DNA of 64,000 bases, taken from IMG/VR virus record IMGVR_UViG_3300033143_001962, positions 62,001-126,000 of that record, one strand, 5' to 3'. Under the pieces are notes generated by a model. The model saw only the letters and a list, made by a program, of their open reading frames with translations, had not been told where the DNA came from and ran no database searches. Positions 1 to 64,000 of this stretch are shown here, piece after piece (position 1 is the first letter of the stretch; each line of letters begins with the position of its first letter). The position numbers were made by a program, and so were the translations under genes.

Positions 1-2
1 TC

Positions 3-128
3 AGAACAGACATTCCGCATAATATTATAATGGGTGACGTGCCTAGGCTGGCTGTTAGTGTACGCTTTAGTGAAGGTGAGTACACATGGGCAGAGTCCGT
101 AGAAAGAATGAAGGAGTACATAGTATGA
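3..128 (+). CDS. 3' end of a cupin/2OG-Fe(II)-like protein, truncated by the window edge; paralog of the next gene
   Basis: Frame from nt 3 reads RTDIPHNIIMGDVPRLAVSVRFSEGEYTWAESVERMKEYIV*, matching the C-terminus of 125..718 (RADIPHDVIMGDKQRFGFTIRFWKDYESWDDVVEQFK). Its TGA overlaps the next ATG (ATGA at 125-128). Not in the ORF track. Confidence 0.8.
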   Translation, partial: RTDIPHNIIMGDVPRLAVSVRFSEGEYTWAESVERMKEYIV

Positions 129-718
129 GTGAATGTATGCACAGAACAAACATAAGTTTTAAAGGCGCGCTATCCGAGTTAGGTGGAATAGAAATAAATC
201 GTATCAGGCGACTAGTTGACAAAAAAACATTCCATCATCAAAAGTTTATATTAGATAAAGAAAAGATATTTACAGATGAATGGATGCAGTACGTACATGA
301 TAAGTTAGGAATGACTCCTACTACTGCAATGGCATTTTGTCGTAACCCGCACGTACAATTAGGCGCAGCACATATAGATGGCGGCCGAGACCGTGAAATA
401 TTTATGGGTCTGAATTGGGTGCAAGGCGAAGACGATAGTGAAATGATATGGTACGACATGCCCGACGTACTCAACGATATGCTTGAAGATGAATATGTTA
501 AGTACTGGACGTTCCCAGAAGATGAATACGACTTAAAAGAAATACATAGAGAGTGTGTTGGCAATAGTGATAACTTAGCACTTGTACGCGCAGACATACC
601 GCATGATGTTATTATGGGAGACAAACAACGTTTCGGGTTTACAATACGTTTCTGGAAAGACTACGAAAGTTGGGATGATGTTGTAGAACAATTTAAGGAC
701 GTTATAGTTGAAGAGTAA
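125..718 (+). CDS. Cupin / 2OG-Fe(II) oxygenase-like protein
   Basis: HxD (AAHIDG), distal His (IPHDV) and R-x-x-x-T-I-R strand fit a DSBH facial triad. Start moved to ATG 125 because of the ATGA overlap with the upstream gene. Confidence 0.55.
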   Translation: MSECMHRTNISFKGALSELGGIEINRIRRLVDKKTFHHQKFILDKEKIFTDEWMQYVHDKLGMTPTTAMAFCRNPHVQLGAAHIDGGRDREIFMGLNWVQGEDDSEMIWYDMPDVLNDMLEDEYVKYWTFPEDEYDLKEIHRECVGNSDNLALVRADIPHDVIMGDKQRFGFTIRFWKDYESWDDVVEQFKDVIVEE

Positions 719-2078
719 ATTTTTAACAGATGCAGAAAACATGAAGGAAAAGTTGGATACAGTATCTCCTTCATTTTGTTTAGCAAAGTGGAAGCAAGTA
801 TCCTTGCACTTAACAAATGGCATGAATAACTCTTGCTACCATCCTCCATTGCATAAAATTAATGTAGACGATATAATAAAAGATCCAAGCGCACTACATA
901 ATACAGCAGAAAAAGCTATAGCCAGAAAACAAATGGTGAGCGGCGAGCGACCCTCTGAATGTAGCTACTGTTGGGCAATGGAGGATAACGGTGAGTTAAG
1001 TGACAGGCATTACAGAAGTGGAGAACCATGGGCAGCACAGGACTTTGATACAATAGTCGCAAACCCAGAAGCTTCTGTAACGCCATCGTATGTAGAGGTT
1101 AATTTTAACCACTCATGTAACTTAGCTTGCTCTTATTGCAGCCCACAATTTTCGAGTACGTGGGGGGTTGAAGCAAGAAAGTTCGGAGCTTACCCTACTT
1201 CAACTCCACATAACGATCCTGCTTATTTTGCAGGTAATCGTAAACCAATTCCTAATCGCGAATACAATCCATACGTAGAAGCATTTTGGAAATGGTGGCC
1301 CGAGCTTTACAAAGACTTAGTACATTTCCGCATGACAGGCGGCGAACCATTACAAGATAAAAATACTTACAAAGTCTTTGATTATGTTTTGGAAAATCCA
1401 AAACCTGATTTACATTTGAATGTAACTTCAAACCTGTCTGTAGATCAGAAGCTGTGGGACAAATATTTAGGGTACGTTAAGCAATTAACTACTGGCAAGA
1501 TTGAACACTTCATGCAGTACGTATCAGTAGACACATGGGGTGAACAAGCAGAGTACATACGGCACGGGTTAGACTTTGATTTACTTTGGAAACGAGTAGA
1601 CCAGTACTTGACAGAAGTGCCTGAGTACTGTAGTATTACATTTATAATTACTATGAATAACTTGTCGATATACAGTTTGGATAAGTTAATGGAAGGCATC
1701 TTAGAGTTGCGTAAGAAGCACAGTAAAACATATCAGCGTGTATGGTTTGATACTCCAGTCTTGCGTACACCAGAATGGCAGAGCTTACAAATTCTGCCAG
1801 AGTACTATGCAACTAAGTTGATGGATATAAAAGAATTCATGATAGACAACGCGGAGACAGCTGATGAGCTGTATCATGGATTCAAAGATTATGAAATACA
1901 ACGTATGAGCAGAGACATAGCTTGGATGAGACAAGGAACTGATAACGTGGAACAAAAGAAAGCGGACTTTTATCGCTTCTTTAACGAAGCAGACAAACGT
2001 CACGGCACTAACTTTGAAGAAACATTTCCAGAACTTACACACTGGTACCGCGCAGGAAGATACCTTGCTAACAAGTAA
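708..2078 (+). CDS. Radical SAM protein with N-terminal twitch/SPASM-like domain (RS1)
   Basis: CNLACSYC, MTGGEP; N-terminal FCLAKW..SCYH and CSYCW. Confidence 0.9.
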   Translation: MKSKFLTDAENMKEKLDTVSPSFCLAKWKQVSLHLTNGMNNSCYHPPLHKINVDDIIKDPSALHNTAEKAIARKQMVSGERPSECSYCWAMEDNGELSDRHYRSGEPWAAQDFDTIVANPEASVTPSYVEVNFNHSCNLACSYCSPQFSSTWGVEARKFGAYPTSTPHNDPAYFAGNRKPIPNREYNPYVEAFWKWWPELYKDLVHFRMTGGEPLQDKNTYKVFDYVLENPKPDLHLNVTSNLSVDQKLWDKYLGYVKQLTTGKIEHFMQYVSVDTWGEQAEYIRHGLDFDLLWKRVDQYLTEVPEYCSITFIITMNNLSIYSLDKLMEGILELRKKHSKTYQRVWFDTPVLRTPEWQSLQILPEYYATKLMDIKEFMIDNAETADELYHGFKDYEIQRMSRDIAWMRQGTDNVEQKKADFYRFFNEADKRHGTNFEETFPELTHWYRAGRYLANK

Positions 2079-3243
2079 AAACAAAGATTCATTCTGTCCT
2101 GGCCATTGGGATGATATTCAATTTGCTCCATCGCAGGGATATATGTACGGGTGCTGTAAAGCTAAACCTATCTTACTCTCGGATACTAAGGAGCTAGAAA
2201 AACGCAGGACTGATGCATTAAATGGAATTAAAAATCCAGCATGTAGTTATTGTTGGGATACAGAAGCAAAAGGTAATGACAGTTACCGCCATTCGAAATT
2301 AAGCCGCTGGCATGGGTCATTGGCACCACGCCATGTGACGCTAGTGGTGGGTAATTTATGTAATTTACAATGTACGTATTGTAATGAAAAGGCAAGTTCA
2401 AAATGGCAGACAGACAGAAAACAAAATGGTCAGATTGATATGCAGTTTGATACTAATGTATATTATGGTGGAGCAACTTGCGATAATAAAAATTCGCAAG
2501 TATATATAGACTTTTTTAATAAGCTGGATTCGATTTTCAAGTTAACTGTATCCGGTGGCGAGCCACTAATAGGTACCGATTTGTATGATATTTTATCTGG
2601 TTGTGATTTGACAGGAGTCAGACGTATACACATTGCATCTAATTTAAACTACCCTAATACTAGAACATTGGATAAGTTATTAGAGCTCCAACATACACAC
2701 AGAATAACTATTAATGCTAGTTTAGATACAGTTAATGCACCAATACAAGAATATTTACGCTTTGGTTTTAACTGGGAAACATTTAAAAGTAACTTAGATT
2801 TTTTATTAACAAGCACCACGGTGAATGTATCATTCGGTACACTAGTAACAGCACAGACAGTATTCGGGATAAATGACATGTACGAGTTTGTGTACGAGAT
2901 GAAACATAACTATCCTAATAGGATTAACTGGTTTGTGTCGACTTGCACACAGCCGTTAACACATACGTTCGATGCATTAACTGATACAGAGAAAGCTCGC
3001 GCATTAACAGAGACTTTGAAAGTGCAAGAAAAGATATCCAATGTACAACATTTAGATGCTAAAGAAAACAGAGTGGCAATGGAGTTAATTAATATCAATA
3101 CAGTAATTGCAGCATTACAAAATGCAACATTCAATGAAGAATTACGACAAGATCAACAACATTTCTTTAAGCAGTTTAATGAACGCAATGGGTTAACAAC
3201 TCCAGAAGAATTAAAATTTTTAATAGAAGATGAGATTAAATGA
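2065..3243 (+). CDS. Radical SAM protein with N-terminal twitch/SPASM-like domain (RS2)
   Basis: CNLQCTYC, VSGGEP; N-terminal FCPGHW..GCC and CSYCW. Start uncertain: TTG 2065 after AGGA is preferred to 2014. Confidence 0.85.
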   Translation: MLTSKNKDSFCPGHWDDIQFAPSQGYMYGCCKAKPILLSDTKELEKRRTDALNGIKNPACSYCWDTEAKGNDSYRHSKLSRWHGSLAPRHVTLVVGNLCNLQCTYCNEKASSKWQTDRKQNGQIDMQFDTNVYYGGATCDNKNSQVYIDFFNKLDSIFKLTVSGGEPLIGTDLYDILSGCDLTGVRRIHIASNLNYPNTRTLDKLLELQHTHRITINASLDTVNAPIQEYLRFGFNWETFKSNLDFLLTSTTVNVSFGTLVTAQTVFGINDMYEFVYEMKHNYPNRINWFVSTCTQPLTHTFDALTDTEKARALTETLKVQEKISNVQHLDAKENRVAMELININTVIAALQNATFNEELRQDQQHFFKQFNERNGLTTPEELKFLIEDEIK

Positions 3244-4595
3244 GTTTAAGAAAAGAAGGCAGAGAAACAGACAAAGAAGTACTAGACTATATCAATAGTT
3301 ATAGTAAGTCAATGTGTTTAGCTAAATGGTACAATGCTACTATATGGCTAGGCAGCGGCATGACTACTAGTTGTCATCACCCACCAGCACATAACATTCC
3401 AGTACACGAAGTAAAGTTTAATCCATCGGCATTGCATAACACTCGCGATAAAAAGTTAGATCGTTATATGATGCAAGAAGGAGTACGACCTAAAGGGTGT
3501 GAGTACTGTTGGAAAATAGAAGACATGGGCACTGATGCAATTAGTGATCGTGTGTATAAGTCTGTTATATATAAAGACAGAGACATGGTGTATGCAGCTA
3601 AGTCAGACTCAAAAGATAATATTAATCTTAAAACACTTGAGATTGCATTTGATAGAACGTGCAACCTTGCTTGTTCTTATTGTAACCCTGCATTTAGTTC
3701 GACCTGGGTAAGAGATATTAAACGCAACGGCCCGTACGAGAACTTAATAAGCGATGGTAGAGGACACTTTACACATACACACGATGCCGCGCAAATGTAT
3801 AAGCCGGACGAAGAAAACCCTTACGTAGAAGCATTCTTTAAATGGTGGGAAAGCGACTTGAAACATAGCTTACAAGAGCTACGACTGACCGGTGGCGAGC
3901 CACTAATGTCTCCGTATACATTCAGATTGTTTGATAAATTCATTGAAGACAAACCGGATATGCAGTTTGCTCTTAATAGTAATCTTTGTGTTAAGGATAG
4001 TATCATTACTAAGTTAATTGAAACAACCCATAGTATAGACAACTTTCAATTATACACAAGCTGTGAAGCAGTAGGTGACAAAGCAGAATACATACGCGAT
4101 GGGTTCAACTGGGATCAGTGGATGGGTAATATACATAAAATCTTAACGCTAGGAAAAGTAAACGGCTTCCATATGATGTGTACTGTTAATGCATTATGCT
4201 TAGATTCGTTACCTGGTTTCTTAGATCATATGATGAACTTAAAGAAACAGTACGGTAAAGATTATCCAACGTTTTCATTAAACATTTTACGCTTCCCATC
4301 GTTTCAGAGTCCGTTAGTACTGCCAGATGATTTGCGTACAGAGTTTAAAGATGATTTGCAAGTGTGGTTAGATAAGAATATTGATAGTCCATTGTTACAC
4401 CAAATGGAAATCAATCAAGTTAAGCGTTTAATAGATTACTTAGATGTAGTTAAAACGCCGCATGATGATAGTTTTGACTTGCCTACGTTGCGTCATGACT
4501 TTAAACAGTTTTATACGCAGTACGATGAACGTAGAAACAAATATTTTAATATAACGTTTCCTATAATTTCGGAGTGGTACGATGCCCTTAGTTAG
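3240..4595 (+). CDS. Radical SAM protein with N-terminal twitch/SPASM-like domain (RS3); closest to RS1
   Basis: CNLACSYC, LTGGEP; MCLAKW..SCHH, CEYCW; shares ENPYVEAF(F/W)KWW and GDKAEYIRDG/GEQAEYIRHG with RS1. Confidence 0.9.
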   Translation: MSLRKEGRETDKEVLDYINSYSKSMCLAKWYNATIWLGSGMTTSCHHPPAHNIPVHEVKFNPSALHNTRDKKLDRYMMQEGVRPKGCEYCWKIEDMGTDAISDRVYKSVIYKDRDMVYAAKSDSKDNINLKTLEIAFDRTCNLACSYCNPAFSSTWVRDIKRNGPYENLISDGRGHFTHTHDAAQMYKPDEENPYVEAFFKWWESDLKHSLQELRLTGGEPLMSPYTFRLFDKFIEDKPDMQFALNSNLCVKDSIITKLIETTHSIDNFQLYTSCEAVGDKAEYIRDGFNWDQWMGNIHKILTLGKVNGFHMMCTVNALCLDSLPGFLDHMMNLKKQYGKDYPTFSLNILRFPSFQSPLVLPDDLRTEFKDDLQVWLDKNIDSPLLHQMEINQVKRLIDYLDVVKTPHDDSFDLPTLRHDFKQFYTQYDERRNKYFNITFPIISEWYDALS

Positions 4596-4839
4596 TCCAA
4601 GTGTAACAGTTAGAGAAGTTGCCAGTTCGAATATAGTTGGCATACAACAAAAACGTTTTATTCCATCACTGCGCATAAACAATAAATGGACGTTAATTAT
4701 TTCTGATTATCATTACTGGATGAGCAATGAAGTTGATCTAGAAAATTCAGTAATTGAATTGAATGGTGTAAGGGAAGGAATGACAATAGAATTTGAAACA
4801 AAAGAAGAACGCACATGGTTCTTACTAAGGTGGCAATGA
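4582..4839 (+). CDS. Small protein of the 'F-x-x-x-x-D/E-A-x-x-F-x-L-x-W' family
   Basis: GGAG 7 nt upstream; ends IEFETKEERTWFLLRWQ like the 18.3-20.1 kb paralogs. Confidence 0.65.
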   Translation: MPLVSPSVTVREVASSNIVGIQQKRFIPSLRINNKWTLIISDYHYWMSNEVDLENSVIELNGVREGMTIEFETKEERTWFLLRWQ

Positions 4840-5594
4840 TGAGTACTCAAAGATACGAAACCAGGATTAGCCAGTTGATAGTAAGCGGCTGTAGTTTTAC
4901 ACACAACAATCATGATACCCATGTCGCTTGGCCTAATATACTCGAAGCATGGTCCGACATGCAACTAACAAATTTAGCTGTACCTGGTGCCGGCAATACA
5001 CATATAGCTAATAGTATTATCTTGCACTTAGAAAAGAATAAGCCTAATCCATCGGATACATTAGTAATGGTTATGTGGACCGGACCTGAACGTATTGATT
5101 GGATAACAGATAAAGAGAGTTCGAAATTTAAAGATGCCTATCCATTTACATACGATTACGATGATAACAATGAATTAGTACTTGGAGGCGCATGGTGGGG
5201 AAACAAGCCCAGGTCCGACGTTGAAAATTTAATCATTCAGTACTCGAAATATCAGAGCGACTCTAGTTTAGCATTAACCAGTTGGCTCGCTATGCAAAGC
5301 CTAACGAATTATCTCGAACAAAACGGATACGATTACATATATACTTCTATTGCAGACTTAGACGGTGCTGAAGATGCTAATAGGTGGATACAGTACACTA
5401 ACGAATTATCGGAAATTGGGCTATCTGTGGATAATCCACATTGGATACAACCATTCCTGTACGAACACGGAAAAACAAATAATGTATTAATGGACGATAA
5501 CTTTCATGTGCATTGGCAAGGTCACGAATCGTGGGTAACGGATGTGCTAGTGCCAAGATTACAACAGGCAGGGGTTATAACAAATGAGCTATGA
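4836..5594 (+). CDS. SGNH/GDSL-hydrolase-like protein
   Basis: SGCSFT block I, LAVPGAGN block II, C-terminal DNFH (DxxH). ATGA overlap places the start at 4836. Confidence 0.6.
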   Translation: MMSTQRYETRISQLIVSGCSFTHNNHDTHVAWPNILEAWSDMQLTNLAVPGAGNTHIANSIILHLEKNKPNPSDTLVMVMWTGPERIDWITDKESSKFKDAYPFTYDYDDNNELVLGGAWWGNKPRSDVENLIIQYSKYQSDSSLALTSWLAMQSLTNYLEQNGYDYIYTSIADLDGAEDANRWIQYTNELSEIGLSVDNPHWIQPFLYEHGKTNNVLMDDNFHVHWQGHESWVTDVLVPRLQQAGVITNEL

Positions 5595-6864
5595 TTATAA
5601 CAGTTGGGAACCTGTAAAAATATCCGCAGATGAATTAGACCAGTACGAAACTGAATTGCTACGTGATAGTAAAACATTTTGTATCTATCCGTGGATACAT
5701 TTACACGCATATCCTACAGGCGAAACGTATCCTTGTTGCCACGCTGACATGCAATTACCGGTTGGCAATGCAAGAGTCAATACGCTTAAAGACATGTGGA
5801 ATAGCGAAGGCATGAAACAAATTCGTCATAATATGATCGAAGGTGTTAAGTGCGGCGAGTGCGTAGGATGTTATGAACAAGAAGCAAGTGGGTTCTTTAG
5901 TGGACGGAAGAGTGCTAATAAGCATCACGGTCACCACATAGACTTAGTAGAAGAAACACATGCAGACGGGCATTTAGATAAGTTTAGTATGTCGTACTGG
6001 GATATAAGGTTTAGTAATTTGTGTAATCTTAGTTGTAGAAGCTGTGGACACATTTTTAGTAGTAGTTGGTATAAGGATCAAGTAAAGTTAGCCGGTCCCG
6101 ATTGGGGTGCAAACAATAGCGCATTGCAAATAGCAGGCCGCGGTAAAACAGACATGGTTGATCAACTTATGCAGCATATTGATAGTGTGGAACAAATATA
6201 TTTCGCAGGCGGTGAGCCACTTATGATGGAAGAACATTATAAGATTTTAGACGAATTAGAAAAAAGAGAAATGTTCCATGTCCGCTTAATTTACAATACT
6301 AATTTTACACAAATTAAACTTAAAGATAGAGAAGTCTTTGACTACTGGAAAAAGTTCGACTCAGTGAGTGTAGGCGCAAGCTTAGACGCAATGGGGCAAC
6401 GTGCAGAGTACATACGCAAAGGTACTGACTGGGCTGTAGTAGAAGCTAATCGTCGTAAGATGATAGAAGTATGTCCTAACGTAGACTTCTATATTAGTGC
6501 AACATTAAGCATTATGAATGCATTGCACATCGCAGACTTTCATAGGGCTTGGGTAGCTAAAGGATTAATTAACCCACAAGACTTTAACATTAACATATTG
6601 CAGGATCCGATGCATTACCGTATTGACATTGCTCAAGCAAAGTACAAAGACAAAATACGTACTAAGTTCCGCGAACACTTACTATGGCTAAAAGGTAAAG
6701 ATGACTTGAACAGAGCAAGCACAGGTTTTGAAAGTGCTATACAATTTATGGATGCAACAGATAACACAGATCAGATTACGTGGTTCTGGACACACATAAG
6801 ACAACTTGATCTGTTACGCAACGAAGACTGGCATGACTTTATTCCGGAGTTACAAGACTTATAA
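5584..6864 (+). CDS. Radical SAM protein with N-terminal twitch/SPASM-like domain (RS4)
   Basis: CNLSCRSC, FAGGEP; FCIYPW..PCCH, CVGCY. Confidence 0.9.
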   Translation: MSYDYNSWEPVKISADELDQYETELLRDSKTFCIYPWIHLHAYPTGETYPCCHADMQLPVGNARVNTLKDMWNSEGMKQIRHNMIEGVKCGECVGCYEQEASGFFSGRKSANKHHGHHIDLVEETHADGHLDKFSMSYWDIRFSNLCNLSCRSCGHIFSSSWYKDQVKLAGPDWGANNSALQIAGRGKTDMVDQLMQHIDSVEQIYFAGGEPLMMEEHYKILDELEKREMFHVRLIYNTNFTQIKLKDREVFDYWKKFDSVSVGASLDAMGQRAEYIRKGTDWAVVEANRRKMIEVCPNVDFYISATLSIMNALHIADFHRAWVAKGLINPQDFNINILQDPMHYRIDIAQAKYKDKIRTKFREHLLWLKGKDDLNRASTGFESAIQFMDATDNTDQITWFWTHIRQLDLLRNEDWHDFIPELQDL

Positions 6865-7094
6865 TGAGCAGATTTGAATTCAGACCGTTTACGCCAATGG
6901 ACACGTTCCAACCTGGGTTTACGCATTTAGTAAAAGTGTTCAACTGGCTTGATGCCAACGACATTAGTTACATAACCAGAGAGCAAATAGATAAAACAAA
7001 TTTCGAACCGTATACACAAATAGCAATGTCTAGTAGAAGTGCTACGCTATTTGCATTAAAGTGGAGTAATTTAATTAATGTCTTTGCCAAATAA
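6864..7094 (+). CDS. Small hypothetical protein, likely the same '..LFALKW' family
   Basis: Fills the gap between RS4 and RS5 with overlaps; ends SATLFALKWS. Confidence 0.55.
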   Translation: MSRFEFRPFTPMDTFQPGFTHLVKVFNWLDANDISYITREQIDKTNFEPYTQIAMSSRSATLFALKWSNLINVFAK

Positions 7095-8265
7095 AACATT
7101 TTGTGTCCTACCGTGGATTAGTTTAGAAACAAGTCCTATCGGCACCGTGCGACCGTGTTGTCTTGCAGATGATGAGATTACAGATGACAGTGGCAGGAAG
7201 TTTAACTTAAACGATGATAGTTTAATAACAATACAGAACAGTACGTACATGGAGAAGCTACGTCAACAGTTCTTAGACGGTAAGATGCCAGAAACATGCC
7301 GCAAGTGCTGGGACGAAGAAAAAGTTGGCCGTACAAGTAAGCGTATGAATACACAAGTACGCTTAGAGCCCTTAATTAAAGATATAAAAGAATGGGGTCA
7401 GTCGGCAAATGATTTACAGTTCTTAGATTTAAAGCTAGGTAACATTTGTAATCTTAAGTGCAGAATATGTGGTAGTTGGAGCAGTAGTACATTCGCAGCA
7501 GAAGAAATAAAGTGTTCGGAAAATAAAGAATTTCATCGTAACATGAATAAGATGGGTGCATGGCCTAGGACTGCTACATCGTTTTGGAGTGAGTTAGATT
7601 TCTTATCTGGCGACATACGTTACCTTGAATTTACAGGTGGTGAGCCATTTATGATACGTGAGCATTTTGAATTCTTACAACGTTTAGCAGATAAGAACTT
7701 AGCAAGCAGAATAGAAATACATTACAATACAAACGGCACACAGTATCCAAAAGAGTTCTTAGATGTATGGAAACATTTTAAGCATGTTGAAATAGCATTC
7801 AGTATAGACAACGTAGGTAAACGTTTTGAGTACGAGCGCACAGGCGCAAAATGGGATATGGTTAACTACAATATTAAAAAGTTCATTAAGCTGCGCGAAG
7901 AGAATTTGAACATATCGTTACAGCTTTGTTGTACTATTAACATCTATAATGTGTTATACTTAGAAGATATATTCAACTGGGAACACTTCCAAGACTTTAA
8001 TTATGTACATTGGAATATGTTACATGATGCACCTCAGAATTGCATTAAGTCGTTACCAGAAAATGCTAAAGATGCAGTGCATGATGAATTGTTAATGGCA
8101 GATGTCGATGACAAAACATTAGATGAATTTAGAAACATTGTCGACTTTATGTACAGTGGTAAAGGAGTGTCCGACATCCTTAATGATATTGTTAAGTTAG
8201 ACATAAGACGCAATTGTACATTAGAAGACACACATAAGGAACTATTTGACTTATTATATGGATAG
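7078..8265 (+). CDS. Radical SAM protein with N-terminal twitch/SPASM-like domain (RS5)
   Basis: CNLKCRIC, FTGGEP; FCVLPW..PCCL, CRKCW. Confidence 0.9.
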   Translation: MSLPNKTFCVLPWISLETSPIGTVRPCCLADDEITDDSGRKFNLNDDSLITIQNSTYMEKLRQQFLDGKMPETCRKCWDEEKVGRTSKRMNTQVRLEPLIKDIKEWGQSANDLQFLDLKLGNICNLKCRICGSWSSSTFAAEEIKCSENKEFHRNMNKMGAWPRTATSFWSELDFLSGDIRYLEFTGGEPFMIREHFEFLQRLADKNLASRIEIHYNTNGTQYPKEFLDVWKHFKHVEIAFSIDNVGKRFEYERTGAKWDMVNYNIKKFIKLREENLNISLQLCCTINIYNVLYLEDIFNWEHFQDFNYVHWNMLHDAPQNCIKSLPENAKDAVHDELLMADVDDKTLDEFRNIVDFMYSGKGVSDILNDIVKLDIRRNCTLEDTHKELFDLLYG

Positions 8266-9319
8266 AATTAAATTAGTACAGCTGGCAGATTCGTTGACAT
8301 ATCTATCAACGATGGACTTACTAGATGACAGTTTTTTCTCAATTGAGAATTATGTTGAGACAAAAACGTACGACAGCCAAACGGTATTTATTATTAACGC
8401 TTTCGCGCTACACAATAACAACGAAACCGCTATCCGAATACTGGATGCTGGATTTAAGTTAATAGTTGATAGTGTCTGGGAGTCTTATAACAATGCCGGT
8501 GTTGCATTATGGCGTAAGTACGGCAACCAGGTCCTAGTGTCGTACTGTGGCACAAAGTCGATATACGACGATTGCACTAATGTACATTTAGTTCCTAGCT
8601 ACTTTTGGATTCGCGAATTTTTGTTTAGTAAAAAAAATAAGCTAGACAGGTATGTACCGTCGCGCATTAATACCAAAAAATTCCTAATGCCAATGAATAA
8701 AATGAAGCCAGACCGCCGCATAATTTACAACACATTAAAAGATGATGACGCAATAATTAGTCGTCACGAAGATGGGATTTCGTTGCCAATGGACGATACT
8801 GGTGCTAATCTTATATTTACTAGTACAACCGACTTTGATAGAGAATTTAATTCAAATTGGTACGATCAAACGTATTTTTCAGTTGTTACCGAGACTAACC
8901 AAACCGTACTCCCCGAAGAGTTAAAAGGAGTGATTCCACCCGGCGACACTACAGAGACGATGAAGAGGTGGTATGGCGGCAGTAGTATTTTTATAACAGA
9001 AAAAACATTTAAACCGATTATGTTTTCTCATCCATTTATAGTTATGGGCCAATCAGGCACACTGGCAAGGTTATCCGAGTTAGGGTTTATTACGTTCAGA
9101 CATATATTTGACGAGTCGTACGATAAAGAGTTCGGAGCACGTAATCGGTTAACAATGATAAAGAATGACATTGAAAACTTTGATGTTATGTTATATGACC
9201 ATCCGCTTACTGCAGAAATACTCGCATATAATCGCAATCACTTTTACAATGAAGAAATTGTAAACAAAATGTTACAAGATGAAATAATAGAACCATTAAT
9301 GGAGTTTGCAAATGCATGA
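8258..9319 (+). CDS. Glycosyltransferase-like protein (GT10/fucosyltransferase-like C-terminal motif)
   Basis: YFSVVTETN...FITEKTFKPIMFSHPFIVMG...GFITF...DESYD resembles the GT10 Y-F-x-x-x-EN..YITEK...P-x-x-x-G motif. Confidence 0.5.
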   Translation: MDRIKLVQLADSLTYLSTMDLLDDSFFSIENYVETKTYDSQTVFIINAFALHNNNETAIRILDAGFKLIVDSVWESYNNAGVALWRKYGNQVLVSYCGTKSIYDDCTNVHLVPSYFWIREFLFSKKNKLDRYVPSRINTKKFLMPMNKMKPDRRIIYNTLKDDDAIISRHEDGISLPMDDTGANLIFTSTTDFDREFNSNWYDQTYFSVVTETNQTVLPEELKGVIPPGDTTETMKRWYGGSSIFITEKTFKPIMFSHPFIVMGQSGTLARLSELGFITFRHIFDESYDKEFGARNRLTMIKNDIENFDVMLYDHPLTAEILAYNRNHFYNEEIVNKMLQDEIIEPLMEFANA

Positions 9320-9641
9320 ACTAACTGACAACCAACAAGAAGTATGGGATAGATTAAAACACACTGGAATTGACTCTGAAATCGCAGCTAGTCTACAACG
9401 CCGCCTACAATTTTTTACTGGCATGTCGAATAATGCAGCAACTCAGATTGAGGTAGAGCAAAGTCTGTGCGAATCACTAAATCATTATCTCGATAATCGA
9501 GAAATTTATGATTATACAGTCGTGTGCGACGCAGGTAACAACACCGTCCATGACGTTACTACTAATAGGTTAAATGTTGATGTATTTATTAAGCCTACTA
9601 GAGCAGCAGATATCATAAACATAAACTTGACGATAAAATAA
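9312..9641 (+). CDS. Stand-alone contractile tail sheath C-terminal-domain-like protein
   Basis: IYDYTVVCDAGNNTVHDVTTNRLNVDVFIKPTRAADIININL matches the T4 gp18-type C-terminal pattern (Y-x-Y-R-VVCD-x-x-NNT...F-I-x-P-x-R...I-x-L-N-F). GGAG 7 nt before ATG 9312. Confidence 0.65.
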   Translation: MHELTDNQQEVWDRLKHTGIDSEIAASLQRRLQFFTGMSNNAATQIEVEQSLCESLNHYLDNREIYDYTVVCDAGNNTVHDVTTNRLNVDVFIKPTRAADIININLTIK

Positions 9642-10966
9642 TGAATAAATTTTGTCTAGCACCATTCTTCCATACTTATATGTCACCACAGACAGAACGC
9701 CGCATGTGTTGTGCATCACGCGAACCAGCGCAGAACTTTAAACAGTACATAGATACTGATGAAGGAACAGGCGAGTACAATCCACTTACACTAGCAGAAC
9801 ACTGGAACAGTCCGCACATGATGTCAGTACGTAAACGTATGCTCGCAGGTGAAGAACTTCCAGAATGCGAAGTATGCAACGATAAGCTTTTAAATACAGA
9901 CGTCTATCGCAGCTACTTCCAGCACTTGTTTGAACATAAACGACAAGAAGCTATTGCTAAGACAGATGCAGACGGGTTTACAACATGTAATACAGTAAGT
10001 TGGGACTACAGATTTAGTAACTTGTGCAACTTCAAATGCCGTATGTGCGGAGACATGTTAAGCTCAGCGTGGGAAACTGAAGAACGCAATAACGATATGA
10101 TTAACTTCAATGATCCTAAAAACAATTGGATGCAACCTGAAGTTAGACAAAAAATTAGCAAGTTCCACGACTGGCAAGTACAAGAAGAATTCAGCGATGC
10201 AATCGAAGCACACTGCATGGAAGAGATATACTGGGTAGGTGGCGAACCTCTTATGATGGAAGAACACTGGCGCTTTATGTCACGCATAATTGAGCTAGGT
10301 GACGGTCCAGGACTGTACGCTCGATATAACACTAACTTATCCAGACTTAAGTACAAAGGTCTAGACTTGCGTACAATGTTGCCTAAGATACGTGACTGGC
10401 AAATTTGTGCAAGCATTGACGGAACAGGCGAAATTGGTGAGTACATACGTACTGGATTGGATTGGCCAATGTTCTTATCTAACTACCAAGAGATGCAGAC
10501 GATAGCAACGCACCCTAGACAAATGCGCTTAGACTTTACCCTTACACTACCTGGGTTATTCGAACTGAAAAATATGTTCAACTTAAGTAAAGACTTAAAT
10601 ACAATGATGCTTGCTAAAGTTACATTTGCATTCAGCCCAGACATTTTAATGTCACCGTTAGCATTGCCTAAACACATTTTACATAGAATTGTAAATGAGT
10701 TTTTAGACTATGCTGATAAAGAAGGCTACAATAACAATCAACAACCCCTAATAGATGTCTTGAAGAATCTACTTAGCAGACAAACCTTTAGAGAAGAGTG
10801 GGCTCCTGATTATATTGCAGGTGCAACAAAAGGCAAAGCACGAATATTAAAGCTTGAAGCAATTAGACCTGCTTCACTTACATTTGAAGACATACTTAGA
10901 AAGGATGATGAAGCACATGAGTGGTACACAGCCATTAGACACGATGGTAATAACATTACAGAATAG
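9641..10966 (+). CDS. Radical SAM protein with N-terminal twitch/SPASM-like domain (RS6)
   Basis: CNFKCRMC, WVGGEP; FCLAPF..MCCA, CEVCN. Confidence 0.9.
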   Translation: MNKFCLAPFFHTYMSPQTERRMCCASREPAQNFKQYIDTDEGTGEYNPLTLAEHWNSPHMMSVRKRMLAGEELPECEVCNDKLLNTDVYRSYFQHLFEHKRQEAIAKTDADGFTTCNTVSWDYRFSNLCNFKCRMCGDMLSSAWETEERNNDMINFNDPKNNWMQPEVRQKISKFHDWQVQEEFSDAIEAHCMEEIYWVGGEPLMMEEHWRFMSRIIELGDGPGLYARYNTNLSRLKYKGLDLRTMLPKIRDWQICASIDGTGEIGEYIRTGLDWPMFLSNYQEMQTIATHPRQMRLDFTLTLPGLFELKNMFNLSKDLNTMMLAKVTFAFSPDILMSPLALPKHILHRIVNEFLDYADKEGYNNNQQPLIDVLKNLLSRQTFREEWAPDYIAGATKGKARILKLEAIRPASLTFEDILRKDDEAHEWYTAIRHDGNNITE

Positions 10967-12002
10967 AGACACTGGTGATTTACTTCCAGTTTACATTGAT
11001 GTATTTAACGATGCATTAAGTACAAAGTGGTACGGCGCACTTAACGATATACTAGCAAAAGAATTACACTTAGAAAAGAACTATCAGTTCTTTGGTATTC
11101 CGCAGTACGAACGTAATGGTGATTACATCACTGATCAAATAAACGATTCAATACATGCAATAAATGATGCTAACTTAGGTTATCACATACACGATTGTTT
11201 TAGTATGGCAAACACTATACAGGACATCGATGGCGAAATAGGCGATAACCTCCCTGGTCGTAAACTAATACATCAACGTATGAATGATTTGCATAGATAT
11301 TTTGAAGACTTGCAGGGTACGTCCGGAAATATGTCTCCTTTTTATAATAAAGCAGATAAGTACACTCGCTGGCACATTAGGCAATTGAACTTGCTATGTC
11401 ACGAGTACGAAAGTTGGGTACTTAGTTACCGCAAACAAGAGTACGCTAAGGAATGGATGCGTCCGAGTCAGTTAATGTGCTTTTTAAATGCTCCACGCTT
11501 TGAATTGACAGCAGAAGATTACGAAAGTTTCGGTATCGAAACAATAGCTCGACCCTTAGGTGGTGTTTTTGTAGGTGTTAACAAAGCAGTAGGAAAACAT
11601 CACTGGGAAGTATTCCAAGATGAAGGCGGACGTAGCATAGATGAATTAACTACTTCAACATTGCGTTCACAGACAGAAGCAGCAGGAGACTTTGATATAG
11701 AATGGGCAAACAATCCAGGTGAATACGAGTTTATGAAAAAAGAATTAGCTGATTTTAAACAGTGGCTAATAAACAACAACTTTGATCCAGCCGATAAATC
11801 ACTAACAATTGGTCATCCACAAGTTGCTCAAGTTAACCTAAACCGTAGCTTTGGCACTGACGATTATGCTATAATATGGAAGCAGCTATTTAATCATTTA
11901 GATGTGTTCTCAATTGAAACCGAGGACAATAGAGTTGAGTTCGAATACAATTGGGATGATCTGGATTACAGAGAACAGCAAGTAGAGGCACTTAGTAAAT
12001 GA
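10944..12002 (+). CDS. Hypothetical protein, paralog of 29682..30527
   Basis: Shared LH(R/N)(Y/I)FE, LNL-x-x-H-x-x-E and G-x-V-(F/Y)...VGK motifs. Start moved to ATG 10944. Confidence 0.75.
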   Translation: MVITLQNRDTGDLLPVYIDVFNDALSTKWYGALNDILAKELHLEKNYQFFGIPQYERNGDYITDQINDSIHAINDANLGYHIHDCFSMANTIQDIDGEIGDNLPGRKLIHQRMNDLHRYFEDLQGTSGNMSPFYNKADKYTRWHIRQLNLLCHEYESWVLSYRKQEYAKEWMRPSQLMCFLNAPRFELTAEDYESFGIETIARPLGGVFVGVNKAVGKHHWEVFQDEGGRSIDELTTSTLRSQTEAAGDFDIEWANNPGEYEFMKKELADFKQWLINNNFDPADKSLTIGHPQVAQVNLNRSFGTDDYAIIWKQLFNHLDVFSIETEDNRVEFEYNWDDLDYREQQVEALSK

Positions 12003-12100
12003 AATGGCTTAAAAAGATGTGGAACAAAATTAAATTAGAACGACGTTATCGCAAAAAGCTTAAAGAGCTTAAGAAACGCGATCCGTTTATCTATAAATGA
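11999..12100 (+). CDS. 33-aa highly basic peptide MKWLKKMWNKIKLERRYRKKLKELKKRDPFIYK
   Basis: Translated by hand; ATGA overlaps at both ends. Below the ORF-track cut-off. Confidence 0.75.
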   Translation: MKWLKKMWNKIKLERRYRKKLKELKKRDPFIYK

Positions 12101-12276
12101 CACACGCACAAGAAACAAACCCGTGCGTTGGCTGCATGATTATCGATGAATGTACTGGTTACTGTACTGGTTGCTTTCGATCAGAATCTGAAATAGGATC
12201 TTGGGATAGCTTTACTGACATTACCCGCAATTCAATATTAAGTGTACTAGGAGTACGAAGAAGAGACAATGGCTAA
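12097..12276 (+). CDS. DUF1289-like Cys-rich small protein (59 aa)
   Basis: MTHAQETNPCVGCMIIDECTGYCTGCFRSESEIGSWDSFTDITRNSIL fits the PC-x-G...C-x-GC-x-R-x-x-x-EI-x-x-W pattern; overlaps both neighbours. Confidence 0.7.
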   Translation: MTHAQETNPCVGCMIIDECTGYCTGCFRSESEIGSWDSFTDITRNSILSVLGVRRRDNG

Positions 12277-13777
12277 TATATTAGGAATAAGTGCAGGCTT
12301 CCACGACGCAGGTCTGGCAGTAGTTGATAGTGAAACAGGACTAATTAAATTTGCAGGACACAGCGAACGCTTCAGTAAGAAGAAGCATGACGCTAAAATA
12401 TGTCCTGAGATACTTGAGTACGCAAAAGGGCTAGGCCCAATTAGTACTATAGCGTACTACGAGAATCACTTGAAGAAGAATTTACGTATGTGGCGCGCAG
12501 GACAGAAGATAGAAAACTTTAACTGGACTCTGAAGAGTGAACTTAAACAACACTTGCCTGACAATGAAGTACTTCTTGAAGGTGCAAACCTTAAAAGCTA
12601 CGACCACCACAAGTCACATGCCGCAGCAGGATTTCAAACAAGCCCGTACGATGCAGCGACAGTAGTGGTAATAGATGCTATAGGTGAGTTTGATACTATT
12701 AGTATTTGGAATGCAAAGTACGATAAGAATGGCTTTGCAAAGTACAAGAAGGTATGGAGTCAAGGATATCCTCATAGCATTGGATTATTTTACAGTGCAG
12801 TAACAGGCAGCGTAGGCTTACGTCCAATGGACGAGGAATACATTTTAATGGGCATGGCTGCATACGGTAGCCCGCGCCAAAGTATTAAAAAGATACGTAG
12901 AGAATTAATCACATCAGTAAAGCCACCTAAGTTTAAAGAAAACTTGCACATAGGTATAGAACAAGATTCGTTAGAAGACTCACGCATAGACAAGTACGAT
13001 GTAGCAGCAGGCGCACAATTCCTAGTAGAAGAAATGATTGAAGGTATCATGGAAAAGTCTAAGCAGTACGATAACACAGGCAACTTAGTGTACATGGGTG
13101 GAGTGGCATTAAATTGTAGTGCTAATAAGTACCTCGGACAGTACTACGATAATATTTGGATTATGCCTAACCCAGGCGATGCAGGCAGTAGCTTAGGCGC
13201 AGCCGCATTAGCTTACGGTAAGAAAGTATTGTTCGGTGATGCATTCTTAGGGTATAATATTATAAGTGATGGCTATCCCGTAGACGCAATAATTAAAGAA
13301 TTACTTAGCACTAAAATTGCAGGTGTTGCTAACGGTAAAGCAGAGTTCGGACCACGCGCACTAGGTAATAGAAGCTTACTTGCAGACCCTAGAGGTAATG
13401 ATATTAAAGATAAAGTAAACGAAATTAAACAACGTCAAAAGTTCCGCCCGTTTGCGCCTGTGATATTAGAGGAACATGTGCATGACTACTTTGTAATGCC
13501 GGACGGATTCGAAACAAGTCCGTACATGCAAGTCACCGCTAAGTGCAAAGCACCTAAAGAGTTCCCTGCTATTGTACACCACGATGGTACAAGTAGAGTT
13601 CAAACTGTTCCTAAAGACAGAACAGGTATTAGAAAGCTATTGGAAAAGTGGTACGAGGAAACAGGATGTCCTATGTTACTTAATACTTCGTTGAATGTTA
13701 GGGGCGAACCTATAGTAAACGATGTGCATGACGCACATAGATTTGAACAGCATTACGGAGTAAAGGTATTTTCTTAA
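12269..13777 (+). CDS. O-carbamoyltransferase (NodU/CmcH/TobZ family)
   Basis: Kae1-like N-domain (FHDAG, HHKSHAAAG, VIDAIGE) and YrdC-like C-domain (EFGPRALGNRSLLADPR, FRPFAP, HHDGTSRVQTV, LLNTSLNVRGEP). Confidence 0.95.
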   Translation: MANILGISAGFHDAGLAVVDSETGLIKFAGHSERFSKKKHDAKICPEILEYAKGLGPISTIAYYENHLKKNLRMWRAGQKIENFNWTLKSELKQHLPDNEVLLEGANLKSYDHHKSHAAAGFQTSPYDAATVVVIDAIGEFDTISIWNAKYDKNGFAKYKKVWSQGYPHSIGLFYSAVTGSVGLRPMDEEYILMGMAAYGSPRQSIKKIRRELITSVKPPKFKENLHIGIEQDSLEDSRIDKYDVAAGAQFLVEEMIEGIMEKSKQYDNTGNLVYMGGVALNCSANKYLGQYYDNIWIMPNPGDAGSSLGAAALAYGKKVLFGDAFLGYNIISDGYPVDAIIKELLSTKIAGVANGKAEFGPRALGNRSLLADPRGNDIKDKVNEIKQRQKFRPFAPVILEEHVHDYFVMPDGFETSPYMQVTAKCKAPKEFPAIVHHDGTSRVQTVPKDRTGIRKLLEKWYEETGCPMLLNTSLNVRGEPIVNDVHDAHRFEQHYGVKVFS

Positions 13778-15397
13778 ATGTTCGATATATTTACATTGAC
13801 ATCTTATCCGGGTGCTACTAAGGTAAATAGCATCAATGAAGCGCAAGAACTCACAAAGACTAGGTACTGCTGGATACTTGATGATCGCAATGATTACAGT
13901 AACTTTGATTTCCTATGGGAGCCGGCACCCTGGGAGGCTAATCAGTCGCACGTCTGGCCTAGCCAACATCAAGAGAACGGCGGTACTAGATTAGTACCTA
14001 AGCAAAAGTACACAGATACAAATTACCACACTGAAGAAATACCCAGAACACGCTTTCCTAAAATTGTACACTTAGATCACGGCAATGGCTTTGACCCATG
14101 GCTCGCACCTACAACCGGAATGTACTTGCTAGAACGATCACGTTTTATTAACGACTACTTAGGTACATTGAAACGTGTAGTACAGAAGAATATTGATTGT
14201 GGTCACTTATGGGTGATAAGCTCAGTTTGTAGTTATAGAGATTTTGACTTTACGTGGCATCCTAGTGAATGGCAACAAGATATGTTGCATGTGTTTCCTA
14301 GTAATGAACAAAAGTTTGGTGACACATTCTTAATTAACGTAGAAGACTTTTTAAAACAAAGCAAAGCCTTAGAACTGCTCGAATGGTACGACACTATTTG
14401 TTTCCAAGATACTATTGTACACCGCGCAACTCCATCTATGTACTTACATCAACACGATAATCAAGTTGACGCAATGAAGTCAGCTATTTTTCAGAAGATA
14501 GAAGACCCAAGTGAATTCAACGATCCTGTTACATTGTTTACAACTTCAATTGAAGGGTTCGACGACGGAACTATTCCTACAATTAACTTATGGCGCCCCG
14601 AGACAAGAGCTATTACTCCGTTAGACAAAGGTGCCAAGCGTGTACTTGTGCCGAGAGAAGCATTAACTGAAGTACATGATCAGTTATACGATTACAAGTA
14701 CATAGATAAAAGTCATAATGACGATTACAAGTCTTCCCCAATTGATATTGTGTTTATGAGTAACGGCGAATCATGTGCGCAAGAGAACTACGATCGATTA
14801 TGCGAAGTTGCTGACGGTTACGAGATACACTGGGTTAAAGATGTTGAAGGGCGTATTGCGTCAGCACGTGAAGCAGCCAGAGTTTCAAACACTGATTGGT
14901 TCTTTTCTGTCAATGCTAAACTTAAAGTAGATAGAGACTTTGATTGGGACTGGCAACCCGATTGTATGCAAGCCGCAAAGCATTATATATTTTATGCATA
15001 TAATCCATTAACTGATGATACGTACGGACACATGGCAACTATAGCCTGGAATAAGAATTTAGTTAACACTGATACTGACTGGGGCTTAGACTTTACAATG
15101 AGTCACGAGCACGAAGTTATTCCTGTACTCTCGGGAGAAGCTATATACGCAGACGAACCTTGGGCAGCATGGAGAACAGCATTCCGTGAAGTTATAAAGT
15201 TACAGTTAGATGATGGTATGGAATCGTCTTTGCACTTAAAGAAGTGGCTCGCTGCGAATGATGAATGGACAGCTAAAGGTGCTAATGATGCAGTTGATTT
15301 CTTTAAGACTTCAAACGGTGATATGGATAAGTTGTTGTTAAGCTTTGACTGGGAATGGTTAGCTAAGTACTATTATATTAAATATATAACGTACTAG
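13778..15397 (+). CDS. Glycosyltransferase-like (GT-A) protein with three internal repeats
   Basis: DIVFMSNGE..AQENY, WRTAFREVIKL; repeated FDF-x-W-x-P...HV(W/F)PS unit. Confidence 0.55.
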   Translation: MFDIFTLTSYPGATKVNSINEAQELTKTRYCWILDDRNDYSNFDFLWEPAPWEANQSHVWPSQHQENGGTRLVPKQKYTDTNYHTEEIPRTRFPKIVHLDHGNGFDPWLAPTTGMYLLERSRFINDYLGTLKRVVQKNIDCGHLWVISSVCSYRDFDFTWHPSEWQQDMLHVFPSNEQKFGDTFLINVEDFLKQSKALELLEWYDTICFQDTIVHRATPSMYLHQHDNQVDAMKSAIFQKIEDPSEFNDPVTLFTTSIEGFDDGTIPTINLWRPETRAITPLDKGAKRVLVPREALTEVHDQLYDYKYIDKSHNDDYKSSPIDIVFMSNGESCAQENYDRLCEVADGYEIHWVKDVEGRIASAREAARVSNTDWFFSVNAKLKVDRDFDWDWQPDCMQAAKHYIFYAYNPLTDDTYGHMATIAWNKNLVNTDTDWGLDFTMSHEHEVIPVLSGEAIYADEPWAAWRTAFREVIKLQLDDGMESSLHLKKWLAANDEWTAKGANDAVDFFKTSNGDMDKLLLSFDWEWLAKYYYIKYITY

Positions 15398-15418
15398 TAA
15401 CAATACGCTGGTTCTTTA

Positions 15419-15453
15419 GACTTACAAGCCCTATTTGCTGTAAGTCATTGAAT
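15419..15453. terminator. Imperfect hairpin at the convergence of two operons, overlapping an IHF-like site
   Basis: GACTTACA(A)GC...GCTGTAAGTC inverted repeat (15419-15446); TAAGTCATTGAAT (15441-15453) is one mismatch from the other sites. Confidence 0.4.
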
Positions 15454-15507
15454 AATAAGTAGTTGTTGTTTTGAGTATGTTATAATATAGCTATAAGAAT
15501 CAATGAC

Positions 15508-16536
15508 TTACACAGCCATGTCAGCTTTAATAGCAGGATGATGATTGTAACCTACAAGCTCGAAGTCGTCCATTGTGAAATCAAAAATGCTTTTAACACC
15601 TTTGTTTATATGCAGTTGTGTATCACCGTATGCGTACGGCTTGCGTGTTAACTGTTCTTTAACTTGATCGATGTGATTATTGTAAATGTGTGCATCGCCT
15701 ATAACATGCTTGAACTCACCTACGTCTAAATTGCAAACTTGCGCTATCATATGTGTTAACAATGAATAACTTGCAATATTAAACGGTACGCCTAAAAACA
15801 TATCCGCACTGCGTTGATACATTTGACAACTTAATTTACTAGTAGGAAGCTCTAATTCTTGTAGTACGTGTTCAGTTTTAATTTTACCTTCGTACAATGC
15901 ATCAAGTCTGTTACGACCGCCTTCATCAAATGTACTGCGGTACTTTCTGTATGAATGATTCATATCATCTTGTGTCATTTTACTAACATAGAACTGTGCA
16001 AGTAAGTGACAAGGTGGTAATGCCATGTTATCTATCTCACCTGGGTTCCAAGCTGTAAGTATGTGTCGTCGACTATAAGGATCGTTTTTAATACCATCTA
16101 TTAGATTAGTAATTTGATCAGTGTATGTTATGCGCCCTACTTCAAGTCCATCTTCATTGTGTGATAAAGATTTAAATGAAGGCCAAGTACGCCATTGCAC
16201 TCCGTATACACTTCCTAAGTCACCTTCGAACTTAGCTTTCTTTTTCCAATAATCTGCATCTGCATTTGCAGACCAAATAGTTTTCTTAGGGGTATCTCTA
16301 TCACCGTAGAGTATTTCGGCAAGTCTGCGCTCATCACCACTACCTTCCAAGAACCACAGTAGTTCACTGACTACACTTTTCCAAGCAAGCCTTTTAGTAG
16401 TTACAGCAGGAAAACCATGCGCTAAGTTGTAGTCTGAGTTCATACCGAATACACTTAACGTACCAGTGCCAGTTCTATCACCACGCTCTTCGCCAGAGTC
16501 TAATACATGCTGTAAGTTAAATTTATATGCGTCCAT
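15508..16536 (-). CDS. thyA: Thymidylate synthase
   Basis: DRTGTGT, FPAVTTKR, GSVYGVQWR, AWNP..MALPPCH, YQRSADMFLGVPFNIASY, GDAHIY; about 50-aa in-frame insertion after QFYV. Confidence 0.98.
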   Translation of the reverse strand: MDAYKFNLQHVLDSGEERGDRTGTGTLSVFGMNSDYNLAHGFPAVTTKRLAWKSVVSELLWFLEGSGDERRLAEILYGDRDTPKKTIWSANADADYWKKKAKFEGDLGSVYGVQWRTWPSFKSLSHNEDGLEVGRITYTDQITNLIDGIKNDPYSRRHILTAWNPGEIDNMALPPCHLLAQFYVSKMTQDDMNHSYRKYRSTFDEGGRNRLDALYEGKIKTEHVLQELELPTSKLSCQMYQRSADMFLGVPFNIASYSLLTHMIAQVCNLDVGEFKHVIGDAHIYNNHIDQVKEQLTRKPYAYGDTQLHINKGVKSIFDFTMDDFELVGYNHHPAIKADMAV

Positions 16537-16995
16537 TTATTTTCGTACCCATATTTCGTAAGTGTGCGTTAAACATAACTGTGAACGTGTAAGCTCGAAG
16601 TCTGTTTCTAATCTATCTAAATCAAAAAACGTATCACATTCGTATGCGTCTTTAAGTCTAGTTAAGTGTATCTCGTCGATACCTACCCAGAGATTATCAA
16701 TTAAATTTGCACCACCTATCACCCAATCAATATTGAGTAAGTCAGTGACAGCAAGTTCTTTAATTTGTTCTACACCCTCAGGTAAGTCCAAATCTGAACT
16801 ACTTGCTACAATGTTTTTCCTATTTGGAAGTGGTTTAGGCATACCGGTTGATTCCCATGTGCCTCTACCCATTAAAATAGTTGTATCGAGTGTTAAGTCT
16901 TTAAACCGTTGTAAATCTTTTGATTGTTTAGGCCAAGGCATCGACCCTTCAAAGCCGATGCCCCCATTCTTTTCTACTGCTAAGATTGCTTTCAT
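16537..16995 (-). CDS. folA: Dihydrofolate reductase
   Basis: GGIG..MPW, DLQRFK, MGRGTWES, KPLPNRKNIV, VIGGA, CDTFF; abuts thyA. Confidence 0.95.
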   Translation of the reverse strand: MKAILAVEKNGGIGFEGSMPWPKQSKDLQRFKDLTLDTTILMGRGTWESTGMPKPLPNRKNIVASSSDLDLPEGVEQIKELAVTDLLNIDWVIGGANLIDNLWVGIDEIHLTRLKDAYECDTFFDLDRLETDFELTRSQLCLTHTYEIWVRK

Positions 16996-17312
16996 TATAG
17001 ACCTTTAAGCATTCGCTTAGTTTCTTTTTGAACAGTTCTTGCTACGTGTGCTATGTTAAGATCAAAATCCATAGTTCTTATATTTGTGTAGTACTCGTTG
17101 AGTGTTTCGTTAACAATGTCTTCGATTAAATCATCGCTGTAACCTATTGCTTTGTACTTGCTTACATCGATTAATAATGAGTCTTTGCCGTCTTCTGGTA
17201 CTGAGAACAAAAGATTAATACCATCAACAAATTCAAGTGGTATGTCGAATTTGTCAACGGTACTGATCAACGATTCCCAATCACTTAACGAGTCAGTAAT
17301 TGTAAGATCCAT
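16995..17312 (-). CDS. Acidic hypothetical protein
   Basis: 105-aa ORF coupled to both neighbours by overlaps. Confidence 0.7.
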   Translation of the reverse strand: MDLTITDSLSDWESLISTVDKFDIPLEFVDGINLLFSVPEDGKDSLLIDVSKYKAIGYSDDLIEDIVNETLNEYYTNIRTMDFDLNIAHVARTVQKETKRMLKGL

Positions 17313-17962
17313 TAAACTTTCTTCTTAGCTGTCTTCTTCTTAGCTTTCTTCTTAGCTTTCTTCTTAGGAGCTAGTGCTTTTGCTTCCGCTTTTAAACGTT
17401 TGCTTTCTGCAACTAAGCCCTTAGCTTCGTTAGCCATTTGATCAGCTTGAGCATTTAAGTTAGTGATCATTGAATCATTATCTAAATTCTCTACAGAGAT
17501 AGTAGAAGCAGTTGCAGTTGTAGTTGCATTTTGCTGAACACGATTCGCTTTTGGATCGACTAAGCCTAAGCTTTCGTCTAACTTCTTCATCTTCTCAGCA
17601 GCTTCACCACCAGCTTCAACACCATCAAAGATTTCGTTAAGCTCGTCTAAACGTACAGCTGAAGTAGCATTAGGTGTAACAATAATTTCACTTGTTTTAA
17701 CCTTTTTAATCATGCCTTCTTTGTGTAACGTTTGAAGAATTTGTCTACCATCTGGTAACAAGTTTCTAGAAAGTGCGTCAGCTAACTCAGTAGCGTCCTG
17801 CCCTTCTGGACTTTCAATGACACGCATAATTGCGTCATGAATACCAGCTTGTAATGTTTGCGGATAACATACAAGCGCCATATGCTCTTCACCTGGTACA
17901 GTTCTAAAAACAATAGCAACCTTACGATCGCCGTGCTTTCCTATATGCTTAATAAATGGCAT
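17312..17962 (-). CDS. Hypothetical protein with coiled coil and Lys/Ala-rich (histone H1-like) tail
   Basis: Ends PKKKAKKKAKKKTAKKKV. Confidence 0.75.
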   Translation of the reverse strand: MPFIKHIGKHGDRKVAIVFRTVPGEEHMALVCYPQTLQAGIHDAIMRVIESPEGQDATELADALSRNLLPDGRQILQTLHKEGMIKKVKTSEIIVTPNATSAVRLDELNEIFDGVEAGGEAAEKMKKLDESLGLVDPKANRVQQNATTTATASTISVENLDNDSMITNLNAQADQMANEAKGLVAESKRLKAEAKALAPKKKAKKKAKKKTAKKKV

Positions 17963-17966
17963 AATC

Positions 17967-18260
17967 TTACTCCTCAGTTGTAGCTTCTTCTTCCGCTACT
18001 TCGTCAGTTGTTTCTTCAGTGACAGCTGGAGCTGGAACAACACTTGCAATAAAGTTATTTAAGCGAGTGTAAGTTGCGCCTACTACTGTAAATTCGTTTG
18101 TACGGAAGGCACCACGTTGGCTAGCAACATCGATAATGTTACGTAGGTTAGCTAAGTCTTGAATACTTAGGCTCGCAACATCATTTGAAACTACTTCTTC
18201 TGTAGATTCAGTAGCTTCTTCAACTACTGCTTCTTGTGTATCTTGTGTATCGTCAATCAT
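17967..18260 (-). CDS. Acidic small phage protein
   Basis: Core LSIQDLANLRNIIDVASQRGAF between Glu/Thr-rich ends; SD GAGG. Confidence 0.75.
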   Translation of the reverse strand: MIDDTQDTQEAVVEEATESTEEVVSNDVASLSIQDLANLRNIIDVASQRGAFRTNEFTVVGATYTRLNNFIASVVPAPAVTEETTDEVAEEEATTEE

Positions 18261-18293
18261 TTATATATTCCTCTTTGTGTTATATAACAGCAG

Positions 18294-18299
18294 TATTTA
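18294..18299 (-). promoter_or_regulatory. Putative T4-type late promoter TAAATA
   Basis: TAAATA about 35 nt upstream of the 18260 start, in an intergenic gap. Confidence 0.45.
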
Positions 18300-18337
18300 A
18301 CCACCGTTAAAGAGGGTATATAATTTCAGGAACCAAA

Positions 18338-18595
18338 TTAGCTATAGAACATTGCGTACATAGTAGCTTCTGCAGGATCCTCAAAGCCGATTAACATATC
18401 GTTACGCATAAATGACATCGCGCCACCACCTTCAACATCCTGCTTTTCTTCAATAGCAAAGCGACTAACAGTAGTTCTCTCTGACCACTTGAGTGTATCA
18501 CCTACGTCTCCTTTAAGGGGCATAGTGACAAAGTGCTCAGGAATGTAATCCAAGTACCGTAAGTTGAACCAATCTAATGGGTTTATATCTTTCAT
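18338..18595 (-). CDS. Small 'FED..DA..F' family protein
   Basis: Ends IGFEDPAEATMYAMFYS. Confidence 0.7.
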   Translation of the reverse strand: MKDINPLDWFNLRYLDYIPEHFVTMPLKGDVGDTLKWSERTTVSRFAIEEKQDVEGGGAMSFMRNDMLIGFEDPAEATMYAMFYS

Positions 18596-18605
18596 CGTTT
18601 AAATC

Positions 18606-18818
18606 CTAATTTGTTAACGCAAACATAACTTCAAACACTTTTGCATCTGCTTCGTGTTCGAACGCTATATAAGTCGGTGTTGTAATACAATTACCTTCAG
18701 TGTACCTAGTCGCCCAATCTAATATTTCTTTGTTGCTTTGTGCATACTTGACTCTCGGGACGAGATGCATAGCCTTACCTTTAATAGTCCAAATCTTTGC
18801 GTCACTGTCTGGAATCAT
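18606..18818 (-). CDS. Small 'FED..DA..F' family protein
   Basis: Ends IAFEHEADAKVFEVMF. Confidence 0.7.
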   Translation of the reverse strand: MIPDSDAKIWTIKGKAMHLVPRVKYAQSNKEILDWATRYTEGNCITTPTYIAFEHEADAKVFEVMFALTN

Positions 18819-19009
18819 TTTCCGTACCTCAACTTAAAATAAGTTGCATCATGTGGATTCTCAAATCTAACCGAGTACGAACTTATTAAATGACGTGATT
18901 GCGAATGTGAATCTATCCACTTACGTATCTTACCTCGGTCGCGCCAATTAAATGAAACTGTAATCCAACCCTCTTCTATTGCATTCATTGAATCTTTAAA
19001 GTTATTCAT
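18815..19009 (-). CDS. Small 'FED..DA..F' family protein
   Basis: Ends VRFENPHDATYFKLRYGK. Confidence 0.7.
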   Translation of the reverse strand: MNNFKDSMNAIEEGWITVSFNWRDRGKIRKWIDSHSQSRHLISSYSVRFENPHDATYFKLRYGK

Positions 19010-19251
19010 CTGCCGAACTTTAAAGTGAACATCGTAGCATCCTGGCCATCTTCAAACGTTATTGAATTTAATTGTATCATGAAACGCCCAGTTGTGTTTG
19101 TGTCAACCCAGCGTATCATCAACGGCCCGATGTGTTGATCTGTAAAGGTATGCCCATTTATGAAATGCGCCTTGCGTTTATAAGTACGTGCAATAACATT
19201 GCCAAGTTTTTCAACACCGGACTTTTGTTCAATCGCAACGAACGCTGCCAT
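19006..19251 (-). CDS. Small 'FED..DA..F' family protein
   Basis: Ends ITFEDGQDATMFTLKFGR. Start moved to ATG 19251 (AAGGA upstream), which removes the overlap with 19253..19510. Confidence 0.7.
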   Translation of the reverse strand: MAAFVAIEQKSGVEKLGNVIARTYKRKAHFINGHTFTDQHIGPLMIRWVDTNTTGRFMIQLNSITFEDGQDATMFTLKFGR

Positions 19252-19252
19252 T

Positions 19253-19510
19253 CTATCCTTTATTTTTGTGTGCTGCATAACGTTCTCGCAAAGTAAGTCC
19301 AACACGCGGATTAAATTGCTGCCCATCTGTACAGTCCGGACCAGCATCGGGATTGCATACAGGCTCACCAGTGTAAAAAGGATTAGGCCAGTGATAAGCA
19401 CCTTCTAAGTACAACCAAGCCGTTTCGGGATTAGCTTCACCAGCTGCCTCTGCTAACGCTTGTGAACTGTTTATCACTTCGCTGTAGTCTAAATCTCTGT
19501 TATCGCTCAT
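19253..19510 (-). CDS. Hypothetical protein
   Basis: 85 aa; GTGA/ATGA-type coupling; AW..W.PNPFYTG motif. Confidence 0.6.
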   Translation of the reverse strand: MSDNRDLDYSEVINSSQALAEAAGEANPETAWLYLEGAYHWPNPFYTGEPVCNPDAGPDCTDGQQFNPRVGLTLRERYAAHKNKG

Positions 19511-19701
19511 GACGCACCTTCAAATGACATTTTAAAAAATATAGCATCTACACTGTTCTTAAAGCGTACGATCCTACTCGAAATTGCTACGTCAGCTTCT
19601 ACTAACTTATTATCCATTACCCAATCAGCAATAGCATCAATGCGTAATTGTGCAGGCCACATGTGGATTGTAGGCAATGCTACTGTAATCCAACCATCCA
19701 T
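19507..19701 (-). CDS. Small 'FED..DA..F' family protein
   Basis: Starts MDGWITV; ends VRFKNSVDAIFFKMSF. Confidence 0.7.
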   Translation of the reverse strand: MDGWITVALPTIHMWPAQLRIDAIADWVMDNKLVEADVAISSRIVRFKNSVDAIFFKMSFEGAS

Positions 19702-19898
19702 TATGCTATACTCATCTTATAAAACATTGCGTCCTCGGACTTAATAAAATATAAAAACGACGGGCTAATATAAACATCACCTGTACAGTGGACACGAATC
19801 CACGTGCGCAAATCGTGCCCTGTGAAGCAATCATATCTAACTTTGAACCACTCACTTAAGACTTCTTTACTTGTTGACCTTAAGGTTCTAATGTCCAT
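19701..19898 (-). CDS. Small 'FED..DA..F' family protein
   Basis: Ends LYFIKSEDAMFYKMSIA. Confidence 0.7.
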   Translation of the reverse strand: MDIRTLRSTSKEVLSEWFKVRYDCFTGHDLRTWIRVHCTGDVYISPSFLYFIKSEDAMFYKMSIA

Positions 19899-20065
19899 TA
19901 CTTGCCAGCGTATTTAAGTTGGTACATCAGCGCATCTTCTTCAATTTCGAATTCAATGCTCTGAGCTGAAATTGCGTACTTACCTGTAGTATTCTCTGAA
20001 GCAAGCCAATGATTGGCATTGATTCTATTTCTAGGATCAATGCCAACTGTAGTCCACCCGTCCAT
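19898..20065 (-). CDS. Small 'FED..DA..F' family protein (55 aa, not in ORF track)
   Basis: MDGWTTVGIDPRNRINANHWLASENTTGKYAISAQSIEFEIEEDALMYQLKYAGK; 1-nt overlaps at both ends. Confidence 0.75.
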   Translation of the reverse strand: MDGWTTVGIDPRNRINANHWLASENTTGKYAISAQSIEFEIEEDALMYQLKYAGK

Positions 20066-21354
20066 TACTTACCAGCTTCCTGCTCGTAGTATGCAGTTGT
20101 ACCAAACGGTGCAACAATTGAATCGTTACCGTGGATAACCCAAAGCGTATCAACGTAGTCTGGATCACCCCAGCTACCAAATGGGTAACCATCTGTAAAT
20201 ACAATTAAGCGTTCAGGACTAACATCGTATTCTTTCATGTACTCAAAGATTGGTTCGAAGTCAGTACCACCAAAGCCACCAAGTGTGTATTCACTCATAT
20301 CAGCAATATCATCACTTGTGAACTGTACTGGATTATGTACAGCAGTATCAAAACAGAATACATGAATCTTGTACGCTGTAAACATCTCCATACAACCTTG
20401 CACTTCACTTAAGAAGTCAATTAACATTTGCTGGCTAATTGAACCGGATGTATCAATTGCTACTGCAATATCAATAGCTTCACCTGGGTTCATACCTGGC
20501 ATAATTGCATCCATGTGCCATGAACGACGTGATGGACGCATAAAGGTGTAATCATCTTTGATTGCACTTGTTAGAGTTAAGTTAAGCAGTTCACGCCAAT
20601 CCATTTGTGGTTCAGTTAAGTCTTTTAACATCTTCTTAACATTGCCTGGAATGTTGCCTGCATTACTTTCATTGTTAGCGGCGTTGATTACTGCTTCTTT
20701 AAATTCATCGCGTATTTCATCACGCATCGCTTTTGAAATTGTAGGACGACCTTTACCACCTGGCTTGCCATCACCTTCGCCTTCGCCTTCACCTTCACCA
20801 TCTAAATGCTCATCAAGCATTTTATCTATCATGTCTTGCATTTCTTCAGGTGTCATGTACTGAACATCTTCCATAAGCAATTCGTATACTTCTTCAGAAG
20901 GCATGCCTTTGTACTTACGATCGTATAAGATTTCGATAGTTGTAATCTTGCGTCCGATGTTGTGATCAACTAAATCATTGTTAACACAATAGTCATTAGC
21001 AAAGTTCCAAATTTGTGGCTCACGGCTATCTCTACGACCAAAGTGATCATACACACAATGCAGTACTTCATGACCGAAACCAAATTCAATTTCCTTTTGG
21101 TCCATCATCATAACAAAGCGTGAATTGTAGTAAAAGTGACGACCGTCAGTTGCAAGTGTTTGGAGCCATTCATCAGCATTAACAAGTTTTAAACGAGTTG
21201 CTAAGTTACCAAAAAATGCTTGCTTTAAAAGTAATGATACACGCGCTCCGATAAGCTTTTCACGTGCTTCGTGATCTACAGCCTTATCCATTGGACCTAG
21301 TAAGTCTAGTCCTTGCTTTTCGCCTGCATCTGCTGAAGTTTTGTCTTGTGCCAT
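20065..21354 (-). CDS. HExxH metallopeptidase-like + vWA domain protein (DUF2201-type), partner of the MoxR AAA
   Basis: TLATDG, HEVLHC, N-x-A-x-D-Y-x-x-N; MIDAS DTSGS, GGTDF, FTDGY. Confidence 0.85.
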   Translation of the reverse strand: MAQDKTSADAGEKQGLDLLGPMDKAVDHEAREKLIGARVSLLLKQAFFGNLATRLKLVNADEWLQTLATDGRHFYYNSRFVMMMDQKEIEFGFGHEVLHCVYDHFGRRDSREPQIWNFANDYCVNNDLVDHNIGRKITTIEILYDRKYKGMPSEEVYELLMEDVQYMTPEEMQDMIDKMLDEHLDGEGEGEGEGDGKPGGKGRPTISKAMRDEIRDEFKEAVINAANNESNAGNIPGNVKKMLKDLTEPQMDWRELLNLTLTSAIKDDYTFMRPSRRSWHMDAIMPGMNPGEAIDIAVAIDTSGSISQQMLIDFLSEVQGCMEMFTAYKIHVFCFDTAVHNPVQFTSDDIADMSEYTLGGFGGTDFEPIFEYMKEYDVSPERLIVFTDGYPFGSWGDPDYVDTLWVIHGNDSIVAPFGTTAYYEQEAGK

Positions 21355-21389
21355 GGTTTAAAATCCTTCGTATTAGTAAGTTATAAGTA

Positions 21390-21447
21390 ATTATATGGTA
21401 TATTGTAGTAAAGGTCAACCTTTATTTTGCGCTGTAAGTCATTGATT
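21390..21447 (-). promoter_or_regulatory. Sigma70-type early promoter with upstream IHF-consensus site
   Basis: TTGACC-17-TATAAT (21418 to 21390); AATCAATGACTTA (= WATCAANNNNTTR) at 21435-21447. Confidence 0.8.
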
Positions 21448-22389
21448 TCCAAGACGGTTTGCGCGTGTTCTGTGCTCCTTAAACGTAAAATCTACGTCAG
21501 CTAACAGCAATTCATTCCATTTTAGTGCGGTTTTTTCCTGAAATTCTGTCAAATTAAATATTTTTATTTGTTGCAAGTATTCCAATGCTTCACTGGGCGT
21601 AGGGTGCTTGTCTACTCTGCCTTCAAGGATGTACTTAATGTTAATATCAAATTCATACTTGTTACATATCTCATCCCGGATATCATTGGGTAGATCTAAT
21701 GTTAAGTCATTAACAAACTCATCAAACTCTGGCCAGGATGGTCCTTTGGTTGCATTCCAGTCATCTTTTAATATCTGCAAATTAGAACGAATAACCTGCG
21801 GTATCGCGACATTCTTAGCTAAATTTGCGTTTCCGTTAAACACGGTATCGATGAACGAAGGACTAATAGATTGTAATGTCTTGCTGTACGTACTGCATAT
21901 TTGTCTGAATAATTCACTCGACTCCGCATCTTCGTACATTTGGGTTGATTGGTTATACGGATGAACCTTTGTCAAAGAGTGCATACTCATCGCATACCAT
22001 GTACACCCGAGATTCTCAACAATACGTTTAACGGCATCAATAACTGCTAGTGATGTTAATTGGTAGCTATCCATATCAATAAACTTATTAATAAATTCGT
22101 CTCCGAATTCTTTATTGACGTCTGCGTTGTGCATACTGCCGTTGCCGTGCCATTGCCCGTTTACTAAACGATCTTCACGATCAACTGTAGTCCACATAAT
22201 AGCAATAGTATCATCAGATGTGATGTTATTTTGTGTAATGCATTCTATTAATGAATATAGTATAAAATGATTCCCACTACCTTGCCTTCCCCAATTCTCA
22301 TAATGGTCGTACTCGAGACCTACAATGTCTGCCCATGTAGGCCATTTGTAATTAGTGAAGCTACATCCAAATGTGAATAATCGTTTCAT
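21439..22389 (-). CDS. SGNH/GDSL-hydrolase-like protein, paralog of 4836..5594
   Basis: FGCSFT..W, NWGRQGSGN, IMWT, C-terminal DKHP. Confidence 0.6.
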   Translation of the reverse strand: MKRLFTFGCSFTNYKWPTWADIVGLEYDHYENWGRQGSGNHFILYSLIECITQNNITSDDTIAIMWTTVDREDRLVNGQWHGNGSMHNADVNKEFGDEFINKFIDMDSYQLTSLAVIDAVKRIVENLGCTWYAMSMHSLTKVHPYNQSTQMYEDAESSELFRQICSTYSKTLQSISPSFIDTVFNGNANLAKNVAIPQVIRSNLQILKDDWNATKGPSWPEFDEFVNDLTLDLPNDIRDEICNKYEFDINIKYILEGRVDKHPTPSEALEYLQQIKIFNLTEFQEKTALKWNELLLADVDFTFKEHRTRANRLGNQ

Positions 22390-22796
22390 TGATTTGCTTT
22401 ACGATTTGCTTCTCTTTTCAAGCGATTGTACTTTAAGCTCTTAATGCTTTGCAGTTTTCTGCTAATCCAAGTCTTAGACATACGCCTTTGAATTCTTAAT
22501 TTGAATTCTGTTTTGTATTTGTAGTACAGTGATTTGCATCTTGCTAAGAATGGAAGGTTGGTAACTTTATACGAACCATCATCTAGTTTGACCGGTATTG
22601 CACCGTTGGCAACAAATGCTACGAATTTTCGCAGTTCTGCTTCTTGTTCCATAAACGAATATAGATCGAGTGAGTAAGTTGATGGTTGCTTGCGCATCCA
22701 ATTTAGGATATTAACTATATGCGGTGTGGTTAGATCTTTGATTAAAATCTTATCACCATCTGCGGTTTCCCAAATAGTTTTATCTCTGTCGTACAT
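22386..22796 (-). CDS. Hypothetical protein
   Basis: Start moved to ATG 22796 (GGAG upstream); the longer call crosses a terminator. Confidence 0.65.
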   Translation of the reverse strand: MYDRDKTIWETADGDKILIKDLTTPHIVNILNWMRKQPSTYSLDLYSFMEQEAELRKFVAFVANGAIPVKLDDGSYKVTNLPFLARCKSLYYKYKTEFKLRIQRRMSKTWISRKLQSIKSLKYNRLKREANRKANQ

Positions 22797-22814
22797 ACTA
22801 TTCTCCTGAGAATT

Positions 22815-22847
22815 AAAAAAGTGGGCCCGGATTGCTCCTAAGCCCAC
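22815..22847 (-). terminator. Rho-independent terminator after the AAA ATPase
   Basis: GTGGGC-N15-GCCCAC-TTTTTT on the minus strand. Confidence 0.6.
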
Positions 22848-22867
22848 AACACGCCACTCAAATAGTT

Positions 22868-24061
22868 TTAGTCTGTAGTAGCACCTAAGATGTATTTTCC
22901 GTATTTCTTGTGGAACTCATCAAAGTTCTTAAGCTTGGTTGGCAACATAGGTAAGTTATAAGTAGTTAACGCGATACGCGCTCCCATTACAACTAACTCA
23001 GTTTCGAAGTTATCCATCATAAAGCGGAAGAAGTTATCTGCCATTTTATGGAATGTATTGTCATCAATCTTGTTGTCAATACCTTCTTTAAGTTCATAAC
23101 ACATAGATACCACAAGTGAAAACATTGCTGAAATCTCTTGTACCTCAAGTGTTTTAACCTTGCCTTCTAAGATGTCGCTTGGGTTAGGCATCTTTGCAGC
23201 TACCTTTCTGTGAGCAACAAACTTAACACCAAGACCTTCACCAACTGTACCTGATACAAGATCAGTTACTGTACGTGAGTCCAGGCCATCATCATCGATT
23301 AATTCACTTACAAATACCCATGAACGCGGAGTTGCAAATGCACGTGATGAACTCTTAGGTTCGAAATCATACAGATCTTGTTTGGCAAAGTTCAAGTAAG
23401 AAACTACATCAGGATGAACTTTATTTTCAACAGCCCAATCAAACCAATCATCGAAGTTAACTTTCATTTCAAAGTGAACGAAACGGTTAGCTAACGGAGT
23501 AGGCATACGGAATGTAACACCTTTATCGCTTTCACGATTACCAGCTGCCAACATAACTACGTTATCTGGAAGTACGTACTTACCGATTCGACGATTCAGG
23601 ATTAACTGATATGCCGCAGCAAGTACACTTGGTGGAGCACTGTTCATTTCATCTAAGAAAAGAACTACTACTGGCATTTCGCCTACTGTGCGTTTTGCAT
23701 CTTTCTCAGCTTGTTTAATATCTGCTGGATCCTTACTTTCTGCAAGTGCTTCAACACGCTTGCGCTCAGATTCAATTGCATCAATAACAAGCTTTTGACC
23801 TGCTGGTAAATCAATTGGTTGTGCCCAATCCATTACATTCTCATCACTATTGTAATAAGGAATACCACGGATGTCTGTAGGTTCCATTTGGCCTAAGCGT
23901 AAGTCATACATGACACCGCCTAAGTCTCTTGTAATACCTTCAACTAATTCTGATTTTCCAATACCTGGAGGTCCCCAAATAAAGGCCGGGCGTTGTACAG
24001 TGAAGCATCGAATAATAGCTTTTTTGATTTCCGATGCTGACATTTGGCGTGTATCTGACAT
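22868..24061 (-). CDS. MoxR-like AAA+ ATPase
   Basis: Walker A GPPGIGKS, Walker B FLDEMN, AAGNR, PLANRF; about 40-aa charged helical insertion before Walker B. Confidence 0.9.
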   Translation of the reverse strand: MSDTRQMSASEIKKAIIRCFTVQRPAFIWGPPGIGKSELVEGITRDLGGVMYDLRLGQMEPTDIRGIPYYNSDENVMDWAQPIDLPAGQKLVIDAIESERKRVEALAESKDPADIKQAEKDAKRTVGEMPVVVLFLDEMNSAPPSVLAAAYQLILNRRIGKYVLPDNVVMLAAGNRESDKGVTFRMPTPLANRFVHFEMKVNFDDWFDWAVENKVHPDVVSYLNFAKQDLYDFEPKSSSRAFATPRSWVFVSELIDDDGLDSRTVTDLVSGTVGEGLGVKFVAHRKVAAKMPNPSDILEGKVKTLEVQEISAMFSLVVSMCYELKEGIDNKIDDNTFHKMADNFFRFMMDNFETELVVMGARIALTTYNLPMLPTKLKNFDEFHKKYGKYILGATTD

Positions 24062-24113
24062 ATATTGCTCCTATAGCAAGTTTTAAGTTTTCAGTTTTTG
24101 TTTCTGTGTATGC

Positions 24114-24142
24114 ATTATATAACCTATTAACGGATAGGTCAA
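24114..24142 (-). promoter_or_regulatory. Sigma70-type early promoter
   Basis: TTGACC-17-TATAAT. Confidence 0.8.
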
Positions 24143-24145
24143 CCT

Positions 24146-24373
24146 TTATTTTAAATTTAATGGTTTAGATTCTGGAGTCCATTTACCTGGAGGCCAAACT
24201 TTACCGTTATAACTAACTTTAGCAATAATTTTACCGTTATCTTTTACATTGCCACCAGTGAAATTTGACGAACCTAATGCGTTCTCGTTTATAAATTCAC
24301 TTACAGCGTTTGATGCAGCTTGTAAGTCTGTAACTTCTACGTTGTTGCCACGTGCTAAATTAACTAATAACAT
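24146..24373 (-). CDS. Hypothetical protein
   Basis: 75-aa ORF directly behind its own promoter. Confidence 0.65.
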   Translation of the reverse strand: MLLVNLARGNNVEVTDLQAASNAVSEFINENALGSSNFTGGNVKDNGKIIAKVSYNGKVWPPGKWTPESKPLNLK

Positions 24374-24404
24374 AGTTTGTACCTGTTTATTAACTTATGT
24401 ACAT

Positions 24405-24460
24405 ATTATAGCATACGAGTCCAAAAGGTCAACCTTTATATTTGCTGTAAGTCATTGATT
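24405..24460 (-). promoter_or_regulatory. Sigma70-type early promoter with IHF-consensus site
   Basis: TTGACC-16-TATAAT with TG extension; AATCAATGACTTA at 24448-24460. Confidence 0.8.
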
Positions 24461-24711
24461 TATATAGTGTACTTAAAATAAAGTACAAAATCTCCCTCAA
24501 TTTTGACAAGATCGTTGAATTTAGCGTGTAATCGCTCCTTAAACCGTTCCTTATTGGATACATTGGGGTTAATTAGTGTTAATCGTTGATACGATATGTT
24601 GTTGAATTGCTTGTGTGTGACTTCAATGCGGCACTTAGGATTGCCGTACCCTTGCATAACTAGTATTCTTATTACTGCTACACGTTCTTTATTTTTTAGA
24701 ACTGCGCCCAT
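24460..24711 (-). CDS. Hypothetical protein
   Basis: 83-aa ORF in the minus-strand run. Confidence 0.55.
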   Translation of the reverse strand: MGAVLKNKERVAVIRILVMQGYGNPKCRIEVTHKQFNNISYQRLTLINPNVSNKERFKERLHAKFNDLVKIEGDFVLYFKYTI

Positions 24712-25133
24712 ATACTCTGTTGGAACTTATCAAACACATCGCGGAACTTATGTGCAGGGTAAGAACTTGCAACAACCATAACAGGCATTGTGCTAACACC
24801 TAATGCTTTTGCTACGTATGCTCTATGTCTACCCTCTTGTGAAAAATCTGTTCCGTGCTCGCTTAGTTCGTATACTAATGTAGGCATAGGCATTTTACTA
24901 CCTGCTTTCACTCTCGCAGCATATTCGTCAACTAAATTTTGTTCTGGGTAAAAAGTTCCTTCGCCAAACCCTTTGTGGCAGTACGCGATGTACTTGTCCG
25001 GTGACATTTCGATAATTTTAAAAACCTTGCCCTTTGCACGTTTGAAGTAATCAGGATCTTTGAGCATGTCATCGTAAGTTGGCATGCCTGTGCTGTTAGT
25101 GAATATATCGTCTGTGAATTCTAGTAATCGCAT
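24696..25133 (-). CDS. ParB/sulfiredoxin-like domain protein
   Basis: MPMPTLV...QEGRHRA..AKALG...MPVMVV. Start moved to ATG 25133, 4 nt after TAAATA. Confidence 0.55.
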   Translation of the reverse strand: MRLLEFTDDIFTNSTGMPTYDDMLKDPDYFKRAKGKVFKIIEMSPDKYIAYCHKGFGEGTFYPEQNLVDEYAARVKAGSKMPMPTLVYELSEHGTDFSQEGRHRAYVAKALGVSTMPVMVVASSYPAHKFRDVFDKFQQSIWAQF

Positions 25134-25137
25134 ACTG

Positions 25138-25144
25138 TATTTAT
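25138..25144 (-). promoter_or_regulatory. Putative late promoter ATAAATA
   Basis: CATAAATA-CAGT-ATG. Confidence 0.5.
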
Positions 25145-27744
25145 GTATCAGTCCACATGAATCCACAATCATCACATTGAGTTTGAGCGTACATAAACGC
25201 ACCTCTATCCTTAATGTTGTCATGCGGGCAAGCATTGGCTTTAACTAGTATTTCGTATTGCTCTAATCTGGATTCATAATCTATTCTAGCTTTAAGTAAT
25301 TTGCTCTCAGCTGTGATCATTTCATCAGTGACTACTTTTCTGCCTGCGGCTGTTATATCACTCATACCCTAGTTCCTTACAAACTAATTCATTCTTTTTT
25401 CTTCTATCGTTCATTAGTGTAAACACAACAACCTCACCGTGTGCTCCTGTCAGGAAAGCATCTATCCATGCGATCGGACATTGCTCAACTATTTCATCAC
25501 CAGCCTCGCACTCTCCGCCGGCAAAGACTGCGCAATCTTCATTGCAGTTGCCACTCTGTCCATTAATGAAGCAAACGCTATGCTCACTCATGTTTCCTCA
25601 CTGTGCTATTAATCTGCCTCTGCGCCAGCACTAATTGTCTTGCCGGCATTGCATCTACAACTTCATTGATGTTATGTTCTGCAAGTGCGTCAATGTTGTG
25701 AATAAAACTGGTTGTGCTGTAAATCTTAGGACCGTACATACGACAGAACATAACACGCTCATCGGGCAAGCATTTATCTAATCCTGCTTTTATTTTTTCT
25801 CGCTGTTCTGGCACACTTTCAAACATCGGTTGTTACCCAATCAGCTAATTTCATTGTATCGCACCATGTTATATATTCAGCAGCTGAAATAGATTGTACA
25901 AAAAAGTTATCACAGTTATCAATATTGACTTTAAAATCTACAACGGTGTCGTACATTTTTATAATAACTAATTCAGCATCTGCGCTACGTCCGCCCCAAA
26001 ACTTATCCAGGAATGCATCTGCATTATGATACGCGAACTTAGTGTAGTCTTCTTTAGTCACTTAATGTGCCAAGCTTCTTAGATTCGAGTAAGTACTTTT
26101 CAACCTTAGCTTGTTTAGCTTCGACGAGATCATTGTCGTCGTGTGCATCGATACCTTCTTTATAAAGCATCTCAACCGCAGCAAGCACGTCATTGTATTC
26201 TTTTTGGAAGCGTACACCTTTTTCTTTAGTGTGTCCAAAGCGTAGTATTTTTGCAGCCTCTTGAGACAACTCCGCACATTCTTCCATTAGTATTGTTAGT
26301 AAGTGTTCTCTACGATTCATAGCTTAACCTTGTTATTTTGTTAAATGCAAATACATTGTGTGGTATTCATTCTTTGCGTCAAGCCATTCACCTTTTGGTA
26401 CGTGGTGTGCGTAATACAAAGGATACTTCTTTTTATGTTCTTCTTGTAACTTGTTTTGTGCGGTACGATCCCCATTCTGTACTAACTTATAAAGATCAAA
26501 CAGTTCGGTGTGGGTCATTTTAATTTGCCTTGGATTTCATTGACCCTTTTATTAATCTCGACTAACCCTGCTTGTAAGCGTTCAATTTCGTTCGCTGCAT
26601 CATTGCAGAAACTTCTGTCCCAGTAGTCCCCTAATAGGTTTTGCTTACCCTCTGCGATGTCACGCATAATAGAAACAATGTTTTGCTGCTCGGTGCTCAG
26701 TGACTGGCAGTGCGGAGTGTCACCTTTCATAGTCTATCCATTAGTATTTTTTTACGTGCATCACGTCTATTATGCTCGCACAGTTTGTGAAACTTTGAAA
26801 GTTCCATTCCTGTTAGTACCCCGTCGTTGTCTATTAGATCTTTGAGTGTGTTCTTTAAGCTTGGACAGGTGTAGAGTAAGTCGTCTGCTAACTTATACCC
26901 TGACGTATCTGTTTCACGTTCATATGGCGCCGGAAATGAATTACCTACGGTTACTATTGTCCCGACGATAGCGATTGCAGCACATATTCCTACGATAGTT
27001 GGACTAATCTTCATTGATCTTTACCTTCTCTACGAATACAATTTGTGAAATAGGAATCCAGTATTTTGAATCCTCGCCGTAAGTAAACTTGCCATCATCG
27101 TTAATCCAAAAGCCTTGTTTAATGTCGCTTATGCTTTTACCTCGCGGCATGTTTACATGTGAGATTGAAGGTATAATGTGTGTTAAGTGTACCTTGAAAA
27201 AGTAAGTAGGATCGTCCATTATAGTGTCACTAATACGTAAGTTGAATTAGTAATAATATCTTCAGGATCCTGTTCTTCAGCTGGACTAAAAATAGTATCC
27301 ATGTTGTCTTGCGTTAGTTCAAACGCATCACCGGCCATCCCGCCTAAACCAGAAATCATTGCGTCGTCTGGTAAGTGTTCATCGATTAATTTTAAAAGTG
27401 CTTGTTTGCTAATTGCTCTCATAATTCCACCGTTACAGTTGCGTTTGGAGTCTTGAGTTTAATATATCTAAATGCAGCATCAAGTACATCGTCGTTATTA
27501 TCCGGTGTGCGGATAATAGTAGTACCGCCATGAAAGGCCCACGGAATAGCAATGAACCCTAAGAAATACTTACGCTTCCAAATATACGCGGAACCGTGCT
27601 GTAATCTAATTAGCCAGTAGTCTGTCATTTTGACATGCAACTCTTTTGCTTAGTTACACCTTTTTTCATTCGACACATTGCAAATGCGAATACAACTACA
27701 ATCACACCTAATGCTCCGATACCTGCTACAATAAATCCTGACAT
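25141..27744 (-). other. Run of about 12 short, translationally coupled hypothetical early ORFs (40-95 aa)
   Basis: ORF-track entries 25141-27640 tile the strand with 1-8 nt overlaps; an extra 39-aa membrane peptide at 27625..27744 (MSGFIVAGIGALGVIVVVFAFAMCR...). Confidence 0.7.
26054..26320 (-). CDS. MazG-like NTP pyrophosphohydrolase
   Basis: LMEECAEL..A.K..RFG...EYNDV (EExxE...ExxD). Confidence 0.6.
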   Translation of the reverse strand: MNRREHLLTILMEECAELSQEAAKILRFGHTKEKGVRFQKEYNDVLAAVEMLYKEGIDAHDDNDLVEAKQAKVEKYLLESKKLGTLSD

Positions 27745-27791
27745 TTTGATCACCTATAAATATATAGAGTTAAAAGTTATAATATGAATAC

Positions 27792-27820
27792 AGTATATAC
27801 TACAATACATCAAAGGTCAA
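27792..27820 (-). promoter_or_regulatory. Sigma70-type early promoter, back-to-back with a late promoter
   Basis: TTGACC-17-TATACT. Confidence 0.8.
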
Positions 27821-27833
27821 CCTTAATTTTAGA

Positions 27834-27839
27834 TAAATA
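27834..27839 (+). promoter_or_regulatory. Putative late promoter TAAATA
   Basis: GATAAATA-CGGAT-ATG(27845). Confidence 0.55.
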
Positions 27840-27844
27840 CGGAT

Positions 27845-28120
27845 ATGGAAGCAGAAATCGAACAATTCAAGCATGTTGTTAAATGTTTAGAGTTATATTG
27901 GGGAGACCCAGAATTCTTAATGTACCACAGAAAACTAACCATTTCGGATAGAACACATCGCCAGGGCTTTCCACCAGCGGTTATAGAAGAAATACAATTT
28001 CTGTATCAATTATATTGCAGCCAGTACAAGCTTATTAATCGTATGCCAATGACAGCATCGCAGCAAGTAGAAATGGACGACATACTAGGTAATAACGATG
28101 TATGGTTCAAACACATATGA
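27845..28120 (+). CDS. Hypothetical protein, 'LW...D-R-x-x-RQGF' family, copy 1
   Basis: LELYWG..F..Y...L.I.DR..RQGFP..V.EE..FLYQ. Confidence 0.75.
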   Translation: MEAEIEQFKHVVKCLELYWGDPEFLMYHRKLTISDRTHRQGFPPAVIEEIQFLYQLYCSQYKLINRMPMTASQQVEMDDILGNNDVWFKHI

Positions 28121-28126
28121 TAAATA
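28121..28126 (+). promoter_or_regulatory. Putative late promoter TAAATA
   Basis: TAAATAGTACTATG, identical to 28425-28438. Confidence 0.55.
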
Positions 28127-28131
28127 GTACT

Positions 28132-28416
28132 ATGGACAATATAATTTTAGATAACGTAATTTACATTAACCTAGTAGACGTAGACGAAAGTAGCTTAGAA
28201 GGTTTCCCGCACATTGCAACCGAAATTACAAGGCTTTGGCGAACAACTAAATTCATTGAGTACTACCACAGTTTAGTAATACGCGACAGAGCTGATAGAC
28301 AAGGTTTCAGTGATGAAGTACTTGAAGAACTAAGCTTTCTGTATCAAGTATGTATGAATAACTTCATGCTAATGAATCGCGAAAATAACGAACACTATAA
28401 TTTGTCCAACGCTTAG
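28132..28416 (+). CDS. Hypothetical protein, 'LW...D-R-x-x-RQGF' family, copy 2
   Basis: ITRLWR..F..Y...L.I.DR..RQGFS..V.EE..FLYQ; start moved to ATG 28132. Confidence 0.75.
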   Translation: MDNIILDNVIYINLVDVDESSLEGFPHIATEITRLWRTTKFIEYYHSLVIRDRADRQGFSDEVLEELSFLYQVCMNNFMLMNRENNEHYNLSNA

Positions 28417-28424
28417 TACTACAT

Positions 28425-28430
28425 TAAATA
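28425..28430 (+). promoter_or_regulatory. Putative late promoter TAAATA
   Basis: TAAATAGTACTATG directly before RS7. Confidence 0.55.
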
Positions 28431-28435
28431 GTACT

Positions 28436-29701
28436 ATGCAAGACGAATACTTTCCAATACAAACCAAAACGGCATGTAAGTCAAAATGGGCATGGAGCAC
28501 AATTTGGTTATATGATGGTACCACGGCGAGTTGTCACAGATGCGATAGGCACGAGATTGATCTCAATGACTTTGATAACTTCCACAACACACCAGACAAA
28601 ATAGTCCAACGTAAAATGATGCTAAACGGCATGTGGCCTGTTACAGGCGGGTGTGACTACTGTCAAAAAGTAGAAGACGCCGGCGGGCATAGTGATAGAC
28701 AATTCCAAAATACCATACCGAACCAAACACCTCCTGAATTGTTTATTGACCATACTGCTACGCATGTCACTCCTACTATACTTGAAATATTCTTATCTAA
28801 TACTTGTAATCTTCAATGTATCTATTGCCGCCCTGCTAACAGTTCAAAAATTGAAGCAGAATTTAATAAGCACGGCCCATTTAAAGCTGGAGATATATTC
28901 ACACGTGGCAAAGCTGCCCATACACCTAAAGTTGATCAAGAATTACTTAAAGAAAAGTTCTGGGATTGGATGGCACGTAACTCTAATTCACTCAGACGCT
29001 TTCATATTCTAGGTGGTGAGCCTTTGTTTATGAAAGACTTTCAACTGTGTCTAGACCACTGGGACAAATATCCTAACCCTTTAGTAGAAGTAAACGTAGT
29101 ATCAAACTTATCAATCCCGCATGAACGTTTTAAAGAGTACATTGATTACATTAAAACTCTTGTCAAGAATAAAAAGATTAAACGCTTTGATATGACAGCA
29201 AGTATTGACTGCTGGGGCAAAGCACAAGAATACGTGCGAATGGGATTAGATTTAGAATTATTTGAAAAGAACATGAATTACCTTCTAGCTCAAGATGAAA
29301 GCTGGTTGCGTATAAATGTCAATCAGACAGTAGGCGCACTAACTATAAAAACAATGCCTGCGCTGATTGTTAAAATTAACGAATGGAAGAACCAACGTAC
29401 TGAGTTCGGCCATTACTTCCAAGTACTAGATACACCAGCATTGATGCGTCCTACTATATTTGCCCCGGGATTCTTCCAGGAAGACTTTGAAGCTATTATG
29501 TCCTTGATGAAAAATGAAACGTGGGATGAAAAACACGCTTATGAAATGATGCAGGGAATGATAGCACAAATAGAAAGTGAAGCTGAACGTAATTGTAACT
29601 TAGAAGCAGAACTTGTTATGTACTTAGATGAAATCGACGAGCGACGCAACACGAACTGGCACACTGCATTTCCTTGGTTGGCTAAACTAATAGGAGAGTA
29701 A
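28436..29701 (+). CDS. Radical SAM protein with N-terminal twitch/SPASM-like domain (RS7)
   Basis: CNLQCIYC, ILGGEP; ACKSKW..SCHR, CDYCQ. Confidence 0.9.
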   Translation: MQDEYFPIQTKTACKSKWAWSTIWLYDGTTASCHRCDRHEIDLNDFDNFHNTPDKIVQRKMMLNGMWPVTGGCDYCQKVEDAGGHSDRQFQNTIPNQTPPELFIDHTATHVTPTILEIFLSNTCNLQCIYCRPANSSKIEAEFNKHGPFKAGDIFTRGKAAHTPKVDQELLKEKFWDWMARNSNSLRRFHILGGEPLFMKDFQLCLDHWDKYPNPLVEVNVVSNLSIPHERFKEYIDYIKTLVKNKKIKRFDMTASIDCWGKAQEYVRMGLDLELFEKNMNYLLAQDESWLRINVNQTVGALTIKTMPALIVKINEWKNQRTEFGHYFQVLDTPALMRPTIFAPGFFQEDFEAIMSLMKNETWDEKHAYEMMQGMIAQIESEAERNCNLEAELVMYLDEIDERRNTNWHTAFPWLAKLIGE

Positions 29702-30527
29702 CATCTGTTACTTCTTGAGACTCTTTAATTTTACTTAATATTTCACTTTCGGATAAATCCGAATCCAATGTAGCAACAGGAATCAATCCCGGACGTAATT
29801 GTTTGCTAGTTATATCAAACCCGTTCTTTGCTCCGTACTCTATAATATCTAACATGCGAGTGTGGGCATTTTTTGCGTCAAAGAACTTAACTGTAAAGTC
29901 TGCGCTAAAATGTGTTAGTGGCTGAAACGCACCTTCTGCAATGTACGTGTCGTTGTCTGTATAAAAGTCTTCAAGTACCTTACCAACTTCTGCGTAGTTT
30001 AAATACACTGTTCCGAACGTGTAATCGTTTGTAATAAGATCGAAATCATCATCTGTGTAAAGTCTAGTCTTAGGCAACCCGTAGTACGTTAGCACTACGC
30101 GAGGATCAGGTGTGCGATAAGATCCTTCGCATCTATGTACATCTAAATTTAAATCAGCTAATGCCTTGCGCACATTGTCCGGTGCAGTGATATAAAATGG
30201 ATGCGTTTGCTGATCAAGTAGTCCGTGATATATTTCAAAAATGTTATGCAGGTAGTTTAGTGTGTCTTGATCGTCTACTCTGGTTAACGTGCGATCAATT
30301 AGTAACTTGTGGTTGTTTATTGTGTTAATAGTTTTGTTGATACGCTCTAGTGCATTTTGCTGTTCTGTTACTTGATCACCGAAGCCGTAAAACCGTTTCG
30401 GATCATCGATCGGATAAGGGAATGCCTGCGCATCTTGCAATGCCTCGACCCAACGGTGAGCCATACTTGTATTATAAATATCGAAGTTTAGTTTGAAATT
30501 GTTACTGAATGTGATTTGTAGTTTCAT
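29682..30527 (-). CDS. Hypothetical protein, paralog of 10944..12002
   Basis: LHNIFE, LNLDVHRCE, FGTVYLNYAEVGK; overlaps the RS7 3' end convergently. Confidence 0.75.
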   Translation of the reverse strand: MKLQITFSNNFKLNFDIYNTSMAHRWVEALQDAQAFPYPIDDPKRFYGFGDQVTEQQNALERINKTINTINNHKLLIDRTLTRVDDQDTLNYLHNIFEIYHGLLDQQTHPFYITAPDNVRKALADLNLDVHRCEGSYRTPDPRVVLTYYGLPKTRLYTDDDFDLITNDYTFGTVYLNYAEVGKVLEDFYTDNDTYIAEGAFQPLTHFSADFTVKFFDAKNAHTRMLDIIEYGAKNGFDITSKQLRPGLIPVATLDSDLSESEILSKIKESQEVTDVTLLLV

Positions 30528-30532
30528 AATAT

Positions 30533-30558
30533 AAGAAACGCCCCGAAGGGCGTTTCTT
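30533..30558. terminator. Rho-independent terminator downstream of the tRNA
   Basis: Perfect 11-bp stem AAGAAACGCCC/GGGCGTTTCTT with a TTCG loop on the minus strand. Confidence 0.85.
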
Positions 30559-30564
30559 GAAATT

Positions 30565-30641
30565 TGGTGCCGATTGTCGGATTCGAACTGACCACCTACG
30601 CATTACAAGTGCGTTGCTCTGCCAAAATGAGCTAAACCGGC
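30565..30641 (-). tRNA. trnT: tRNA-Thr(UGU) with encoded CCA
   Basis: GCCGGTT-TA-GCTC-ATTTTGGCA-GAGC-A-ACGCA-CTTGTAA-TGCGT-AGGTG-GTCAG-TTCGAAT-CCGAC-AATCGGC-ACCA; 77 nt; one A-C mismatch in the T stem. Confidence 0.95.
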
Positions 30642-30716
30642 TTAATGATTGTAAACGCCGACCGGACAGTTATATAGTCTTTTGTCTCTTCGGTAATAAG
30701 CATTTACAAAGTTTAT

Positions 30717-30965
30717 TTATGCTTTCTTTTTCAGCTTCTTAAATAATATTTCTGCTACCTTGGGATTATCGTAAGGTGTAACTTCTGTGATTGTAGTTAC
30801 TTTCTTTTGCAACCGCCCTTGTCCTTTGCATATAGTACATAACCTATCGTAGTAATCATAATCACCTTTGTGGTGGTCGACTAAAGTACGCTCTTCGAAA
30901 GAACCAACACCGTTACATTCCGGGCAAAGTAAAATCTCTGTTACTGTACGTTCGCTCAATCCCAC
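30717..30965 (-). CDS. DnaJ-type zinc-finger protein
   Basis: CPECNGVG and CTICKGQG (CxxCxGxG twice). Confidence 0.65.
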   Translation of the reverse strand: MGLSERTVTEILLCPECNGVGSFEERTLVDHHKGDYDYYDRLCTICKGQGRLQKKVTTITEVTPYDNPKVAEILFKKLKKKA

Positions 30966-31660
30966 AACCCTCTAAAGTACTTGCCAAATAAAGTAGTACC
31001 ACGCTGTATGCGCTCATTGTGTTTAGTGTAGTCTTTCTTATTGAAAGTGTGTGTATCGTTTGGACCTTTTACCATTCTATAACGATCAGCATCTTCTTCA
31101 CTGCATTCATTACCATCCTTATCGATTGGTATATGTAAGAAATCAATTTTCCCTTTGTGAAATTGGCTATCGTTGTCATCATCTGTTAATTGTGTAAACG
31201 TCCAGATCATTTCGTCCATTACCCAGTCCCAACGCTTGTGCCAATTGCCGTCAGTGTACTCGTCACCTTCGCAACCGTACTCGTCAAACTTAGGTGCATT
31301 CTTTACACGTAATTTTGCAGGAACATCTTTGTCATCAACGTCGGGGCTACCGTGCTTAGTTGCTTTGAGTTGAATGAGCATAGGAAGTATAATTAGCCCA
31401 AGGGTGTGATCCATGCCCCAGGTATCGTATTTGTCGATTTGAATTTTAACTTTGCGTTGCTTGCGATCTAAGTACTGATTGATAGTTAAGTTCAATACAG
31501 TCTGCCATCTATCACACCACTTCTCAACAAACTTATCGAGCGCATCTTCTTCGCTATTGCTAACGTCGAAGTACGGCTTTTTATGATTGAATTCTAGCCA
31601 CCAGTTTTCGAAACTAGTAGTAGTCCAGCGATCAATGAATGGTCCAATTTTAATTTTCAT
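30956..31660 (-). CDS. Hypothetical phage protein
   Basis: 234-aa ORF; candidate promoter TTGATT-17-TATAAT at 31694-31666. Confidence 0.75.
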   Translation of the reverse strand: MKIKIGPFIDRWTTTSFENWWLEFNHKKPYFDVSNSEEDALDKFVEKWCDRWQTVLNLTINQYLDRKQRKVKIQIDKYDTWGMDHTLGLIILPMLIQLKATKHGSPDVDDKDVPAKLRVKNAPKFDEYGCEGDEYTDGNWHKRWDWVMDEMIWTFTQLTDDDNDSQFHKGKIDFLHIPIDKDGNECSEEDADRYRMVKGPNDTHTFNKKDYTKHNERIQRGTTLFGKYFRGLWD

Positions 31661-31686
31661 ACTGTATTATACAACAATACAGTTAT

Positions 31687-32136
31687 TTAATCAAGTACAA
31701 TTTTACCAGATTCGACCAAAATGTCGTAGTTGTCTAGATGCGCTTGCGCTATAGCATCTTTTGACTGTCCTTCGTATGCTACTGCATAGTGATTCTCAAT
31801 TAAGAAATCATTCAAATTAATCTGTTCGCCTTCACCAACTATACAGTCTACCCAAAGTATTCCTAAAATACGACCGTACTTACCAGTACCATCTAATTGT
31901 GTTTCTACTAATATCTTTTTACCCACTGGGCAAAAACTTTCAACAATGCCAGTAGCTAAGTAACCAAATTGTTTTTCAATTGGATCGCGTGTGCGCTTCT
32001 CAGGTGTATCTACTCCGAGTAATCTTATACGTTGCTTTTTAAGGATAACGCTAAATCCTAAGTCAATGTCTACGTCAACTGTGTCACCATCTACGACTCT
32101 TGTTACTACTGCATTATATACGAATGCTTTCATCAT
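31687..32136 (-). CDS. Thermonuclease (SNase-like) family nuclease
   Basis: VVDGDTV, IRLLGVDTPE, GKYGRILG. Confidence 0.85.
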   Translation of the reverse strand: MMKAFVYNAVVTRVVDGDTVDVDIDLGFSVILKKQRIRLLGVDTPEKRTRDPIEKQFGYLATGIVESFCPVGKKILVETQLDGTGKYGRILGILWVDCIVGEGEQINLNDFLIENHYAVAYEGQSKDAIAQAHLDNYDILVESGKIVLD

Positions 32137-32482
32137 TTGCTCTCCTATCTTCCTTGTCGGAAATTCTTCTTTTATTATACCGTCTGTTCACAGCAACCTC
32201 AATTGCTGGATCAGTCACAGCATGGTACGTGTGAAAACTATTTATACCAGCTGTGAACAGTATAAACAATTTAATAAGTATCCCTTCTAGTATGCGATCA
32301 ACCATGTATAAATTGTGAACAAATTCCCACGATGCAAATATAAAAATAAACAAAGCAGCTAACCCGTACACACTCTTTAAACAGCGTGAGCATCTAAATA
32401 TCCATACCATACTAAGGAATGAAAGAACTAATGCAAAGCTACTGATAATAAGTAATAGCGATTCCATTAACGTCTCCTCCAA
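32114..32482 (-). CDS. Small membrane protein (about 3 TM, basic tail)
   Basis: Three hydrophobic segments; C-terminal RRYNKRRISDKEDRR. Confidence 0.7.
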   Translation of the reverse strand: MEETLMESLLLIISSFALVLSFLSMVWIFRCSRCLKSVYGLAALFIFIFASWEFVHNLYMVDRILEGILIKLFILFTAGINSFHTYHAVTDPAIEVAVNRRYNKRRISDKEDRRANDESIRI

Positions 32483-32730
32483 TTCATGGCATTTATTAAT
32501 GATGTTATAATTAAAAATCCATTGTCAACTAATAAGTGTGTCACTTGCGTTAAGTGATCGGCGTTAGTATGAATGTATAAATGCAATATAGTGTACACTG
32601 CTAGTCCAACTGCAATTATTTTAGGCACAGTCGCGTATGCGTTGTTGTGTCTAAAGATCCAAAGTACAGCTAAGACAGATATCGCAACTGCGATGCTTCC
32701 TGAAATTTCCATTATTAATTCTGGATCCAT
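32467..32730 (-). CDS. Small membrane protein (about 3 TM)
   Basis: Hydrophobic segments with the same layout as 32114..32482. Confidence 0.7.
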   Translation of the reverse strand: MDPELIMEISGSIAVAISVLAVLWIFRHNNAYATVPKIIAVGLAVYTILHLYIHTNADHLTQVTHLLVDNGFLIITSLINAMNWRRR

Positions 32731-32731
32731 C

Positions 32732-33151
32732 TTAACCTCCCTTCGTCTTTAAATAACTTTGTAGGAGATATAATCCTACACTTCCTATTAGCCCAACCAC
32801 AGCCCATATAATCTTTTCGTTAGTGTTAACCTTAACGTTAGAACCTTTGTGTGAGGCATATAAGTTTTGAAGTGATTCAGTAACAGAAGAAACGTTAGAT
32901 GTTTGTACACTTAACGTAGAGGCAATATCAGAGATGTCATCCTTTAAGTCAACTTTTAGATCTAATAATCGTTCGCGTAAATCAGCTCGAGACTGTTCTA
33001 CATCTTCGCGTAGGATCCGGTTCAGTTCATCTAGTCTCCTAGATAAATCGTCTTTAGTTGATGTTAGTTTTGATGTTAAAGTGGCAACGTCGCGTTCTGC
33101 TCTGTTTAACCGTTCCTCTAATCGCTCAATCCTGCGAATCGAATCGTCCAT
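32732..33151 (-). CDS. Coiled-coil protein with C-terminal TM anchor
   Basis: Heptad-rich N-terminus, then IIWAVVGLIGSVGLYLL; SD GGAG; TAAATA at 33180-33185. Confidence 0.7.
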   Translation of the reverse strand: MDDSIRRIERLEERLNRAERDVATLTSKLTSTKDDLSRRLDELNRILREDVEQSRADLRERLLDLKVDLKDDISDIASTLSVQTSNVSSVTESLQNLYASHKGSNVKVNTNEKIIWAVVGLIGSVGLYLLQSYLKTKGG

Positions 33152-33215
33152 TTACTCTCCAATATATGTTTTACAGCTCTATTTATTGTAAATTTAGGAG
33201 AACAATGCGAGTAGA

Positions 33216-33710
33216 TTACTTTTCTAGAAGGTTGGTAAGCGCAGCTTGATCAGCGCGGTCTAGGCAGCGGTAGTAGACTGTATCGCCGTATGTGTCGGGG
33301 TGTGTTATTAAGGGGAGTTCGTATGCACTGACTACAATATCACGTAATACCATCACGTCGATTATACCAATATGATCCCATGCTTTTGACATTGCTTTTG
33401 TTCCTAAGTTAGCAAGTCGTGTGTACATGCCAACAGTAAACCGTTCTTCTACTATATTAGCAGCATAGATAGCTTTGCGTACACAAAATTCTATTTCGAC
33501 CTCGGGTAAGGTGTCTTCGTTTATTGTTATTTCAAGGATGTGGGGGGTGGTAGCAGGGTGAGTTTTACTAGTCGCAAGGCCCGTACTTAAAATTATAGTT
33601 AAACCTATGATGAGCGCCTGGACTGTTTTTGAATTCCTTTTCACGTGCTTCGCATCTCTTTTCAAATTCTGCAACTTCTTCCTGTGTTGCAGCTCTGTTA
33701 CCACTCGCAA
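33216..33710 (-). CDS. Hypothetical exported protein (start uncertain, probably GTG near 33648)
   Basis: Signal-like KRNSKTVQALIIGLTIILSTGLA; overlaps 33568..33834. Confidence 0.5.
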   Translation of the reverse strand: MRVVTELQHRKKLQNLKRDAKHVKRNSKTVQALIIGLTIILSTGLATSKTHPATTPHILEITINEDTLPEVEIEFCVRKAIYAANIVEERFTVGMYTRLANLGTKAMSKAWDHIGIIDVMVLRDIVVSAYELPLITHPDTYGDTVYYRCLDRADQAALTNLLEK

Positions 33711-33996
33711 TAAACTGTTCTATAGTCATTCTTCTGCGAGCTTTGTATGCGTCAATTTCTTCTTGTGTACACTTGTGGTTCTTAATTAGATCGTACAAAT
33801 CGTCGACGCTAATTTTATTTATAGGTTTATCCATTTTTTACCTTTGTAAATTCACCGACTAAAAAGTCAATATTAACAAATATGTACTCGTCGAAATCAT
33901 AATGATCCAATTTGTACCCTTCACGCTCTATACAGTTATTAACGTACATTTCACGTGCCCATTGTAGAAATTTTGAATGCCCTTGCATAGTTCCCC

Positions 33997-34311
33997 CTAC
34001 TCGCTTAATTGGATGTCGCCACCCTCTTCAACACACATCACGCTCCCGGTTTTTGCATCATAAATTGCATTTCTATGTCGGGATAAACATGCGTCCATTG
34101 TTGTAGCTGCAAATTCATTCATTGCTACGGCCTTACCGTGCGGCTTGCAAGTGAAATCAACCTGCCCCATATTACTAAAGTAACGTGGCTTCCATCCTTT
34201 ATCCAAGCATGATTGAAATGCTTTTGCTGCGCCATCGCCCATTGGAACTGGATCACTACAACCAGTTATAAACATTACGGTTAAAATTATTAATACGGAT
34301 AGTGATTTCAT
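33997..34311 (-). CDS. Putative lipoprotein
   Basis: MKSLSVLIILTVMFITG|C lipobox; repeated A-x-x-x-CL-x-x Cys units. Confidence 0.55.
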   Translation of the reverse strand: MKSLSVLIILTVMFITGCSDPVPMGDGAAKAFQSCLDKGWKPRYFSNMGQVDFTCKPHGKAVAMNEFAATTMDACLSRHRNAIYDAKTGSVMCVEEGGDIQLSE

Positions 34312-34532
34312 TGTGTTACCTCTTAGATAATGTAAATAAAATAACAAACATCATACCAGTTAGCATGATTTTTGTCATGGTAAAATCAACAGGAGTGAAT
34401 ATTGAAAATACAATCATTAACATCGCTCCCACGACATATACTGCGGCAGTAGCGCAAACGACTGCGAGTGCGCCAAGCAGTGCATAACCGCAGAGCATGA
34501 ATAATAATGCAAGTTTATTTTCTGAAAAATCT

Positions 34533-34841
34533 TTATACATCATGTCCCCACCTTAGTGTAAAGTATGCTATTTGTTCATCTGTGTACAAGAAAATGTTTG
34601 GACACGATCCATGCTCTACAGCACTCATGTATGGTGGCGAAGCAATTCCTTCTGCTTCTAACCATTCTGTTACTTCAGCTTCGACACTGTTCCACCAAGT
34701 TATGTTACGAACATTAACAACTTTCTCTAATGCCCTGTGCCAATTCCAATTAGAAAGAGCCAAGCCAAACCCCTGGCATGTAACTTGTAATGTAGTGATA
34801 AATTTTAGGATTCTTGTTAGGATTATCCTCGCCTGTATCAA
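34533..34841 (-). CDS. Small protein ending in a 'YFTLRW' family motif
   Basis: Ends IFLYTDEQIAYFTLRWG; the real start is probably downstream of the called one. Confidence 0.5.
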   Translation of the reverse strand: MIQARIILTRILKFITTLQVTCQGFGLALSNWNWHRALEKVVNVRNITWWNSVEAEVTEWLEAEGIASPPYMSAVEHGSCPNIFLYTDEQIAYFTLRWGHDV

Positions 34842-35000
34842 GCATCTTAATGTTCTCTACAACGATATCATCTTTAATCTTCATTCGTTCACTGTGCGCT
34901 TGTAAGTTAGCGAGTGCATCTTCGTAAGTATCAAAATCTTCCTCAAGCCCAACGACCCACTTGGGGCCGTCATGCCAACCTTGTTGTATTAAATATTTCA

Positions 35001-35870
35001 TTAAAAGTTACCGTAGTCAACTTGAAATACAGTTAAGCCTAAGTGGCGCCACATGTGAACAACTTGATCACGATCATCAAACACACCAAGCACGTTGTAC
35101 TTGCCCTTGATGTGGTTGTTGTAGATCTCTTCCTTGATTAACGTATCCTTGCGGTTGTCACCTGCCGGTCGAATGAAGAAGTTATCAAAACGAACGTCAT
35201 TGTCTCTGAGCCAAACCCGGGACATTTCTTTGCATACGCCGTCTCGTCCACTAAGCATAATAAGAGTGGTGCTATTCGCCACAGAATTAACCACGTCGAT
35301 TACCGCTTGATTAGGTTCGTCAGTATCAACCTTCATCCATTCAAATGGTCCACGTCCGTCCATTTGTGCAACGGTACCATCAATGTCACATAAGTAACAA
35401 TCTGGCAAGTCTGGATCGTACACTGGCTTTTCAGGGAACCAAATACCGCGCCCACTTTCAAACATACGTGTAATAACACGTTGCCCTACAGGGAACTCAC
35501 GACGTGCATCACGATCTAAACATTCACCGTAGTGAATATCTGTGAACAATTCTTCACGGTAAGTTGCATTGTACTCGTTAGCAATACCTTCCCAGTTCTT
35601 GTTACGACCTGGGTTTAAGTTAGTGTCAGAGATAATAATAGACTTGCCTTGTGACAATGCTTCTTGAGCCATCATAATAGCGGTATAAGAAACTACCTTT
35701 TCACGCCACTTGCTGAACTTGTTGTAACGCTTTCGCCCTTGCATCATTAACCGAATATCGTCACGGTTGATGTTAATGTAGTTTGGGTCAACGATGATCT
35801 TTTGGTTAGCCCAAGTAGTCTTGCCACTTGCTGGCAATCCAACTGTTAGTACTACTTCTTGCTTGGTCAT
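35001..35870 (-). CDS. pseT: Polynucleotide 5'-kinase / 3'-phosphatase
   Basis: GLPASGKTT, NRDDIR, SDTNL; HAD DIDGT, FDDR. Confidence 0.92.
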   Translation of the reverse strand: MTKQEVVLTVGLPASGKTTWANQKIIVDPNYININRDDIRLMMQGRKRYNKFSKWREKVVSYTAIMMAQEALSQGKSIIISDTNLNPGRNKNWEGIANEYNATYREELFTDIHYGECLDRDARREFPVGQRVITRMFESGRGIWFPEKPVYDPDLPDCYLCDIDGTVAQMDGRGPFEWMKVDTDEPNQAVIDVVNSVANSTTLIMLSGRDGVCKEMSRVWLRDNDVRFDNFFIRPAGDNRKDTLIKEEIYNNHIKGKYNVLGVFDDRDQVVHMWRHLGLTVFQVDYGNF

Positions 35871-35904
35871 TAAAAAGCCCTGCCCTTATCTATAAATTTT
35901 AACA

Positions 35905-35933
35905 ATTATAGCAAAGTACAGGGCTAAGGTCAA
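35905..35933 (-). promoter_or_regulatory. Sigma70-type early promoter
   Basis: TTGACC-17-TATAAT. Confidence 0.8.
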
Positions 35934-35958
35934 CCTTTTATTTTATGTTAGTGCTCGC

Positions 35959-37020
35959 TTACCAAGTAGCAACGGCAGCTCTGTGCCAAATATCAGCTAC
36001 ACCGTCTGTCCAATTAGTATGGCATAGAAAAACATACGTTCCATTGGTTGCAATTTGACCAGCTAAATCGCCAACAACGCCCTTAGCAGTACCAGGTGAG
36101 CCAACTCTGACAACCGTACCTAGCCCACTATTAATGTTTATGGTAGCCGCAATAAGTGGGGAAACACTATCGTCTGCATAAGCTTTGATGCTTTGTTGTG
36201 TTGCAAGTGCTGTATCACTATCACTAGTCATGCCATTTTCGTCGAATATATCAGTAACTGATGTACCGCTAAGTGCGACAGTAGTTGCATTAACAGTCGC
36301 AGCATGGAAGTTATTGAACTTGTTAGTTACAAGCCCTAAGTCGAGTCCTAAGTTTGCAACAGGGTACACACCACTGTCGTCTACTTTTAATTTGTTTGTT
36401 TTTACACTACCTACGTCTACTGACATTACAATAGCATTAGTTACATCATCAATCTCGACTACATTTAAGTTGTCTGGACTTGCTATTAACTCGACAAATG
36501 TACCGTCGGTACCATCATGTGCATGTGTAATTCTAATATCGTCTGCATAAGCTTTGATGCTTTGTTGTGTTACGAGTGCAGTAGCACTATCAGCAACCAT
36601 TGTGTCGTCGTCTAATATACCTGTAACAGTTGCACCAGATGCAAGTACAAGATTGGCTAGTGTAGCAGTACCTGCAATGTGTAAGTTCTTAAACTTATTA
36701 GCAACGGTACCTAAGTCTATATCGTTAGTTAGTGATGGAACCAGTGTGCCGTTTGTAATTCTAATTTGTTCAGTTTTGACACCTGTATCGTTAACTGAGA
36801 ATTTTAATTGCCCGCCAACACCATCTACTAATATTTCGTTGTTATTAGCTAAGTCTGAGAGTACAGGTATGTACCCACCGTTGTCTCCGGAGCCATCGTG
36901 ATTATGTCCTGCTGCATTGTTAAACGCAGCTTCGATCGCTTCGTACTCGTTGTTGAAGTCGAGAGCCTCGATGAACTCGTCATCGACTCTATTGTATGAT
37001 TTTGAATATCCTGTTGCCAT
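35959..37020 (-). CDS. Tail-fibre/virion appendage-like protein with two 123-aa repeats
   Basis: N-terminal GHNHDG motif; repeated DLG...F...D.D..ALxTQQSIKAYADD; TAAATA at 37043-37048 and GGAG SD. Confidence 0.6.
   Translation of the reverse strand: MATGYSKSYNRVDDEFIEALDFNNEYEAIEAAFNNAAGHNHDGSGDNGGYIPVLSDLANNNEILVDGVGGQLKFSVNDTGVKTEQIRITNGTLVPSLTNDIDLGTVANKFKNLHIAGTATLANLVLASGATVTGILDDDTMVADSATALVTQQSIKAYADDIRITHAHDGTDGTFVELIASPDNLNVVEIDDVTNAIVMSVDVGSVKTNKLKVDDSGVYPVANLGLDLGLVTNKFNNFHAATVNATTVALSGTSVTDIFDENGMTSDSDTALATQQSIKAYADDSVSPLIAATININSGLGTVVRVGSPGTAKGVVGDLAGQIATNGTYVFLCHTNWTDGVADIWHRAAVATW
36168..36571. repeat. 35-nt exact direct repeat, period 369 nt
   Basis: TATCGTCTGCATAAGCTTTGATGCTTTGTTGTGTT at 36168-36202 and 36537-36571. 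Confidence 0.9.
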
Positions 37021-37067
37021 GTTAGGCTCCTGCGTAATACAGTATTTAGCAGGAATATAATATTGAG

Positions 37068-37844
37068 TTAAATCTCTAGGATTAAACGTGGGTCGTAATC
37101 AGTGCTTTCAAACACTTCTGTGCCATCGTAGCTCTTACTAGCATATCCGTGTTGGTTACTTAGCACCATTGTACCATTTAGATCTACGCTAGTTGTATGG
37201 TGTGTATGTCCAAATAACCAGTATTTTGCTTTGGCGTCTAGTATTTTCTCTTCCAAGCCAGTATTGTGGAAACCGTACGTTGTATAGCTTAGTGGAAAGA
37301 ATGGATGTGGAATCATAATAGGACAATGATGTGTAATGATAACATCAGCATCGTAGTTGATCTTTTCACGTGTTCTGTTGTTAATTGCTATTGTGTTATC
37401 AACGTGCCATTTACGCGGAGCAAAGTTCGCATCATCTGTAATACATTCAAAGTCATAAAAACCTTTGTTGACAGCTTGTTTAGAGAACCAATCACCATCA
37501 TGTAAGTCAGTCCATAGTGTGCTACCCCAAAAGGTAACACCATCTAGTTCTAAGTTATCAGTGCCGAGTGCTTCATCCATTAAAATAATGTCATGGCGCT
37601 CTGCAAAATCGTGTGCGATTTGTAATGCTTGGAGGTACTTGCTATGATAGAACTCGTGGTTCCCTAGTACCCAAATAATCTTGTCAGTTGTTTCTTTAAC
37701 CTTATTGAAATAAGTTTCTAAATCTAGTAAGTTGCATATCAGCCCAATGTCACCAGCACAGACTACAACGTCAGAAGAAACCGCAGGTTCCACTAGTGGC
37801 CCACGGTTCTCAATGTGTGTATCTGATTGTAAATGTATTTTCAA
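37068..37844 (-). CDS. Calcineurin-like metallophosphoesterase
   Basis: SDTH, AGD, GNHE, ITHH, GHTH; TTG start. Confidence 0.9.
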   Translation of the reverse strand: MKIHLQSDTHIENRGPLVEPAVSSDVVVCAGDIGLICNLLDLETYFNKVKETTDKIIWVLGNHEFYHSKYLQALQIAHDFAERHDIILMDEALGTDNLELDGVTFWGSTLWTDLHDGDWFSKQAVNKGFYDFECITDDANFAPRKWHVDNTIAINNRTREKINYDADVIITHHCPIMIPHPFFPLSYTTYGFHNTGLEEKILDAKAKYWLFGHTHHTTSVDLNGTMVLSNQHGYASKSYDGTEVFESTDYDPRLILEI

Positions 37845-37917
37845 TATATTAAACTGTATATGTAAATTGTAATACTAATTGTAATTATAACGAATGCAAA
37901 AAGCTTAACTACTGTTC

Positions 37918-38703
37918 TCATTGAACAAAGTCCTTAGCAGTGTACATTCTTTCATCCGCTAAGTGAATTAACTTATCAATTGAACTAGACTCTGTGCTGA
38001 TAGCAACACCGGCACTACATGAAATATTTAAAATATTATTCTCGTAATGTAGTGGCTCGCGCACCCGCATCGTTAACTTGTCACGTACTGTTTCTACATT
38101 TTCTGTGTTGTTAGGAAGTACAACAATAAACTCATCGCCACCATAACGACAAAATAAATCACCATCTCTTAAGACATTTGCGATACGCTTGGCAATAGTT
38201 TTAAGTACGAAGTCACCAGTGCTGTGACCGTGTGTGTCGTTGATTGCTTTAAACTTATTAAGGTCTATAAACATCAATGAAAATTCATCTGTGATTTTAT
38301 TCATTGCGCTAAAGAACTGATCGCGTGTTAGTGCATCAGTTAATGTATCAGTTAATGCATAAGCACCTGGGTCATGAAATACTGCATACGATAAACTGTC
38401 ATTGAGTTTATGACATTGTAACCGTAGCTTCACTCGCGCCCCTTCTTCTGAAATACCGATAGCGGGCGCATGGCTAGTGTTGCAAGTGTCACACTCGTTA
38501 CATGCAAACTTACCAACTGATCCAGTATTACAAAATAAGTAATCGTTTAGACTAGACCCGATTGCACGTACATTATCGACACCAAGCAAGTTAGCACCGT
38601 ATTCATTGATGTCTACAATATTTTGGTCAATATCAAAAACAACAATACCTAGCGGGCATGTGTTTACAATTTGCTTAATGGCATCAATGTCAAGTTGCTG
38701 CAT
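37918..38703 (-). CDS. PAS-GGDEF diguanylate cyclase
   Basis: D-x-LT, FIDLNKFKAINDTHGH..GD..L, intact RYGGDEF and RxxD I-site (RDGD, 5 residues upstream); N-terminal PAS-like region (GIVVFD..NIVDIN). Start moved to ATG 38703. Confidence 0.92.
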   Translation of the reverse strand: MQQLDIDAIKQIVNTCPLGIVVFDIDQNIVDINEYGANLLGVDNVRAIGSSLNDYLFCNTGSVGKFACNECDTCNTSHAPAIGISEEGARVKLRLQCHKLNDSLSYAVFHDPGAYALTDTLTDALTRDQFFSAMNKITDEFSLMFIDLNKFKAINDTHGHSTGDFVLKTIAKRIANVLRDGDLFCRYGGDEFIVVLPNNTENVETVRDKLTMRVREPLHYENNILNISCSAGVAISTESSSIDKLIHLADERMYTAKDFVQ

Positions 38704-38935
38704 TATCGTTTTCTCTGTTAATGAAGAACATTTTGTACGAGACGATGTTGTCTCCGCGCGTTGCGTAGCCTGTGTGTTTGTCAAGTTTTTTCCATTTTAT
38801 TTTTGTTGTTTCGGGAAAGGTTTCAAGGTAGTGTTCACATGCGGTGATAGCTGATTGCTTGCTAGACACAACCGCAAGTGGTTCTGGATGAACCTCTTGG
38901 TCTTCGTGTCCTGACATTATCACATACGCTCTCAT
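38690..38935 (-). CDS. Hypothetical protein coupled to the DGC
   Basis: 81 aa; its stop overlaps the DGC start. Confidence 0.65.
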   Translation of the reverse strand: MRAYVIMSGHEDQEVHPEPLAVVSSKQSAITACEHYLETFPETTKIKWKKLDKHTGYATRGDNIVSYKMFFINRENDNAAT

Positions 38936-38964
38936 TGTATCACCTGTTTATTAACTGTTAACTA

Positions 38965-39024
38965 AGTATAGCAGACCCGTAACAAAAGGTCAACCTTTTA
39001 ATCACTGTATAAATCAATGACTTA
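38965..39024 (-). promoter_or_regulatory. Sigma70-type promoter with IHF-consensus site (opposite orientation)
   Basis: TTGACC-17-TATACT (38993 to 38965); AATCAATGACTTA at 39012-39024. Confidence 0.8.
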
Positions 39025-39921
39025 AAAGGTGTATTTTAGCTTTACGCCGTATAATTCCCATTTATATGGGTAAATCCCACCTATATCGAGTAAATCGTAC
39101 AAGAATTGTACTTGTAAGTCCTTATTAATGTTGTTACGCACTAGGACCTTAAAGGTCACTTCCGGAGATTTGTCTGCTGAATTGATTTGTTGTGTGCCAA
39201 CCATAAGTTTACTATCAACGTACCACTTGTTGCTGTACTTCTTTCTATATCCTACACCAATTAGCTCATCTTGCAGGTGCTCGGGTGAGAAGTACTCCTT
39301 AGGATTAAAGCTTGCGTCTTTAATTTTAAGTAATGCTTGAGCACTTAGCCCGTACTTGATAGGAACAATAACTTTTAATTTAGTTATGTCTTTAACATTA
39401 CCATCACTGAAGTTTTGTGTAGTGTACGCACCAACTAGCGTTGTATCTAGGAATGATGTATTGTAATCCCCTGCAACTCCAATTGACGTAAACGTAATCT
39501 TAGAGTTAATTGCATTAACACTGTCTACAATATTCTTCTCAGCACTTGCAGATACATTGCCTTTGCCTAACTTGCTTGATACATTAATAGTGCCACCAAA
39601 TGTAGACCAGTTACTGCCGAAGTAGTTATGAACCGTACCGTTAACTTGTACACCCTTGCTTAAACGTTTGAATGTACCTTGAACTTTGTTAAGTGACACT
39701 GACTTCAATGTATCACTGGCTGTGAACACACCACTGTTAATACCGTAGATGTAATGTCCTGCTTTTCTTGAGTACCCGCCAGTAAACAATCTAGTATCGT
39801 TGCCATCACTGTCAGTTGTTATTTCGTGCTCGAAGTTTACTTCGTCTGCTAGTGCTAAGTCAGTGATAAGAATTAGTAAAAATACTATCGCTGCTAACAC
39901 AAATCCTTGAGCAATTTTCAT
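39022..39921 (-). CDS. Outer-membrane beta-barrel protein (PgaA/YaiO-porin-like role inferred)
   Basis: Signal peptide ending ALA; alternating amphipathic strands; C-terminal YGVKLKYTF with terminal Phe. Confidence 0.7.
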   Translation of the reverse strand: MKIAQGFVLAAIVFLLILITDLALADEVNFEHEITTDSDGNDTRLFTGGYSRKAGHYIYGINSGVFTASDTLKSVSLNKVQGTFKRLSKGVQVNGTVHNYFGSNWSTFGGTINVSSKLGKGNVSASAEKNIVDSVNAINSKITFTSIGVAGDYNTSFLDTTLVGAYTTQNFSDGNVKDITKLKVIVPIKYGLSAQALLKIKDASFNPKEYFSPEHLQDELIGVGYRKKYSNKWYVDSKLMVGTQQINSADKSPEVTFKVLVRNNINKDLQVQFLYDLLDIGGIYPYKWELYGVKLKYTF

Positions 39922-41249
39922 TTAGTTCCCCATGTCTTTTTCGTGTTAAATACTTCACTTAAATATCCTGTAACAGCCGCCGGAGCAACTAGTACTTGGT
40001 ACACAATCATGTACCATATGAACCCAATTGGGTTACGTCTCACTTTTAATCCCATCTTTTCAAAGATGCGTGTTTGATTAATATAGAATATCCAGTTACT
40101 TAAAAATACAATAGGTAACATCATTAAAATGTAAACGCCTACAATAGTATCGTACCCAAACAACAACGATGCTAATGCACCAGGTATAAAGATAAACAAA
40201 TAAAATGTATCAACAAACGGGATGAACATGTTAATCCAAACAAATGGAGTATTCATCTTAATATCTGTAATAGTCCTAGGATGTATTTTAAATGCTTCTA
40301 TAAGTCCACGTGACCAACGCTTGCGCTGATGGAAGAATGTTTTATAATCTTCTGGAACATTTGTAAATGCTATTGCAGTTTCGTCGTACCCTATTCTATA
40401 TCCCTTTGCACGTAGAGCCCAAGTCAAGACAATATCTTCACCTACAGTGTTTGGCCATCCGCCTACTTCATTTAATGCCGAAGTGCGGTATATTGAAAAT
40501 GCGCCTTGGGCAACTAACGTACCTTGGAATAAACTTTGTACACGCTTCACGACAGAAATGCCATGGAAGTAATCCCACTCTTGTATCTTTGTAAGCCAGT
40601 TGTGTCTACTGTTACGTACAAGTGGTGTACCTGCTACTGCCGCAGTGTTCTCCGGACCAAGTACAATGTTACATACGATATTGTTGATAGCATCTTTGTA
40701 CAAGTAAGTATCTGCGTCTATTGTAATAACGTATTCGTCATCAGTTAACGCAAGTCCGCGGAGTAATGCGTGAGCCTTGCCTACATTTTCTTCTAGCATT
40801 AACGTGTGTATTGCTAAGTTATCGCGTGTGTGCTGAGTTGCTGCTATCTGCGCGTTCTCTACGGTAGCATCCTTTGATCCATCATCAATTACAATTACAT
40901 TTAGTTTCCCGCCGTACTCTTGTTTAGCAACAGACTCAATAGTAGCTTCTATACTTTCTTCTTCATTGTATGCGGCAATTAGAATAGTTATGTCAGGATA
41001 TTCCTCAAGCTCGCCTTTAGTGTATTCTGGCCGCTTGTCCATTAACAGCCCTGTCATTATAAAGACGTTTGCAAAGCCTGGAACAAATGCTAAGAAAAAT
41101 ACTACAACCCAAGCTGCATAAGGAACCCAAAATGCAAATAGTACTTTAAGTTCTTCTACCCAAGGTAGTAGAATCATCCAGCTAATTACTAGCCAGAACG
41201 ATCCCATAAGTGTGCAAATTGCGAGTTTCCCTTTTACTGGTATGTACAT
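39918..41249 (-). CDS. Processive family-2 glycosyltransferase (PgaC/IcaA-like glycan synthase)
   Basis: IAAYNEE, IDDGS, GKA, IDADT, GEDI, QRKRW (D,D,D,QxxRW); TM helices at both ends. Confidence 0.92.
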   Translation of the reverse strand: MYIPVKGKLAICTLMGSFWLVISWMILLPWVEELKVLFAFWVPYAAWVVVFFLAFVPGFANVFIMTGLLMDKRPEYTKGELEEYPDITILIAAYNEEESIEATIESVAKQEYGGKLNVIVIDDGSKDATVENAQIAATQHTRDNLAIHTLMLEENVGKAHALLRGLALTDDEYVITIDADTYLYKDAINNIVCNIVLGPENTAAVAGTPLVRNSRHNWLTKIQEWDYFHGISVVKRVQSLFQGTLVAQGAFSIYRTSALNEVGGWPNTVGEDIVLTWALRAKGYRIGYDETAIAFTNVPEDYKTFFHQRKRWSRGLIEAFKIHPRTITDIKMNTPFVWINMFIPFVDTFYLFIFIPGALASLLFGYDTIVGVYILMMLPIVFLSNWIFYINQTRIFEKMGLKVRRNPIGFIWYMIVYQVLVAPAAVTGYLSEVFNTKKTWGTK

Positions 41250-41260
41250 TTAAAATCCGT

Positions 41261-41791
41261 TTAATCTTTGTGGTCATCAGGTACGTTAAGCCTGTCGTAT
41301 GTAGTGAACTTACCAGACTTGATGTCTTGGTAGTTGATGGGCTTACCACCTGTTAGCTCAACACAAACGTTAACATACCTTTCATCCTTAACACCAGTTG
41401 AGTGGGTATGTCCGTGTATAACTGGCCTGCCCCACAGTTCGCTTTCGTGAATTGGAAAGTGGCTAAGCCAATGCTTTTTGTATTTAACCGGTCCGATGAT
41501 ATCGTCAAATATTTCTAAGTACTCACTTGCAGAGCGTTGATCGTGATTGCCCATTAGCAGTATTTTAGTACCTGGTAATCCCTTAATGTGTGTTAGATCA
41601 AATCCAACGTCACCTAAGATGTAAATCTTGTCACGCTTGTTAACTGTGTCATTCCACAGATCGTAAATCATTTCATCGTGTTCTTCAATTGTTTTAATTC
41701 CGCCCATCGCTTTCGATCGTGCGTAATCATGGAACTCTAGTACCCTAGCGTGTCCTAAGTGTAAGTCACTGTTAAAATATACTTGACTCAT
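41261..41791 (-). CDS. Calcineurin-like metallophosphoesterase
   Basis: SDLHLGH, LGDV, GNHD, SHFP, HGHTH. Confidence 0.88.
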   Translation of the reverse strand: MSQVYFNSDLHLGHARVLEFHDYARSKAMGGIKTIEEHDEMIYDLWNDTVNKRDKIYILGDVGFDLTHIKGLPGTKILLMGNHDQRSASEYLEIFDDIIGPVKYKKHWLSHFPIHESELWGRPVIHGHTHSTGVKDERYVNVCVELTGGKPINYQDIKSGKFTTYDRLNVPDDHKD

Positions 41792-42008
41792 TTTTCTTCC
41801 TTTCCTCTATTTGTTTTGTAATTGAAGCCTCTGTTTGCTTCAATGCTTGGCCTCTTGCCCTGACTCTTGCTAAAACATCAGCAACGGTCTCTTCTTCTTG
41901 TATGCTACCGTCATCTAATAATTTGTACATAGTGAGGTACTGTTCCCATAAGTCTTGTAACCCAGGATGCGCCTCACGCATTAATTCATCTTTGCATTTC
42001 ATAGACAT
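41772..42008 (-). CDS. 'LR..HP.LKDAWE.Y..L.L' family, member 8
   Basis: LMREAHPGLQDLWEQYLTMYKLL. Confidence 0.75.
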   Translation of the reverse strand: MSMKCKDELMREAHPGLQDLWEQYLTMYKLLDDGSIQEEETVADVLARVRARGQALKQTEASITKQIEERKKNESSIF

Positions 42009-42289
42009 TATTCCGGATATCTTCTACTAAATGCACTTTTCATATCTGCTAATGTCTTTCGCTTTCTCGCCATAACATCCGCCAATGAATCTTTCTTAGG
42101 GTCGGGATTATCTACTAGGCACAATTTTAAAATAATGTTGTACTGTTCCCATGCATCTTTTAACGCAGGGTTAGTCTCACGCATCTTTTCTTCGTGCGAC
42201 TTACTTGGATAACTGTTTTTGACATCCTGCCGCAAAGTCATCTCTCTATAGAGATCTTTAATGTTTTCGTATAAATCATCGTCATTCAT
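42008..42289 (-). CDS. 'LR..HP.LKDAWE.Y..L.L' family, member 7
   Basis: KMRETNPALKDAWEQYNIILKL. Confidence 0.75.
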   Translation of the reverse strand: MNDDDLYENIKDLYREMTLRQDVKNSYPSKSHEEKMRETNPALKDAWEQYNIILKLCLVDNPDPKKDSLADVMARKRKTLADMKSAFSRRYPE

Positions 42290-42428
42290 TATTTTGTACC
42301 TCTTTAACTTTTACAACATACCCGCCATGATCCTCTGCCCATCGCTCAGCTCCGTACAAACTGTTAAATGCTTCTTTAACATCGCCAGTTTCATCTACAA
42401 CTAGATGCCATACCCAATTCTGGTTCAT
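42282..42428 (-). CDS. Small hypothetical protein interrupting the array
   Basis: MNQNWVWHLVVDE...; start moved to ATG 42428 (ATGA overlap). Confidence 0.6.
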   Translation of the reverse strand: MNQNWVWHLVVDETGDVKEAFNSLYGAERWAEDHGGYVVKVKEVQNNE

Positions 42429-42574
42429 GTGTGTTCTACCATCTTTAAAATAATTTGATACTTTTCCCAAGCATCTTTAAGCGCAGGATGTTCCTCACGT
42501 AACTTTTCCTCGTTAACTTCGATCCCGTTGAACGGCCCATCGTTGAGTAAATCAGCAAAATCTGTTAAGCTCAT
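42425..42574 (-). CDS. 'LR..HP.LKDAWE.Y..L.L' family, member 6 (49 aa, not in ORF track)
   Basis: MSLTDFADLLNDGPFNGIEVNEEKLREEHPALKDAWEKYQIILKMVEHT. Confidence 0.8.
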   Translation of the reverse strand: MSLTDFADLLNDGPFNGIEVNEEKLREEHPALKDAWEKYQIILKMVEHT

Positions 42575-42948
42575 CACGATGCTAACCTCGCTAATAATTT
42601 ATATTGTTCGTAAGCTTGCTTAAGCTCTTCGTCGTCCTTTATTAAGTTCTGTACTTTTTCATTAACACTGTACAAGTGCTTTGCTTCTTTACGCCACCGC
42701 CAATCATGCATTGCTAAGTAATTACCTGGGATAATAACCGGCGCCCGCATTTTTAAATGTTGCGGTAACAAGGCTTGATACGTATTGTACGTATCCTTAA
42801 TCCCTTTATTGTTAACTACTGCAATCATAGCTTTTCTGTGTGCTAGTACGATAGATTGTGCTTCAGCATCCAGTTTTCTACGTATTTCAATACGTTCTGC
42901 TTCCGTAGCTATTCTTACCCCTGTACTTGTCATTGGCTCTGCACTCAT
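42574..42948 (-). CDS. 'LR..HP.LKDAWE.Y..L.L' family, member 5
   Basis: Ends LIKDDEELKQAYEQYKLLARLAS. Confidence 0.7.
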   Translation of the reverse strand: MSAEPMTSTGVRIATEAERIEIRRKLDAEAQSIVLAHRKAMIAVVNNKGIKDTYNTYQALLPQHLKMRAPVIIPGNYLAMHDWRWRKEAKHLYSVNEKVQNLIKDDEELKQAYEQYKLLARLAS

Positions 42949-43178
42949 TTTCTATTCAACTTCAAAACAATTTGATACTTTTCCCAAGCATCTTTTACTG
43001 CTATGTTATTCTTCCTTAAGTCTAATTCTTCTAGTGCATGACCCCTTGGTGGTCGTGGAGGAGGTGGTGGCGGAACTACCCAGCTCGGGCTACGTGACGG
43101 CGGAATATAATTAGGCCCGATACTATCAGTGTACCCGCTACTAAATGCTTGTTTTAACCTGCGCCACATCTCTTTCAT
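42945..43178 (-). CDS. 'LR..HP.LKDAWE.Y..L.L' family, member 4 (Pro-rich linker)
   Basis: LDLRKNNIAVKDAWEKYQIVLKL; start moved to ATG 43178. Confidence 0.75.
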   Translation of the reverse strand: MKEMWRRLKQAFSSGYTDSIGPNYIPPSRSPSWVVPPPPPPRPPRGHALEELDLRKNNIAVKDAWEKYQIVLKLNRK

Positions 43179-43342
43179 TTGCCGTGCAACCTTAATAACA
43201 TTTGATACTTTTCCCAAGCATCTTGTAAGTCTGGATGTTTAGCCCGCGCCTCAGCCTCAGACATACGTTGTTCAATTGGCTGACTGAGCTTACGATTTCG
43301 TAAACGCTCAAGCATTTCTGTCCCTGTTTTCTTTCTAGTCAC
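43175..43342 (-). CDS. 'LR..HP.LKDAWE.Y..L.L' family, member 3 (55 aa, not in ORF track)
   Basis: GTG start; ...EAEARAKHPDLQDAWEKYQMLLRLHGK. Confidence 0.8.
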   Translation of the reverse strand: MTRKKTGTEMLERLRNRKLSQPIEQRMSEAEARAKHPDLQDAWEKYQMLLRLHGK

Positions 43343-43709
43343 TAAACCCTCTGCCCCCTCGTGGTTGCATTATTGTTGGCCTTACTGAGTTGTTAGCTAT
43401 TTTCATTTCTTCAACTTCTGCGTTCTGTGTGCTAACTAACTTCAACATCATTTCGTACTGTAACTTAGCATGTTGATACGCTTCGTATGTTTCATTTAAC
43501 CCTGGATGTTCCGCTCTTAAATTTGCTTCGACTTCACTGTAATCTTTACGTGCTGGCTTCACCCGCGGCATTGGCGGTGGACGCAGGTGGTGCGGAGCAA
43601 TCTTCATCGGGTCATAACCTGATTTTGTAAACAAGCTTTTAAACTCTTCCCAGAACCCTGGGGTATGTATATCTCGTCCGCCTGGCGGATTAGGTGGTAA
43701 TTGTCCCAT
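43335..43709 (-). CDS. 'LR..HP.LKDAWE.Y..L.L' family, member 2 (Pro-rich)
   Basis: NLRAEHPGLNETYEAYQHAKLQYEMMLKL; start moved to ATG 43709. Confidence 0.7.
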   Translation of the reverse strand: MGQLPPNPPGGRDIHTPGFWEEFKSLFTKSGYDPMKIAPHHLRPPPMPRVKPARKDYSEVEANLRAEHPGLNETYEAYQHAKLQYEMMLKLVSTQNAEVEEMKIANNSVRPTIMQPRGGRGFSD

Positions 43710-43903
43710 TATTTTCTCGCTAACCTCAACACTGTTTGGTACTGTTCCCATGCATCTTTAACGGCATCGTGATTCTCACGCAAGTCTAATTCTTCAGCGA
43801 CTTCTTTACCGTCGCGTTCAGGAATGTAGTAATCGGTATTAATTTTCCATTCGTCTGATTTACGGTTATTAAAATAATCCTTAGCGTAATCGCCCCAGTT
43901 CAT
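43709..43903 (-). CDS. 'LR..HP.LKDAWE.Y..L.L' family, member 1
   Basis: LDLRENHDAVKDAWEQYQTVLRL. Confidence 0.75.
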   Translation of the reverse strand: MNWGDYAKDYFNNRKSDEWKINTDYYIPERDGKEVAEELDLRENHDAVKDAWEQYQTVLRLARK

Positions 43904-44111
43904 TAGTCAACCCACTCTACGTCAATCCATCTATGCACTATGTACCTGGCACCACTCTGTGGGTTAGCGTGAACGACCTCACTGTAAATTTGCCTAATAC
44001 TAACACCTTCGCTCCATCTGGTTTCACCCTGTAACGTAAGCGGGATGAACAAGAAAAGCTTATGTTTTATTCTTTTAGCACCTAACTTAGGTTCTGGTTT
44101 AGCTTTCCATC

Positions 44112-44372
44112 TCATACCGGCTTCACACTCTTAATTGAATCAAGTCTAAAACTACGCCAGCCCTTTGCGTTCACATCGTAAACTGAAAGTACTTCTAAGT
44201 TTTCTTTTTTGGGTTTAGTTTCAGCATCTTCTTTTACTACGCGAGGAGGCAATTCACTTTCTTGTAGTGTGCAAGTCATAACACGCTCATCGCCATTCTT
44301 CTTAGTGAATGTGACAACTACTGTGTCGTCTTTTAATACAGCTTGCAAGTATTTTCTATCAAAATCAGTCAT
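44112..44372 (-). CDS. WYL_2/Sm-like SH3-barrel protein
   Basis: VTFTKKNGDERVMTCTL...VYDVNAKGWRSFRLDSI. Confidence 0.75.
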   Translation of the reverse strand: MTDFDRKYLQAVLKDDTVVVTFTKKNGDERVMTCTLQESELPPRVVKEDAETKPKKENLEVLSVYDVNAKGWRSFRLDSIKSVKPV

Positions 44373-44396
44373 GCTATCTCCTTAAATTAGAGCACA

Positions 44397-44425
44397 AGTA
44401 TAACAGAATTATGCGTGAGAGTCAA
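44397..44425 (-). promoter_or_regulatory. Sigma70-type early promoter
   Basis: TTGACT-17-TATACT. Confidence 0.7.
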
Positions 44426-44593
44426 AAAAATTGCCCGTGTTTGGCACAATAGACTTTTTGATTTTGCCAAAGCGGGAGTACAGTTTGACACCGATAATGT
44501 AGTCGGTTTTTGGTTTATGGAATTCGTTTTCTAAGTACGCTACCATCCTTGGATCAGCGTTGTTGTGTGTAGGTCGTGTTGGACCAGTTAACA

Positions 44594-44902
44594 TTATGCA
44601 GGCATTACCTTATTGGACATAATATCGAATGTTAGCTTTTTAGCTACATCTTCTTTAAAGTACGGGAAGATAGTAAACAATTCGAACGCTTCAACTTCGT
44701 TGTACTCTTTTTCTTTCTTTTTCTTAACTTCTATTAAATCCCATAGATAATTGTGCTGCTTAAAGCGTAGTGCTTTGCCACGCGCACCCCAGCAAGCATA
44801 ATGCTTACTACCTACTTTAATAGCAGTCCAAACCTTGTCGGACTTAACACCATTCTTAGTTTTGTTGCACCAGCCGATGTAAATAAATTCTATATCAGAC
44901 AT
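44594..44902 (-). CDS. WGR-like domain protein
   Basis: SDKVW.....G..Y..WGARG pattern. Confidence 0.5.
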   Translation of the reverse strand: MSDIEFIYIGWCNKTKNGVKSDKVWTAIKVGSKHYACWGARGKALRFKQHNYLWDLIEVKKKKEKEYNEVEAFELFTIFPYFKEDVAKKLTFDIMSNKVMPA

Positions 44903-46958
44903 TAATCAATTTCCTTTACTTCACCGTTAAACATTTCGGCGTATTCGGTTGCAGTACCCCAAGACATTTTAACAGACTCTGCCCCGTCTTTGTACTTTAC
45001 GTAGAACTTACCGTACATGTTTTCGTACACCATAAGCCCTCCACCACCGTAACTAACCTTACGCCATTGTGTTCTGAACCATTTTAATAGTTTCATACGT
45101 CCTCCAGCTTCAAGTACCCGTATTCCTTTTCTAAGAATACATCAATATGGTACTCACCGTTACGACCATTCCCGGCATCACGTTTAAAGTACCGTTTAAA
45201 TTCTTCGCACGTTGCGATGCTGCGCATATCATACGCCCATCGCATGTGCTTAGATAATAAAATTACAGTAATCATTTCCGGTGTGTATTGTTGCTCACGC
45301 AAGAATAAAATAATGTTTGTCCACGCTTGCTCACCGTAATCATCGTACATGTACGCATTGCAAGTCTTGTGGACTATTTCATGCGTCTTAATAAGATCGA
45401 ATAAATCATTCATGTTAGTCCCCGTTCTTGCCAATTGATAATTGTATCTAAGAAGACAAAATACTTTTCGACACTATCATCTTTGGCACCGGTGGAGTGT
45501 TGTATGGTCTGCCAAGCAACTAATCCATCGTACATTGAACCGTAACGCAGGATCATATAAACTTCAATGTCCTTACGCTTAAGCTCGTCGAACTCATCTT
45601 CTGTCAGCTCAGTATTCATACTATCCTTCGTGCCATGGTAGTAAATAATGGTACTTGCCGTACATTGCAATTAAGAAGTATACAGCTAACGCAATAGTAA
45701 AAATGTCCGGCCACTTTAGTTTTTTAATATTCATACTTCAATTCATCTTGGTTAGGCATTTCTTCAACGTCTACAACCGTGCCCGCGACTTCTTTGTTCA
45801 AGTTATCAGCCCAAGTATCAGCAGTTTCTAAATCCTCGAACATTACAAAATCCTCGTACAATTTTGTACGGGTCGTATTCATTCTTATTACTTTGAATTC
45901 TCTCATGCTCATTTTGCTATCTCCTGCAATAAATATTTTATTAATCTGAACCTGATTCGTACCCAGAGTCATAACCTTCGTCGTACCCATCTGAATAACA
46001 TGCGCTACCAAAATCTTCGATATCGCTTATGCGCCAGGATGATGTATTGTATTCTTTAGAAGCCTGGAACGCATCACATTCATCTTTAGTTCCTGTGAAA
46101 TGAATAGTTGTCCCGGTGTAACATAAGTACGTGTCGTTCATTGCGTAAGTGCCTCTAGTAATTTATCTTCACTTTCCTTAGTAATGAATTCCATCTTCTT
46201 ACGCTTGAACACACTTTCAATAAATCCTGGTCTGTTCCAACGTCCGACTATTTTCTTAGCATGTGTGCCATATAGCGAATTGGTTTCATCCCCGCATCGA
46301 GTGCAAATTTCACTGTACTCTTTTTCTTTTTCACTGACCTGGTCACCAGTCTTAGGGCATTTATAAATGTAAGAGTATGTTGTATCAAGTTTCATCCTTT
46401 TCTCCAACGCTTATAACGTTCATGAATTTGACCAATGATAACACCAGCAAGTATTCCGTAAAATAATAAATGTATAGCACTCATTGATTATACCTCTGCT
46501 TTTAAGTTTTCACTGTGCCAGCCACGTACCCAATCTTCTAACATTTCTAACGTGTTATTTGGATGCCGGCCTAACAGTTCCATAAATTCTTTGTCTAGGA
46601 ATGGCGCATTTGCAGTATCATTTAAAAATGCAGCTCTGCCCATTTCTTGTGATTTTGAAAAAGCCATAATTAACTCCTAGAAGTAGTGTATGCGAGTTCG
46701 ATCTGTACCTTCGAACCGTTCGTCGTATTCTAATGTAATATTTCCGACTTCGTTGATTCCGACAGTTTTGCCACTGCATGACTTTTCCATGTCTTTAGCG
46801 TCTAAGTAACGGAAGCCATTGTAAGCACCAGCTCTATGAAGTGTCTGTTCTAAAAGCATTATAACACCTTCTCGCATTTGAACTTGGTCATCTGCTAAGT
46901 TCATTAGCAGAGCATTTGCATGGTTTGTCATATCTTCAATTTTTGCTGTCTTACGCAT
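44902..46958 (-). other. Run of short hypothetical early ORFs
   Basis: Coupled 28-113 aa ORFs downstream of the promoter at 46987-47014. Confidence 0.65.
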
Positions 46959-46986
46959 AAGTCACCCGTTTTGTTAATATGTAGTA

Positions 46987-47152
46987 ATTATAGCAGGTCT
47001 GTTCAAAAGGTCAACCTTTTATTTCAGTTAATGGCAATTAGATACAATACGCAGGTACTTGAAAAGTTACAACACCTTATTTTTGTAAGTCGTTGTTTTA
47101 TATAGAGTTCTTATTTTGTAGGGTTATATTGTGGTTGTGTAAGTCATTGATT
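46987..47152 (-). promoter_or_regulatory. Sigma70-type promoter and an AT-rich region with clustered IHF-like sites
   Basis: TTGACC-16-TATAAT (TG-extended); exact site TAAGTCATTGATT at 47140-47152, degenerate TAAGTCGTTGTTT at 47086-47098. Confidence 0.7.
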
Positions 47153-47442
47153 TACTTACGCTTATTAGGGTTACGTTTGTTAGTCATTCTATTTGAATCT
47201 TTGTAGTTCCGGGGCTTATTGCGCATGTACTTGGCAAATTTCTGCATTGCTTCGTGTTCCATTATTAAGTGTACTGAATGATACCAGTTAGCGAGTTCGA
47301 CATTAGTAAAGATGCTATGTATCTTAGAGTGGCAGACACCGTGTAAAGTTACAGTCTCTGAACCTTTCTTAGACTTAGGGATAAGGTGATGCTCCGTCAT
47401 TGTATCATCACTCTCCCTATTACATATTGGACATTTATACAT
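47152..47442 (-). CDS. Small HNH-family nuclease
   Basis: CPIC...TEHHLIP...LH..CH..IH. Confidence 0.75.
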   Translation of the reverse strand: MYKCPICNRESDDTMTEHHLIPKSKKGSETVTLHGVCHSKIHSIFTNVELANWYHSVHLIMEHEAMQKFAKYMRNKPRNYKDSNRMTNKRNPNKRK

Positions 47443-47638
47443 TTTCGTCTACAGTTGTTTCGTACGTATGAAATTCATAATCGAGTGGTTCGCCATCTTC
47501 ATCCACCGCTATTTTCAGAACTGCAATACGCGCAGCACGTAGTTCTTCTGTACTAAACACTTCGCACGGAGTATAAAATGTATTCCATTCTTCACGCGCA
47601 CCAGTGTCTTGATCGTAGTTTAATATGTAAACTTTCAT

Positions 47639-48163
47639 TTAAGCCTCTTCGTGTCTGTTGTAGTACTTGCCAGTTTCGATATTAAGAATTTTGTTATCGA
47701 TAGGATCCTTCAAGTAATTAAAATAACTTGTAGATTTCTTGTACTTGCTAAAAGTCTTGATAAACTTCTTAGCATCGTTCCTACGTTGGAACCACAAAGT
47801 TAATTGATGGCCCTGAACAATTCTGTACTGCTCGGTACCCATTGCCCACCCTTGCTCTTTACCTTGCGGCTTAATGTTATCACTTAACCACTGCAAGACT
47901 TCATCCTTTAAAAATGGACAATCTTTAGTAGCCATCTCCTCAACTGGATAGTCTATGTCGGGGTATTTTTCCTTCATCTTTCCCAAAACGGATTTTTGAA
48001 TTTCTAGATCTTCTAAGGACACAACACGTTTGATATCTATTAGACTATCCCAATCATCGGAGTCATTTTCGCGTTTGTTAATCTCTACCATGTTGCCGGC
48101 ATCGTAAAAATCGTTACTGTGCTCAGCCTGTGTACAAAAACAATGGTTAATATGATGATGCAT
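47639..48163 (-). CDS. Hypothetical protein
   Basis: 174-aa ORF with GAGG SD. Confidence 0.7.
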   Translation of the reverse strand: MHHHINHCFCTQAEHSNDFYDAGNMVEINKRENDSDDWDSLIDIKRVVSLEDLEIQKSVLGKMKEKYPDIDYPVEEMATKDCPFLKDEVLQWLSDNIKPQGKEQGWAMGTEQYRIVQGHQLTLWFQRRNDAKKFIKTFSKYKKSTSYFNYLKDPIDNKILNIETGKYYNRHEEA

Positions 48164-48371
48164 AATTACCTCTTAGAGTTAATATCCAAATGGTTTATTC
48201 TCCCATTTAAATACTTCTGTTAATGTTTTTAGATCTACAACCTTATCGTAGTCAGCTTTCGCATCTTCGTACTCGTCATAAGATTGTGTATCTACCTCTT
48301 CGGACAAAGCCCAGGTACCATCTTCGTCTAAGTAGATGTATAACTCGACTTCGTCCTCGATAGTTTTATTT

Positions 48372-49808
48372 TCAGATAGCTGCATTTTCTCTTACTTCAT
48401 CAAATGTGTATTCTTTAGTAACTGTACCATTAAAGAATACTGTTTTAAGTTGAACTTCTTGGTCACCGACGTGCTCTAAACGAACAGTTCTGTAATTGCC
48501 GAAGTCGTCTTTAACTAATGTTAACCGTCCTTTCTTAGATACTTTACCAGGATCAGTCTTTGGATCTTTAAACACATCAATCCATTTGTCATCTACGAAC
48601 GCTGCACTTGCCTTCATCGCAAACTTCTGTGTGTCACGATCTAGTTGCTGCAACATGCCACCACCCATACCGTATGCTACGTTATCTGCACTAAACCCAG
48701 CATCTTCGACAGCGGTAATGATTTCTTTAATGCTGTCGTATGTAATGCCATCACCTTGTATTACACGAATGCAATCAGGAAGCACTTTGTATCCAGTGTC
48801 AGTTTCGGTAGTACCGAACTTGTCAGCTAAAATGTTTAAAACATCTACGACTACTGTAGCAGGATCACCACTGTCTGGACGTATAACAATAGTTGCACCA
48901 CTGTCGATAACTTCCTGCTTAAGCTCGCCACCCCAGAAGTTTTCCGCTGCGTTCATCATATCGTAACTATCTGATACTACTGCAACCGTTGCGCCAGGCT
49001 TAGCAAACTGCTTCAACATGTTACGCATAGCATCTATCTCACCTTCGCGTCCGCCCCAACTTGTCATTGTACTGTGTTCACTTGCTGGAATACTAAACCC
49101 AGGCATCTTGTCTTCGAAGTATTCATCACCCATAGTTAACCATTTAGCTAGTGGTTCAGCGTTGTAGTACTCCATAGCAGTTAACGCACCAGTTATGGTA
49201 TCAGTTACCATAAAGTTAACTAAGTGAGCAGCACCGCCGATACCAGCACTCTCCATGCTACTAACGCCTCGCGCTCCGAAGTCAACTAACTTGAACGGTA
49301 ACGTATTCATGTCGCCACCTGTCTTCATCAAACTAGCTGCAAGTAATTTCTTAATAGCACGAGAGTTAGTTGCGACGGTTGTTCCGTACCATACAGCACG
49401 TAACAATGCAGTTTCAACGTAACTTGTTAACCAAAAGAACTCTGGGTCAGTGTTTATAATTGTAAACAATGCATTACCTGTTGGAACAGTTGTTCCTTCT
49501 GCTACTGCTTTGATTTCAAGTGGTAAGAATCCATCACACTTAGTAACAACACGCATCCAGCCATCGTAGTTGAATGGTGTACCGTGCGCTGCCGCAAAGT
49601 CTCTGCCCATCTCAACTTCTAATTCTGTTACTTGTTTTGATAGTACATTCTTTAAGAATATTTGTAAGCCAAACATTGTAGTGTCTGGAAACTTGCCACC
49701 TCTTGATTCACCGTATGATGCGATGTAAGATGTGTTTGGTGGGTATTGTAAAAATTGCCCAAGCTTATAGCTGTCTGTGTTTAGTACTATTGATTTTAAT
49801 ATATTCAT
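48372..49808 (-). CDS. nadV: Nicotinamide phosphoribosyltransferase (NAMPT)
   Basis: LNTDSYK, LVDFGARG, ASEHS, VSDSYD, IRPDSGDP, IQGDG, GMGGG, AMK. Confidence 0.96.
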   Translation of the reverse strand: MNILKSIVLNTDSYKLGQFLQYPPNTSYIASYGESRGGKFPDTTMFGLQIFLKNVLSKQVTELEVEMGRDFAAAHGTPFNYDGWMRVVTKCDGFLPLEIKAVAEGTTVPTGNALFTIINTDPEFFWLTSYVETALLRAVWYGTTVATNSRAIKKLLAASLMKTGGDMNTLPFKLVDFGARGVSSMESAGIGGAAHLVNFMVTDTITGALTAMEYYNAEPLAKWLTMGDEYFEDKMPGFSIPASEHSTMTSWGGREGEIDAMRNMLKQFAKPGATVAVVSDSYDMMNAAENFWGGELKQEVIDSGATIVIRPDSGDPATVVVDVLNILADKFGTTETDTGYKVLPDCIRVIQGDGITYDSIKEIITAVEDAGFSADNVAYGMGGGMLQQLDRDTQKFAMKASAAFVDDKWIDVFKDPKTDPGKVSKKGRLTLVKDDFGNYRTVRLEHVGDQEVQLKTVFFNGTVTKEYTFDEVRENAAI

Positions 49809-50045
49809 AATAAAACTCCTTTATTATATGTGACGTGTTTCCACGTTATGGTCTGTTAAATTGATCTAACATTTCTTGTCTATCTTCTTCGATTGTTTTT
49901 TCGTATTCTACTATCATGCGCTCACCTAAAATAATACTAGGATGAGAATGTTCGCAACACCGTTGCCCGTTAAATCTTTCACCGCGTAACTGAACAATGC
50001 CACAGTTCTTGCACTTTACTTCTGTAACCATTCGTGTTGTTCTAA

Positions 50046-50399
50046 TCATTTTACTACCTTTAATTCAGTGACCGCGCGATTTACTTCTTCTTCTCCACGC
50101 ACCTCTCTGCCATCGTTAAAAATAATATATGCACGATTTGATTCCAGGCCATGCCCGCAACACGCAACTCTCACGTCTGGCAAGTTTGCAATGCATGGAT
50201 CGTGTCCTTCACTTGTCTTAACTCCGTTGCACTTAGGACATTTTCTATCTGCTGCATCTTCCTCGATTGGTTTATCATTGTCTGCATAACGCCACACTGC
50301 AAAATGCTCATTGCCATTTTCAGAAATAGTGTATTCGTCGTCTCGGAGATATATCTCGTGTCCGAACAAATCAGTTATGCTTTTCCAATTCTCTACCAT
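50046..50399 (-). CDS. Cys-rich hypothetical protein
   Basis: CPKC...GHDPCI..LP.V..ACCGHG. Confidence 0.7.
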   Translation of the reverse strand: MVENWKSITDLFGHEIYLRDDEYTISENGNEHFAVWRYADNDKPIEEDAADRKCPKCNGVKTSEGHDPCIANLPDVRVACCGHGLESNRAYIIFNDGREVRGEEEVNRAVTELKVVK

Positions 50400-50405
50400 A
50401 CTATC

Positions 50406-51305
50406 CTACTTAAAGTTTAACATACGTTCAATTGGAGCTCTCGCCATTACAATCTCATCGTATTTTAAATAATCTATTGCAGTACCACCAGTACCGTCAA
50501 TAGCCGCTTGCACTGCTTCTACAGTATTAAGCTTCATATACGGACAAGTCGCGCACATGCAACCTTTGTAACCTGGCACTAATCTAAAATCTAATTCAGG
50601 TCGTAGCTTTCGCATATCGTTAAGTAACCCTTCTTCAGTTGCTACCCAAATAGTACCAACTTTATTCGGAAAGTTCTTAACCCATTCTAACATCTTACTT
50701 GTACTACCAACAAAGGCAGCTTTATCTAAAATGTCAATTGGACTTTCTGGATGAGCAATAACGTACTTACTACCGTCTGTCCATCCTGCCATATCTTTTT
50801 CAAGTGCTTCTAAATTAAACTGATCGTGTACTTCGCATACAGATGTAAACACGTTCATATCGTACCCGAACTCAGCGTTGATGTACGCGCCCATATTAGC
50901 GTCAGGACTGAATATAACATCATTGCCTGCATCAATCTCTGCTTCTATTATAGCATTAACGTTGGCAGAAGTCACTATAACATCTGCCAAAGCTTTCATT
51001 TCGACTGAGCTGTTAATGTACATAACGTGAGTTGCCCCGGGATTAATAATTTTGAAATTACGTAACCCTACGATATCAGTTTGGGTGACTAATGAACACG
51101 TTGCATTAATGTCAGGAATAATAACTTCGGTGTCCGGAAGCATAACCTTAGCAGTTTCTGCCATGAACTTAACACCAGCAAATACTAAACGTTTAGGATT
51201 GACCTTTTGCGCTTCTTGTATTAAGCCTAAGCTATCACCAACGTAGTCAGCCATTTCTTTAACTTCTTCAGGTGCGTAATAGTGTGCTACTGTCATAGTT
51301 TCCAT
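50406..51305 (-). CDS. nadA: Quinolinate synthase A
   Basis: AHYY, GDSL, GV.FMAETAK, three Fe-S Cys (ATCSL, VCEVH, CPYMK), YINSS, AHPE, GSTS. Confidence 0.9.
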   Translation of the reverse strand: METMTVAHYYAPEEVKEMADYVGDSLGLIQEAQKVNPKRLVFAGVKFMAETAKVMLPDTEVIIPDINATCSLVTQTDIVGLRNFKIINPGATHVMYINSSVEMKALADVIVTSANVNAIIEAEIDAGNDVIFSPDANMGAYINAEFGYDMNVFTSVCEVHDQFNLEALEKDMAGWTDGSKYVIAHPESPIDILDKAAFVGSTSKMLEWVKNFPNKVGTIWVATEEGLLNDMRKLRPELDFRLVPGYKGCMCATCPYMKLNTVEAVQAAIDGTGGTAIDYLKYDEIVMARAPIERMLNFK

Positions 51306-51306
51306 A

Positions 51307-51998
51307 TTAAGCCTCCTTAATAGTTTCGAATAAGTTCATTGCTTGTACTTTTTTCATAGCACCTTCAATGTTCTTAATAACACCTTCTAAGTCATGTTTA
51401 ATAACTTGAAGCTGGTCTTTGTCTAAGTTGCGAACATACTGACTAATAGTAGCAGTATCATCGATACTAATGTTATCATCAATCTCTGGCAGACGATTTC
51501 TAAAATTTATATCATGCGCACCGCGGAACCCCATAATCTGCGCTACTTCATTATTTGATACTTCCATAATGTAGCCGTCGTTTGTGCCTGCTATAATTTT
51601 CATAAGTCACCTCCAATGAAAGCGAACTCTTGTTTGTAGTTTGTTTCATCACGCTTGTCAACTTTGTTCTCTGAACTTATCTTGTGCAATGTGCGTATGT
51701 CGTAGTGCGGACGGTAAATTGCTTGTCCTTCCCAGAAGAACTGTTCTCGCGCTTCATGTTCGACAGCCGCAAGCATTGCTTTATAAGCGGTGCTAACAAC
51801 CTCTTCTTCGCACATGTAATAACTCAACATCCACTTGCGGCACTTTTGCAATTCTAATGTCTCGTCATCTGTGAAACTACCTTTAGCCATAAACGTAATT
51901 TGTAAGTAAGGAACGCCTTTGTTTTCTTTAATGTTAAACTTCCAGTCGTTAAATTTAACTGCACTTATTAGTCTTTTAATTGATTCTAATGTTTGCAT
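51307..51998 (-). other. Two hypothetical ORFs (51307..51603, 51600..51998) inside the NAD operon
   Basis: Coupled ORFs between nadM and nadA. Confidence 0.7.
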
Positions 51999-52000
51999 GA

Positions 52001-53083
52001 TTAAGCCCTCCCTAACATGTTCTTAATAATTGAAAAGTGATCTTCGAACATTACACCTTGCATTTTTTCAAACTCTGCAAGTGGAACCCACTTAGCTACG
52101 GCTGCATCATCACTGCCTTTAACTTTTGGCAAATCTTGTGCATCGTCTAGTTTGAAGTAGTAAACGAATGTAAGGGTTCTACCACGTAAAGAACGATTAG
52201 GTTCATCAAAAACTTCCTTAGCTACAATGGAACCACGTAGTACTTTTTCAGCAACCTTTAATTTAGTTTCTTCTCGTAACTCACGTATAACACCGTCCTG
52301 TACCATCTCGTTAGTTTCTAAGAAGCCACCGGGCATAGCCCATAAATCCTTACCTGGCATCTGTCCACGTTGTATTAATAAGACGTGTCCGCTTTGCTCA
52401 ACTACTGCGTCAACAGTAACAAAGTTTACATCGTATGGTGCTACTGCCCAGTCTTTCTTCTTTTGGATTTCATCTTCCCACTCGCATTGCAATTCAAAGA
52501 ACGTTGGAGTTTTGATAAACTTACGTACTTGATTACCGTATGCTTGACCTGGGATAACATTGTCTGTGAATGATGCTTGATTGCTAAACATTAATTGTCT
52601 AATAGCTGTAGAATCAATTTGATCATCTTTAGCAGGGTACGCTTGCATTTCAATGAAGTCGTACTGTTTGAAGTAGTTAAGGTAATAACTACTCTTGTCT
52701 TTATCGTGTCCGATGAACGCAACTTTTACTTCACCGTCACTGCCACGCTTATCGTAGAATTTTTTACTCGCCCATACTTCTTGCTTAACTTCTTCTACCT
52801 TCTCGCCTACTTGCTTAATCCATTCATTATCATTATAAGATATGTCATTGATATCAGCGACGTTAAGATTTAAGATTTGGGCATTGGCCATAATGGCTTC
52901 TTTGCGTTCTTGGTATGTCCATGGGTTTTTTGTAGTGCGTGGTCCGTTTGCTGAACCAATTAGTACTAACACGTTGTCAGCCAAGTAATCTGCTTTCTTA
53001 AGCGTTTCTTGGTGACCTATGTGGAAAGGTTGAAACCGTCCTATATAGACGATCAGATCATATTTCTTTTGTTCTGTATTCAT
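52001..53083 (-). CDS. nadM: Bifunctional NMN adenylyltransferase / Nudix ADP-ribose pyrophosphatase
   Basis: GRFQPFHIGH (HxGH), IGSA, NPW, DSTAIR; Nudix GGF....E.....RELREET. Start moved to ATG 53083 after GGGAG. Confidence 0.95.
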   Translation of the reverse strand: MNTEQKKYDLIVYIGRFQPFHIGHQETLKKADYLADNVLVLIGSANGPRTTKNPWTYQERKEAIMANAQILNLNVADINDISYNDNEWIKQVGEKVEEVKQEVWASKKFYDKRGSDGEVKVAFIGHDKDKSSYYLNYFKQYDFIEMQAYPAKDDQIDSTAIRQLMFSNQASFTDNVIPGQAYGNQVRKFIKTPTFFELQCEWEDEIQKKKDWAVAPYDVNFVTVDAVVEQSGHVLLIQRGQMPGKDLWAMPGGFLETNEMVQDGVIRELREETKLKVAEKVLRGSIVAKEVFDEPNRSLRGRTLTFVYYFKLDDAQDLPKVKGSDDAAVAKWVPLAEFEKMQGVMFEDHFSIIKNMLGRA

Positions 53084-53240
53084 GATAGACTCCCTATTCA
53101 TGTTATAAATTTGTACAGTAGCTAGTTTCTCGCAGCCTTGTAGTGGTTTAGTATCTATAGTATACTAGCAAACCCTATAGGTCTCTCACCTATCGTAACG
53201 CTTTGAGCGCATCCTCTGCCGATCCTTACTGTTTACTTGC
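53081..53240 (-). ncRNA. Candidate structured 5' leader of the NAD operon
   Basis: About 155-nt untranslated leader with nested stems (see findings). Confidence 0.45.
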
Positions 53241-53245
53241 TGCTA

Positions 53246-53274
53246 ATTATAGCAGTGTACAGCTATTTAGTCAA
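53246..53274 (-). promoter_or_regulatory. Sigma70-type promoter for the NAD operon
   Basis: TTGACT-17-TATAAT with TG extension. Confidence 0.8.
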
Positions 53275-53293
53275 GAACTATTTTTACTAATTA

Positions 53294-53848
53294 TTACCGA
53301 TGCCATTCTGCATACAGCCGCACATAATCATGGTCTGCATTCAAATTGAACTCTTCTGCCTCTGCACTTTGGGTGAATCCATGCTTATCTGCAAATTCTT
53401 GTAACTTTTCAAAAGTCCAAGGAAAGCAAGTTAAGTATTCTTCTTCATCGTCTGCTTTTGGTGGGATATATGGCATTAATCTCCAATATATTCGCCCCGT
53501 AGGTTTGAGACATTCTACGACTTTTGCAACTTGGGTACTAATTATTTCTTCAGTACCGAAGTTAACAGACCCTAGGCAAAAAGCAACATCAAAGAGGTGT
53601 GGTGGCACAAAATCTTCAATAGTAGAATGCACGTCGGCATGCTCATTTCCAGGATCTACCCCAATGCAGTTAGGTAGAATTTTACTAAATGGATTTGTGG
53701 CACAACCAACATCGAGCACTAATTCACCTTCTTTGATGTTATCGGCTAATTGTCTACCCGATATCTCAAATCCTGCGGTAAACTCAGTATCGCGTGTTTG
53801 CCACTTTTTCAAGTACCATTGATTCATTTTATCTTGGTTATGCCCCAT
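53294..53848 (-). CDS. Class I SAM-dependent methyltransferase-like protein
   Basis: VLDVGC, GVD, FDVAFCLGS, LKPTGRI. Confidence 0.7.
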   Translation of the reverse strand: MGHNQDKMNQWYLKKWQTRDTEFTAGFEISGRQLADNIKEGELVLDVGCATNPFSKILPNCIGVDPGNEHADVHSTIEDFVPPHLFDVAFCLGSVNFGTEEIISTQVAKVVECLKPTGRIYWRLMPYIPPKADDEEEYLTCFPWTFEKLQEFADKHGFTQSAEAEEFNLNADHDYVRLYAEWHR

Positions 53849-54117
53849 TACCGCTTCACTGAATTGTTCTTAGGATAACACGCTACACCACCTTTCCGCT
53901 CAGCAGCAACAAAAACACATGTAATGTTCTTGTTATCTTTTGGTGTCCACTCATATACACGCGGGCTGTACCCACTAGTGTCTAATTTGTATTCATGTGT
54001 AGGTTTGACATTCTCTTTGCTCATTCCTGCGATAGTATCCCAGCCAAGTGCGTCCGCTTTTTGACAACACCCAACAACGATGAATAGTGCTAATGCACTT
54101 AATAATATTTTTTTCAT
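53848..54117 (-). CDS. Small exported/lipoprotein-like protein
   Basis: MKKILLSALALFIVVGC signal/lipobox. Confidence 0.6.
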   Translation of the reverse strand: MKKILLSALALFIVVGCCQKADALGWDTIAGMSKENVKPTHEYKLDTSGYSPRVYEWTPKDNKNITCVFVAAERKGGVACYPKNNSVKR

Positions 54118-55267
54118 TAATCTTCTCCTTTGTTAAAATTTACAGATACTACGTTGCCATCTTGCCCTGTAACCTTATCTTCCTCATCTTCTGACCAACT
54201 TTGCCTAACAATTTGATCTAATAGGTTTACTAATTCTATACAATCCGGTGATCGCTTGAACCAATCTTCTCTGTCTTCTAGTTCGATGCGGCGCATGTTA
54301 AATACTTTTCTACGCTTCCACCACTGCTTAAAATGTACAGTAACACGATCGTACATAATACTATTTCTATTAAATGTATCAGTTGTGTAATATCTAATTT
54401 GCTCGCACATTTCTTTTGGTAAAATCATTTAAACCAACCTTGAAATTTAGCGTACATAGCGACGGATGCCACAATCCCAATTGCAAAGCTCACATCTGTA
54501 TCGTCTGTGAAAAATGAGGTTAATAACATTGCTGCATACCCTAGCAGAAAACTTAACATAATTTGTTTAAAGAATACCATTAGTTTCGTGCCTCTTGATC
54601 TGCTAATAATCTTGCTCGTAAATTCCCATCTACATCTTCTCTGAACCCGTACGGCCCTTTACCGGGTAAGTGGTCGTCAATGAACAAAGGCAAGTCTTTA
54701 ATTGTTTTACCTTCAGTCCACATTTGCACACGCATTAAATCAGTAATGCCTTCTTCGATTCCTGTTTCACCAGTATAGCGATTTTTAAGTACATTGAATT
54801 CTTTGTACGTTTCATCAGTTTTAATAACCATATTAAAATGCGACATAGCCCAGTGGGATAATCCTTCGTGTTCTGTTCTGTACCATTGTTTGTCGTATTC
54901 TATTAGTAACATTTAAAACTTGCCACCGCCTAGTAACTTGTCAACAGCACCAGTTTCAGCCCGCATATCTTTTGCGCACCAAGCCGCATTAATGTTGACA
55001 TTGGGATCAGTTTCATAAAATGAAAATACTTTCATATCTAACTCACCAAATCGGTTACGCTGTATTAACCAACGCTCAACATCACCTTCGACCATTGGAT
55101 CTAAGTTTTCAACGGCTGCAAAATCAAAATCGTTAGTCGCTTTTAATTTAATAAAAGTCTTAACCTCGGCAGTTGTGCCTTCCATATTGAATTCGGTACG
55201 ACCGTTTGTTTTAGTACTGAAAATAATTTTGAAATTCATGGCTAACTCTTAGATAGTTTACTACTAG

Positions 55268-55291
55268 GAAAGCCCCAACTAAGGGGCTTTC
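55268..55291 (-). terminator. Terminator-like hairpin after the SPFH gene
   Basis: GAAAGCCCC-N6-GGGGCTTTC perfect 9-bp stem. Confidence 0.7.
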
Positions 55292-55315
55292 TCATTTCTA
55301 TGTAGTTAACGCTGT

Positions 55316-56374
55316 TTAGTTAGCGGTAAGGTCCATAATCATGTTAGCACTTTCTGGCATGATGTTAGCAGGTTGCTTACCATTCCAACGTTCAGCTGCA
55401 ATGATCTTAGCCTTAGACTCGTTCAACTTAGCTTCAGCAAGCATTTCTTCAATCTTAATACCAACTTGCTTCTTACGTGCTTGAGCTGCTTTAGCAAACT
55501 CTAACGCCGCTGTTTTATCAGCAGTTGCGATCGCAATGTTGTTCTTGTTGGTTTCTTCTTGGGCTAAACGAACGTTCCGCTTATTTTTGATTTCTAAGTT
55601 AGAGTTAAAGTTCTTGTTAATAGAATCTTGAATCTCTTGATCATCATATGATAAGCCACCAATCAAACCAAACGTACTAATAGTTACACCTGTTTGTGCA
55701 AAGAATTCTTTCAACTCTGAACTTGCTTGTTCAACAATTTCACCTTTGCGTTGGCGAGCACCATCAACCGCTTTAGTAATAAGTTTACCTTGCTTACTAC
55801 GAACTGCTTGAGCACCTTCTAAGTCATGCTTTGCAAATTCACGCGACAAGATCTCAGTTGATTTAGACTTTACAATCTTACCAAGTACCTTTTCTAAATC
55901 GCCCGATGGGTAGTAGTACAAGAACTTAGCAGTATCTTTTTCAGTAATGAATGCTGAGATATTAATACCTACGTTGAAGCCAATTGAATCACGCGATTCT
56001 ACAGCAACACCTTCACTACCACGTCCGATACCTTTCTGTCCGCGTCGACCTTCCCATACGAATGTAACAGGAGCTCTATCTACGCGGATAACTTTGACGC
56101 CATCTAACCATTTGTAATCATACCACATACGACCAGTTGAGATCTTAATCTGTGGCTTATAGATACGCTTTGCTGCTACTTTCTTTTCTTGTAAGAAACC
56201 AATTGAGTCAAACTTCGCCTGGCCCTTCTGACTTGCACCTTCCAATGGAATTACAAATGCAGTTTCATTTGGTTTAATTTCTTCAGTCTTATCGACTTGC
56301 GCCGGACCCATACAACCTGTCATCAATGCTACTGATGCTGCGATTGCAATTAGTTTTGTTGTTGATTTATACAA
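55316..56374 (-). CDS. SPFH/band-7 family lipoprotein
   Basis: Lipobox LMTGC; VESRDSIGF.V, GVTI..FG, Ala/Glu/Lys coiled coil, W.G..P tail. Confidence 0.75.
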   Translation of the reverse strand: MYKSTTKLIAIAASVALMTGCMGPAQVDKTEEIKPNETAFVIPLEGASQKGQAKFDSIGFLQEKKVAAKRIYKPQIKISTGRMWYDYKWLDGVKVIRVDRAPVTFVWEGRRGQKGIGRGSEGVAVESRDSIGFNVGINISAFITEKDTAKFLYYYPSGDLEKVLGKIVKSKSTEILSREFAKHDLEGAQAVRSKQGKLITKAVDGARQRKGEIVEQASSELKEFFAQTGVTISTFGLIGGLSYDDQEIQDSINKNFNSNLEIKNKRNVRLAQEETNKNNIAIATADKTAALEFAKAAQARKKQVGIKIEEMLAEAKLNESKAKIIAAERWNGKQPANIMPESANMIMDLTAN

Positions 56375-56375
56375 T

Positions 56376-56660
56376 TTACTTCTCCGTTTCGTTAGTGTTG
56401 AAAATCATGTTATACAAAGTATACACGAAAAGAATAACCATTGCAACCATAATCCAGCTCGGAACTGAACTAGTTGCCATACCCTTTCCTAATGCATACG
56501 CCGCATCGCTGTCTTGTAACTGCAATGCTCCTGCTGTTGATGCTTTGTTTACTGGTAGAAATAGCGTGTAATAAAACATATAGCTAATACTAACCGCCAA
56601 GCTAATAGTGTAAGTCACACCATTGCGCAACTTGGTCAATGCCTTTGTAACTTTACTCAT
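56376..56660 (-). CDS. Two-TM membrane protein, SPFH partner
   Basis: Two hydrophobic segments; directly upstream of SPFH. Confidence 0.7.
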   Translation of the reverse strand: MSKVTKALTKLRNGVTYTISLAVSISYMFYYTLFLPVNKASTAGALQLQDSDAAYALGKGMATSSVPSWIMVAMVILFVYTLYNMIFNTNETEK

Positions 56661-56672
56661 ATACCCTCCGGG

Positions 56673-58802
56673 TTAAATAATTGTGATTTTTGTGTCTGCG
56701 TTGATGTCTTTTTCAACTTCAACAATTGACCCAGTTAAGTACTCTGAGTTGATTGTTTCAATATCGTACGGTGTAACATCTCCACCAAAAGAGAATACAA
56801 AATCTGCATCGTCTTTGTCTTCGACAATCTTACCACGTGCAATAGCGTGTATTTCAAATAGCTCGCCTAGTGATACCTTGTTGTCAAGTGTAGTGAACGC
56901 TTCAACAGTTTCTTCGATTGAGGCACGATTGTTCTCAACGTTGTTGCCACTAGTGCCCCAACGTCCGCCAAAGTTGAAACCGCTGCGGTTTGATGTAGTG
57001 ATATCTGTCCAAATAACCTTACGTTCTTTAAGATCAAACACTGCTGGAATTGTAACAACAGCTTCACCGTTAAGATCAACCTTTTGTTCAACAGTTTTAG
57101 GCTCAAAGATTTCGTTACTCTTAACCTTGTCGCGTGTCATCCAACCTGCAAAGCAAGTATCAATTTCACTAAACTTTTCACCACTGTAGCTTAACACGTT
57201 CATAACAACATAACGAATCTTTTTAGAACTCGCTAGTGCTTCTTTAATGTTAATGTCAACGAACTCACTTGCGCCATTATGTGCGCTTGTGATATCACCA
57301 CTGTGGTACGCTTGTATGTCTGCTGACTTCAAGTGTGTGTATGAAATGTGTTCAACTAACTTAAAGTTCTCATCATGGAATGATGCACTTAAGTCAATGT
57401 CGTTACCTTTCCAGTAAACAAAGAAACGTAAAGCATCCTTGTCTCCCATTGGCATACGTGTGCCACGTGCAACTTCTTTCAAGCCTTCACTAGCACTGCG
57501 CATACCAGTTGGTAATGGACATTCGTACATAGCTGGGTCAATAAACACATTACCTAACTGTTCGCCACCTTTGAAGCGACGATCTAAAGAGTCAGTAATT
57601 GTGCTAATAACTGCTTGAACGGTTGGGGCAGGTAACCTTGCAAGTTCGTTGCGAAGTACATAAGCCTTGGCAATGCTGCCCTTAGGGAATACAACACGTT
57701 TTTCAACATCTTCTGTGCGTGTCTTAAAAGACCCCCAAAGTTGTGTCAAGTTACGCGCTGGTACTTGGTCAACTACTTCCGCAAATGTGCGGATAACTGT
57801 TTGTCGATCACTAAGTGATGTCGCGGCTAACATGCGTCCCATGTTACGTGCAAAGATGCCTGGGCGAGTCTTAGCCAATGCAGTTGCCGCAACCATGTCA
57901 CCGCACTGCATAGCTTCTTCAAACTTGCCGTTGAATGTTTCAATCTTAATGTTCTCACGTAACTTCTTAGCCATTTCGAATATTGACTTACTGTAGTCGC
58001 CAACATGCAAGCTGTGGAATAATTTAACCCACTTCTTACCATGACGTACAAAATCTTCTTCACGCGCTACATTCTCAAGAGCTTTAACTAATAGGCGTCG
58101 AGTTGGGCGTGAAAAAGACTTAAACTTGGTATTTTCCGCAAGTGAAATGTCACCACCACTTAGGTACGTAGCAATACGTAAGACATCAGTTGTGTCTTTA
58201 ACAATGCGTGAATCCCACATGTCGTTTTCTAAGAACAGTCCTGCAAGTAAGCAAGCATTTTCTTTGAAAGGCATTACTGGAATATTAAATGTGCGATCTT
58301 GTTCGACAAACCACTTAATCACTTCTTTGCTTGAATCTGAAATAGAATCGTTTGAAGAAAGAATTGTAGTGAACACGTCGTTGACCTCAGCTTCTGTTAC
58401 TAAGCTAAGAGTTTTGAACTTAGTGTTCTCAAATGCTACTGGGCGGTCTGCTACTGTGAAGTTTGGAATCCACTTGCCTTTAGTAAAGTAATGAGACATA
58501 GCTGATATATACAAAGAAATATCAGACGCGTTCATTACTTGCTCTGGGAAGTTTGGATAGAAAGGCTTGTGCTTAACGTTTGCTCCTACGCTCTTTTTGA
58601 GGATAGGCAGCACTTCGTTATACAGTGAAGTGATATCTGTTTTAGAAAGTTCGCTTAGTGCATCGGCAAGTTCTTCATTAGGCATGTACCCGTAAGCCAT
58701 CATTTCACTGATGAAGCTTAAGCTACGCCCCATGTCTAATTCTTGCTCAGACTGGTTAATAACAATGCCTTTGCAATATTTTATAGCGATCTTTTGTAAC
58801 AT
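56673..58802 (-). CDS. Large TerD/TerF-domain stress-response-like protein
   Basis: C-terminal DIDLSA...HSGDIT...GASEFVDI TerD-fold motifs; N-terminal PFYPNFP.QV; GGAG SD. Confidence 0.7.
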   Translation of the reverse strand: MLQKIAIKYCKGIVINQSEQELDMGRSLSFISEMMAYGYMPNEELADALSELSKTDITSLYNEVLPILKKSVGANVKHKPFYPNFPEQVMNASDISLYISAMSHYFTKGKWIPNFTVADRPVAFENTKFKTLSLVTEAEVNDVFTTILSSNDSISDSSKEVIKWFVEQDRTFNIPVMPFKENACLLAGLFLENDMWDSRIVKDTTDVLRIATYLSGGDISLAENTKFKSFSRPTRRLLVKALENVAREEDFVRHGKKWVKLFHSLHVGDYSKSIFEMAKKLRENIKIETFNGKFEEAMQCGDMVAATALAKTRPGIFARNMGRMLAATSLSDRQTVIRTFAEVVDQVPARNLTQLWGSFKTRTEDVEKRVVFPKGSIAKAYVLRNELARLPAPTVQAVISTITDSLDRRFKGGEQLGNVFIDPAMYECPLPTGMRSASEGLKEVARGTRMPMGDKDALRFFVYWKGNDIDLSASFHDENFKLVEHISYTHLKSADIQAYHSGDITSAHNGASEFVDINIKEALASSKKIRYVVMNVLSYSGEKFSEIDTCFAGWMTRDKVKSNEIFEPKTVEQKVDLNGEAVVTIPAVFDLKERKVIWTDITTSNRSGFNFGGRWGTSGNNVENNRASIEETVEAFTTLDNKVSLGELFEIHAIARGKIVEDKDDADFVFSFGGDVTPYDIETINSEYLTGSIVEVEKDINADTKITII

Positions 58803-58822
58803 TTAACACTCCTTAAATAAGT

Positions 58823-59038
58823 GACGGAAAGTAAAGTGACTAAGTTTTTATCAATTAAAAGTAGAAGGAAGTCAACTCCATAGCCGTCTAAATTGTAAAT
58901 TAGGGTATAGGAAAGAGCAAGTGGTATGTGTTTTTCTTGTGCTGACCGCAAAAGGAGGTATTAAGTCCTTAAGCTAAGTCAGCTTCTCAGTTTGTAGAAG
59001 GAACCATTCCGGGCACAACCCCCGCTTGCATAGCCTAT
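58823..59038 (-). ncRNA. Tandem two-copy structured RNA motif in the leader of the TerD-like gene
   Basis: Two units sharing CTATG, TTCCTTCTAC and CTTT, closed by covarying stems GACGG/CCGTC and ATAGG/CCTAT. Confidence 0.6.
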
Positions 59039-59045
59039 GTAGTGT

Positions 59046-59073
59046 ATTATACAGTGATTTTAGGTAAAGTCAA
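59046..59073 (-). promoter_or_regulatory. Sigma70-type promoter
   Basis: TTGACT-16-TATAAT immediately 5' of the tandem RNA motif. Confidence 0.75.
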
Positions 59074-60284
59074 CCTATTTCTGCATCTTTTAAAAATTTC
59101 ATTAAATCACCGGTTTGGTGCTTGTTTGCAACAACATCATCTAGCATTTCAGCTGTTAACTCGTAATCATCTGATCGTATTAAACAAATTTTTGGGTACA
59201 TATCGCTATTCATTCGCAACCGTATACCCATACCACGCATTGCATCACTGTCTTGTTTGATTTCTTTTTTGTAGAAATTACCGTCTGATAATGTGTTCAT
59301 TATCTTTGCATCATCGCCTGAGATACCAGCAGGTACTGTAACCTCGTACCATGTGTCAACGACAGGCACTTCGCCAAACCGTTGCCTTACTGTAAATATG
59401 TATCTGTGCATATCGCTCATTTAATGACCCCAGTCTTTAAAAAATTTATCTAACCGTCTCCATGCTACCAAGCCGACGCCAGCAATAAAAAAAATTGCAC
59501 TTGCAATAAAAAATCCTAGCATTAACTTCATTACTTCTTCCTTTTTGGTTTTAATTTATTATACAGGAAAGTTACGTATATTGCAAGAAAAACAATACCG
59601 GCAATAACAAGTAATACATCTTCATTCATTACATTTTCCCTGTAGTAGTTACACTATCTAAATTAACTGTAGCTGATGCATCTGTGATTTCAGGTGGATC
59701 GGGCCATTCGGGTAATTCTTCAACGTCTTGAGTTGGGATAAGTGTATTGAGCATATTGCGTAAATTGTTGAAAAATGCTGCGAGAATGTTAACAGTGATC
59801 ATAAGTGGCCAAATTGCCGATGCGACAATAATACCAATGATCTGTTTATCGTTGTACTTATTTGACTTTAACGCTTTTGTCGCAACAAACGCCATTGCAA
59901 TTATTAATCCGATGTTGTACGTAAAAATAAAATAGTGTGCTTCTATAAAATCCATCATTACCATTCTACCCAAAATTCAATTGAGTCCGCCCCATTGCCG
60001 AACTCCTCAAAGAACCACTTAGTTACGATGTGTTTGAAGTCATCTTCTGGTAAGTCTTCAAGCACTTCATCGTACATAACAAAATAACTATCACGCTGTA
60101 CATCACACTGATCAATTAACCAATGCCAGTAATTTTGGTACGGTACTCCTTCATCGCCAGGCGACCAATTTGCATAGTTATCAATATCGATATTGTGTTT
60201 ATCGTTAATGTAATCTCTGCACTCGTGATAATCAAGTGCTGATTTAGTTTTTGGTTGTGGTTTATTCATATAGCCAACTTGCAT
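59070..60284 (-). other. Short hypothetical ORFs, some membrane (59070..59420, 59629..59973, 59958..60284)
   Basis: ORF track; candidate promoter TTGCAA-17-TATAAT at 59586-59558. Confidence 0.6.
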
Positions 60285-60796
60285 CTGTTGATGCGTTGCA
60301 TTAATTCAATTTCCCAATCGTTATAAAATCTTTCGCTACCTGATTCAAATTTAAGAATTTTGTTTCTTTCCCAATTTTGTCTATCGTACGAATCACGCGG
60401 CATCCGTTTAACCTTATTCATTAACTTAATGCCTTCGTAAATCTCAGGCGGAAGAACAAGCCCAAAGCTTGATGCTGCATCGTCGATGCCTTCTTCACTG
60501 AACAATGCAAAAGGATACGGACTGTAGCCATCGTAGTGCTCGTTTAATCTTTCACTGTCACTGTCTAAATCACCTTCTAAGAATGAATTAAACTCTAGCA
60601 AGTCTTGGCTGAAGCCACCGTTTAACAGTATCATTGTTTTATGCTCGGCAGCCCAGTCGTAATACATTTCATCCTGTCCATCCTGCCACCCAGCACGACC
60701 ATTGTACTTAACAGCCATGTCGCCGATGACGTGTCCGGCTTGTATACCTTGTTGTATAGAACTCAGGTACATGTTTCCAAATGCGTAAAATCTCAT
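60266..60796 (-). CDS. Peptidyl-tRNA hydrolase II-like protein
   Basis: S..Q.GIQAGH..., W....K..ILL.GG, F.E.GI...A...LV, resembling the Pth2 Q-x-x-HA / W-x-x-x-G-x-x-K layout. Confidence 0.45.
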   Translation of the reverse strand: MRFYAFGNMYLSSIQQGIQAGHVIGDMAVKYNGRAGWQDGQDEMYYDWAAEHKTMILLNGGFSQDLLEFNSFLEGDLDSDSERLNEHYDGYSPYPFALFSEEGIDDAASSFGLVLPPEIYEGIKLMNKVKRMPRDSYDRQNWERNKILKFESGSERFYNDWEIELMQRINRCKLAI

Positions 60797-61332
60797 TTTA
60801 ATATCCTGTGTTAAAAATTAATAATGTAAATTAGAAAGCTGAAAATTATTACTAACTTAATAGCGTCGATGAACCCATAGCGATAATTCTCTAACTTAGA
60901 ATCTTTATCAGTACGGCCAAATTCTAAGAATTTTCTCATGTTAATAATTTTGCCTTTAGTTTAATAAACATGAACTCTTTCATGTCTACTTTTGTGTCTT
61001 GTCCTTGGCGGTGCTTGCGATATCTAACACCGCGTTTATCTTCGAGCCAAATTCTATTTGCACTGTATCCTACAATGCCTGGCATTGTATCACTTCCTCT
61101 AAGATTCACGTCCATTTTGTAGATACCAGCCGGCGTTTCCTTTAAAGGACTAACAGTACGTGATGCACAACCTTGAAGTAATTCAATATATAACATTACA
61201 GTCCGTAAATTCGAATCATTTCTAATGCGCCAACGCCCGTTAAGAACATTGTGCCCGCAACCATTAACGCCATAAAAGAAACAGTGCCTATGTACAGAGC
61301 ACTACGTTTTGTAAAATTAATTGCTATTGTTT

Positions 61333-61683
61333 TCATTTTGGATATCCTGTACAAATGTGATTGCCGTAAGTATCTACTCGTTGCGTTAATGTATTGCCAA
61401 CACCTGGTCCACTTAGGTAATGGCAGCCTGTTAAGTTATCAATGTGTACACCCATGCCACTAATCTTACCTTCGGCTGCATTGTCGGAAGAATCGTAAGC
61501 AATAGGTTTCTTAGCTTCGTTAGCTGTGATTGCATTGTTTCGTAATGATGTGCCTGCGATTGCAACTATTACACCTATCACCGCAATGATGATCATCAAC
61601 TCAATAGTGTGAAGTCCGAGCCACCGCGCTGCTTGTTTTATTAATGCAACTGGCTTTCTAAAATAAAGTAGATTCAGTTTCAT
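61333..61683 (-). CDS. Pilin-like protein (class III signal peptide fused to a small Cys-pair domain)
   Basis: G|LHTIELMIIIAVIGVIVAIA against the canonical G|FTLIELMIVVAIIGILAAIA, with Glu at +5. Confidence 0.6.
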   Translation of the reverse strand: MKLNLLYFRKPVALIKQAARWLGLHTIELMIIIAVIGVIVAIAGTSLRNNAITANEAKKPIAYDSSDNAAEGKISGMGVHIDNLTGCHYLSGPGVGNTLTQRVDTYGNHICTGYPK

Positions 61684-63783
61684 TTCTTTCTCTCCAAACT
61701 TTCATAAATTGTTTATCAACATCTAAGCTAACGTAGTCAGAACCTTGCATACCTTGTTCACTGTAGCCTACATCTTGCCCGGTTAACCCTGCTGTAAACA
61801 ATGCAAGTTTTAACATTTCTAGGAACTTGGCATCAGTGTAAATTAACCCGTTTACTTCTACCTCCCAAGTACTTGTATCAAAGTACACCAGCAATTCGCC
61901 GTACTCTGGAAGTTCACCTTCTTCTTCCCAAGTTGAAACTTCAATGTGAGTTGTCTTAACATCACGTTTTAACGTCGACCATAGCCCCATACCGTCCGTG
62001 CATAATGTAGTTTCAAATTTCATCTGCTTCCTCTAATTCTTTTTCAAAAGTAATCAATGCTTCATAGCACCTACGCTTCATTGCAACACCCTCCGGCAAC
62101 ATAGCAATTATCTCTTGCATACCTTCAATACTTCTATCTTCGTAGGACTGTAAGAAATCTTGTGACATGGCCATAACAAGTTCTTGCTCAGCTTTTAACA
62201 ATGCTGCCTTAGCTTTGTTAAACTTGTTAATTTCTTTAGTTGGACGTTTCATTATCGTCCTCTACCATTTCGATGCTGTGACCACATGCTAGTTCTCCGT
62301 ATACTACACTACCGAGTAATTCCAGTACCGGAGTATTGTTTAGTATTTCATGTGCTGTGTCTAAATCCTCAGCTTGTATGTACTTTGTAATAGTGTGTCT
62401 AAACACGGTTACCTTACATTTAAATGTTGGCATTTGCTTTTCCTAATGTTACTACATGACAAGTCTCAGACACTTCGTCTTCCGCTTTTTCAATGTGTAC
62501 TAAAATTTGACCACGCTCAGTGACTAAGTTCTCAACCTGTCGTAACCACCATGTCGCTGTAATTTTAGCATTTTCTCGCGAGTATTGATTCGCTTCGCAA
62601 CTATCATCGGCTAATGCATCGTCGCCTGCACCGCTAACAAATTGCTCGTCACCTTGTGTACAAGTTACTATTACAACGTACATTATACAACCTCCTTCAC
62701 AGGAATAACATCGTTACCTACTTTAAGTTCAAGTAAGTCTTCTATTAGTAATAAACGATTACGACCTTTTACACTAACGTAATAACCACCTCTTGTTTCC
62801 TTGCGCCAGTACACCATTTTATTAAAATGATTTGGTCTTGTGAACTTAAGTGGCTTTAAAATCCCATCAATCTTTAAACTGTAAAGCTTCTTATCTTCAA
62901 CATTAAAGAAGTAACCTGCGTACTTTGTTGCTGCGTACGGTGCTGGTAAAGTAACCATTAGTAAAATGCTCCTAAGCCGTACCCGACATATATGCCAAAT
63001 AAGAAAAACATAACGGCAGTACCAGCTATCCGTAAAATAGGATACGTAAGTTCTTCACCGTGTGAGATAATTTTAAAATGTTCGTTTTTCATTAATCTAT
63101 CTCCGCGTTATATGTTTCAACTGGACCAACCGGGTAGTGTTCAACTTCTACACGAATGATTCCGCTTGTCCAACGTTTTGCCGCTCTAATTGCTGCCTTC
63201 AACCCTTGCTGCGTGGTCGCGACGCGAGACTTGCATCTGACTTCATCATTGCCGAGTCGCTCAGTCATGCCGCATGGCCCTAACTTGAACACGCCAGTAA
63301 CAATCCAAACACCTTCTACGTTTTTATTAGCCATTAGTAACCCATCATCATTGCAGTTACAGGAAGTACAGCAAGTAACATGCTAGTTAATACTGCCGCC
63401 CCAAAATAATTTTTAATAAATTCCATTATTCTTTCTTCCCATCTAAGTAGTTAAGTAACATTATAAATATGCCTAACACTGTGAAGCCTAATCCAATTGT
63501 TAAGAAGCCATGCACCGGCTGAAATTGTTCCATGTTGCCAATACAAAGTCCAGTTATTAAAAGTCCAACCACGTATATAAGCATATTACACCCAAGGTTG
63601 ATTTAAAATATGCGACATAAGCATTAACTTACTCGCGTTGTTGTTTTCAAAAGAAACTTTAAACATGGTCTTACCAAATACAGGATCATATGGATTGCCA
63701 ATAAAACGACCATCGTACTTCATAACTAATAATTGAATAGTACGTGCAAATCTCCAGTGATTATAAAAAGTTAACGTGGTCAT
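61658..63783 (-). other. Run of short hypothetical ORFs
   Basis: Coupled 40-121 aa ORFs on the minus strand. Confidence 0.65.
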
Positions 63784-63998
63784 TAGTTGTTGTCCTTTTT
63801 AAGTACAAACATTGTTACAATTTTTGGATCTACTTTAATTAAATCACGTGTGTATCTAGTATCATTCCGAACATACACATCGCCGTATACTTTAGTAACA
63901 ACGGCAGCATCAGCAATAAATTGTGTAATCTCAACTATAACTGGATCAATGTACTCGCCACCTGATGCAAATGCATAATCGCCTATTGCTAAGTCTTG
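63783..63998 (-). CDS. 3' part of a hypothetical protein truncated by the window end
   Basis: Open frame QDLAIGDYAFASGG...DPKIVTMFVLKKDNN*; its stop overlaps the next ATG. Confidence 0.6.
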   Translation of the reverse strand, partial: QDLAIGDYAFASGGEYIDPVIVEITQFIADAAVVTKVYGDVYVRNDTRYTRDLIKVDPKIVTMFVLKKDNN

Positions 63999-64000
63999 CC

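What the first reader, a model, noticed from the sequence alone, without database searches (positions are those of the whole stretch)
41772..43903. Eight-gene array with variable N-termini and a constant 'LR..HP.LKDAWE.Y..L.L' helix
Eight nearly consecutive coupled ORFs (49-124 aa; two missed by the track) share only one ~22-aa helical motif, usually C-terminal, while their N-termini are unrelated and two are Pro-rich. This looks like a set of adaptors: a common docking or oligomerisation helix carrying different payloads to one partner. A combinatorial host-takeover or anti-defence library is one reading.
Basis: partly seen in the sequence, partly recalled or inferred. Interest (0 to 1): 0.6.

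Follow-up and report, generated by a model that had tools for sequence, protein, structure and literature searches.

The report
Expanded phage small-protein helix family
A giant T4-like phage carries a row of eight small, overlapping genes that share one ~30-residue helix-kink-helix motif; they belong to a real, undescribed, apparently phage-only protein family that has multiplied locally, but its binding partner and function are still unknown.

Summary
On the minus strand of window 41772-43903, eight of nine overlapping small ORFs (50-124 aa) carry one motif, roughly EExLRxx[N/H]P[A/G][L/V][K/Q][D/E]A[W/Y][E/D][Q/K]YQxhLxL. HMM E-values are 1e-13 to 1e-18, against 0.3 or worse for any non-family frame. 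Conservation is at the protein level. The window lies in a 250-kb IMG/VR contig of a T4-type jumbo phage. The same genome holds six more members: a five-gene array directly after a PCNA-like sliding-clamp gene, and one singleton. A profile search of 1.84 billion proteins found 809 clusters, nearly all 38-183 aa with the motif mostly C-terminal. None matches Pfam, PHROGs, NCBIfam, PADLOC or PDB. Among cultured phages only Pseudomonas phage PA5oct and Sinorhizobium phage Phosso have a member, both annotated hypothetical. At the syntenic site a complete relative has one gene and a closer relative at least five, with gains, losses and a swapped order. Most members evolve 3-6 times faster than the flanking enzymes but remain under purifying selection. 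AlphaFold2 gives confident helices and no globular fold. The best reading is a shared protein-docking or assembly helix on diversifying small accessory proteins. The partner is not identified. The clamp hypothesis is unsupported and the "payload adaptor" idea is only partly supported.

The parts
43709..43903 (-). A1, 64 aa, acidic (pI 4.9). C-terminal motif at 43712-43804. Its ATG overlaps the stop of the upstream phrog_11031 gene by 1 nt.
   Evidence: (E 3.4e-17)
43335..43709 (-). A2, 124 aa, Pro-rich N-terminus. Internal motif at about 43431-43541 with a 7-residue insertion after EAYQ; the same insertion type occurs in L009 and L064. The real start is the ATG at 43709 that overlaps the A1 stop; the longer 138-aa call (to 43751) is an out-of-frame artefact.
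   Evidence: (E 8.5e-13)
43175..43342 (-). A3, 55 aa, basic, GTG start behind a GGAGG-like site. C-terminal motif at 43178-43270. It is the most conserved member: 89-91% identical to its L041 orthologue.
   Evidence: (E 5.6e-17)
42945..43178 (-). A4, 77 aa, with a poly-Pro tract (16% Pro). C-terminal motif at 42948-43040. It starts in an ATGA overlap with A3. The L041 orthologue keeps the N-terminus but lacks the motif.
   Evidence: (E 1e-15)
42574..42948 (-). A5, 124 aa. C-terminal motif at 42577-42666 plus a degenerate internal copy at 42763-42810. Orthologue P0153 (51% identity) keeps both copies.
   Evidence: (E 1.7e-13, two stretches)
42425..42577 (-). A6, 50 aa (49 aa if it starts at the ATG one codon in). 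It is essentially the motif (42428-42523) plus 18 N-terminal residues. Absent from the L041 array.
   Evidence: (E 4.8e-18)
42282..42428 (-). A7, 48 aa, with no motif; an unrelated small acidic protein interleaved in the array. Orthologue in L041 is 67% identical.
42008..42289 (-). A8, 93 aa. Internal motif at 42107-42205, then a Pro-rich linker and a basic helix of the type [D/N][I/L/V]Lxx[I/M]RxR. The AF2 model has helices 3-25, 32-39, 41-60 and 69-90.
   Evidence: (E 2.4e-17)
41772..42008 (-). A9, 78 aa. N-terminal motif at 41904-42002 followed by the same basic helix as A8. Together with A8 it matches the single gene found at this site in the complete relative G001.
   Evidence: (E 4.2e-16)
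43903..44372 (-). Two small upstream genes coupled to the array: a WYL_2/Sm-like protein (44112-44372) and a phrog_11031 protein (43903-44115). A sigma70-like promoter match lies at 44425-44397; this is a consensus match only.
41261..41791 (-). Phosphoesterase (phrog_547). Its start overlaps the end of A9 by 20 nt. It is the conserved downstream anchor of the locus in G001 (72% identity) and L041 (87%).

Best explanation
The array is a lineage-specific tandem expansion of an undescribed, apparently phage-only family of small helical proteins. The family is defined by a 27-31-residue module: a short helix ending in an invariant Arg, an (N/H)-P kink, then a 20-residue helix whose core [L/V][K/Q][D/E]A[W/Y][E/D][Q/K]YQ is conserved on every face.

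Shown:
- The genes are real. They show protein-level constraint, have orthologues under purifying selection, and are tightly translationally coupled.
- The family has at least 14 genes in this genome and 809 clusters in metagenomes.
- The locus gains, loses and reorders members between close relatives.
- Most members evolve several times faster than their enzyme neighbours.
- The module is predicted as confident helices without a globular fold.

Inferred: the module is a protein-protein docking or assembly element that plugs each paralogue into the same conserved partner surface. The variable N-termini (coiled coil, poly-Pro, a basic helix) set valency or add second contacts. The phage would then make a coupled, roughly equimolar set of related binders, most likely accessory modulators of a host or phage hub during early or middle infection. 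The partner is unknown.
For: - Motif significance and restriction to small ORFs.
- Protein-level selection: codon-position identity is 0.62/0.76/0.48, and 42% of identical-residue codon pairs are synonymous variants. The DNA repeats are only 61-75% identical.
- Orthologues in L041 have pN far below pS. dN is 0.24-0.39 for A4N, A5, A7, A8 and A9, against 0.07-0.09 for the phosphoesterase, GT2 and A3.
- Expansion at a conserved site: there is one gene between the phosphoesterase and the WYL_2 gene in the complete relative G001, and at least five motif-family orthologues (of A3, A4, A5, A8 and A9; the A4 one has lost the motif) plus the A7 orthologue in L041. In L041 A6 is absent and the A8/A9 order is swapped.
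- Copy number: 14 genes in G000, 9 matches in G001, 0-1 in wider-clade genomes.
- Structure: A8 has pLDDT 90.5 but pTM 0.43, with the motif forming helix 32-39, a kink, then helix 41-60.
- Logo: R 94%, P 94%, W/Y 98%, Y 93%, Q 86%, with nine consecutive conserved positions.
- Every gene junction overlaps.
- Many members have a heptad-like helix directly before the motif.
- No match in any curated library, PDB, or prokaryote genome.
Against: - No partner has been identified, and no fusion of the motif to a domain of known function was found. The only long hit, P0083 with a FecR domain, sits on a 1.9-kb scaffold and is probably chimeric.
- The same conservation pattern could arise from self-assembly rather than docking.
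- Expression is unverified because no run was listed.
- The top-150 logo is biased toward the consensus.
- A host-interaction role rests only on fast evolution and accessory status.
Confidence: 0.5

Rival explanations
1. Self-association module. The helix-kink-helix makes homo- or hetero-oligomeric helical bundles among the paralogues themselves, so the coupled array produces mixed assemblies rather than binders of an external partner.
For: The long helix is amphipathic, with L/A/W/Y/hydrophobic/L at i, i+3/4, i+7 spacing. Heptad-like helices precede the motif in B1-B4, S1, PA5oct EST35_0319 and the Phosso protein. Translational coupling suggests stoichiometric co-production. The monomer model has no tertiary fold (pTM 0.43). 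Some members (A5, B5 and its orthologues) carry two motif copies.
Against: Polar positions (R, N/H, D/E, E/D, Q) are as conserved as the hydrophobic stripe, which is unusual for a plain coiled coil. Wider-clade genomes and PA5oct hold a single copy, so hetero-oligomer networks cannot be the ancestral role.
Confidence: 0.25
2. Clamp-docking peptides. The motif is a PIP-like C-terminal tail that binds the phage's own PCNA-type sliding clamp. The paralogues would then compete for or decorate the clamp, as the C-terminal tails of T4 gp43, gp33 and gp55 do on gp45.
For: The second array starts 3-4 nt after the stop of a 239-aa gene that folds as a PCNA-type clamp (pLDDT 87.8, pTM 0.86; Foldseek PCNA hits at E about 1e-10, TM about 0.7). 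That adjacency recurs in L004, L007, L008, L009, L011, L015 and L049. The motif core reads [K/Q]xx[W/Y]xxYQ and is usually C-terminal. The only cultured phages with the motif are those with the closest clamps: PA5oct at 34% and Phosso at 30% identity.
Against: Only 8 of 67 clamp loci with enough downstream sequence have a motif gene there. Wider-clade genomes with the same clamp have 0-1 copies anywhere, and one 97%-complete genome has none. The array in the window is about 107 kb from the clamp gene. The canonical PIP positions are not met: an aromatic replaces the aliphatic at position 4, and Q replaces the aromatic at position 8. The conserved unit is far longer than a clamp-binding peptide.
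Confidence: 0.1
3. Targeting signal or membrane anchor. The shared helix either routes diverse small proteins into a phage assembly (as the capsid-targeting sequence of the T4 internal proteins does) or acts as an in-plane amphipathic membrane anchor.
For: The module is short, shared and terminal on unrelated proteins. W and Y favour interfaces.
Against: In the PA5oct record, virion proteins detected by mass spectrometry carry an 'ESI-MS/MS' note, and EST35_0319 does not. The helix carries conserved acidic residues next to W/Y and little net positive charge, unlike known bacterial membrane-targeting helices (own knowledge). The T4 capsid-targeting sequence is N-terminal and cleaved (own knowledge).
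Confidence: 0.08
4. Not a protein feature. The repeat is a DNA or RNA element (promoter, recombination site, regulatory hairpin) or a chance set of spurious ORFs.
For: The motif usually sits just upstream of the next start codon. Its last codons (AGG TTx) can supply a Shine-Dalgarno-like GAGG. A 23-nt tract is identical in A3, A4 and A6.
Against: Second codon positions are the most conserved and third positions the least. 83 of 198 identical-residue codon pairs use different codons. Substitutions are conservative (W/Y/F, K/Q, D/E, I/L/V/M). The motif is internal in A2, A8 and A9. There are 809 protein clusters elsewhere, and orthologues have pN far below pS.
Confidence: 0.02

Closest known systems
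Pseudomonas phage PA5oct EST35_0319 (QCG76200.1, 'hypothetical protein') and an unnamed Sinorhizobium phage Phosso ORF
   Same: Both are small proteins (86 aa and about 120 aa) with an upstream coiled-coil-like helix and a C-terminal copy of the same motif (profile E 9e-7 and 2.6e-5 per genome). PA5oct is a T4-core jumbo phage with the closest cultured clamp.
   Different: Each is a single copy rather than an array. The PA5oct gene lies 3.5 kb downstream of the clamp, not adjacent. Neither has a known function, and no per-gene expression data could be retrieved.
C-terminal clamp-binding tails and PIP boxes (T4 gp43, gp33 and gp55 on gp45; Qxx[ILM]xx[FY][FY] on PCNA). Own knowledge.
   Same: These are short, usually C-terminal docking elements shared by otherwise unrelated proteins. 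One array here is coupled to a PCNA-type clamp gene, and the core [K/Q]xx[W/Y]xxY loosely recalls a PIP box.
   Different: The unit here is three to four times longer and strongly helical, with a conserved upstream helix and Arg. PIP positions 4 and 8 are not met. The adjacency is limited to a subclade, and no binding support was obtained.
Capsid-targeting sequence of the T4 internal proteins (IPI-III, Alt). Own knowledge.
   Same: The logic is the same: one short constant peptide on several unrelated small proteins directs them to one destination.
   Different: The T4 signal is about 10 aa, N-terminal and cleaved by the prohead protease. There is no sequence similarity, and the T4 genome has no match to this motif at E<=1.
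Lineage-specific expansions of small proteins in jumbo phages, for example about 35 zinc-ribbon copies in Bacillus phage G (Iyer et al. 2021, PMC7824862)
   Same: A small domain has multiplied many-fold in one jumbo-phage lineage while relatives keep 0-1 copies. The function is inferred only from context.
   Different: The fold is different (all-helical, no metal site), the family is different, and here the copies form overlapping coupled arrays.

Membership tests
New motif family (PA5oct EST35_0319-like small proteins) | Significant match to the 31-position helix-kink-helix profile (LR..[N/H]P.[L/V][K/Q][D/E]A[W/Y][E/D][Q/K]YQ..L.L) | tested here: met
   Eight window ORFs score E 4.8e-18 to 8.5e-13. 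There are 809 clusters at E<=1e-3 among 1.84 billion proteins.
New motif family (PA5oct EST35_0319-like small proteins) | Small protein with the motif at or near the C-terminus and an unrelated N-terminus | tested here: met
   Among the top 150 representatives the median length is 82.5 aa, and 117 of 160 motif copies end within 15 residues of the C-terminus. In the window the motif is C-terminal in five of eight ORFs.
PIP-box / PCNA-interacting peptides | Qxx[I/L/M]xx[F/Y][F/Y] consensus | tested here: not met
   In the logo, position 1 is Q 46% / K 45%, position 4 is W 88% / Y 10% (not aliphatic), position 7 is Y 93%, and position 8 is Q 86% (not aromatic).
PIP-box / PCNA-interacting peptides | Physical binding to the cognate sliding clamp | tested here: inconclusive
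   A single complex prediction was run with the clamp trimer and the motif. The tool's verdict was 'no answer', which is neither support nor evidence against.
J-domain (DnaJ, PF00226) | Invariant HPD tripeptide between helices II and III, and a Pfam DnaJ match | tested here: not met
   There is no Pfam hit. The position before P is N in 56% of copies, and the position after P is A or G in 84%. Only A3 reads HPD.
T4 RpbA / gp45.2 (small genes beside T4 gene 45) | Sequence or profile similarity | tested here: not met
   hhalign probability is 0.2% or less for both. The T4 genome has no motif match at E<=1.
Any curated family (Pfam-A, PHROGs v4, NCBIfam 20, PADLOC-DB 2, PDB sequences) | Score above the curated or significance threshold | tested here: not met
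   The best hits are E 0.0024-0.25 and far below the cut-offs.
T4-type capsid-targeting sequence proteins | N-terminal, about 10 aa, cleaved signal; protein present in virions | tested here: not met
   The motif is C-terminal or internal. PA5oct EST35_0319 lacks the virion mass-spectrometry note that other genes in that record carry. Cleavage was not testable.

The most novel reading that the evidence does not exclude
The motif is a dedicated docking helix for one central hub, either the phage's PCNA-type clamp or a host machine such as RNA polymerase. The coupled arrays would then encode a combinatorial, rapidly evolving set of hub-binders that reprogram replication or transcription. This would be a phage counterpart of a short-linear-motif 'tool-belt', expanded to 14 genes in one genome.
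Probability: 0.12. Interest if true: 0.8.

Novelty: new variant of a known kind. Interest (0 to 1): 0.5.

Why it matters
Small phage proteins are where many host-takeover and counter-defence activities have been found, and most remain unclassified. This work defines a compact, easily recognised module: 809 clusters at 50% identity, no curated family, and no cellular homologue. The module marks a large set of such proteins in an abundant group of uncultured T4-core jumbo phages; more than 580 related clamp loci were found in IMG/VR. The family shows copy-number swings from 0-1 to 14 genes per genome. One member sits in a culturable phage, PA5oct on Pseudomonas aeruginosa, so the partner question can be tested directly. 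If a single partner exists, the family would be a natural library of binders to it. If there is none, it is still a new domain of unknown function worth registering.

Tried and rejected
- **Complex prediction.** Clamp trimer plus the 32-aa motif scored 0.01 against a mark of 0.32, and the tool's verdict was 'no answer'. I do not use it as evidence either way.
- **Family and structure libraries.** Pfam, PHROGs (two rounds), NCBIfam, PADLOC, a PDB sequence profile, Foldseek-PDB on the A8 model and the ESM Atlas gave nothing beyond unnamed viral clusters.
- **Cluster names.** None of ten representatives carries a name.
- **Cultured phages.**
  - megablast of the locus found nothing.
  - tblastn of A8, P0007 and P0066 found nothing beyond a marginal Phosso hit.
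  - The profile search found no match at E<=0.1 in Vibrio phage 2.275.O, at E<=0.01 in Atu_ph07, fEgEco12, XacN1 or SCTP-2, or at E<=1 in T4.
- **Prokaryote genomes.** A pattern scan of one genome per species in genome contigs returned 19 pattern matches, none confirmed as a relative.
- **T4 RpbA and gp45.2.** Both are unrelated.
- **Expression.** No sequencing run was listed. The PA5oct paper holds no per-gene data in the available text or supplements.
- **FecR fusion (P0083).** It sits on a 1.9-kb scaffold and I treat it as probably chimeric.
- **Clamp adjacency as a general rule.** Rejected after sampling 80 clamp loci.
- **J-domain, WXG100-like and FtsZ-tail resemblances.** I considered these by eye and dropped them. 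The defining residues are absent or the spacing differs.
- **Possible frameshift fusions.** The alternative frames that are open across the motif (the 'MGKVSN' starts) were considered and dropped. About 14 stop-free codons is expected by chance roughly half the time.
- **Literature.** Searches found no description of the family.
Full report
**1. What is there**

The window is bases 62001-126000 of a 249,797-bp IMG/VR virus record that CheckV rates 72% complete. From 44115 down to 41261 on the minus strand there is an unbroken chain of overlapping genes. In order these are a phrog_11031 gene, nine small ORFs that I call A1-A9, and a phosphoesterase. Every junction overlaps by 1-20 nt as ATGA, GTGA or TAATG.

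Eight of the nine small ORFs (all except A7) carry one motif. An HMM built from the eight copies and run against all 4,779 six-frame segments of the genome returns them at E 4.8e-18 to 8.5e-13. The best unrelated segment scores E 0.34.

All-against-all BLASTP shows the paralogues align only across 20-35 residues at the motif. The exception is A8/A9, which share a further basic helix. A2 and A4 are Pro-rich.

- The conserved unit is about 27-31 residues, not 22.
- A5 has a second, degenerate internal copy that its orthologue also keeps.
- The similar-looking 'MGKVSN' N-termini in the longest-ORF calls of A4, A7 and A2 are the preceding gene's DAWEKYQ codons read in another frame. The real starts are the ATGs that overlap the preceding stop.

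**2. Protein motif, not a nucleic-acid element**

Within the 21-codon core, mean pairwise identity is 0.62, 0.76 and 0.48 at codon positions 1, 2 and 3. Of 198 codon pairs that encode the same residue, 83 use different codons. The underlying DNA repeats are only 61-75% identical. Substitutions are conservative, and the motif is internal in three genes.

Orthologues in a closer relative (L041) have pN far below pS for every member. No consensus terminator lies inside the array on the coding strand. A sigma70-like match sits upstream of the WYL_2 gene at 44425-44397, but this is a consensus match only.

**3. The phage and the rest of the family in it**

The genome encodes a T4-type major capsid protein (PF07068, E 9e-97). 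Around the array it encodes NAD-salvage enzymes, polynucleotide kinase and thymidylate synthase. No close cultured relative exists.

The motif HMM finds six more genes outside the window. Five form an overlapping array at genome 211753-212869, and its last gene has two motif copies. The sixth is a singleton at 200856-201161. That makes 14 genes and 16 motif copies in 250 kb.

The five-gene array begins 3-4 nt after the stop of a 239-aa gene (phrog_12062, annotated 'unknown function'). AlphaFold2 folds this gene confidently (pLDDT 87.8, pTM 0.86). Foldseek matches it to yeast, human and archaeal PCNA at E about 1e-10 and TM about 0.7. It is the phage's sliding clamp.

**4. The family elsewhere**

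A pattern scan of IMG/VR found 13 further loci, several with arrays of 3-6 motif genes. A profile of 53 motif copies was searched against 1.84 billion representative proteins. It found 809 clusters at E<=1e-3 and 19 at E<=1e-10.

Among the best 150 the median length is 82.5 aa and the range is 38-336 aa. Of 160 motif copies, 117 end within 15 residues of the C-terminus, and ten proteins carry two copies. None of ten representatives carries a name. No curated library or PDB sequence matches. No prokaryote species genome holds a relative by pattern scan.

Among cultured phages the profile hits one 86-aa hypothetical protein of Pseudomonas phage PA5oct (EST35_0319, 3.5 kb downstream of its clamp) and one clear ORF of Sinorhizobium phage Phosso. 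It does not hit Vibrio phage 2.275.O, Atu_ph07, fEgEco12, XacN1, SCTP-2 or T4.

A subfamily that includes A8, A9 and many metagenomic proteins adds a Pro-rich linker and a basic helix of the type [D/N][I/L/V]Lxx[I/M]RxR after the motif. Some members add a third short motif. The proteins look like strings of short motifs and helices rather than domains.

**5. How the locus evolves**

In the complete 344-kb relative G001, the site between the phosphoesterase (72% identity) and the WYL_2 gene holds a single 91-aa member of the A8/A9 type.

In the closer relative L041 the syntenic array reads as follows:
- A3 orthologue, 89% identical.
- A4 N-terminus without the motif.
- A5 orthologue, 51% identical.
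- A7 orthologue, 67% identical.
- An A9-like gene, then an A8-like gene, so the order is swapped relative to the window.
- An inserted 275-aa gene that resembles a homing endonuclease by eye (not scanned).
- A truncated phosphoesterase (87% identical) and GT2 (91% identical).

A6 is absent from L041.

Non-synonymous divergence is 0.24-0.39 for A4N, A5, A7, A8 and A9, against 0.07-0.09 for the flanking enzymes and A3. Whole-record searches give 9 matches in G001, 8 in a 78-kb fragment and 6 in a 70-kb fragment. Wider-clade genomes of 137-338 kb give only 0-1 matches, and one 97%-complete genome gives none. The window's array is therefore a secondary, lineage-specific expansion inside a subclade that had already amplified the family.

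**6. Is the clamp the partner?**

The clamp-to-array adjacency recurs in G000, L004, L007, L008, L009, L011, L015 and L049. The motif core loosely recalls a PIP box. I then fetched 80 clamp loci (56-77% identity; more than 580 exist in IMG/VR) to test how general the adjacency is.

Only 8 of the 67 loci with at least 1.5 kb of downstream sequence have a motif gene there, and none of the 80 has one upstream. In the others the same slot holds unrelated genes, so it behaves as a variable insertion site. PIP positions 4 and 8 are not met. The single complex prediction returned 'no answer', and I do not count it either way. I keep the clamp hypothesis as a minor rival.

**7. Structure and likely mode of action**

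With a 30-sequence alignment, A8 is predicted as four helices at pLDDT 90.5 but pTM 0.43. The helices are confident but there is no defined packing. The motif forms helix 32-39, a kink at N-P, then helix 41-60. Foldseek finds nothing.

The logo from 160 copies shows R 94%, N/H 84%, P 94%, L/V 97%, K/Q 91%, D/E 96%, A/L 98%, W/Y 98%, E/D 94%, Q/K/R 93%, Y 93%, Q 86% and L 93%. Nine consecutive positions are conserved on all faces of the helix, including the polar ones. This is more than a generic coiled coil needs. It is what one expects of a helix enclosed by a specific partner surface or by a specific small bundle.

My best-supported reading, at confidence about 0.5, is a shared docking or assembly module on diversifying small accessory proteins made in coupled, roughly equal amounts. 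Self-association is the main rival (0.25), followed by clamp docking (0.10) and a targeting signal or membrane anchor (0.08). A nucleic-acid element or an artefact is effectively excluded.

**8. Limits**

Expression is unverified. dS between orthologues is saturated, so only pN against pS is meaningful. The logo comes from top-scoring hits and overstates conservation somewhat.

**9. Verdict**

This is a real, undescribed, apparently phage-only small-protein family with a sharply defined helix-kink-helix module, locally expanded to eight genes here. The phenomenon itself, lineage-specific expansion of small accessory proteins in jumbo phages, is known (for example PMC7824862). The family and its architecture are new, and the function is open. 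Interest is 0.5.

Noticed in passing
G000 genome 211753-212869 (-) = L002:2754-3870; G000 200856-201161 (-) = L003:2357-2662 (outside the window): A second, five-gene overlapping array of the same family lies directly after the sliding-clamp gene; its last gene has two motif copies. A singleton of the PA5oct EST35_0319 type lies next to a gene that looks like GTP cyclohydrolase I (folE) by eye; that gene was not scanned.
   Followed up: yes
G000 212876-213592 (-) = L002:3877-4593: phrog_12062 ('unknown function', and annotated 'structural protein' in PA5oct) folds as a PCNA/gp45-type sliding clamp. More than 580 relatives exist in IMG/VR, so this phage clade is abundant. The slot just downstream of the clamp is a variable insertion site that holds motif genes, sulfotransferase-like genes or radical-SAM-like genes, ahead of a conserved ~510-580-aa gene.
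   Followed up: partly
window 708-10966 and 28436-29701 (+), 12269-13777 (+): There are at least five paralogous radical-SAM-domain ORFs plus a Nol-like carbamoyltransferase. This may be a biosynthetic or modification cluster. A family member elsewhere (P0151, L048) is also embedded among radical-SAM/SPASM genes.
   Followed up: no
window 37068-41249 (-): Directly downstream of the array and phosphoesterase lie a membrane GT2 synthase (chitin/cellulose-synthase-like, 443 aa), a 299-aa unknown, a PAS-GGDEF diguanylate cyclase and a Metallophos protein. The same set is found in L041. This looks like a phage-encoded polysaccharide-synthase and c-di-GMP module.
   Followed up: partly
window 48372-53101 (-): An NAD gene set: NAMPT, quinolinate synthase NadA, and a NadR-like cytidylyltransferase fused to Nudix. 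Also present are Pnk (35001-35870), thymidylate synthase (15508-16536) and tRNA-Thr (30565-30641).
   Followed up: no
A8 42011-42106, A9 41775-41903; P0024, P0034, P0041, P0050-52, P0062, P0075, P0099, P0103: A second recurrent short motif, a basic helix [D/N][I/L/V]Lxx[I/M]RxR, follows the main motif after a Pro-rich linker and is sometimes also N-terminal. A third motif, 'GVHIEADM', occurs in P0034, P0052, P0078 and P0104. The family looks like a string of short linear motifs.
   Followed up: partly
window 43710-43751, 43179-43217, 42429-42470 (-): The longest-ORF calls of A2, A4 and A7 begin at ATG/TTG codons inside the previous gene's D-A-W codons. This produces near-identical but spurious 'MG(K/T)V(S/P)N' N-termini, which is a trap for gene callers.
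   Followed up: yes
L041:1611-2992: In the closer relative, a 275-aa gene that resembles a homing endonuclease (by eye; not scanned) sits between the array and the phosphoesterase. The phosphoesterase's called ORF there lacks the first ~28 residues.
   Followed up: no
L047 (P0083, 336 aa): This is the only long hit. A FecR-domain protein runs into a C-terminal motif copy on a 1.9-kb scaffold. It is probably an assembly or gene-call chimera rather than a real fusion.
   Followed up: partly

What the first reader, a model, noticed from the sequence alone, without database searches (positions are those of the whole stretch)
53103..53240. Multi-stem leader RNA with an alternative pairing ahead of the NAD operon: riboswitch candidate
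Between a consensus promoter and nadM lie ~155 untranslated nt, rare in this dense genome. Nested helices (plus-strand coordinates): ACAGTA/TACTGT (53115/53227), GCAG/CTGC (53132/53216), ATAGGT/ACCTAT (53177/53188), GGTT+TAGTAT/ATACTA+AACC (53145-53174) and a small GCGC hairpin. ACTAGC (53164) can instead pair with GCTAGT (53121), a mutually exclusive fold next to the SD hairpin. I cannot match it to the NAD+-I or NAD+-II consensus from memory, so it may be a new cis-regulatory RNA.
Basis: partly seen in the sequence, partly recalled or inferred. Interest (0 to 1): 0.6.

Follow-up and report, generated by a model that had tools for sequence, protein, structure and literature searches.

The report
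New pseudoknotted leader RNA before phage nadM
A 118-base folded RNA sits in the leader of a giant phage's NAD+-rebuilding operon; its helices are kept by matching mutations in three other phage contigs and it fits no catalogued RNA family, so it is a credible new regulatory RNA (riboswitch candidate) whose signal and mode of action are still unknown.

Summary
The window comes from a 250-kb phage record.

The element spans 53232-53115(-). It begins 7-13 nt after a near-consensus promoter and ends 31 nt before the nadM start codon.

Homologs lie at the same place in three metagenomic relatives whose NadM is 84-64% identical. About 16 other relatives keep the same promoter and SD hairpin but lack the element.

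Across the four copies, 98.5% of pair cells form a standard pair, and 9 of 34 pairs changed on both sides (3.2 expected; 0/500 shuffles).

The fold is P1, then P2 closing a four-way junction (P3, P4, P5). A 6-bp pseudoknot joins the P5 loop to the strand between P2 and P1. It competes with a local hairpin, P5a.

There is no Rfam 15 match, and the fold fits neither NAD+-I nor NAD+-II architecture.

No terminator or anti-SD pairing was found. A real structured RNA is near certain; riboswitch function is plausible (about 0.4) but unproven.

The parts
53246..53274 (-). Promoter of the nadM operon: -35 TTGACT (53274-53269), 17-nt spacer, extended -10 TGcTATAAT (TATAAT 53251-53246)
   Evidence: Consensus scan gives 11 of 12 matches with TG. 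The same promoter block is conserved upstream of nadM in all relatives. The transcription start itself is inferred, not measured.
53240..53255 (.). Inverted repeat CTGCTA-TAAT-TAGCAG straddling the -10 hexamer. Possible operator; not part of the RNA element.
   Evidence: The arms covary among relatives: GTGCTA/TAGCAC, CTGTTA/TAACAG, ATGCTA/TAGCAT. It is absent from the other 19 sigma-70-like promoters found in the genome.
53115..53232 (-). The structured RNA element, 118 nt, bounded by P1
   Evidence: The covariance model built without L014 finds L014:101-219 at 58.6 bits, E about 1e-14. It finds nothing else in the window, the 250-kb genome or 33 loci. No Rfam match.
53227..53232 (-). P1 5' strand, ACAGUA. 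It pairs with 53120-53115, UACUGU.
   Evidence: Invariant in all four homologs, so there is no covariation for or against it. Predicted in every homolog's own MFE fold. The presence/absence boundary of the element lies at P1.
53216..53222 (-). P2 5' strand, UC(G)GCAG, with a conserved bulged G. It pairs with 53135-53130, CUGCGA, and closes the four-way junction.
   Evidence: In L014 it is UC(G)UCGG/CCGAGG: two pairs changed on both sides, one U-A changed to U.G, 100% of cells paired.
53198..53210 (-). P3 hairpin, GCGCU-CAA-AGCGU. Length and sequence vary between homologs.
   Evidence: In L009 it is ACGCC...GGCGU, extended to about 10 bp. In L014 it is AAUGU/GCAUU by eye; the model's alignment places this stem slightly differently. 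Three of 5 pairs changed on both sides, with one mismatch in L002.
53177..53193 (-). P4 hairpin, AUAGGU-GAGAG-ACCUAU, with an invariant GAGAG loop
   Evidence: In L014 it is AUAAGU/ACUUAU (G-C to A-U). In L009 one pair is U-A to U.G. 100% of cells paired.
53145..53174 (-). P5 hairpin: GGUUU 53174-53170 with AAACC 53149-53145, enclosing a 20-nt loop
   Evidence: L009 has GGUUA/UAACC by eye. The model's alignment places a gap there, so the tool counts no two-sided change in P5 (94.7% of cells paired). Predicted in each homolog's own fold.
53164..53169 (-). Pseudoknot 5' strand, GCUAGU, in the P5 loop. It pairs with 53126-53121, ACUAGC, which lies between P2 and P1.
   Evidence: It becomes ACUGGU/ACCAGU in L009 and GCCGGU/ACCGGC in L014. 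Three of 6 pairs are compensatory and 100% of cells are paired. The helix was not part of the covariance model, so this is an independent test. Duplex energy is -6.5 to -10 kcal/mol.
53149..53167 (-). P5a, a local hairpin: UAGUAU 53167-53162 with AUACUA 53154-53149. It overlaps the pseudoknot 5' strand and so excludes the pseudoknot.
   Evidence: An equivalent local hairpin engaging the pseudoknot strand appears in L009 (UGGU/ACCA) and L014 (GGUAAG/CUUGACC), and weakly in L002 (UAGU/GCUA). It is worth -4.5 to -4.7 kcal/mol, against -0.4 to -3.1 when that strand is kept free.
53103..53114 (-). A/U-rich linker, ACAAAUUUAUAA
   Evidence: Similar in the four element-bearing leaders. No terminator-like site is found here.
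53081..53102 (-). SD/start-codon hairpin, CAUGA-AUAG-GGAGU-CUAU-CAUG. SD GGGAG is at 53094-53090 and the AUG at 53083-53081.
   Evidence: UAGGGAGUCUA occurs once in the 250-kb genome. It is invariant upstream of nadM orthologs with or without the element, and its outer stem covaries. Modelled accessibility does not depend on P1.
52001..53083 (-). nadM: bifunctional NMN adenylyltransferase / Nudix (ADP-ribose pyrophosphatase type), 360 aa
   Evidence: Pfam CTP_transf_like plus NUDIX. Phage homologs are annotated as NadM/Nudix.
48372..51305 (-). Downstream operon genes: NadA (50406-51305), a 117-aa ORF, and NAMPT (48372-49808)
   Evidence: Pfam NadA at 8.5e-76; NAPRTase plus NAMPT_N. The same order occurs in relatives L010/L011, L014 and L033.

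Best explanation
The 118-nt stretch at 53232-53115(-) is a genuine, evolutionarily maintained, pseudoknotted RNA fold. It belongs to a family not present in Rfam 15.

Shown:
- It sits at the very 5' end of the mRNA predicted for a jumbo phage's NAD+-reconstitution operon: nadM-Nudix, NadA and NAMPT, a NARP2-type gene set.
- P1 leads to P2, which closes a four-way junction with hairpins P3, P4 and P5.
- The first six loop bases of P5 pair with the strand lying between P2 and P1. This pseudoknot locks the P1/P2 internal loop.
- About 20 junction and loop bases are conserved: RGGAU, the GAGAG loop, ACAMGS and RAA.

Inferred:
- It acts in cis as a sensor domain, that is, as a riboswitch aptamer.
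- The local hairpin P5a forms first during transcription and holds the pseudoknot strand. Binding of a ligand, most plausibly a metabolite of the NAD+ cleavage and salvage cycle (NAD+, NMN, ADP-ribose, nicotinamide or PRPP), would decide whether the pseudoknot and P1 state wins. That state would then set the output of an operon that is costly to the phage when it is not needed.

Not resolved:
- How the fold state is read out. There is no terminator and no anti-SD pairing. Candidate read-outs are mRNA 5'-end stability, Rho access, or ribosome standby on the A/U-rich linker ahead of the separate SD hairpin.
For: Homology and position:
- The same element lies between the same promoter and the same SD hairpin in L002 (NadM 84% identical to the window's), L009 (67%) and L014 (NadM is P0026; about 60% in the first search).
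- Model R1 was trained on the window, L002 and L009. It recovers L014 at E about 1e-14 and nothing else.

Covariation:
- 98.5% of 134 pair cells form a standard pair.
- 9 pairs changed on both sides, against 3.2 +/- 1.4 in shuffles (0 of 500 reach it).
- Controls with the 3' partner slid by 1-3 columns give at most 1 such pair.
- The pseudoknot was not in the model. It has 3 of 6 compensatory pairs and no mismatch.
- In the columns that align unambiguously (P2, P4, pseudoknot), every changed pair keeps pairing.
- Several G.U pairs fix the strand as nadM-sense.

Independent folds:
- Each homolog's own MFE fold gives P1-P5.

Constraint:
- The non-coding element is at least as conserved as the adjacent coding DNA: 92 vs 82%, 70 vs 67%, 67 vs 66%.

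Competing states:
- P5a and the pseudoknot are competing states of similar energy in at least three of the four homologs.

Context:
- NARP2 (NAMPT plus NMNAT) rebuilds NAD+ against NAD+-depleting defence systems. It overproduces NAD+ even in undefended cells, consumes PRPP, and was toxic to clone. A gate on its expression therefore makes sense (bioRxiv 10.1101/2024.02.11.579819, read).
Against: - There are only four sequences, from three effectively independent lineages. R-scape-type statistics are not possible.
- The alignment used for counting was fitted to the nested structure.
- No expression platform was found. There is no terminator. Modelled SD and AUG accessibility is the same with P1 allowed or forbidden.
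- The SD hairpin is kept unchanged in relatives without the element.
- The element is a P1-bounded module. It is present in 4 of about 20 related nadM loci and scattered on the NadM tree. That pattern fits a self-contained module (ribozyme, stabiliser, protein site) as well as it fits a riboswitch.
- In L002 a homing-endonuclease insertion of about 750 nt separates it from nadM. In L014 a 65-aa ORF intervenes.
- The transcription start and ligand binding are untested. No RNA sequencing run could be listed.
- The single-sequence fold is unremarkable, z = -1.1.
Confidence: 0.42

Rival explanations
1. It is a self-contained catalytic or processing module, such as a new self-cleaving ribozyme or a processing/stability element. 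It would trim or protect the 5' end of the operon mRNA without sensing a metabolite.
For: - The element is a discrete P1-bounded cassette. It is present or absent between close relatives with no change to the promoter or the SD hairpin.
- No expression platform was found.
- It starts within about 2-13 nt of the predicted transcription start.
- From my own knowledge: conserved junction bases together with a hairpin-loop to internal-loop pseudoknot are typical of small ribozymes such as twister and twister-sister, which are frequent in phage DNA.
Against: - No match to any ribozyme model in Rfam 15, even at E up to 10.
- No conserved candidate cleavage dinucleotide is evident in J1/2, which reads AGGA, GAGAGA and AAGAAC in the three lineages.
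- A plain stabiliser would not need a four-way junction, a pseudoknot and about 20 conserved unpaired bases.
Confidence: 0.2
2. It is a protein-binding leader: an operator or decoy for a phage or host regulator of the nadM operon. It might work together with the SD hairpin and the promoter palindrome.
For: - The nadM control region carries two further gene-specific conserved signals that look like protein sites. One is the covarying inverted repeat over the -10. The other is the SD hairpin UAGGGAGUCUA, unique in the genome.
- P4 (AUAGG-UGAGAG-CCUAU) resembles the SD hairpin (AUAG-GGAGU-CUAU). It could therefore be a second site for the same binder.
Against: - No candidate RNA-binding protein co-occurs with the element on the short contigs available.
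- The P4 to SD-hairpin resemblance is weaker in L014.
- The complexity of the fold exceeds that of typical phage translational operators.
Confidence: 0.15
3. It is processive-antitermination RNA of the put/EAR type. It would modify RNA polymerase just after initiation, so that transcription reads through the variable insertions into nadM, NadA and NAMPT.
For: - It is promoter-proximal and sits at the head of a roughly 5-kb operon that contains several ~200-nt intergenic gaps and homing-endonuclease insertions.
- In L002 it is kept at 92% identity although 750 nt of antisense homing-endonuclease gene separate it from nadM. A translational device could not act across that distance.
Against: - L018 has the same endonuclease insertion without the element.
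- No terminators were predicted in the region.
- It has no resemblance to a known antitermination RNA in Rfam.
Confidence: 0.08
4. It is a chance fold or the decaying remnant of a mobile insertion, with no function.
For: The single-sequence fold has z = -1.1. The distribution is sporadic and lies in a region that is a hotspot for homing-endonuclease insertion.
Against: - Compensatory changes occur in P2, P3, P4 and the pseudoknot (by eye also P5) across lineages that are 65-70% identical.
- Conservation equals or exceeds that of the neighbouring coding sequence.
- The element does not co-occur with the endonucleases. The window, L009 and L014 have none nearby, while L017, L018 and L033 have one but no element.
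Confidence: 0.05

Closest known systems
NAD+-I riboswitch (nadA motif)
   Same: A cis-acting leader RNA ahead of an NAD+ biosynthesis gene. The operon here also contains nadA.
   Different: NAD+-I consists of two tandem stem-bulge domains (P1/P1a, and P1b in domain 1). The RBS lies in domain 2, and the motif is found upstream of nadA in Acidobacteria (PMC6859854). Here there is one domain with a four-way junction and a 6-bp pseudoknot. The RBS lies outside it, it precedes nadM, and it is in phages. No Rfam hit.
NAD+-II riboswitch (pnuC motif)
   Same: A leader RNA of an NAD+ salvage gene that contains a pseudoknot.
   Different: NAD+-II is a small P1/P1a hairpin whose pseudoknot sequesters the RBS, found in Streptococcus upstream of pnuC (PMC7749635). 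Here the pseudoknot is internal, joining the P5 loop to the P2/P1 linker, and lies 47 nt or more upstream of the SD. The element is about twice as large, with five helices.
Junction-plus-pseudoknot aptamers such as SAM-I (from my own knowledge)
   Same: A closing helix, a four-way junction and a loop-to-junction pseudoknot, with conserved junction bases and variable peripheral hairpins.
   Different: There is no sequence or model similarity (no Rfam match). Here the pseudoknot partner lies outside the junction-closing helix P2. No expression platform is recognisable.
Orphan phage-borne riboswitch candidates such as the manA, wcaG and glnA motifs of cyanophages (from my own knowledge)
   Same: Structured leaders of auxiliary metabolic genes carried by phages.
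   Different: Those are different folds, and all of them are in Rfam. This one is tied to an NAD+-reconstitution (counter-defence) operon.
Twister / twister-sister self-cleaving ribozymes (from my own knowledge)
   Same: P1, an internal loop, P2 and a multi-helix junction, with a hairpin loop docking onto the P1/P2 internal loop. Common in phage and metagenomic DNA. Modular.
   Different: No model match. Their conserved core bases are not recognisable here. The docking here is a full 6-bp helix.

Membership tests
NAD+-I riboswitch (nadA motif) | Two tandem stem-bulge domains (P1, internal bulge, P1a, and P1b in domain 1) | tested here: not met
   The covariation-supported fold is a single domain: P1, then P2 closing a four-way junction, plus a pseudoknot. 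The definition is from PMC6859854.
NAD+-I riboswitch (nadA motif) | Match to the family's covariance model | tested here: not met
   cmscan against all 4227 Rfam 15 models, at gathering score and at E up to 10, gave no NAD-related family on the window leader, L009 or L014. That the family is in Rfam rests on my own knowledge.
NAD+-I riboswitch (nadA motif) | RBS embedded in the second domain, upstream of nadA | tested here: not met
   The SD lies 21 nt beyond P1 in its own hairpin, and the first gene is nadM.
NAD+-II riboswitch (pnuC motif) | P1/P1a hairpin with a pseudoknot that pairs with the RBS | tested here: not met
   The pseudoknot pairs 53169-53164 with 53126-53121, not with the SD at 53094-53090. 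The definition is from PMC7749635.
NAD+-II riboswitch (pnuC motif) | Match to the family's covariance model | tested here: not met
   No hit at E up to 10.
Riboswitch (generic) | Conserved aptamer-like fold with covarying helices and conserved junction bases | tested here: met
   98.5% of cells paired and 9 two-sided changes, with 0 of 500 shuffles reaching that. The conserved blocks RGGAU, GAGAG, ACAMGS and RAA are visible. Only 4 sequences.
Riboswitch (generic) | Located in the 5' UTR of a gene related to the ligand | tested here: inconclusive
   The position between a conserved 11-of-12 promoter and the nadM SD is shown. The transcription start is not measured, and no RNA run could be listed.
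Riboswitch (generic) | Expression platform: a terminator/antiterminator or SD sequestration coupled to the aptamer | tested here: not met
   No terminator was found. An internal P5a-versus-pseudoknot competition does exist.
Riboswitch (generic) | Selective ligand binding that changes the fold and gene expression | not testable with these tools
   Needs in-line probing or SHAPE, and reporter assays.
Known self-cleaving ribozyme classes (hammerhead, twister, twister-sister, pistol, hatchet, HDV-like) | Match to a class model, and site-specific self-cleavage | tested here: not met
   No Rfam hit at E up to 10. Cleavage itself is not testable here.
NARP2-type phage NAD+ reconstitution operon (context, not the RNA) | NAMPT together with an NMN adenylyltransferase encoded by the phage | tested here: met
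   NAPRTase plus NAMPT_N at 48372-49808. CTP_transf_like plus NUDIX at 52001-53083. The definition is from bioRxiv 10.1101/2024.02.11.579819. Enzyme activities are not tested.

The most novel reading that the evidence does not exclude
A phage-encoded riboswitch of a new class that reads the state of the host NAD+ pool (NAD+ itself, or the products of immune NAD+ cleavage such as ADP-ribose or nicotinamide). It would switch on the phage's NAD+-reconstitution (NARP2-type) counter-defence operon only when the host has triggered NAD+ depletion. That would make it an RNA sensor of an antiviral immune response.
Probability: 0.2. Interest if true: 0.88.

Novelty: new variant of a known kind. Interest (0 to 1): 0.62.

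Why it matters
NAD+ depletion is one of the commonest outputs of bacterial anti-phage systems, including Thoeris, DSR, SIR2-HerA, SEFIR and short Argonautes. Phages answer by rebuilding NAD+.

The NARP2 route is reported to overproduce NAD+, to consume PRPP, and to have been toxic to clone. How phages regulate it is an open question.

A dedicated, conserved, pseudoknotted RNA at the head of such an operon gives a concrete object to test. If it binds an NAD+-cycle metabolite, it would be a third and structurally unrelated NAD-related riboswitch class. It would also be the first riboswitch tied to counter-defence. If it is instead a ribozyme or a protein operator, it is still a new RNA family.

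The result also shows that the nadM control region in this phage group is layered: a promoter palindrome, an optional RNA module, and a gene-specific SD hairpin.

Tried and rejected
Homolog searches that found nothing:
- Exact and degenerate DNA pattern scans for core stretches of the element gave 0 hits in every collection. These were viral contigs, metagenome contigs and genome contigs. The tools leave out records near the window's own genome, and L002, L009 and L014 come from ENA and Logan, which those scans do not cover.
- blastn (word size 11) of the window and L009 leaders against 50,697 cultured phage records gave only chance 20-26-nt matches. Megablast of the locus gave none.
- The search for related loci with NadM alone found none. 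With a NadM alignment it found 13 loci, none carrying the element. With a NadA alignment it found only L018's record again.
- Model R1 searched over the whole own genome and five related jumbo-phage records found only the known copy. There is no paralogue by blastn or nhmmer either.

Reads:
- The look-up of sequencing runs listed no run. Read laying was therefore not used, and there is no evidence on the transcription start or on expression.

Ideas considered and dropped:
- tRNA-like or cloverleaf fold: ARAGORN finds nothing here, and the arm and loop sizes do not fit.
- Small ORF in the leader: the only one is 8 codons, and the G.U pairs and compensatory pattern argue for RNA.
- Anti-SD pairing by the P4 3' strand (CCUAU with AUAGG): not conserved in L009 or L014.
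- P1 3' strand pairing with codons 2-4 of nadM (UACAG): present in the window only.
- Resemblance to ykkC-type motifs, recalled from memory: the order of the blocks differs and there is no Rfam hit.
- SD-like words in J1/2 (UAAGGAUC): not conserved.
- Association of the element with homing endonucleases: rejected, because they do not co-occur.

Full report
**Setting.**
- The window is bases 62001-126000 of a 249,797-bp IMG/VR virus record, estimated 72% complete: a jumbo phage.
- Around the finding, the genes run on the minus strand.
- The ORF at 52001-53101(-) carries a cytidylyltransferase-like (NMN adenylyltransferase) domain and a NUDIX domain. It is homologous to the phage NadM/Nudix proteins.
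- The real start is most likely the ATG at 53083, seven bases after GGGAG.
- Downstream lie two small ORFs, NadA (50406-51305), a 117-aa ORF and NAMPT (48372-49808).
- NAMPT plus NMNAT is the gene pair defined as NARP2, a phage pathway that rebuilds NAD+ against NAD+-depleting defence systems (bioRxiv 10.1101/2024.02.11.579819).
- Upstream, a 184-aa ORF with no family match ends at 53294.

**Checking the observation.**
- A promoter with 11 of 12 consensus matches and an extended -10 lies at 53274-53246(-). This leaves a leader of about 155 nt.
- The gap is one of ten gaps of 120 nt or more in 64 kb, with a median gap of -1.
- By itself the fold is not unusual: -35.5 kcal/mol, z = -1.1.
- Rfam 15 gives no match, either at gathering score for the whole window or at E up to 10 for the leader.

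**Relatives.**
- A protein search with NadM gave many metagenomic relatives. I fetched the DNA around twelve of them and thirteen IMG/VR loci.
- All members of this phage group share the promoter block and an SD hairpin with the invariant core UAGGGAGUCUA.
- Four carry the element between the two:
  - the window;
  - L002:2096-2214 (NadM 84% identical);
  - L009:915-1043 (67%);
  - L014:101-219 (NadM is P0026, about 60% identical).
- The others have a 15-35-nt leader instead. These include L003 (80% identical NadM) and L008, L010, L013, L015, L018, L019, L020, L032 and L033.
- The boundary of presence or absence falls at the two strands of P1. The carriers are scattered on the NadM similarity ranking.
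- The element is thus a discrete module that has been gained or lost repeatedly.

**Structure.**
- A covariance model built from the window, L002 and L009 with helices P1-P5 found L014, which was not in the training set, at 58.6 bits (E about 1e-14). It found nothing else in 166 kb of loci, in the 250-kb genome or in five related jumbo-phage records.
  - 98.5% of 134 pair cells are standard pairs;
  - 9 of 34 pairs have changes on both sides, against 3.2 +/- 1.4 in shuffles (0 of 500 reach 9);
  - controls with the 3' partner slid by 1-3 columns give at most 1.
- Helix by helix:
  - P1 (ACAGUA/UACUGU) is invariant.
  - P2 becomes UC(G)UCGG/CCGAGG in L014: two compensatory pairs, with the bulged G kept.
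  - P3 changes completely in sequence and length.
  - P4 changes G-C to A-U in L014 and keeps its GAGAG loop.
  - P5 reads GGUUA/UAACC in L009 by eye. The tool's alignment does not count this change.
  - The pseudoknot GCUAGU/ACUAGC becomes ACUGGU/ACCAGU in L009 and GCCGGU/ACCGGC in L014.
- The pseudoknot was not part of the model, so its three compensatory pairs and 100% pairing are an independent test.
- G.U pairs in P2, P3, P4 and P5 would be A.C mismatches on the other strand. The RNA is therefore nadM-sense.
- Each homolog's own minimum-energy fold reproduces P1-P5.
- The element is at least as conserved as the adjacent coding DNA: 92 vs 82%, 70 vs 67%, 67 vs 66%.
- I regard a selected RNA structure as established, with one caveat: there are only three independent lineages.

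**The alternative pairing.**
- In the window the pseudoknot 5' strand (53169-53164) overlaps the local hairpin UAGUAU/AUACUA (P5a).
- A comparable local hairpin engaging the same strand is predicted in L009 (UGGU/ACCA) and L014 (GGUAAG/CUUGACC), and weakly in L002.
- P5a is worth -4.5 to -4.7 kcal/mol. The pseudoknot duplex is worth -6.5 to -10 kcal/mol.
- The base that changes from A to G in the pseudoknot strand is matched by U to C in both of its partners.
- So two exclusive states are maintained. This is what a switch, or an ordered co-transcriptional folding path, would look like.

**What is missing for a riboswitch.**
- There is no terminator-like site.
- No conserved complement to the SD exists inside the element.
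- In partition-function models of all four leaders, the SD and AUG pairing probabilities do not move when P1 is forbidden.
- The SD hairpin is a separate, nadM-specific signal. It occurs once in 250 kb and is present with or without the element.
- In L002 a homing-endonuclease gene on the opposite strand (phrog_655) separates the element from nadM by about 750 nt. In L014 a 65-aa ORF intervenes.
- No sequencing run could be listed, so I have no evidence on the transcription start or on expression.

**Interpretation.**
- The combination points to an RNA with a precise tertiary fold that recognises something. It has a four-way junction, a covarying pseudoknot, about 20 conserved unpaired bases and variable peripheral hairpins. 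It sits at the head of a metabolic operon whose unregulated expression is reported to be costly.
- A metabolite-sensing aptamer for the NAD+ cycle is my leading reading (about 0.4).
- The rivals are a self-contained ribozyme or processing module (0.2), a protein operator or decoy (0.15), an antitermination RNA (0.08) and no function (0.05).
- The modular gain and loss, and the lack of an expression platform, are the main reasons not to go higher on the riboswitch.

**Comparison with known families.**
- NAD+-I consists of tandem stem-bulge domains with the RBS in the second domain (PMC6859854).
- NAD+-II is a small hairpin whose pseudoknot covers the RBS (PMC7749635).
- Neither architecture, and neither model, fits here.
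- No Rfam 15 family touches the element in the window, L009 or L014.
- Full-text searches for riboswitch terms together with phage and NAD+ terms found no paper that reports a structured RNA ahead of phage nadM. A paper on NAD+ genes of jumbo phages does not mention one either.
- I therefore class it as a new RNA family within the known kind 'structured cis-acting leader / orphan riboswitch candidate'.

**Limits.**
- The sample is small.
- The alignment is fitted to the model for the nested helices.
- All homolog searches at the DNA level in the large collections came back empty. They do not cover the ENA and Logan sources where three of the four copies were found.

Noticed in passing
window 53240-53255: An inverted repeat, CTGCTA-TAAT-TAGCAG, straddles the -10 of the nadM promoter. 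Its arms covary among relatives (GTGCTA/TAGCAC, CTGTTA/TAACAG, ATGCTA/TAGCAT), with a spacer of 3-7 nt. None of the other 19 sigma-70-like promoters found in the genome has it. It may be an operator for a regulator of the NAD operon.
   Followed up: partly
window 53081-53102 (-): The SD/start hairpin has the core UAGGGAGUCUA. This word occurs once in the 250-kb genome, is invariant ahead of nadM in relatives down to 57% protein identity, and has a covarying outer stem. It looks like a gene-specific translational operator, independent of the element.
   Followed up: partly
L002:2268-2987(-); L017:1-297(-); L018 about 760-1480(-); L033:641-1180(+); L034:112-651(+): Homing-endonuclease genes are inserted between the nadM promoter/SD and nadM in several relatives. 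They are phrog_655-type on the opposite strand, or GIY-YIG SegE-like on the same strand. Each time nadM acquires a new SD (AUAGGAGUUAU). In L002 and L018 a degenerate copy of the nadM 5' codons remains behind the old SD. The site is an insertion hotspot.
   Followed up: partly
window 50406-51305 (-): NadA (quinolinate synthase family, 8.5e-76) is kept in the operon in the window, L010/L011, L013, L014 and L033. No NadB-type (PF00890) or NadC (PF01729) gene is found in the 250-kb record, which is 72% complete. It is an orphan NadA next to a salvage pathway.
   Followed up: partly
window 53294-53848 (-): A 184-aa ORF directly upstream of the promoter has no Pfam or PHROG match. It is absent at this position in L002, where the 89-aa neighbour abuts the promoter.
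   Followed up: no
window 44000-50400 (-): Downstream of NAMPT lies a run of small ORFs (86-174 aa) separated by gaps of about 200 nt. One of them is an HNH endonuclease ORF at 47152-47442. The gaps were not examined for RNA structure beyond the Rfam scan.
   Followed up: no
window 10967-11599 and 38785-39021: These are the other large ORF-free gaps in the window, 633 nt and 237 nt. Rfam finds only a tRNA-Thr at 30565-30641 in the whole window.
   Followed up: no
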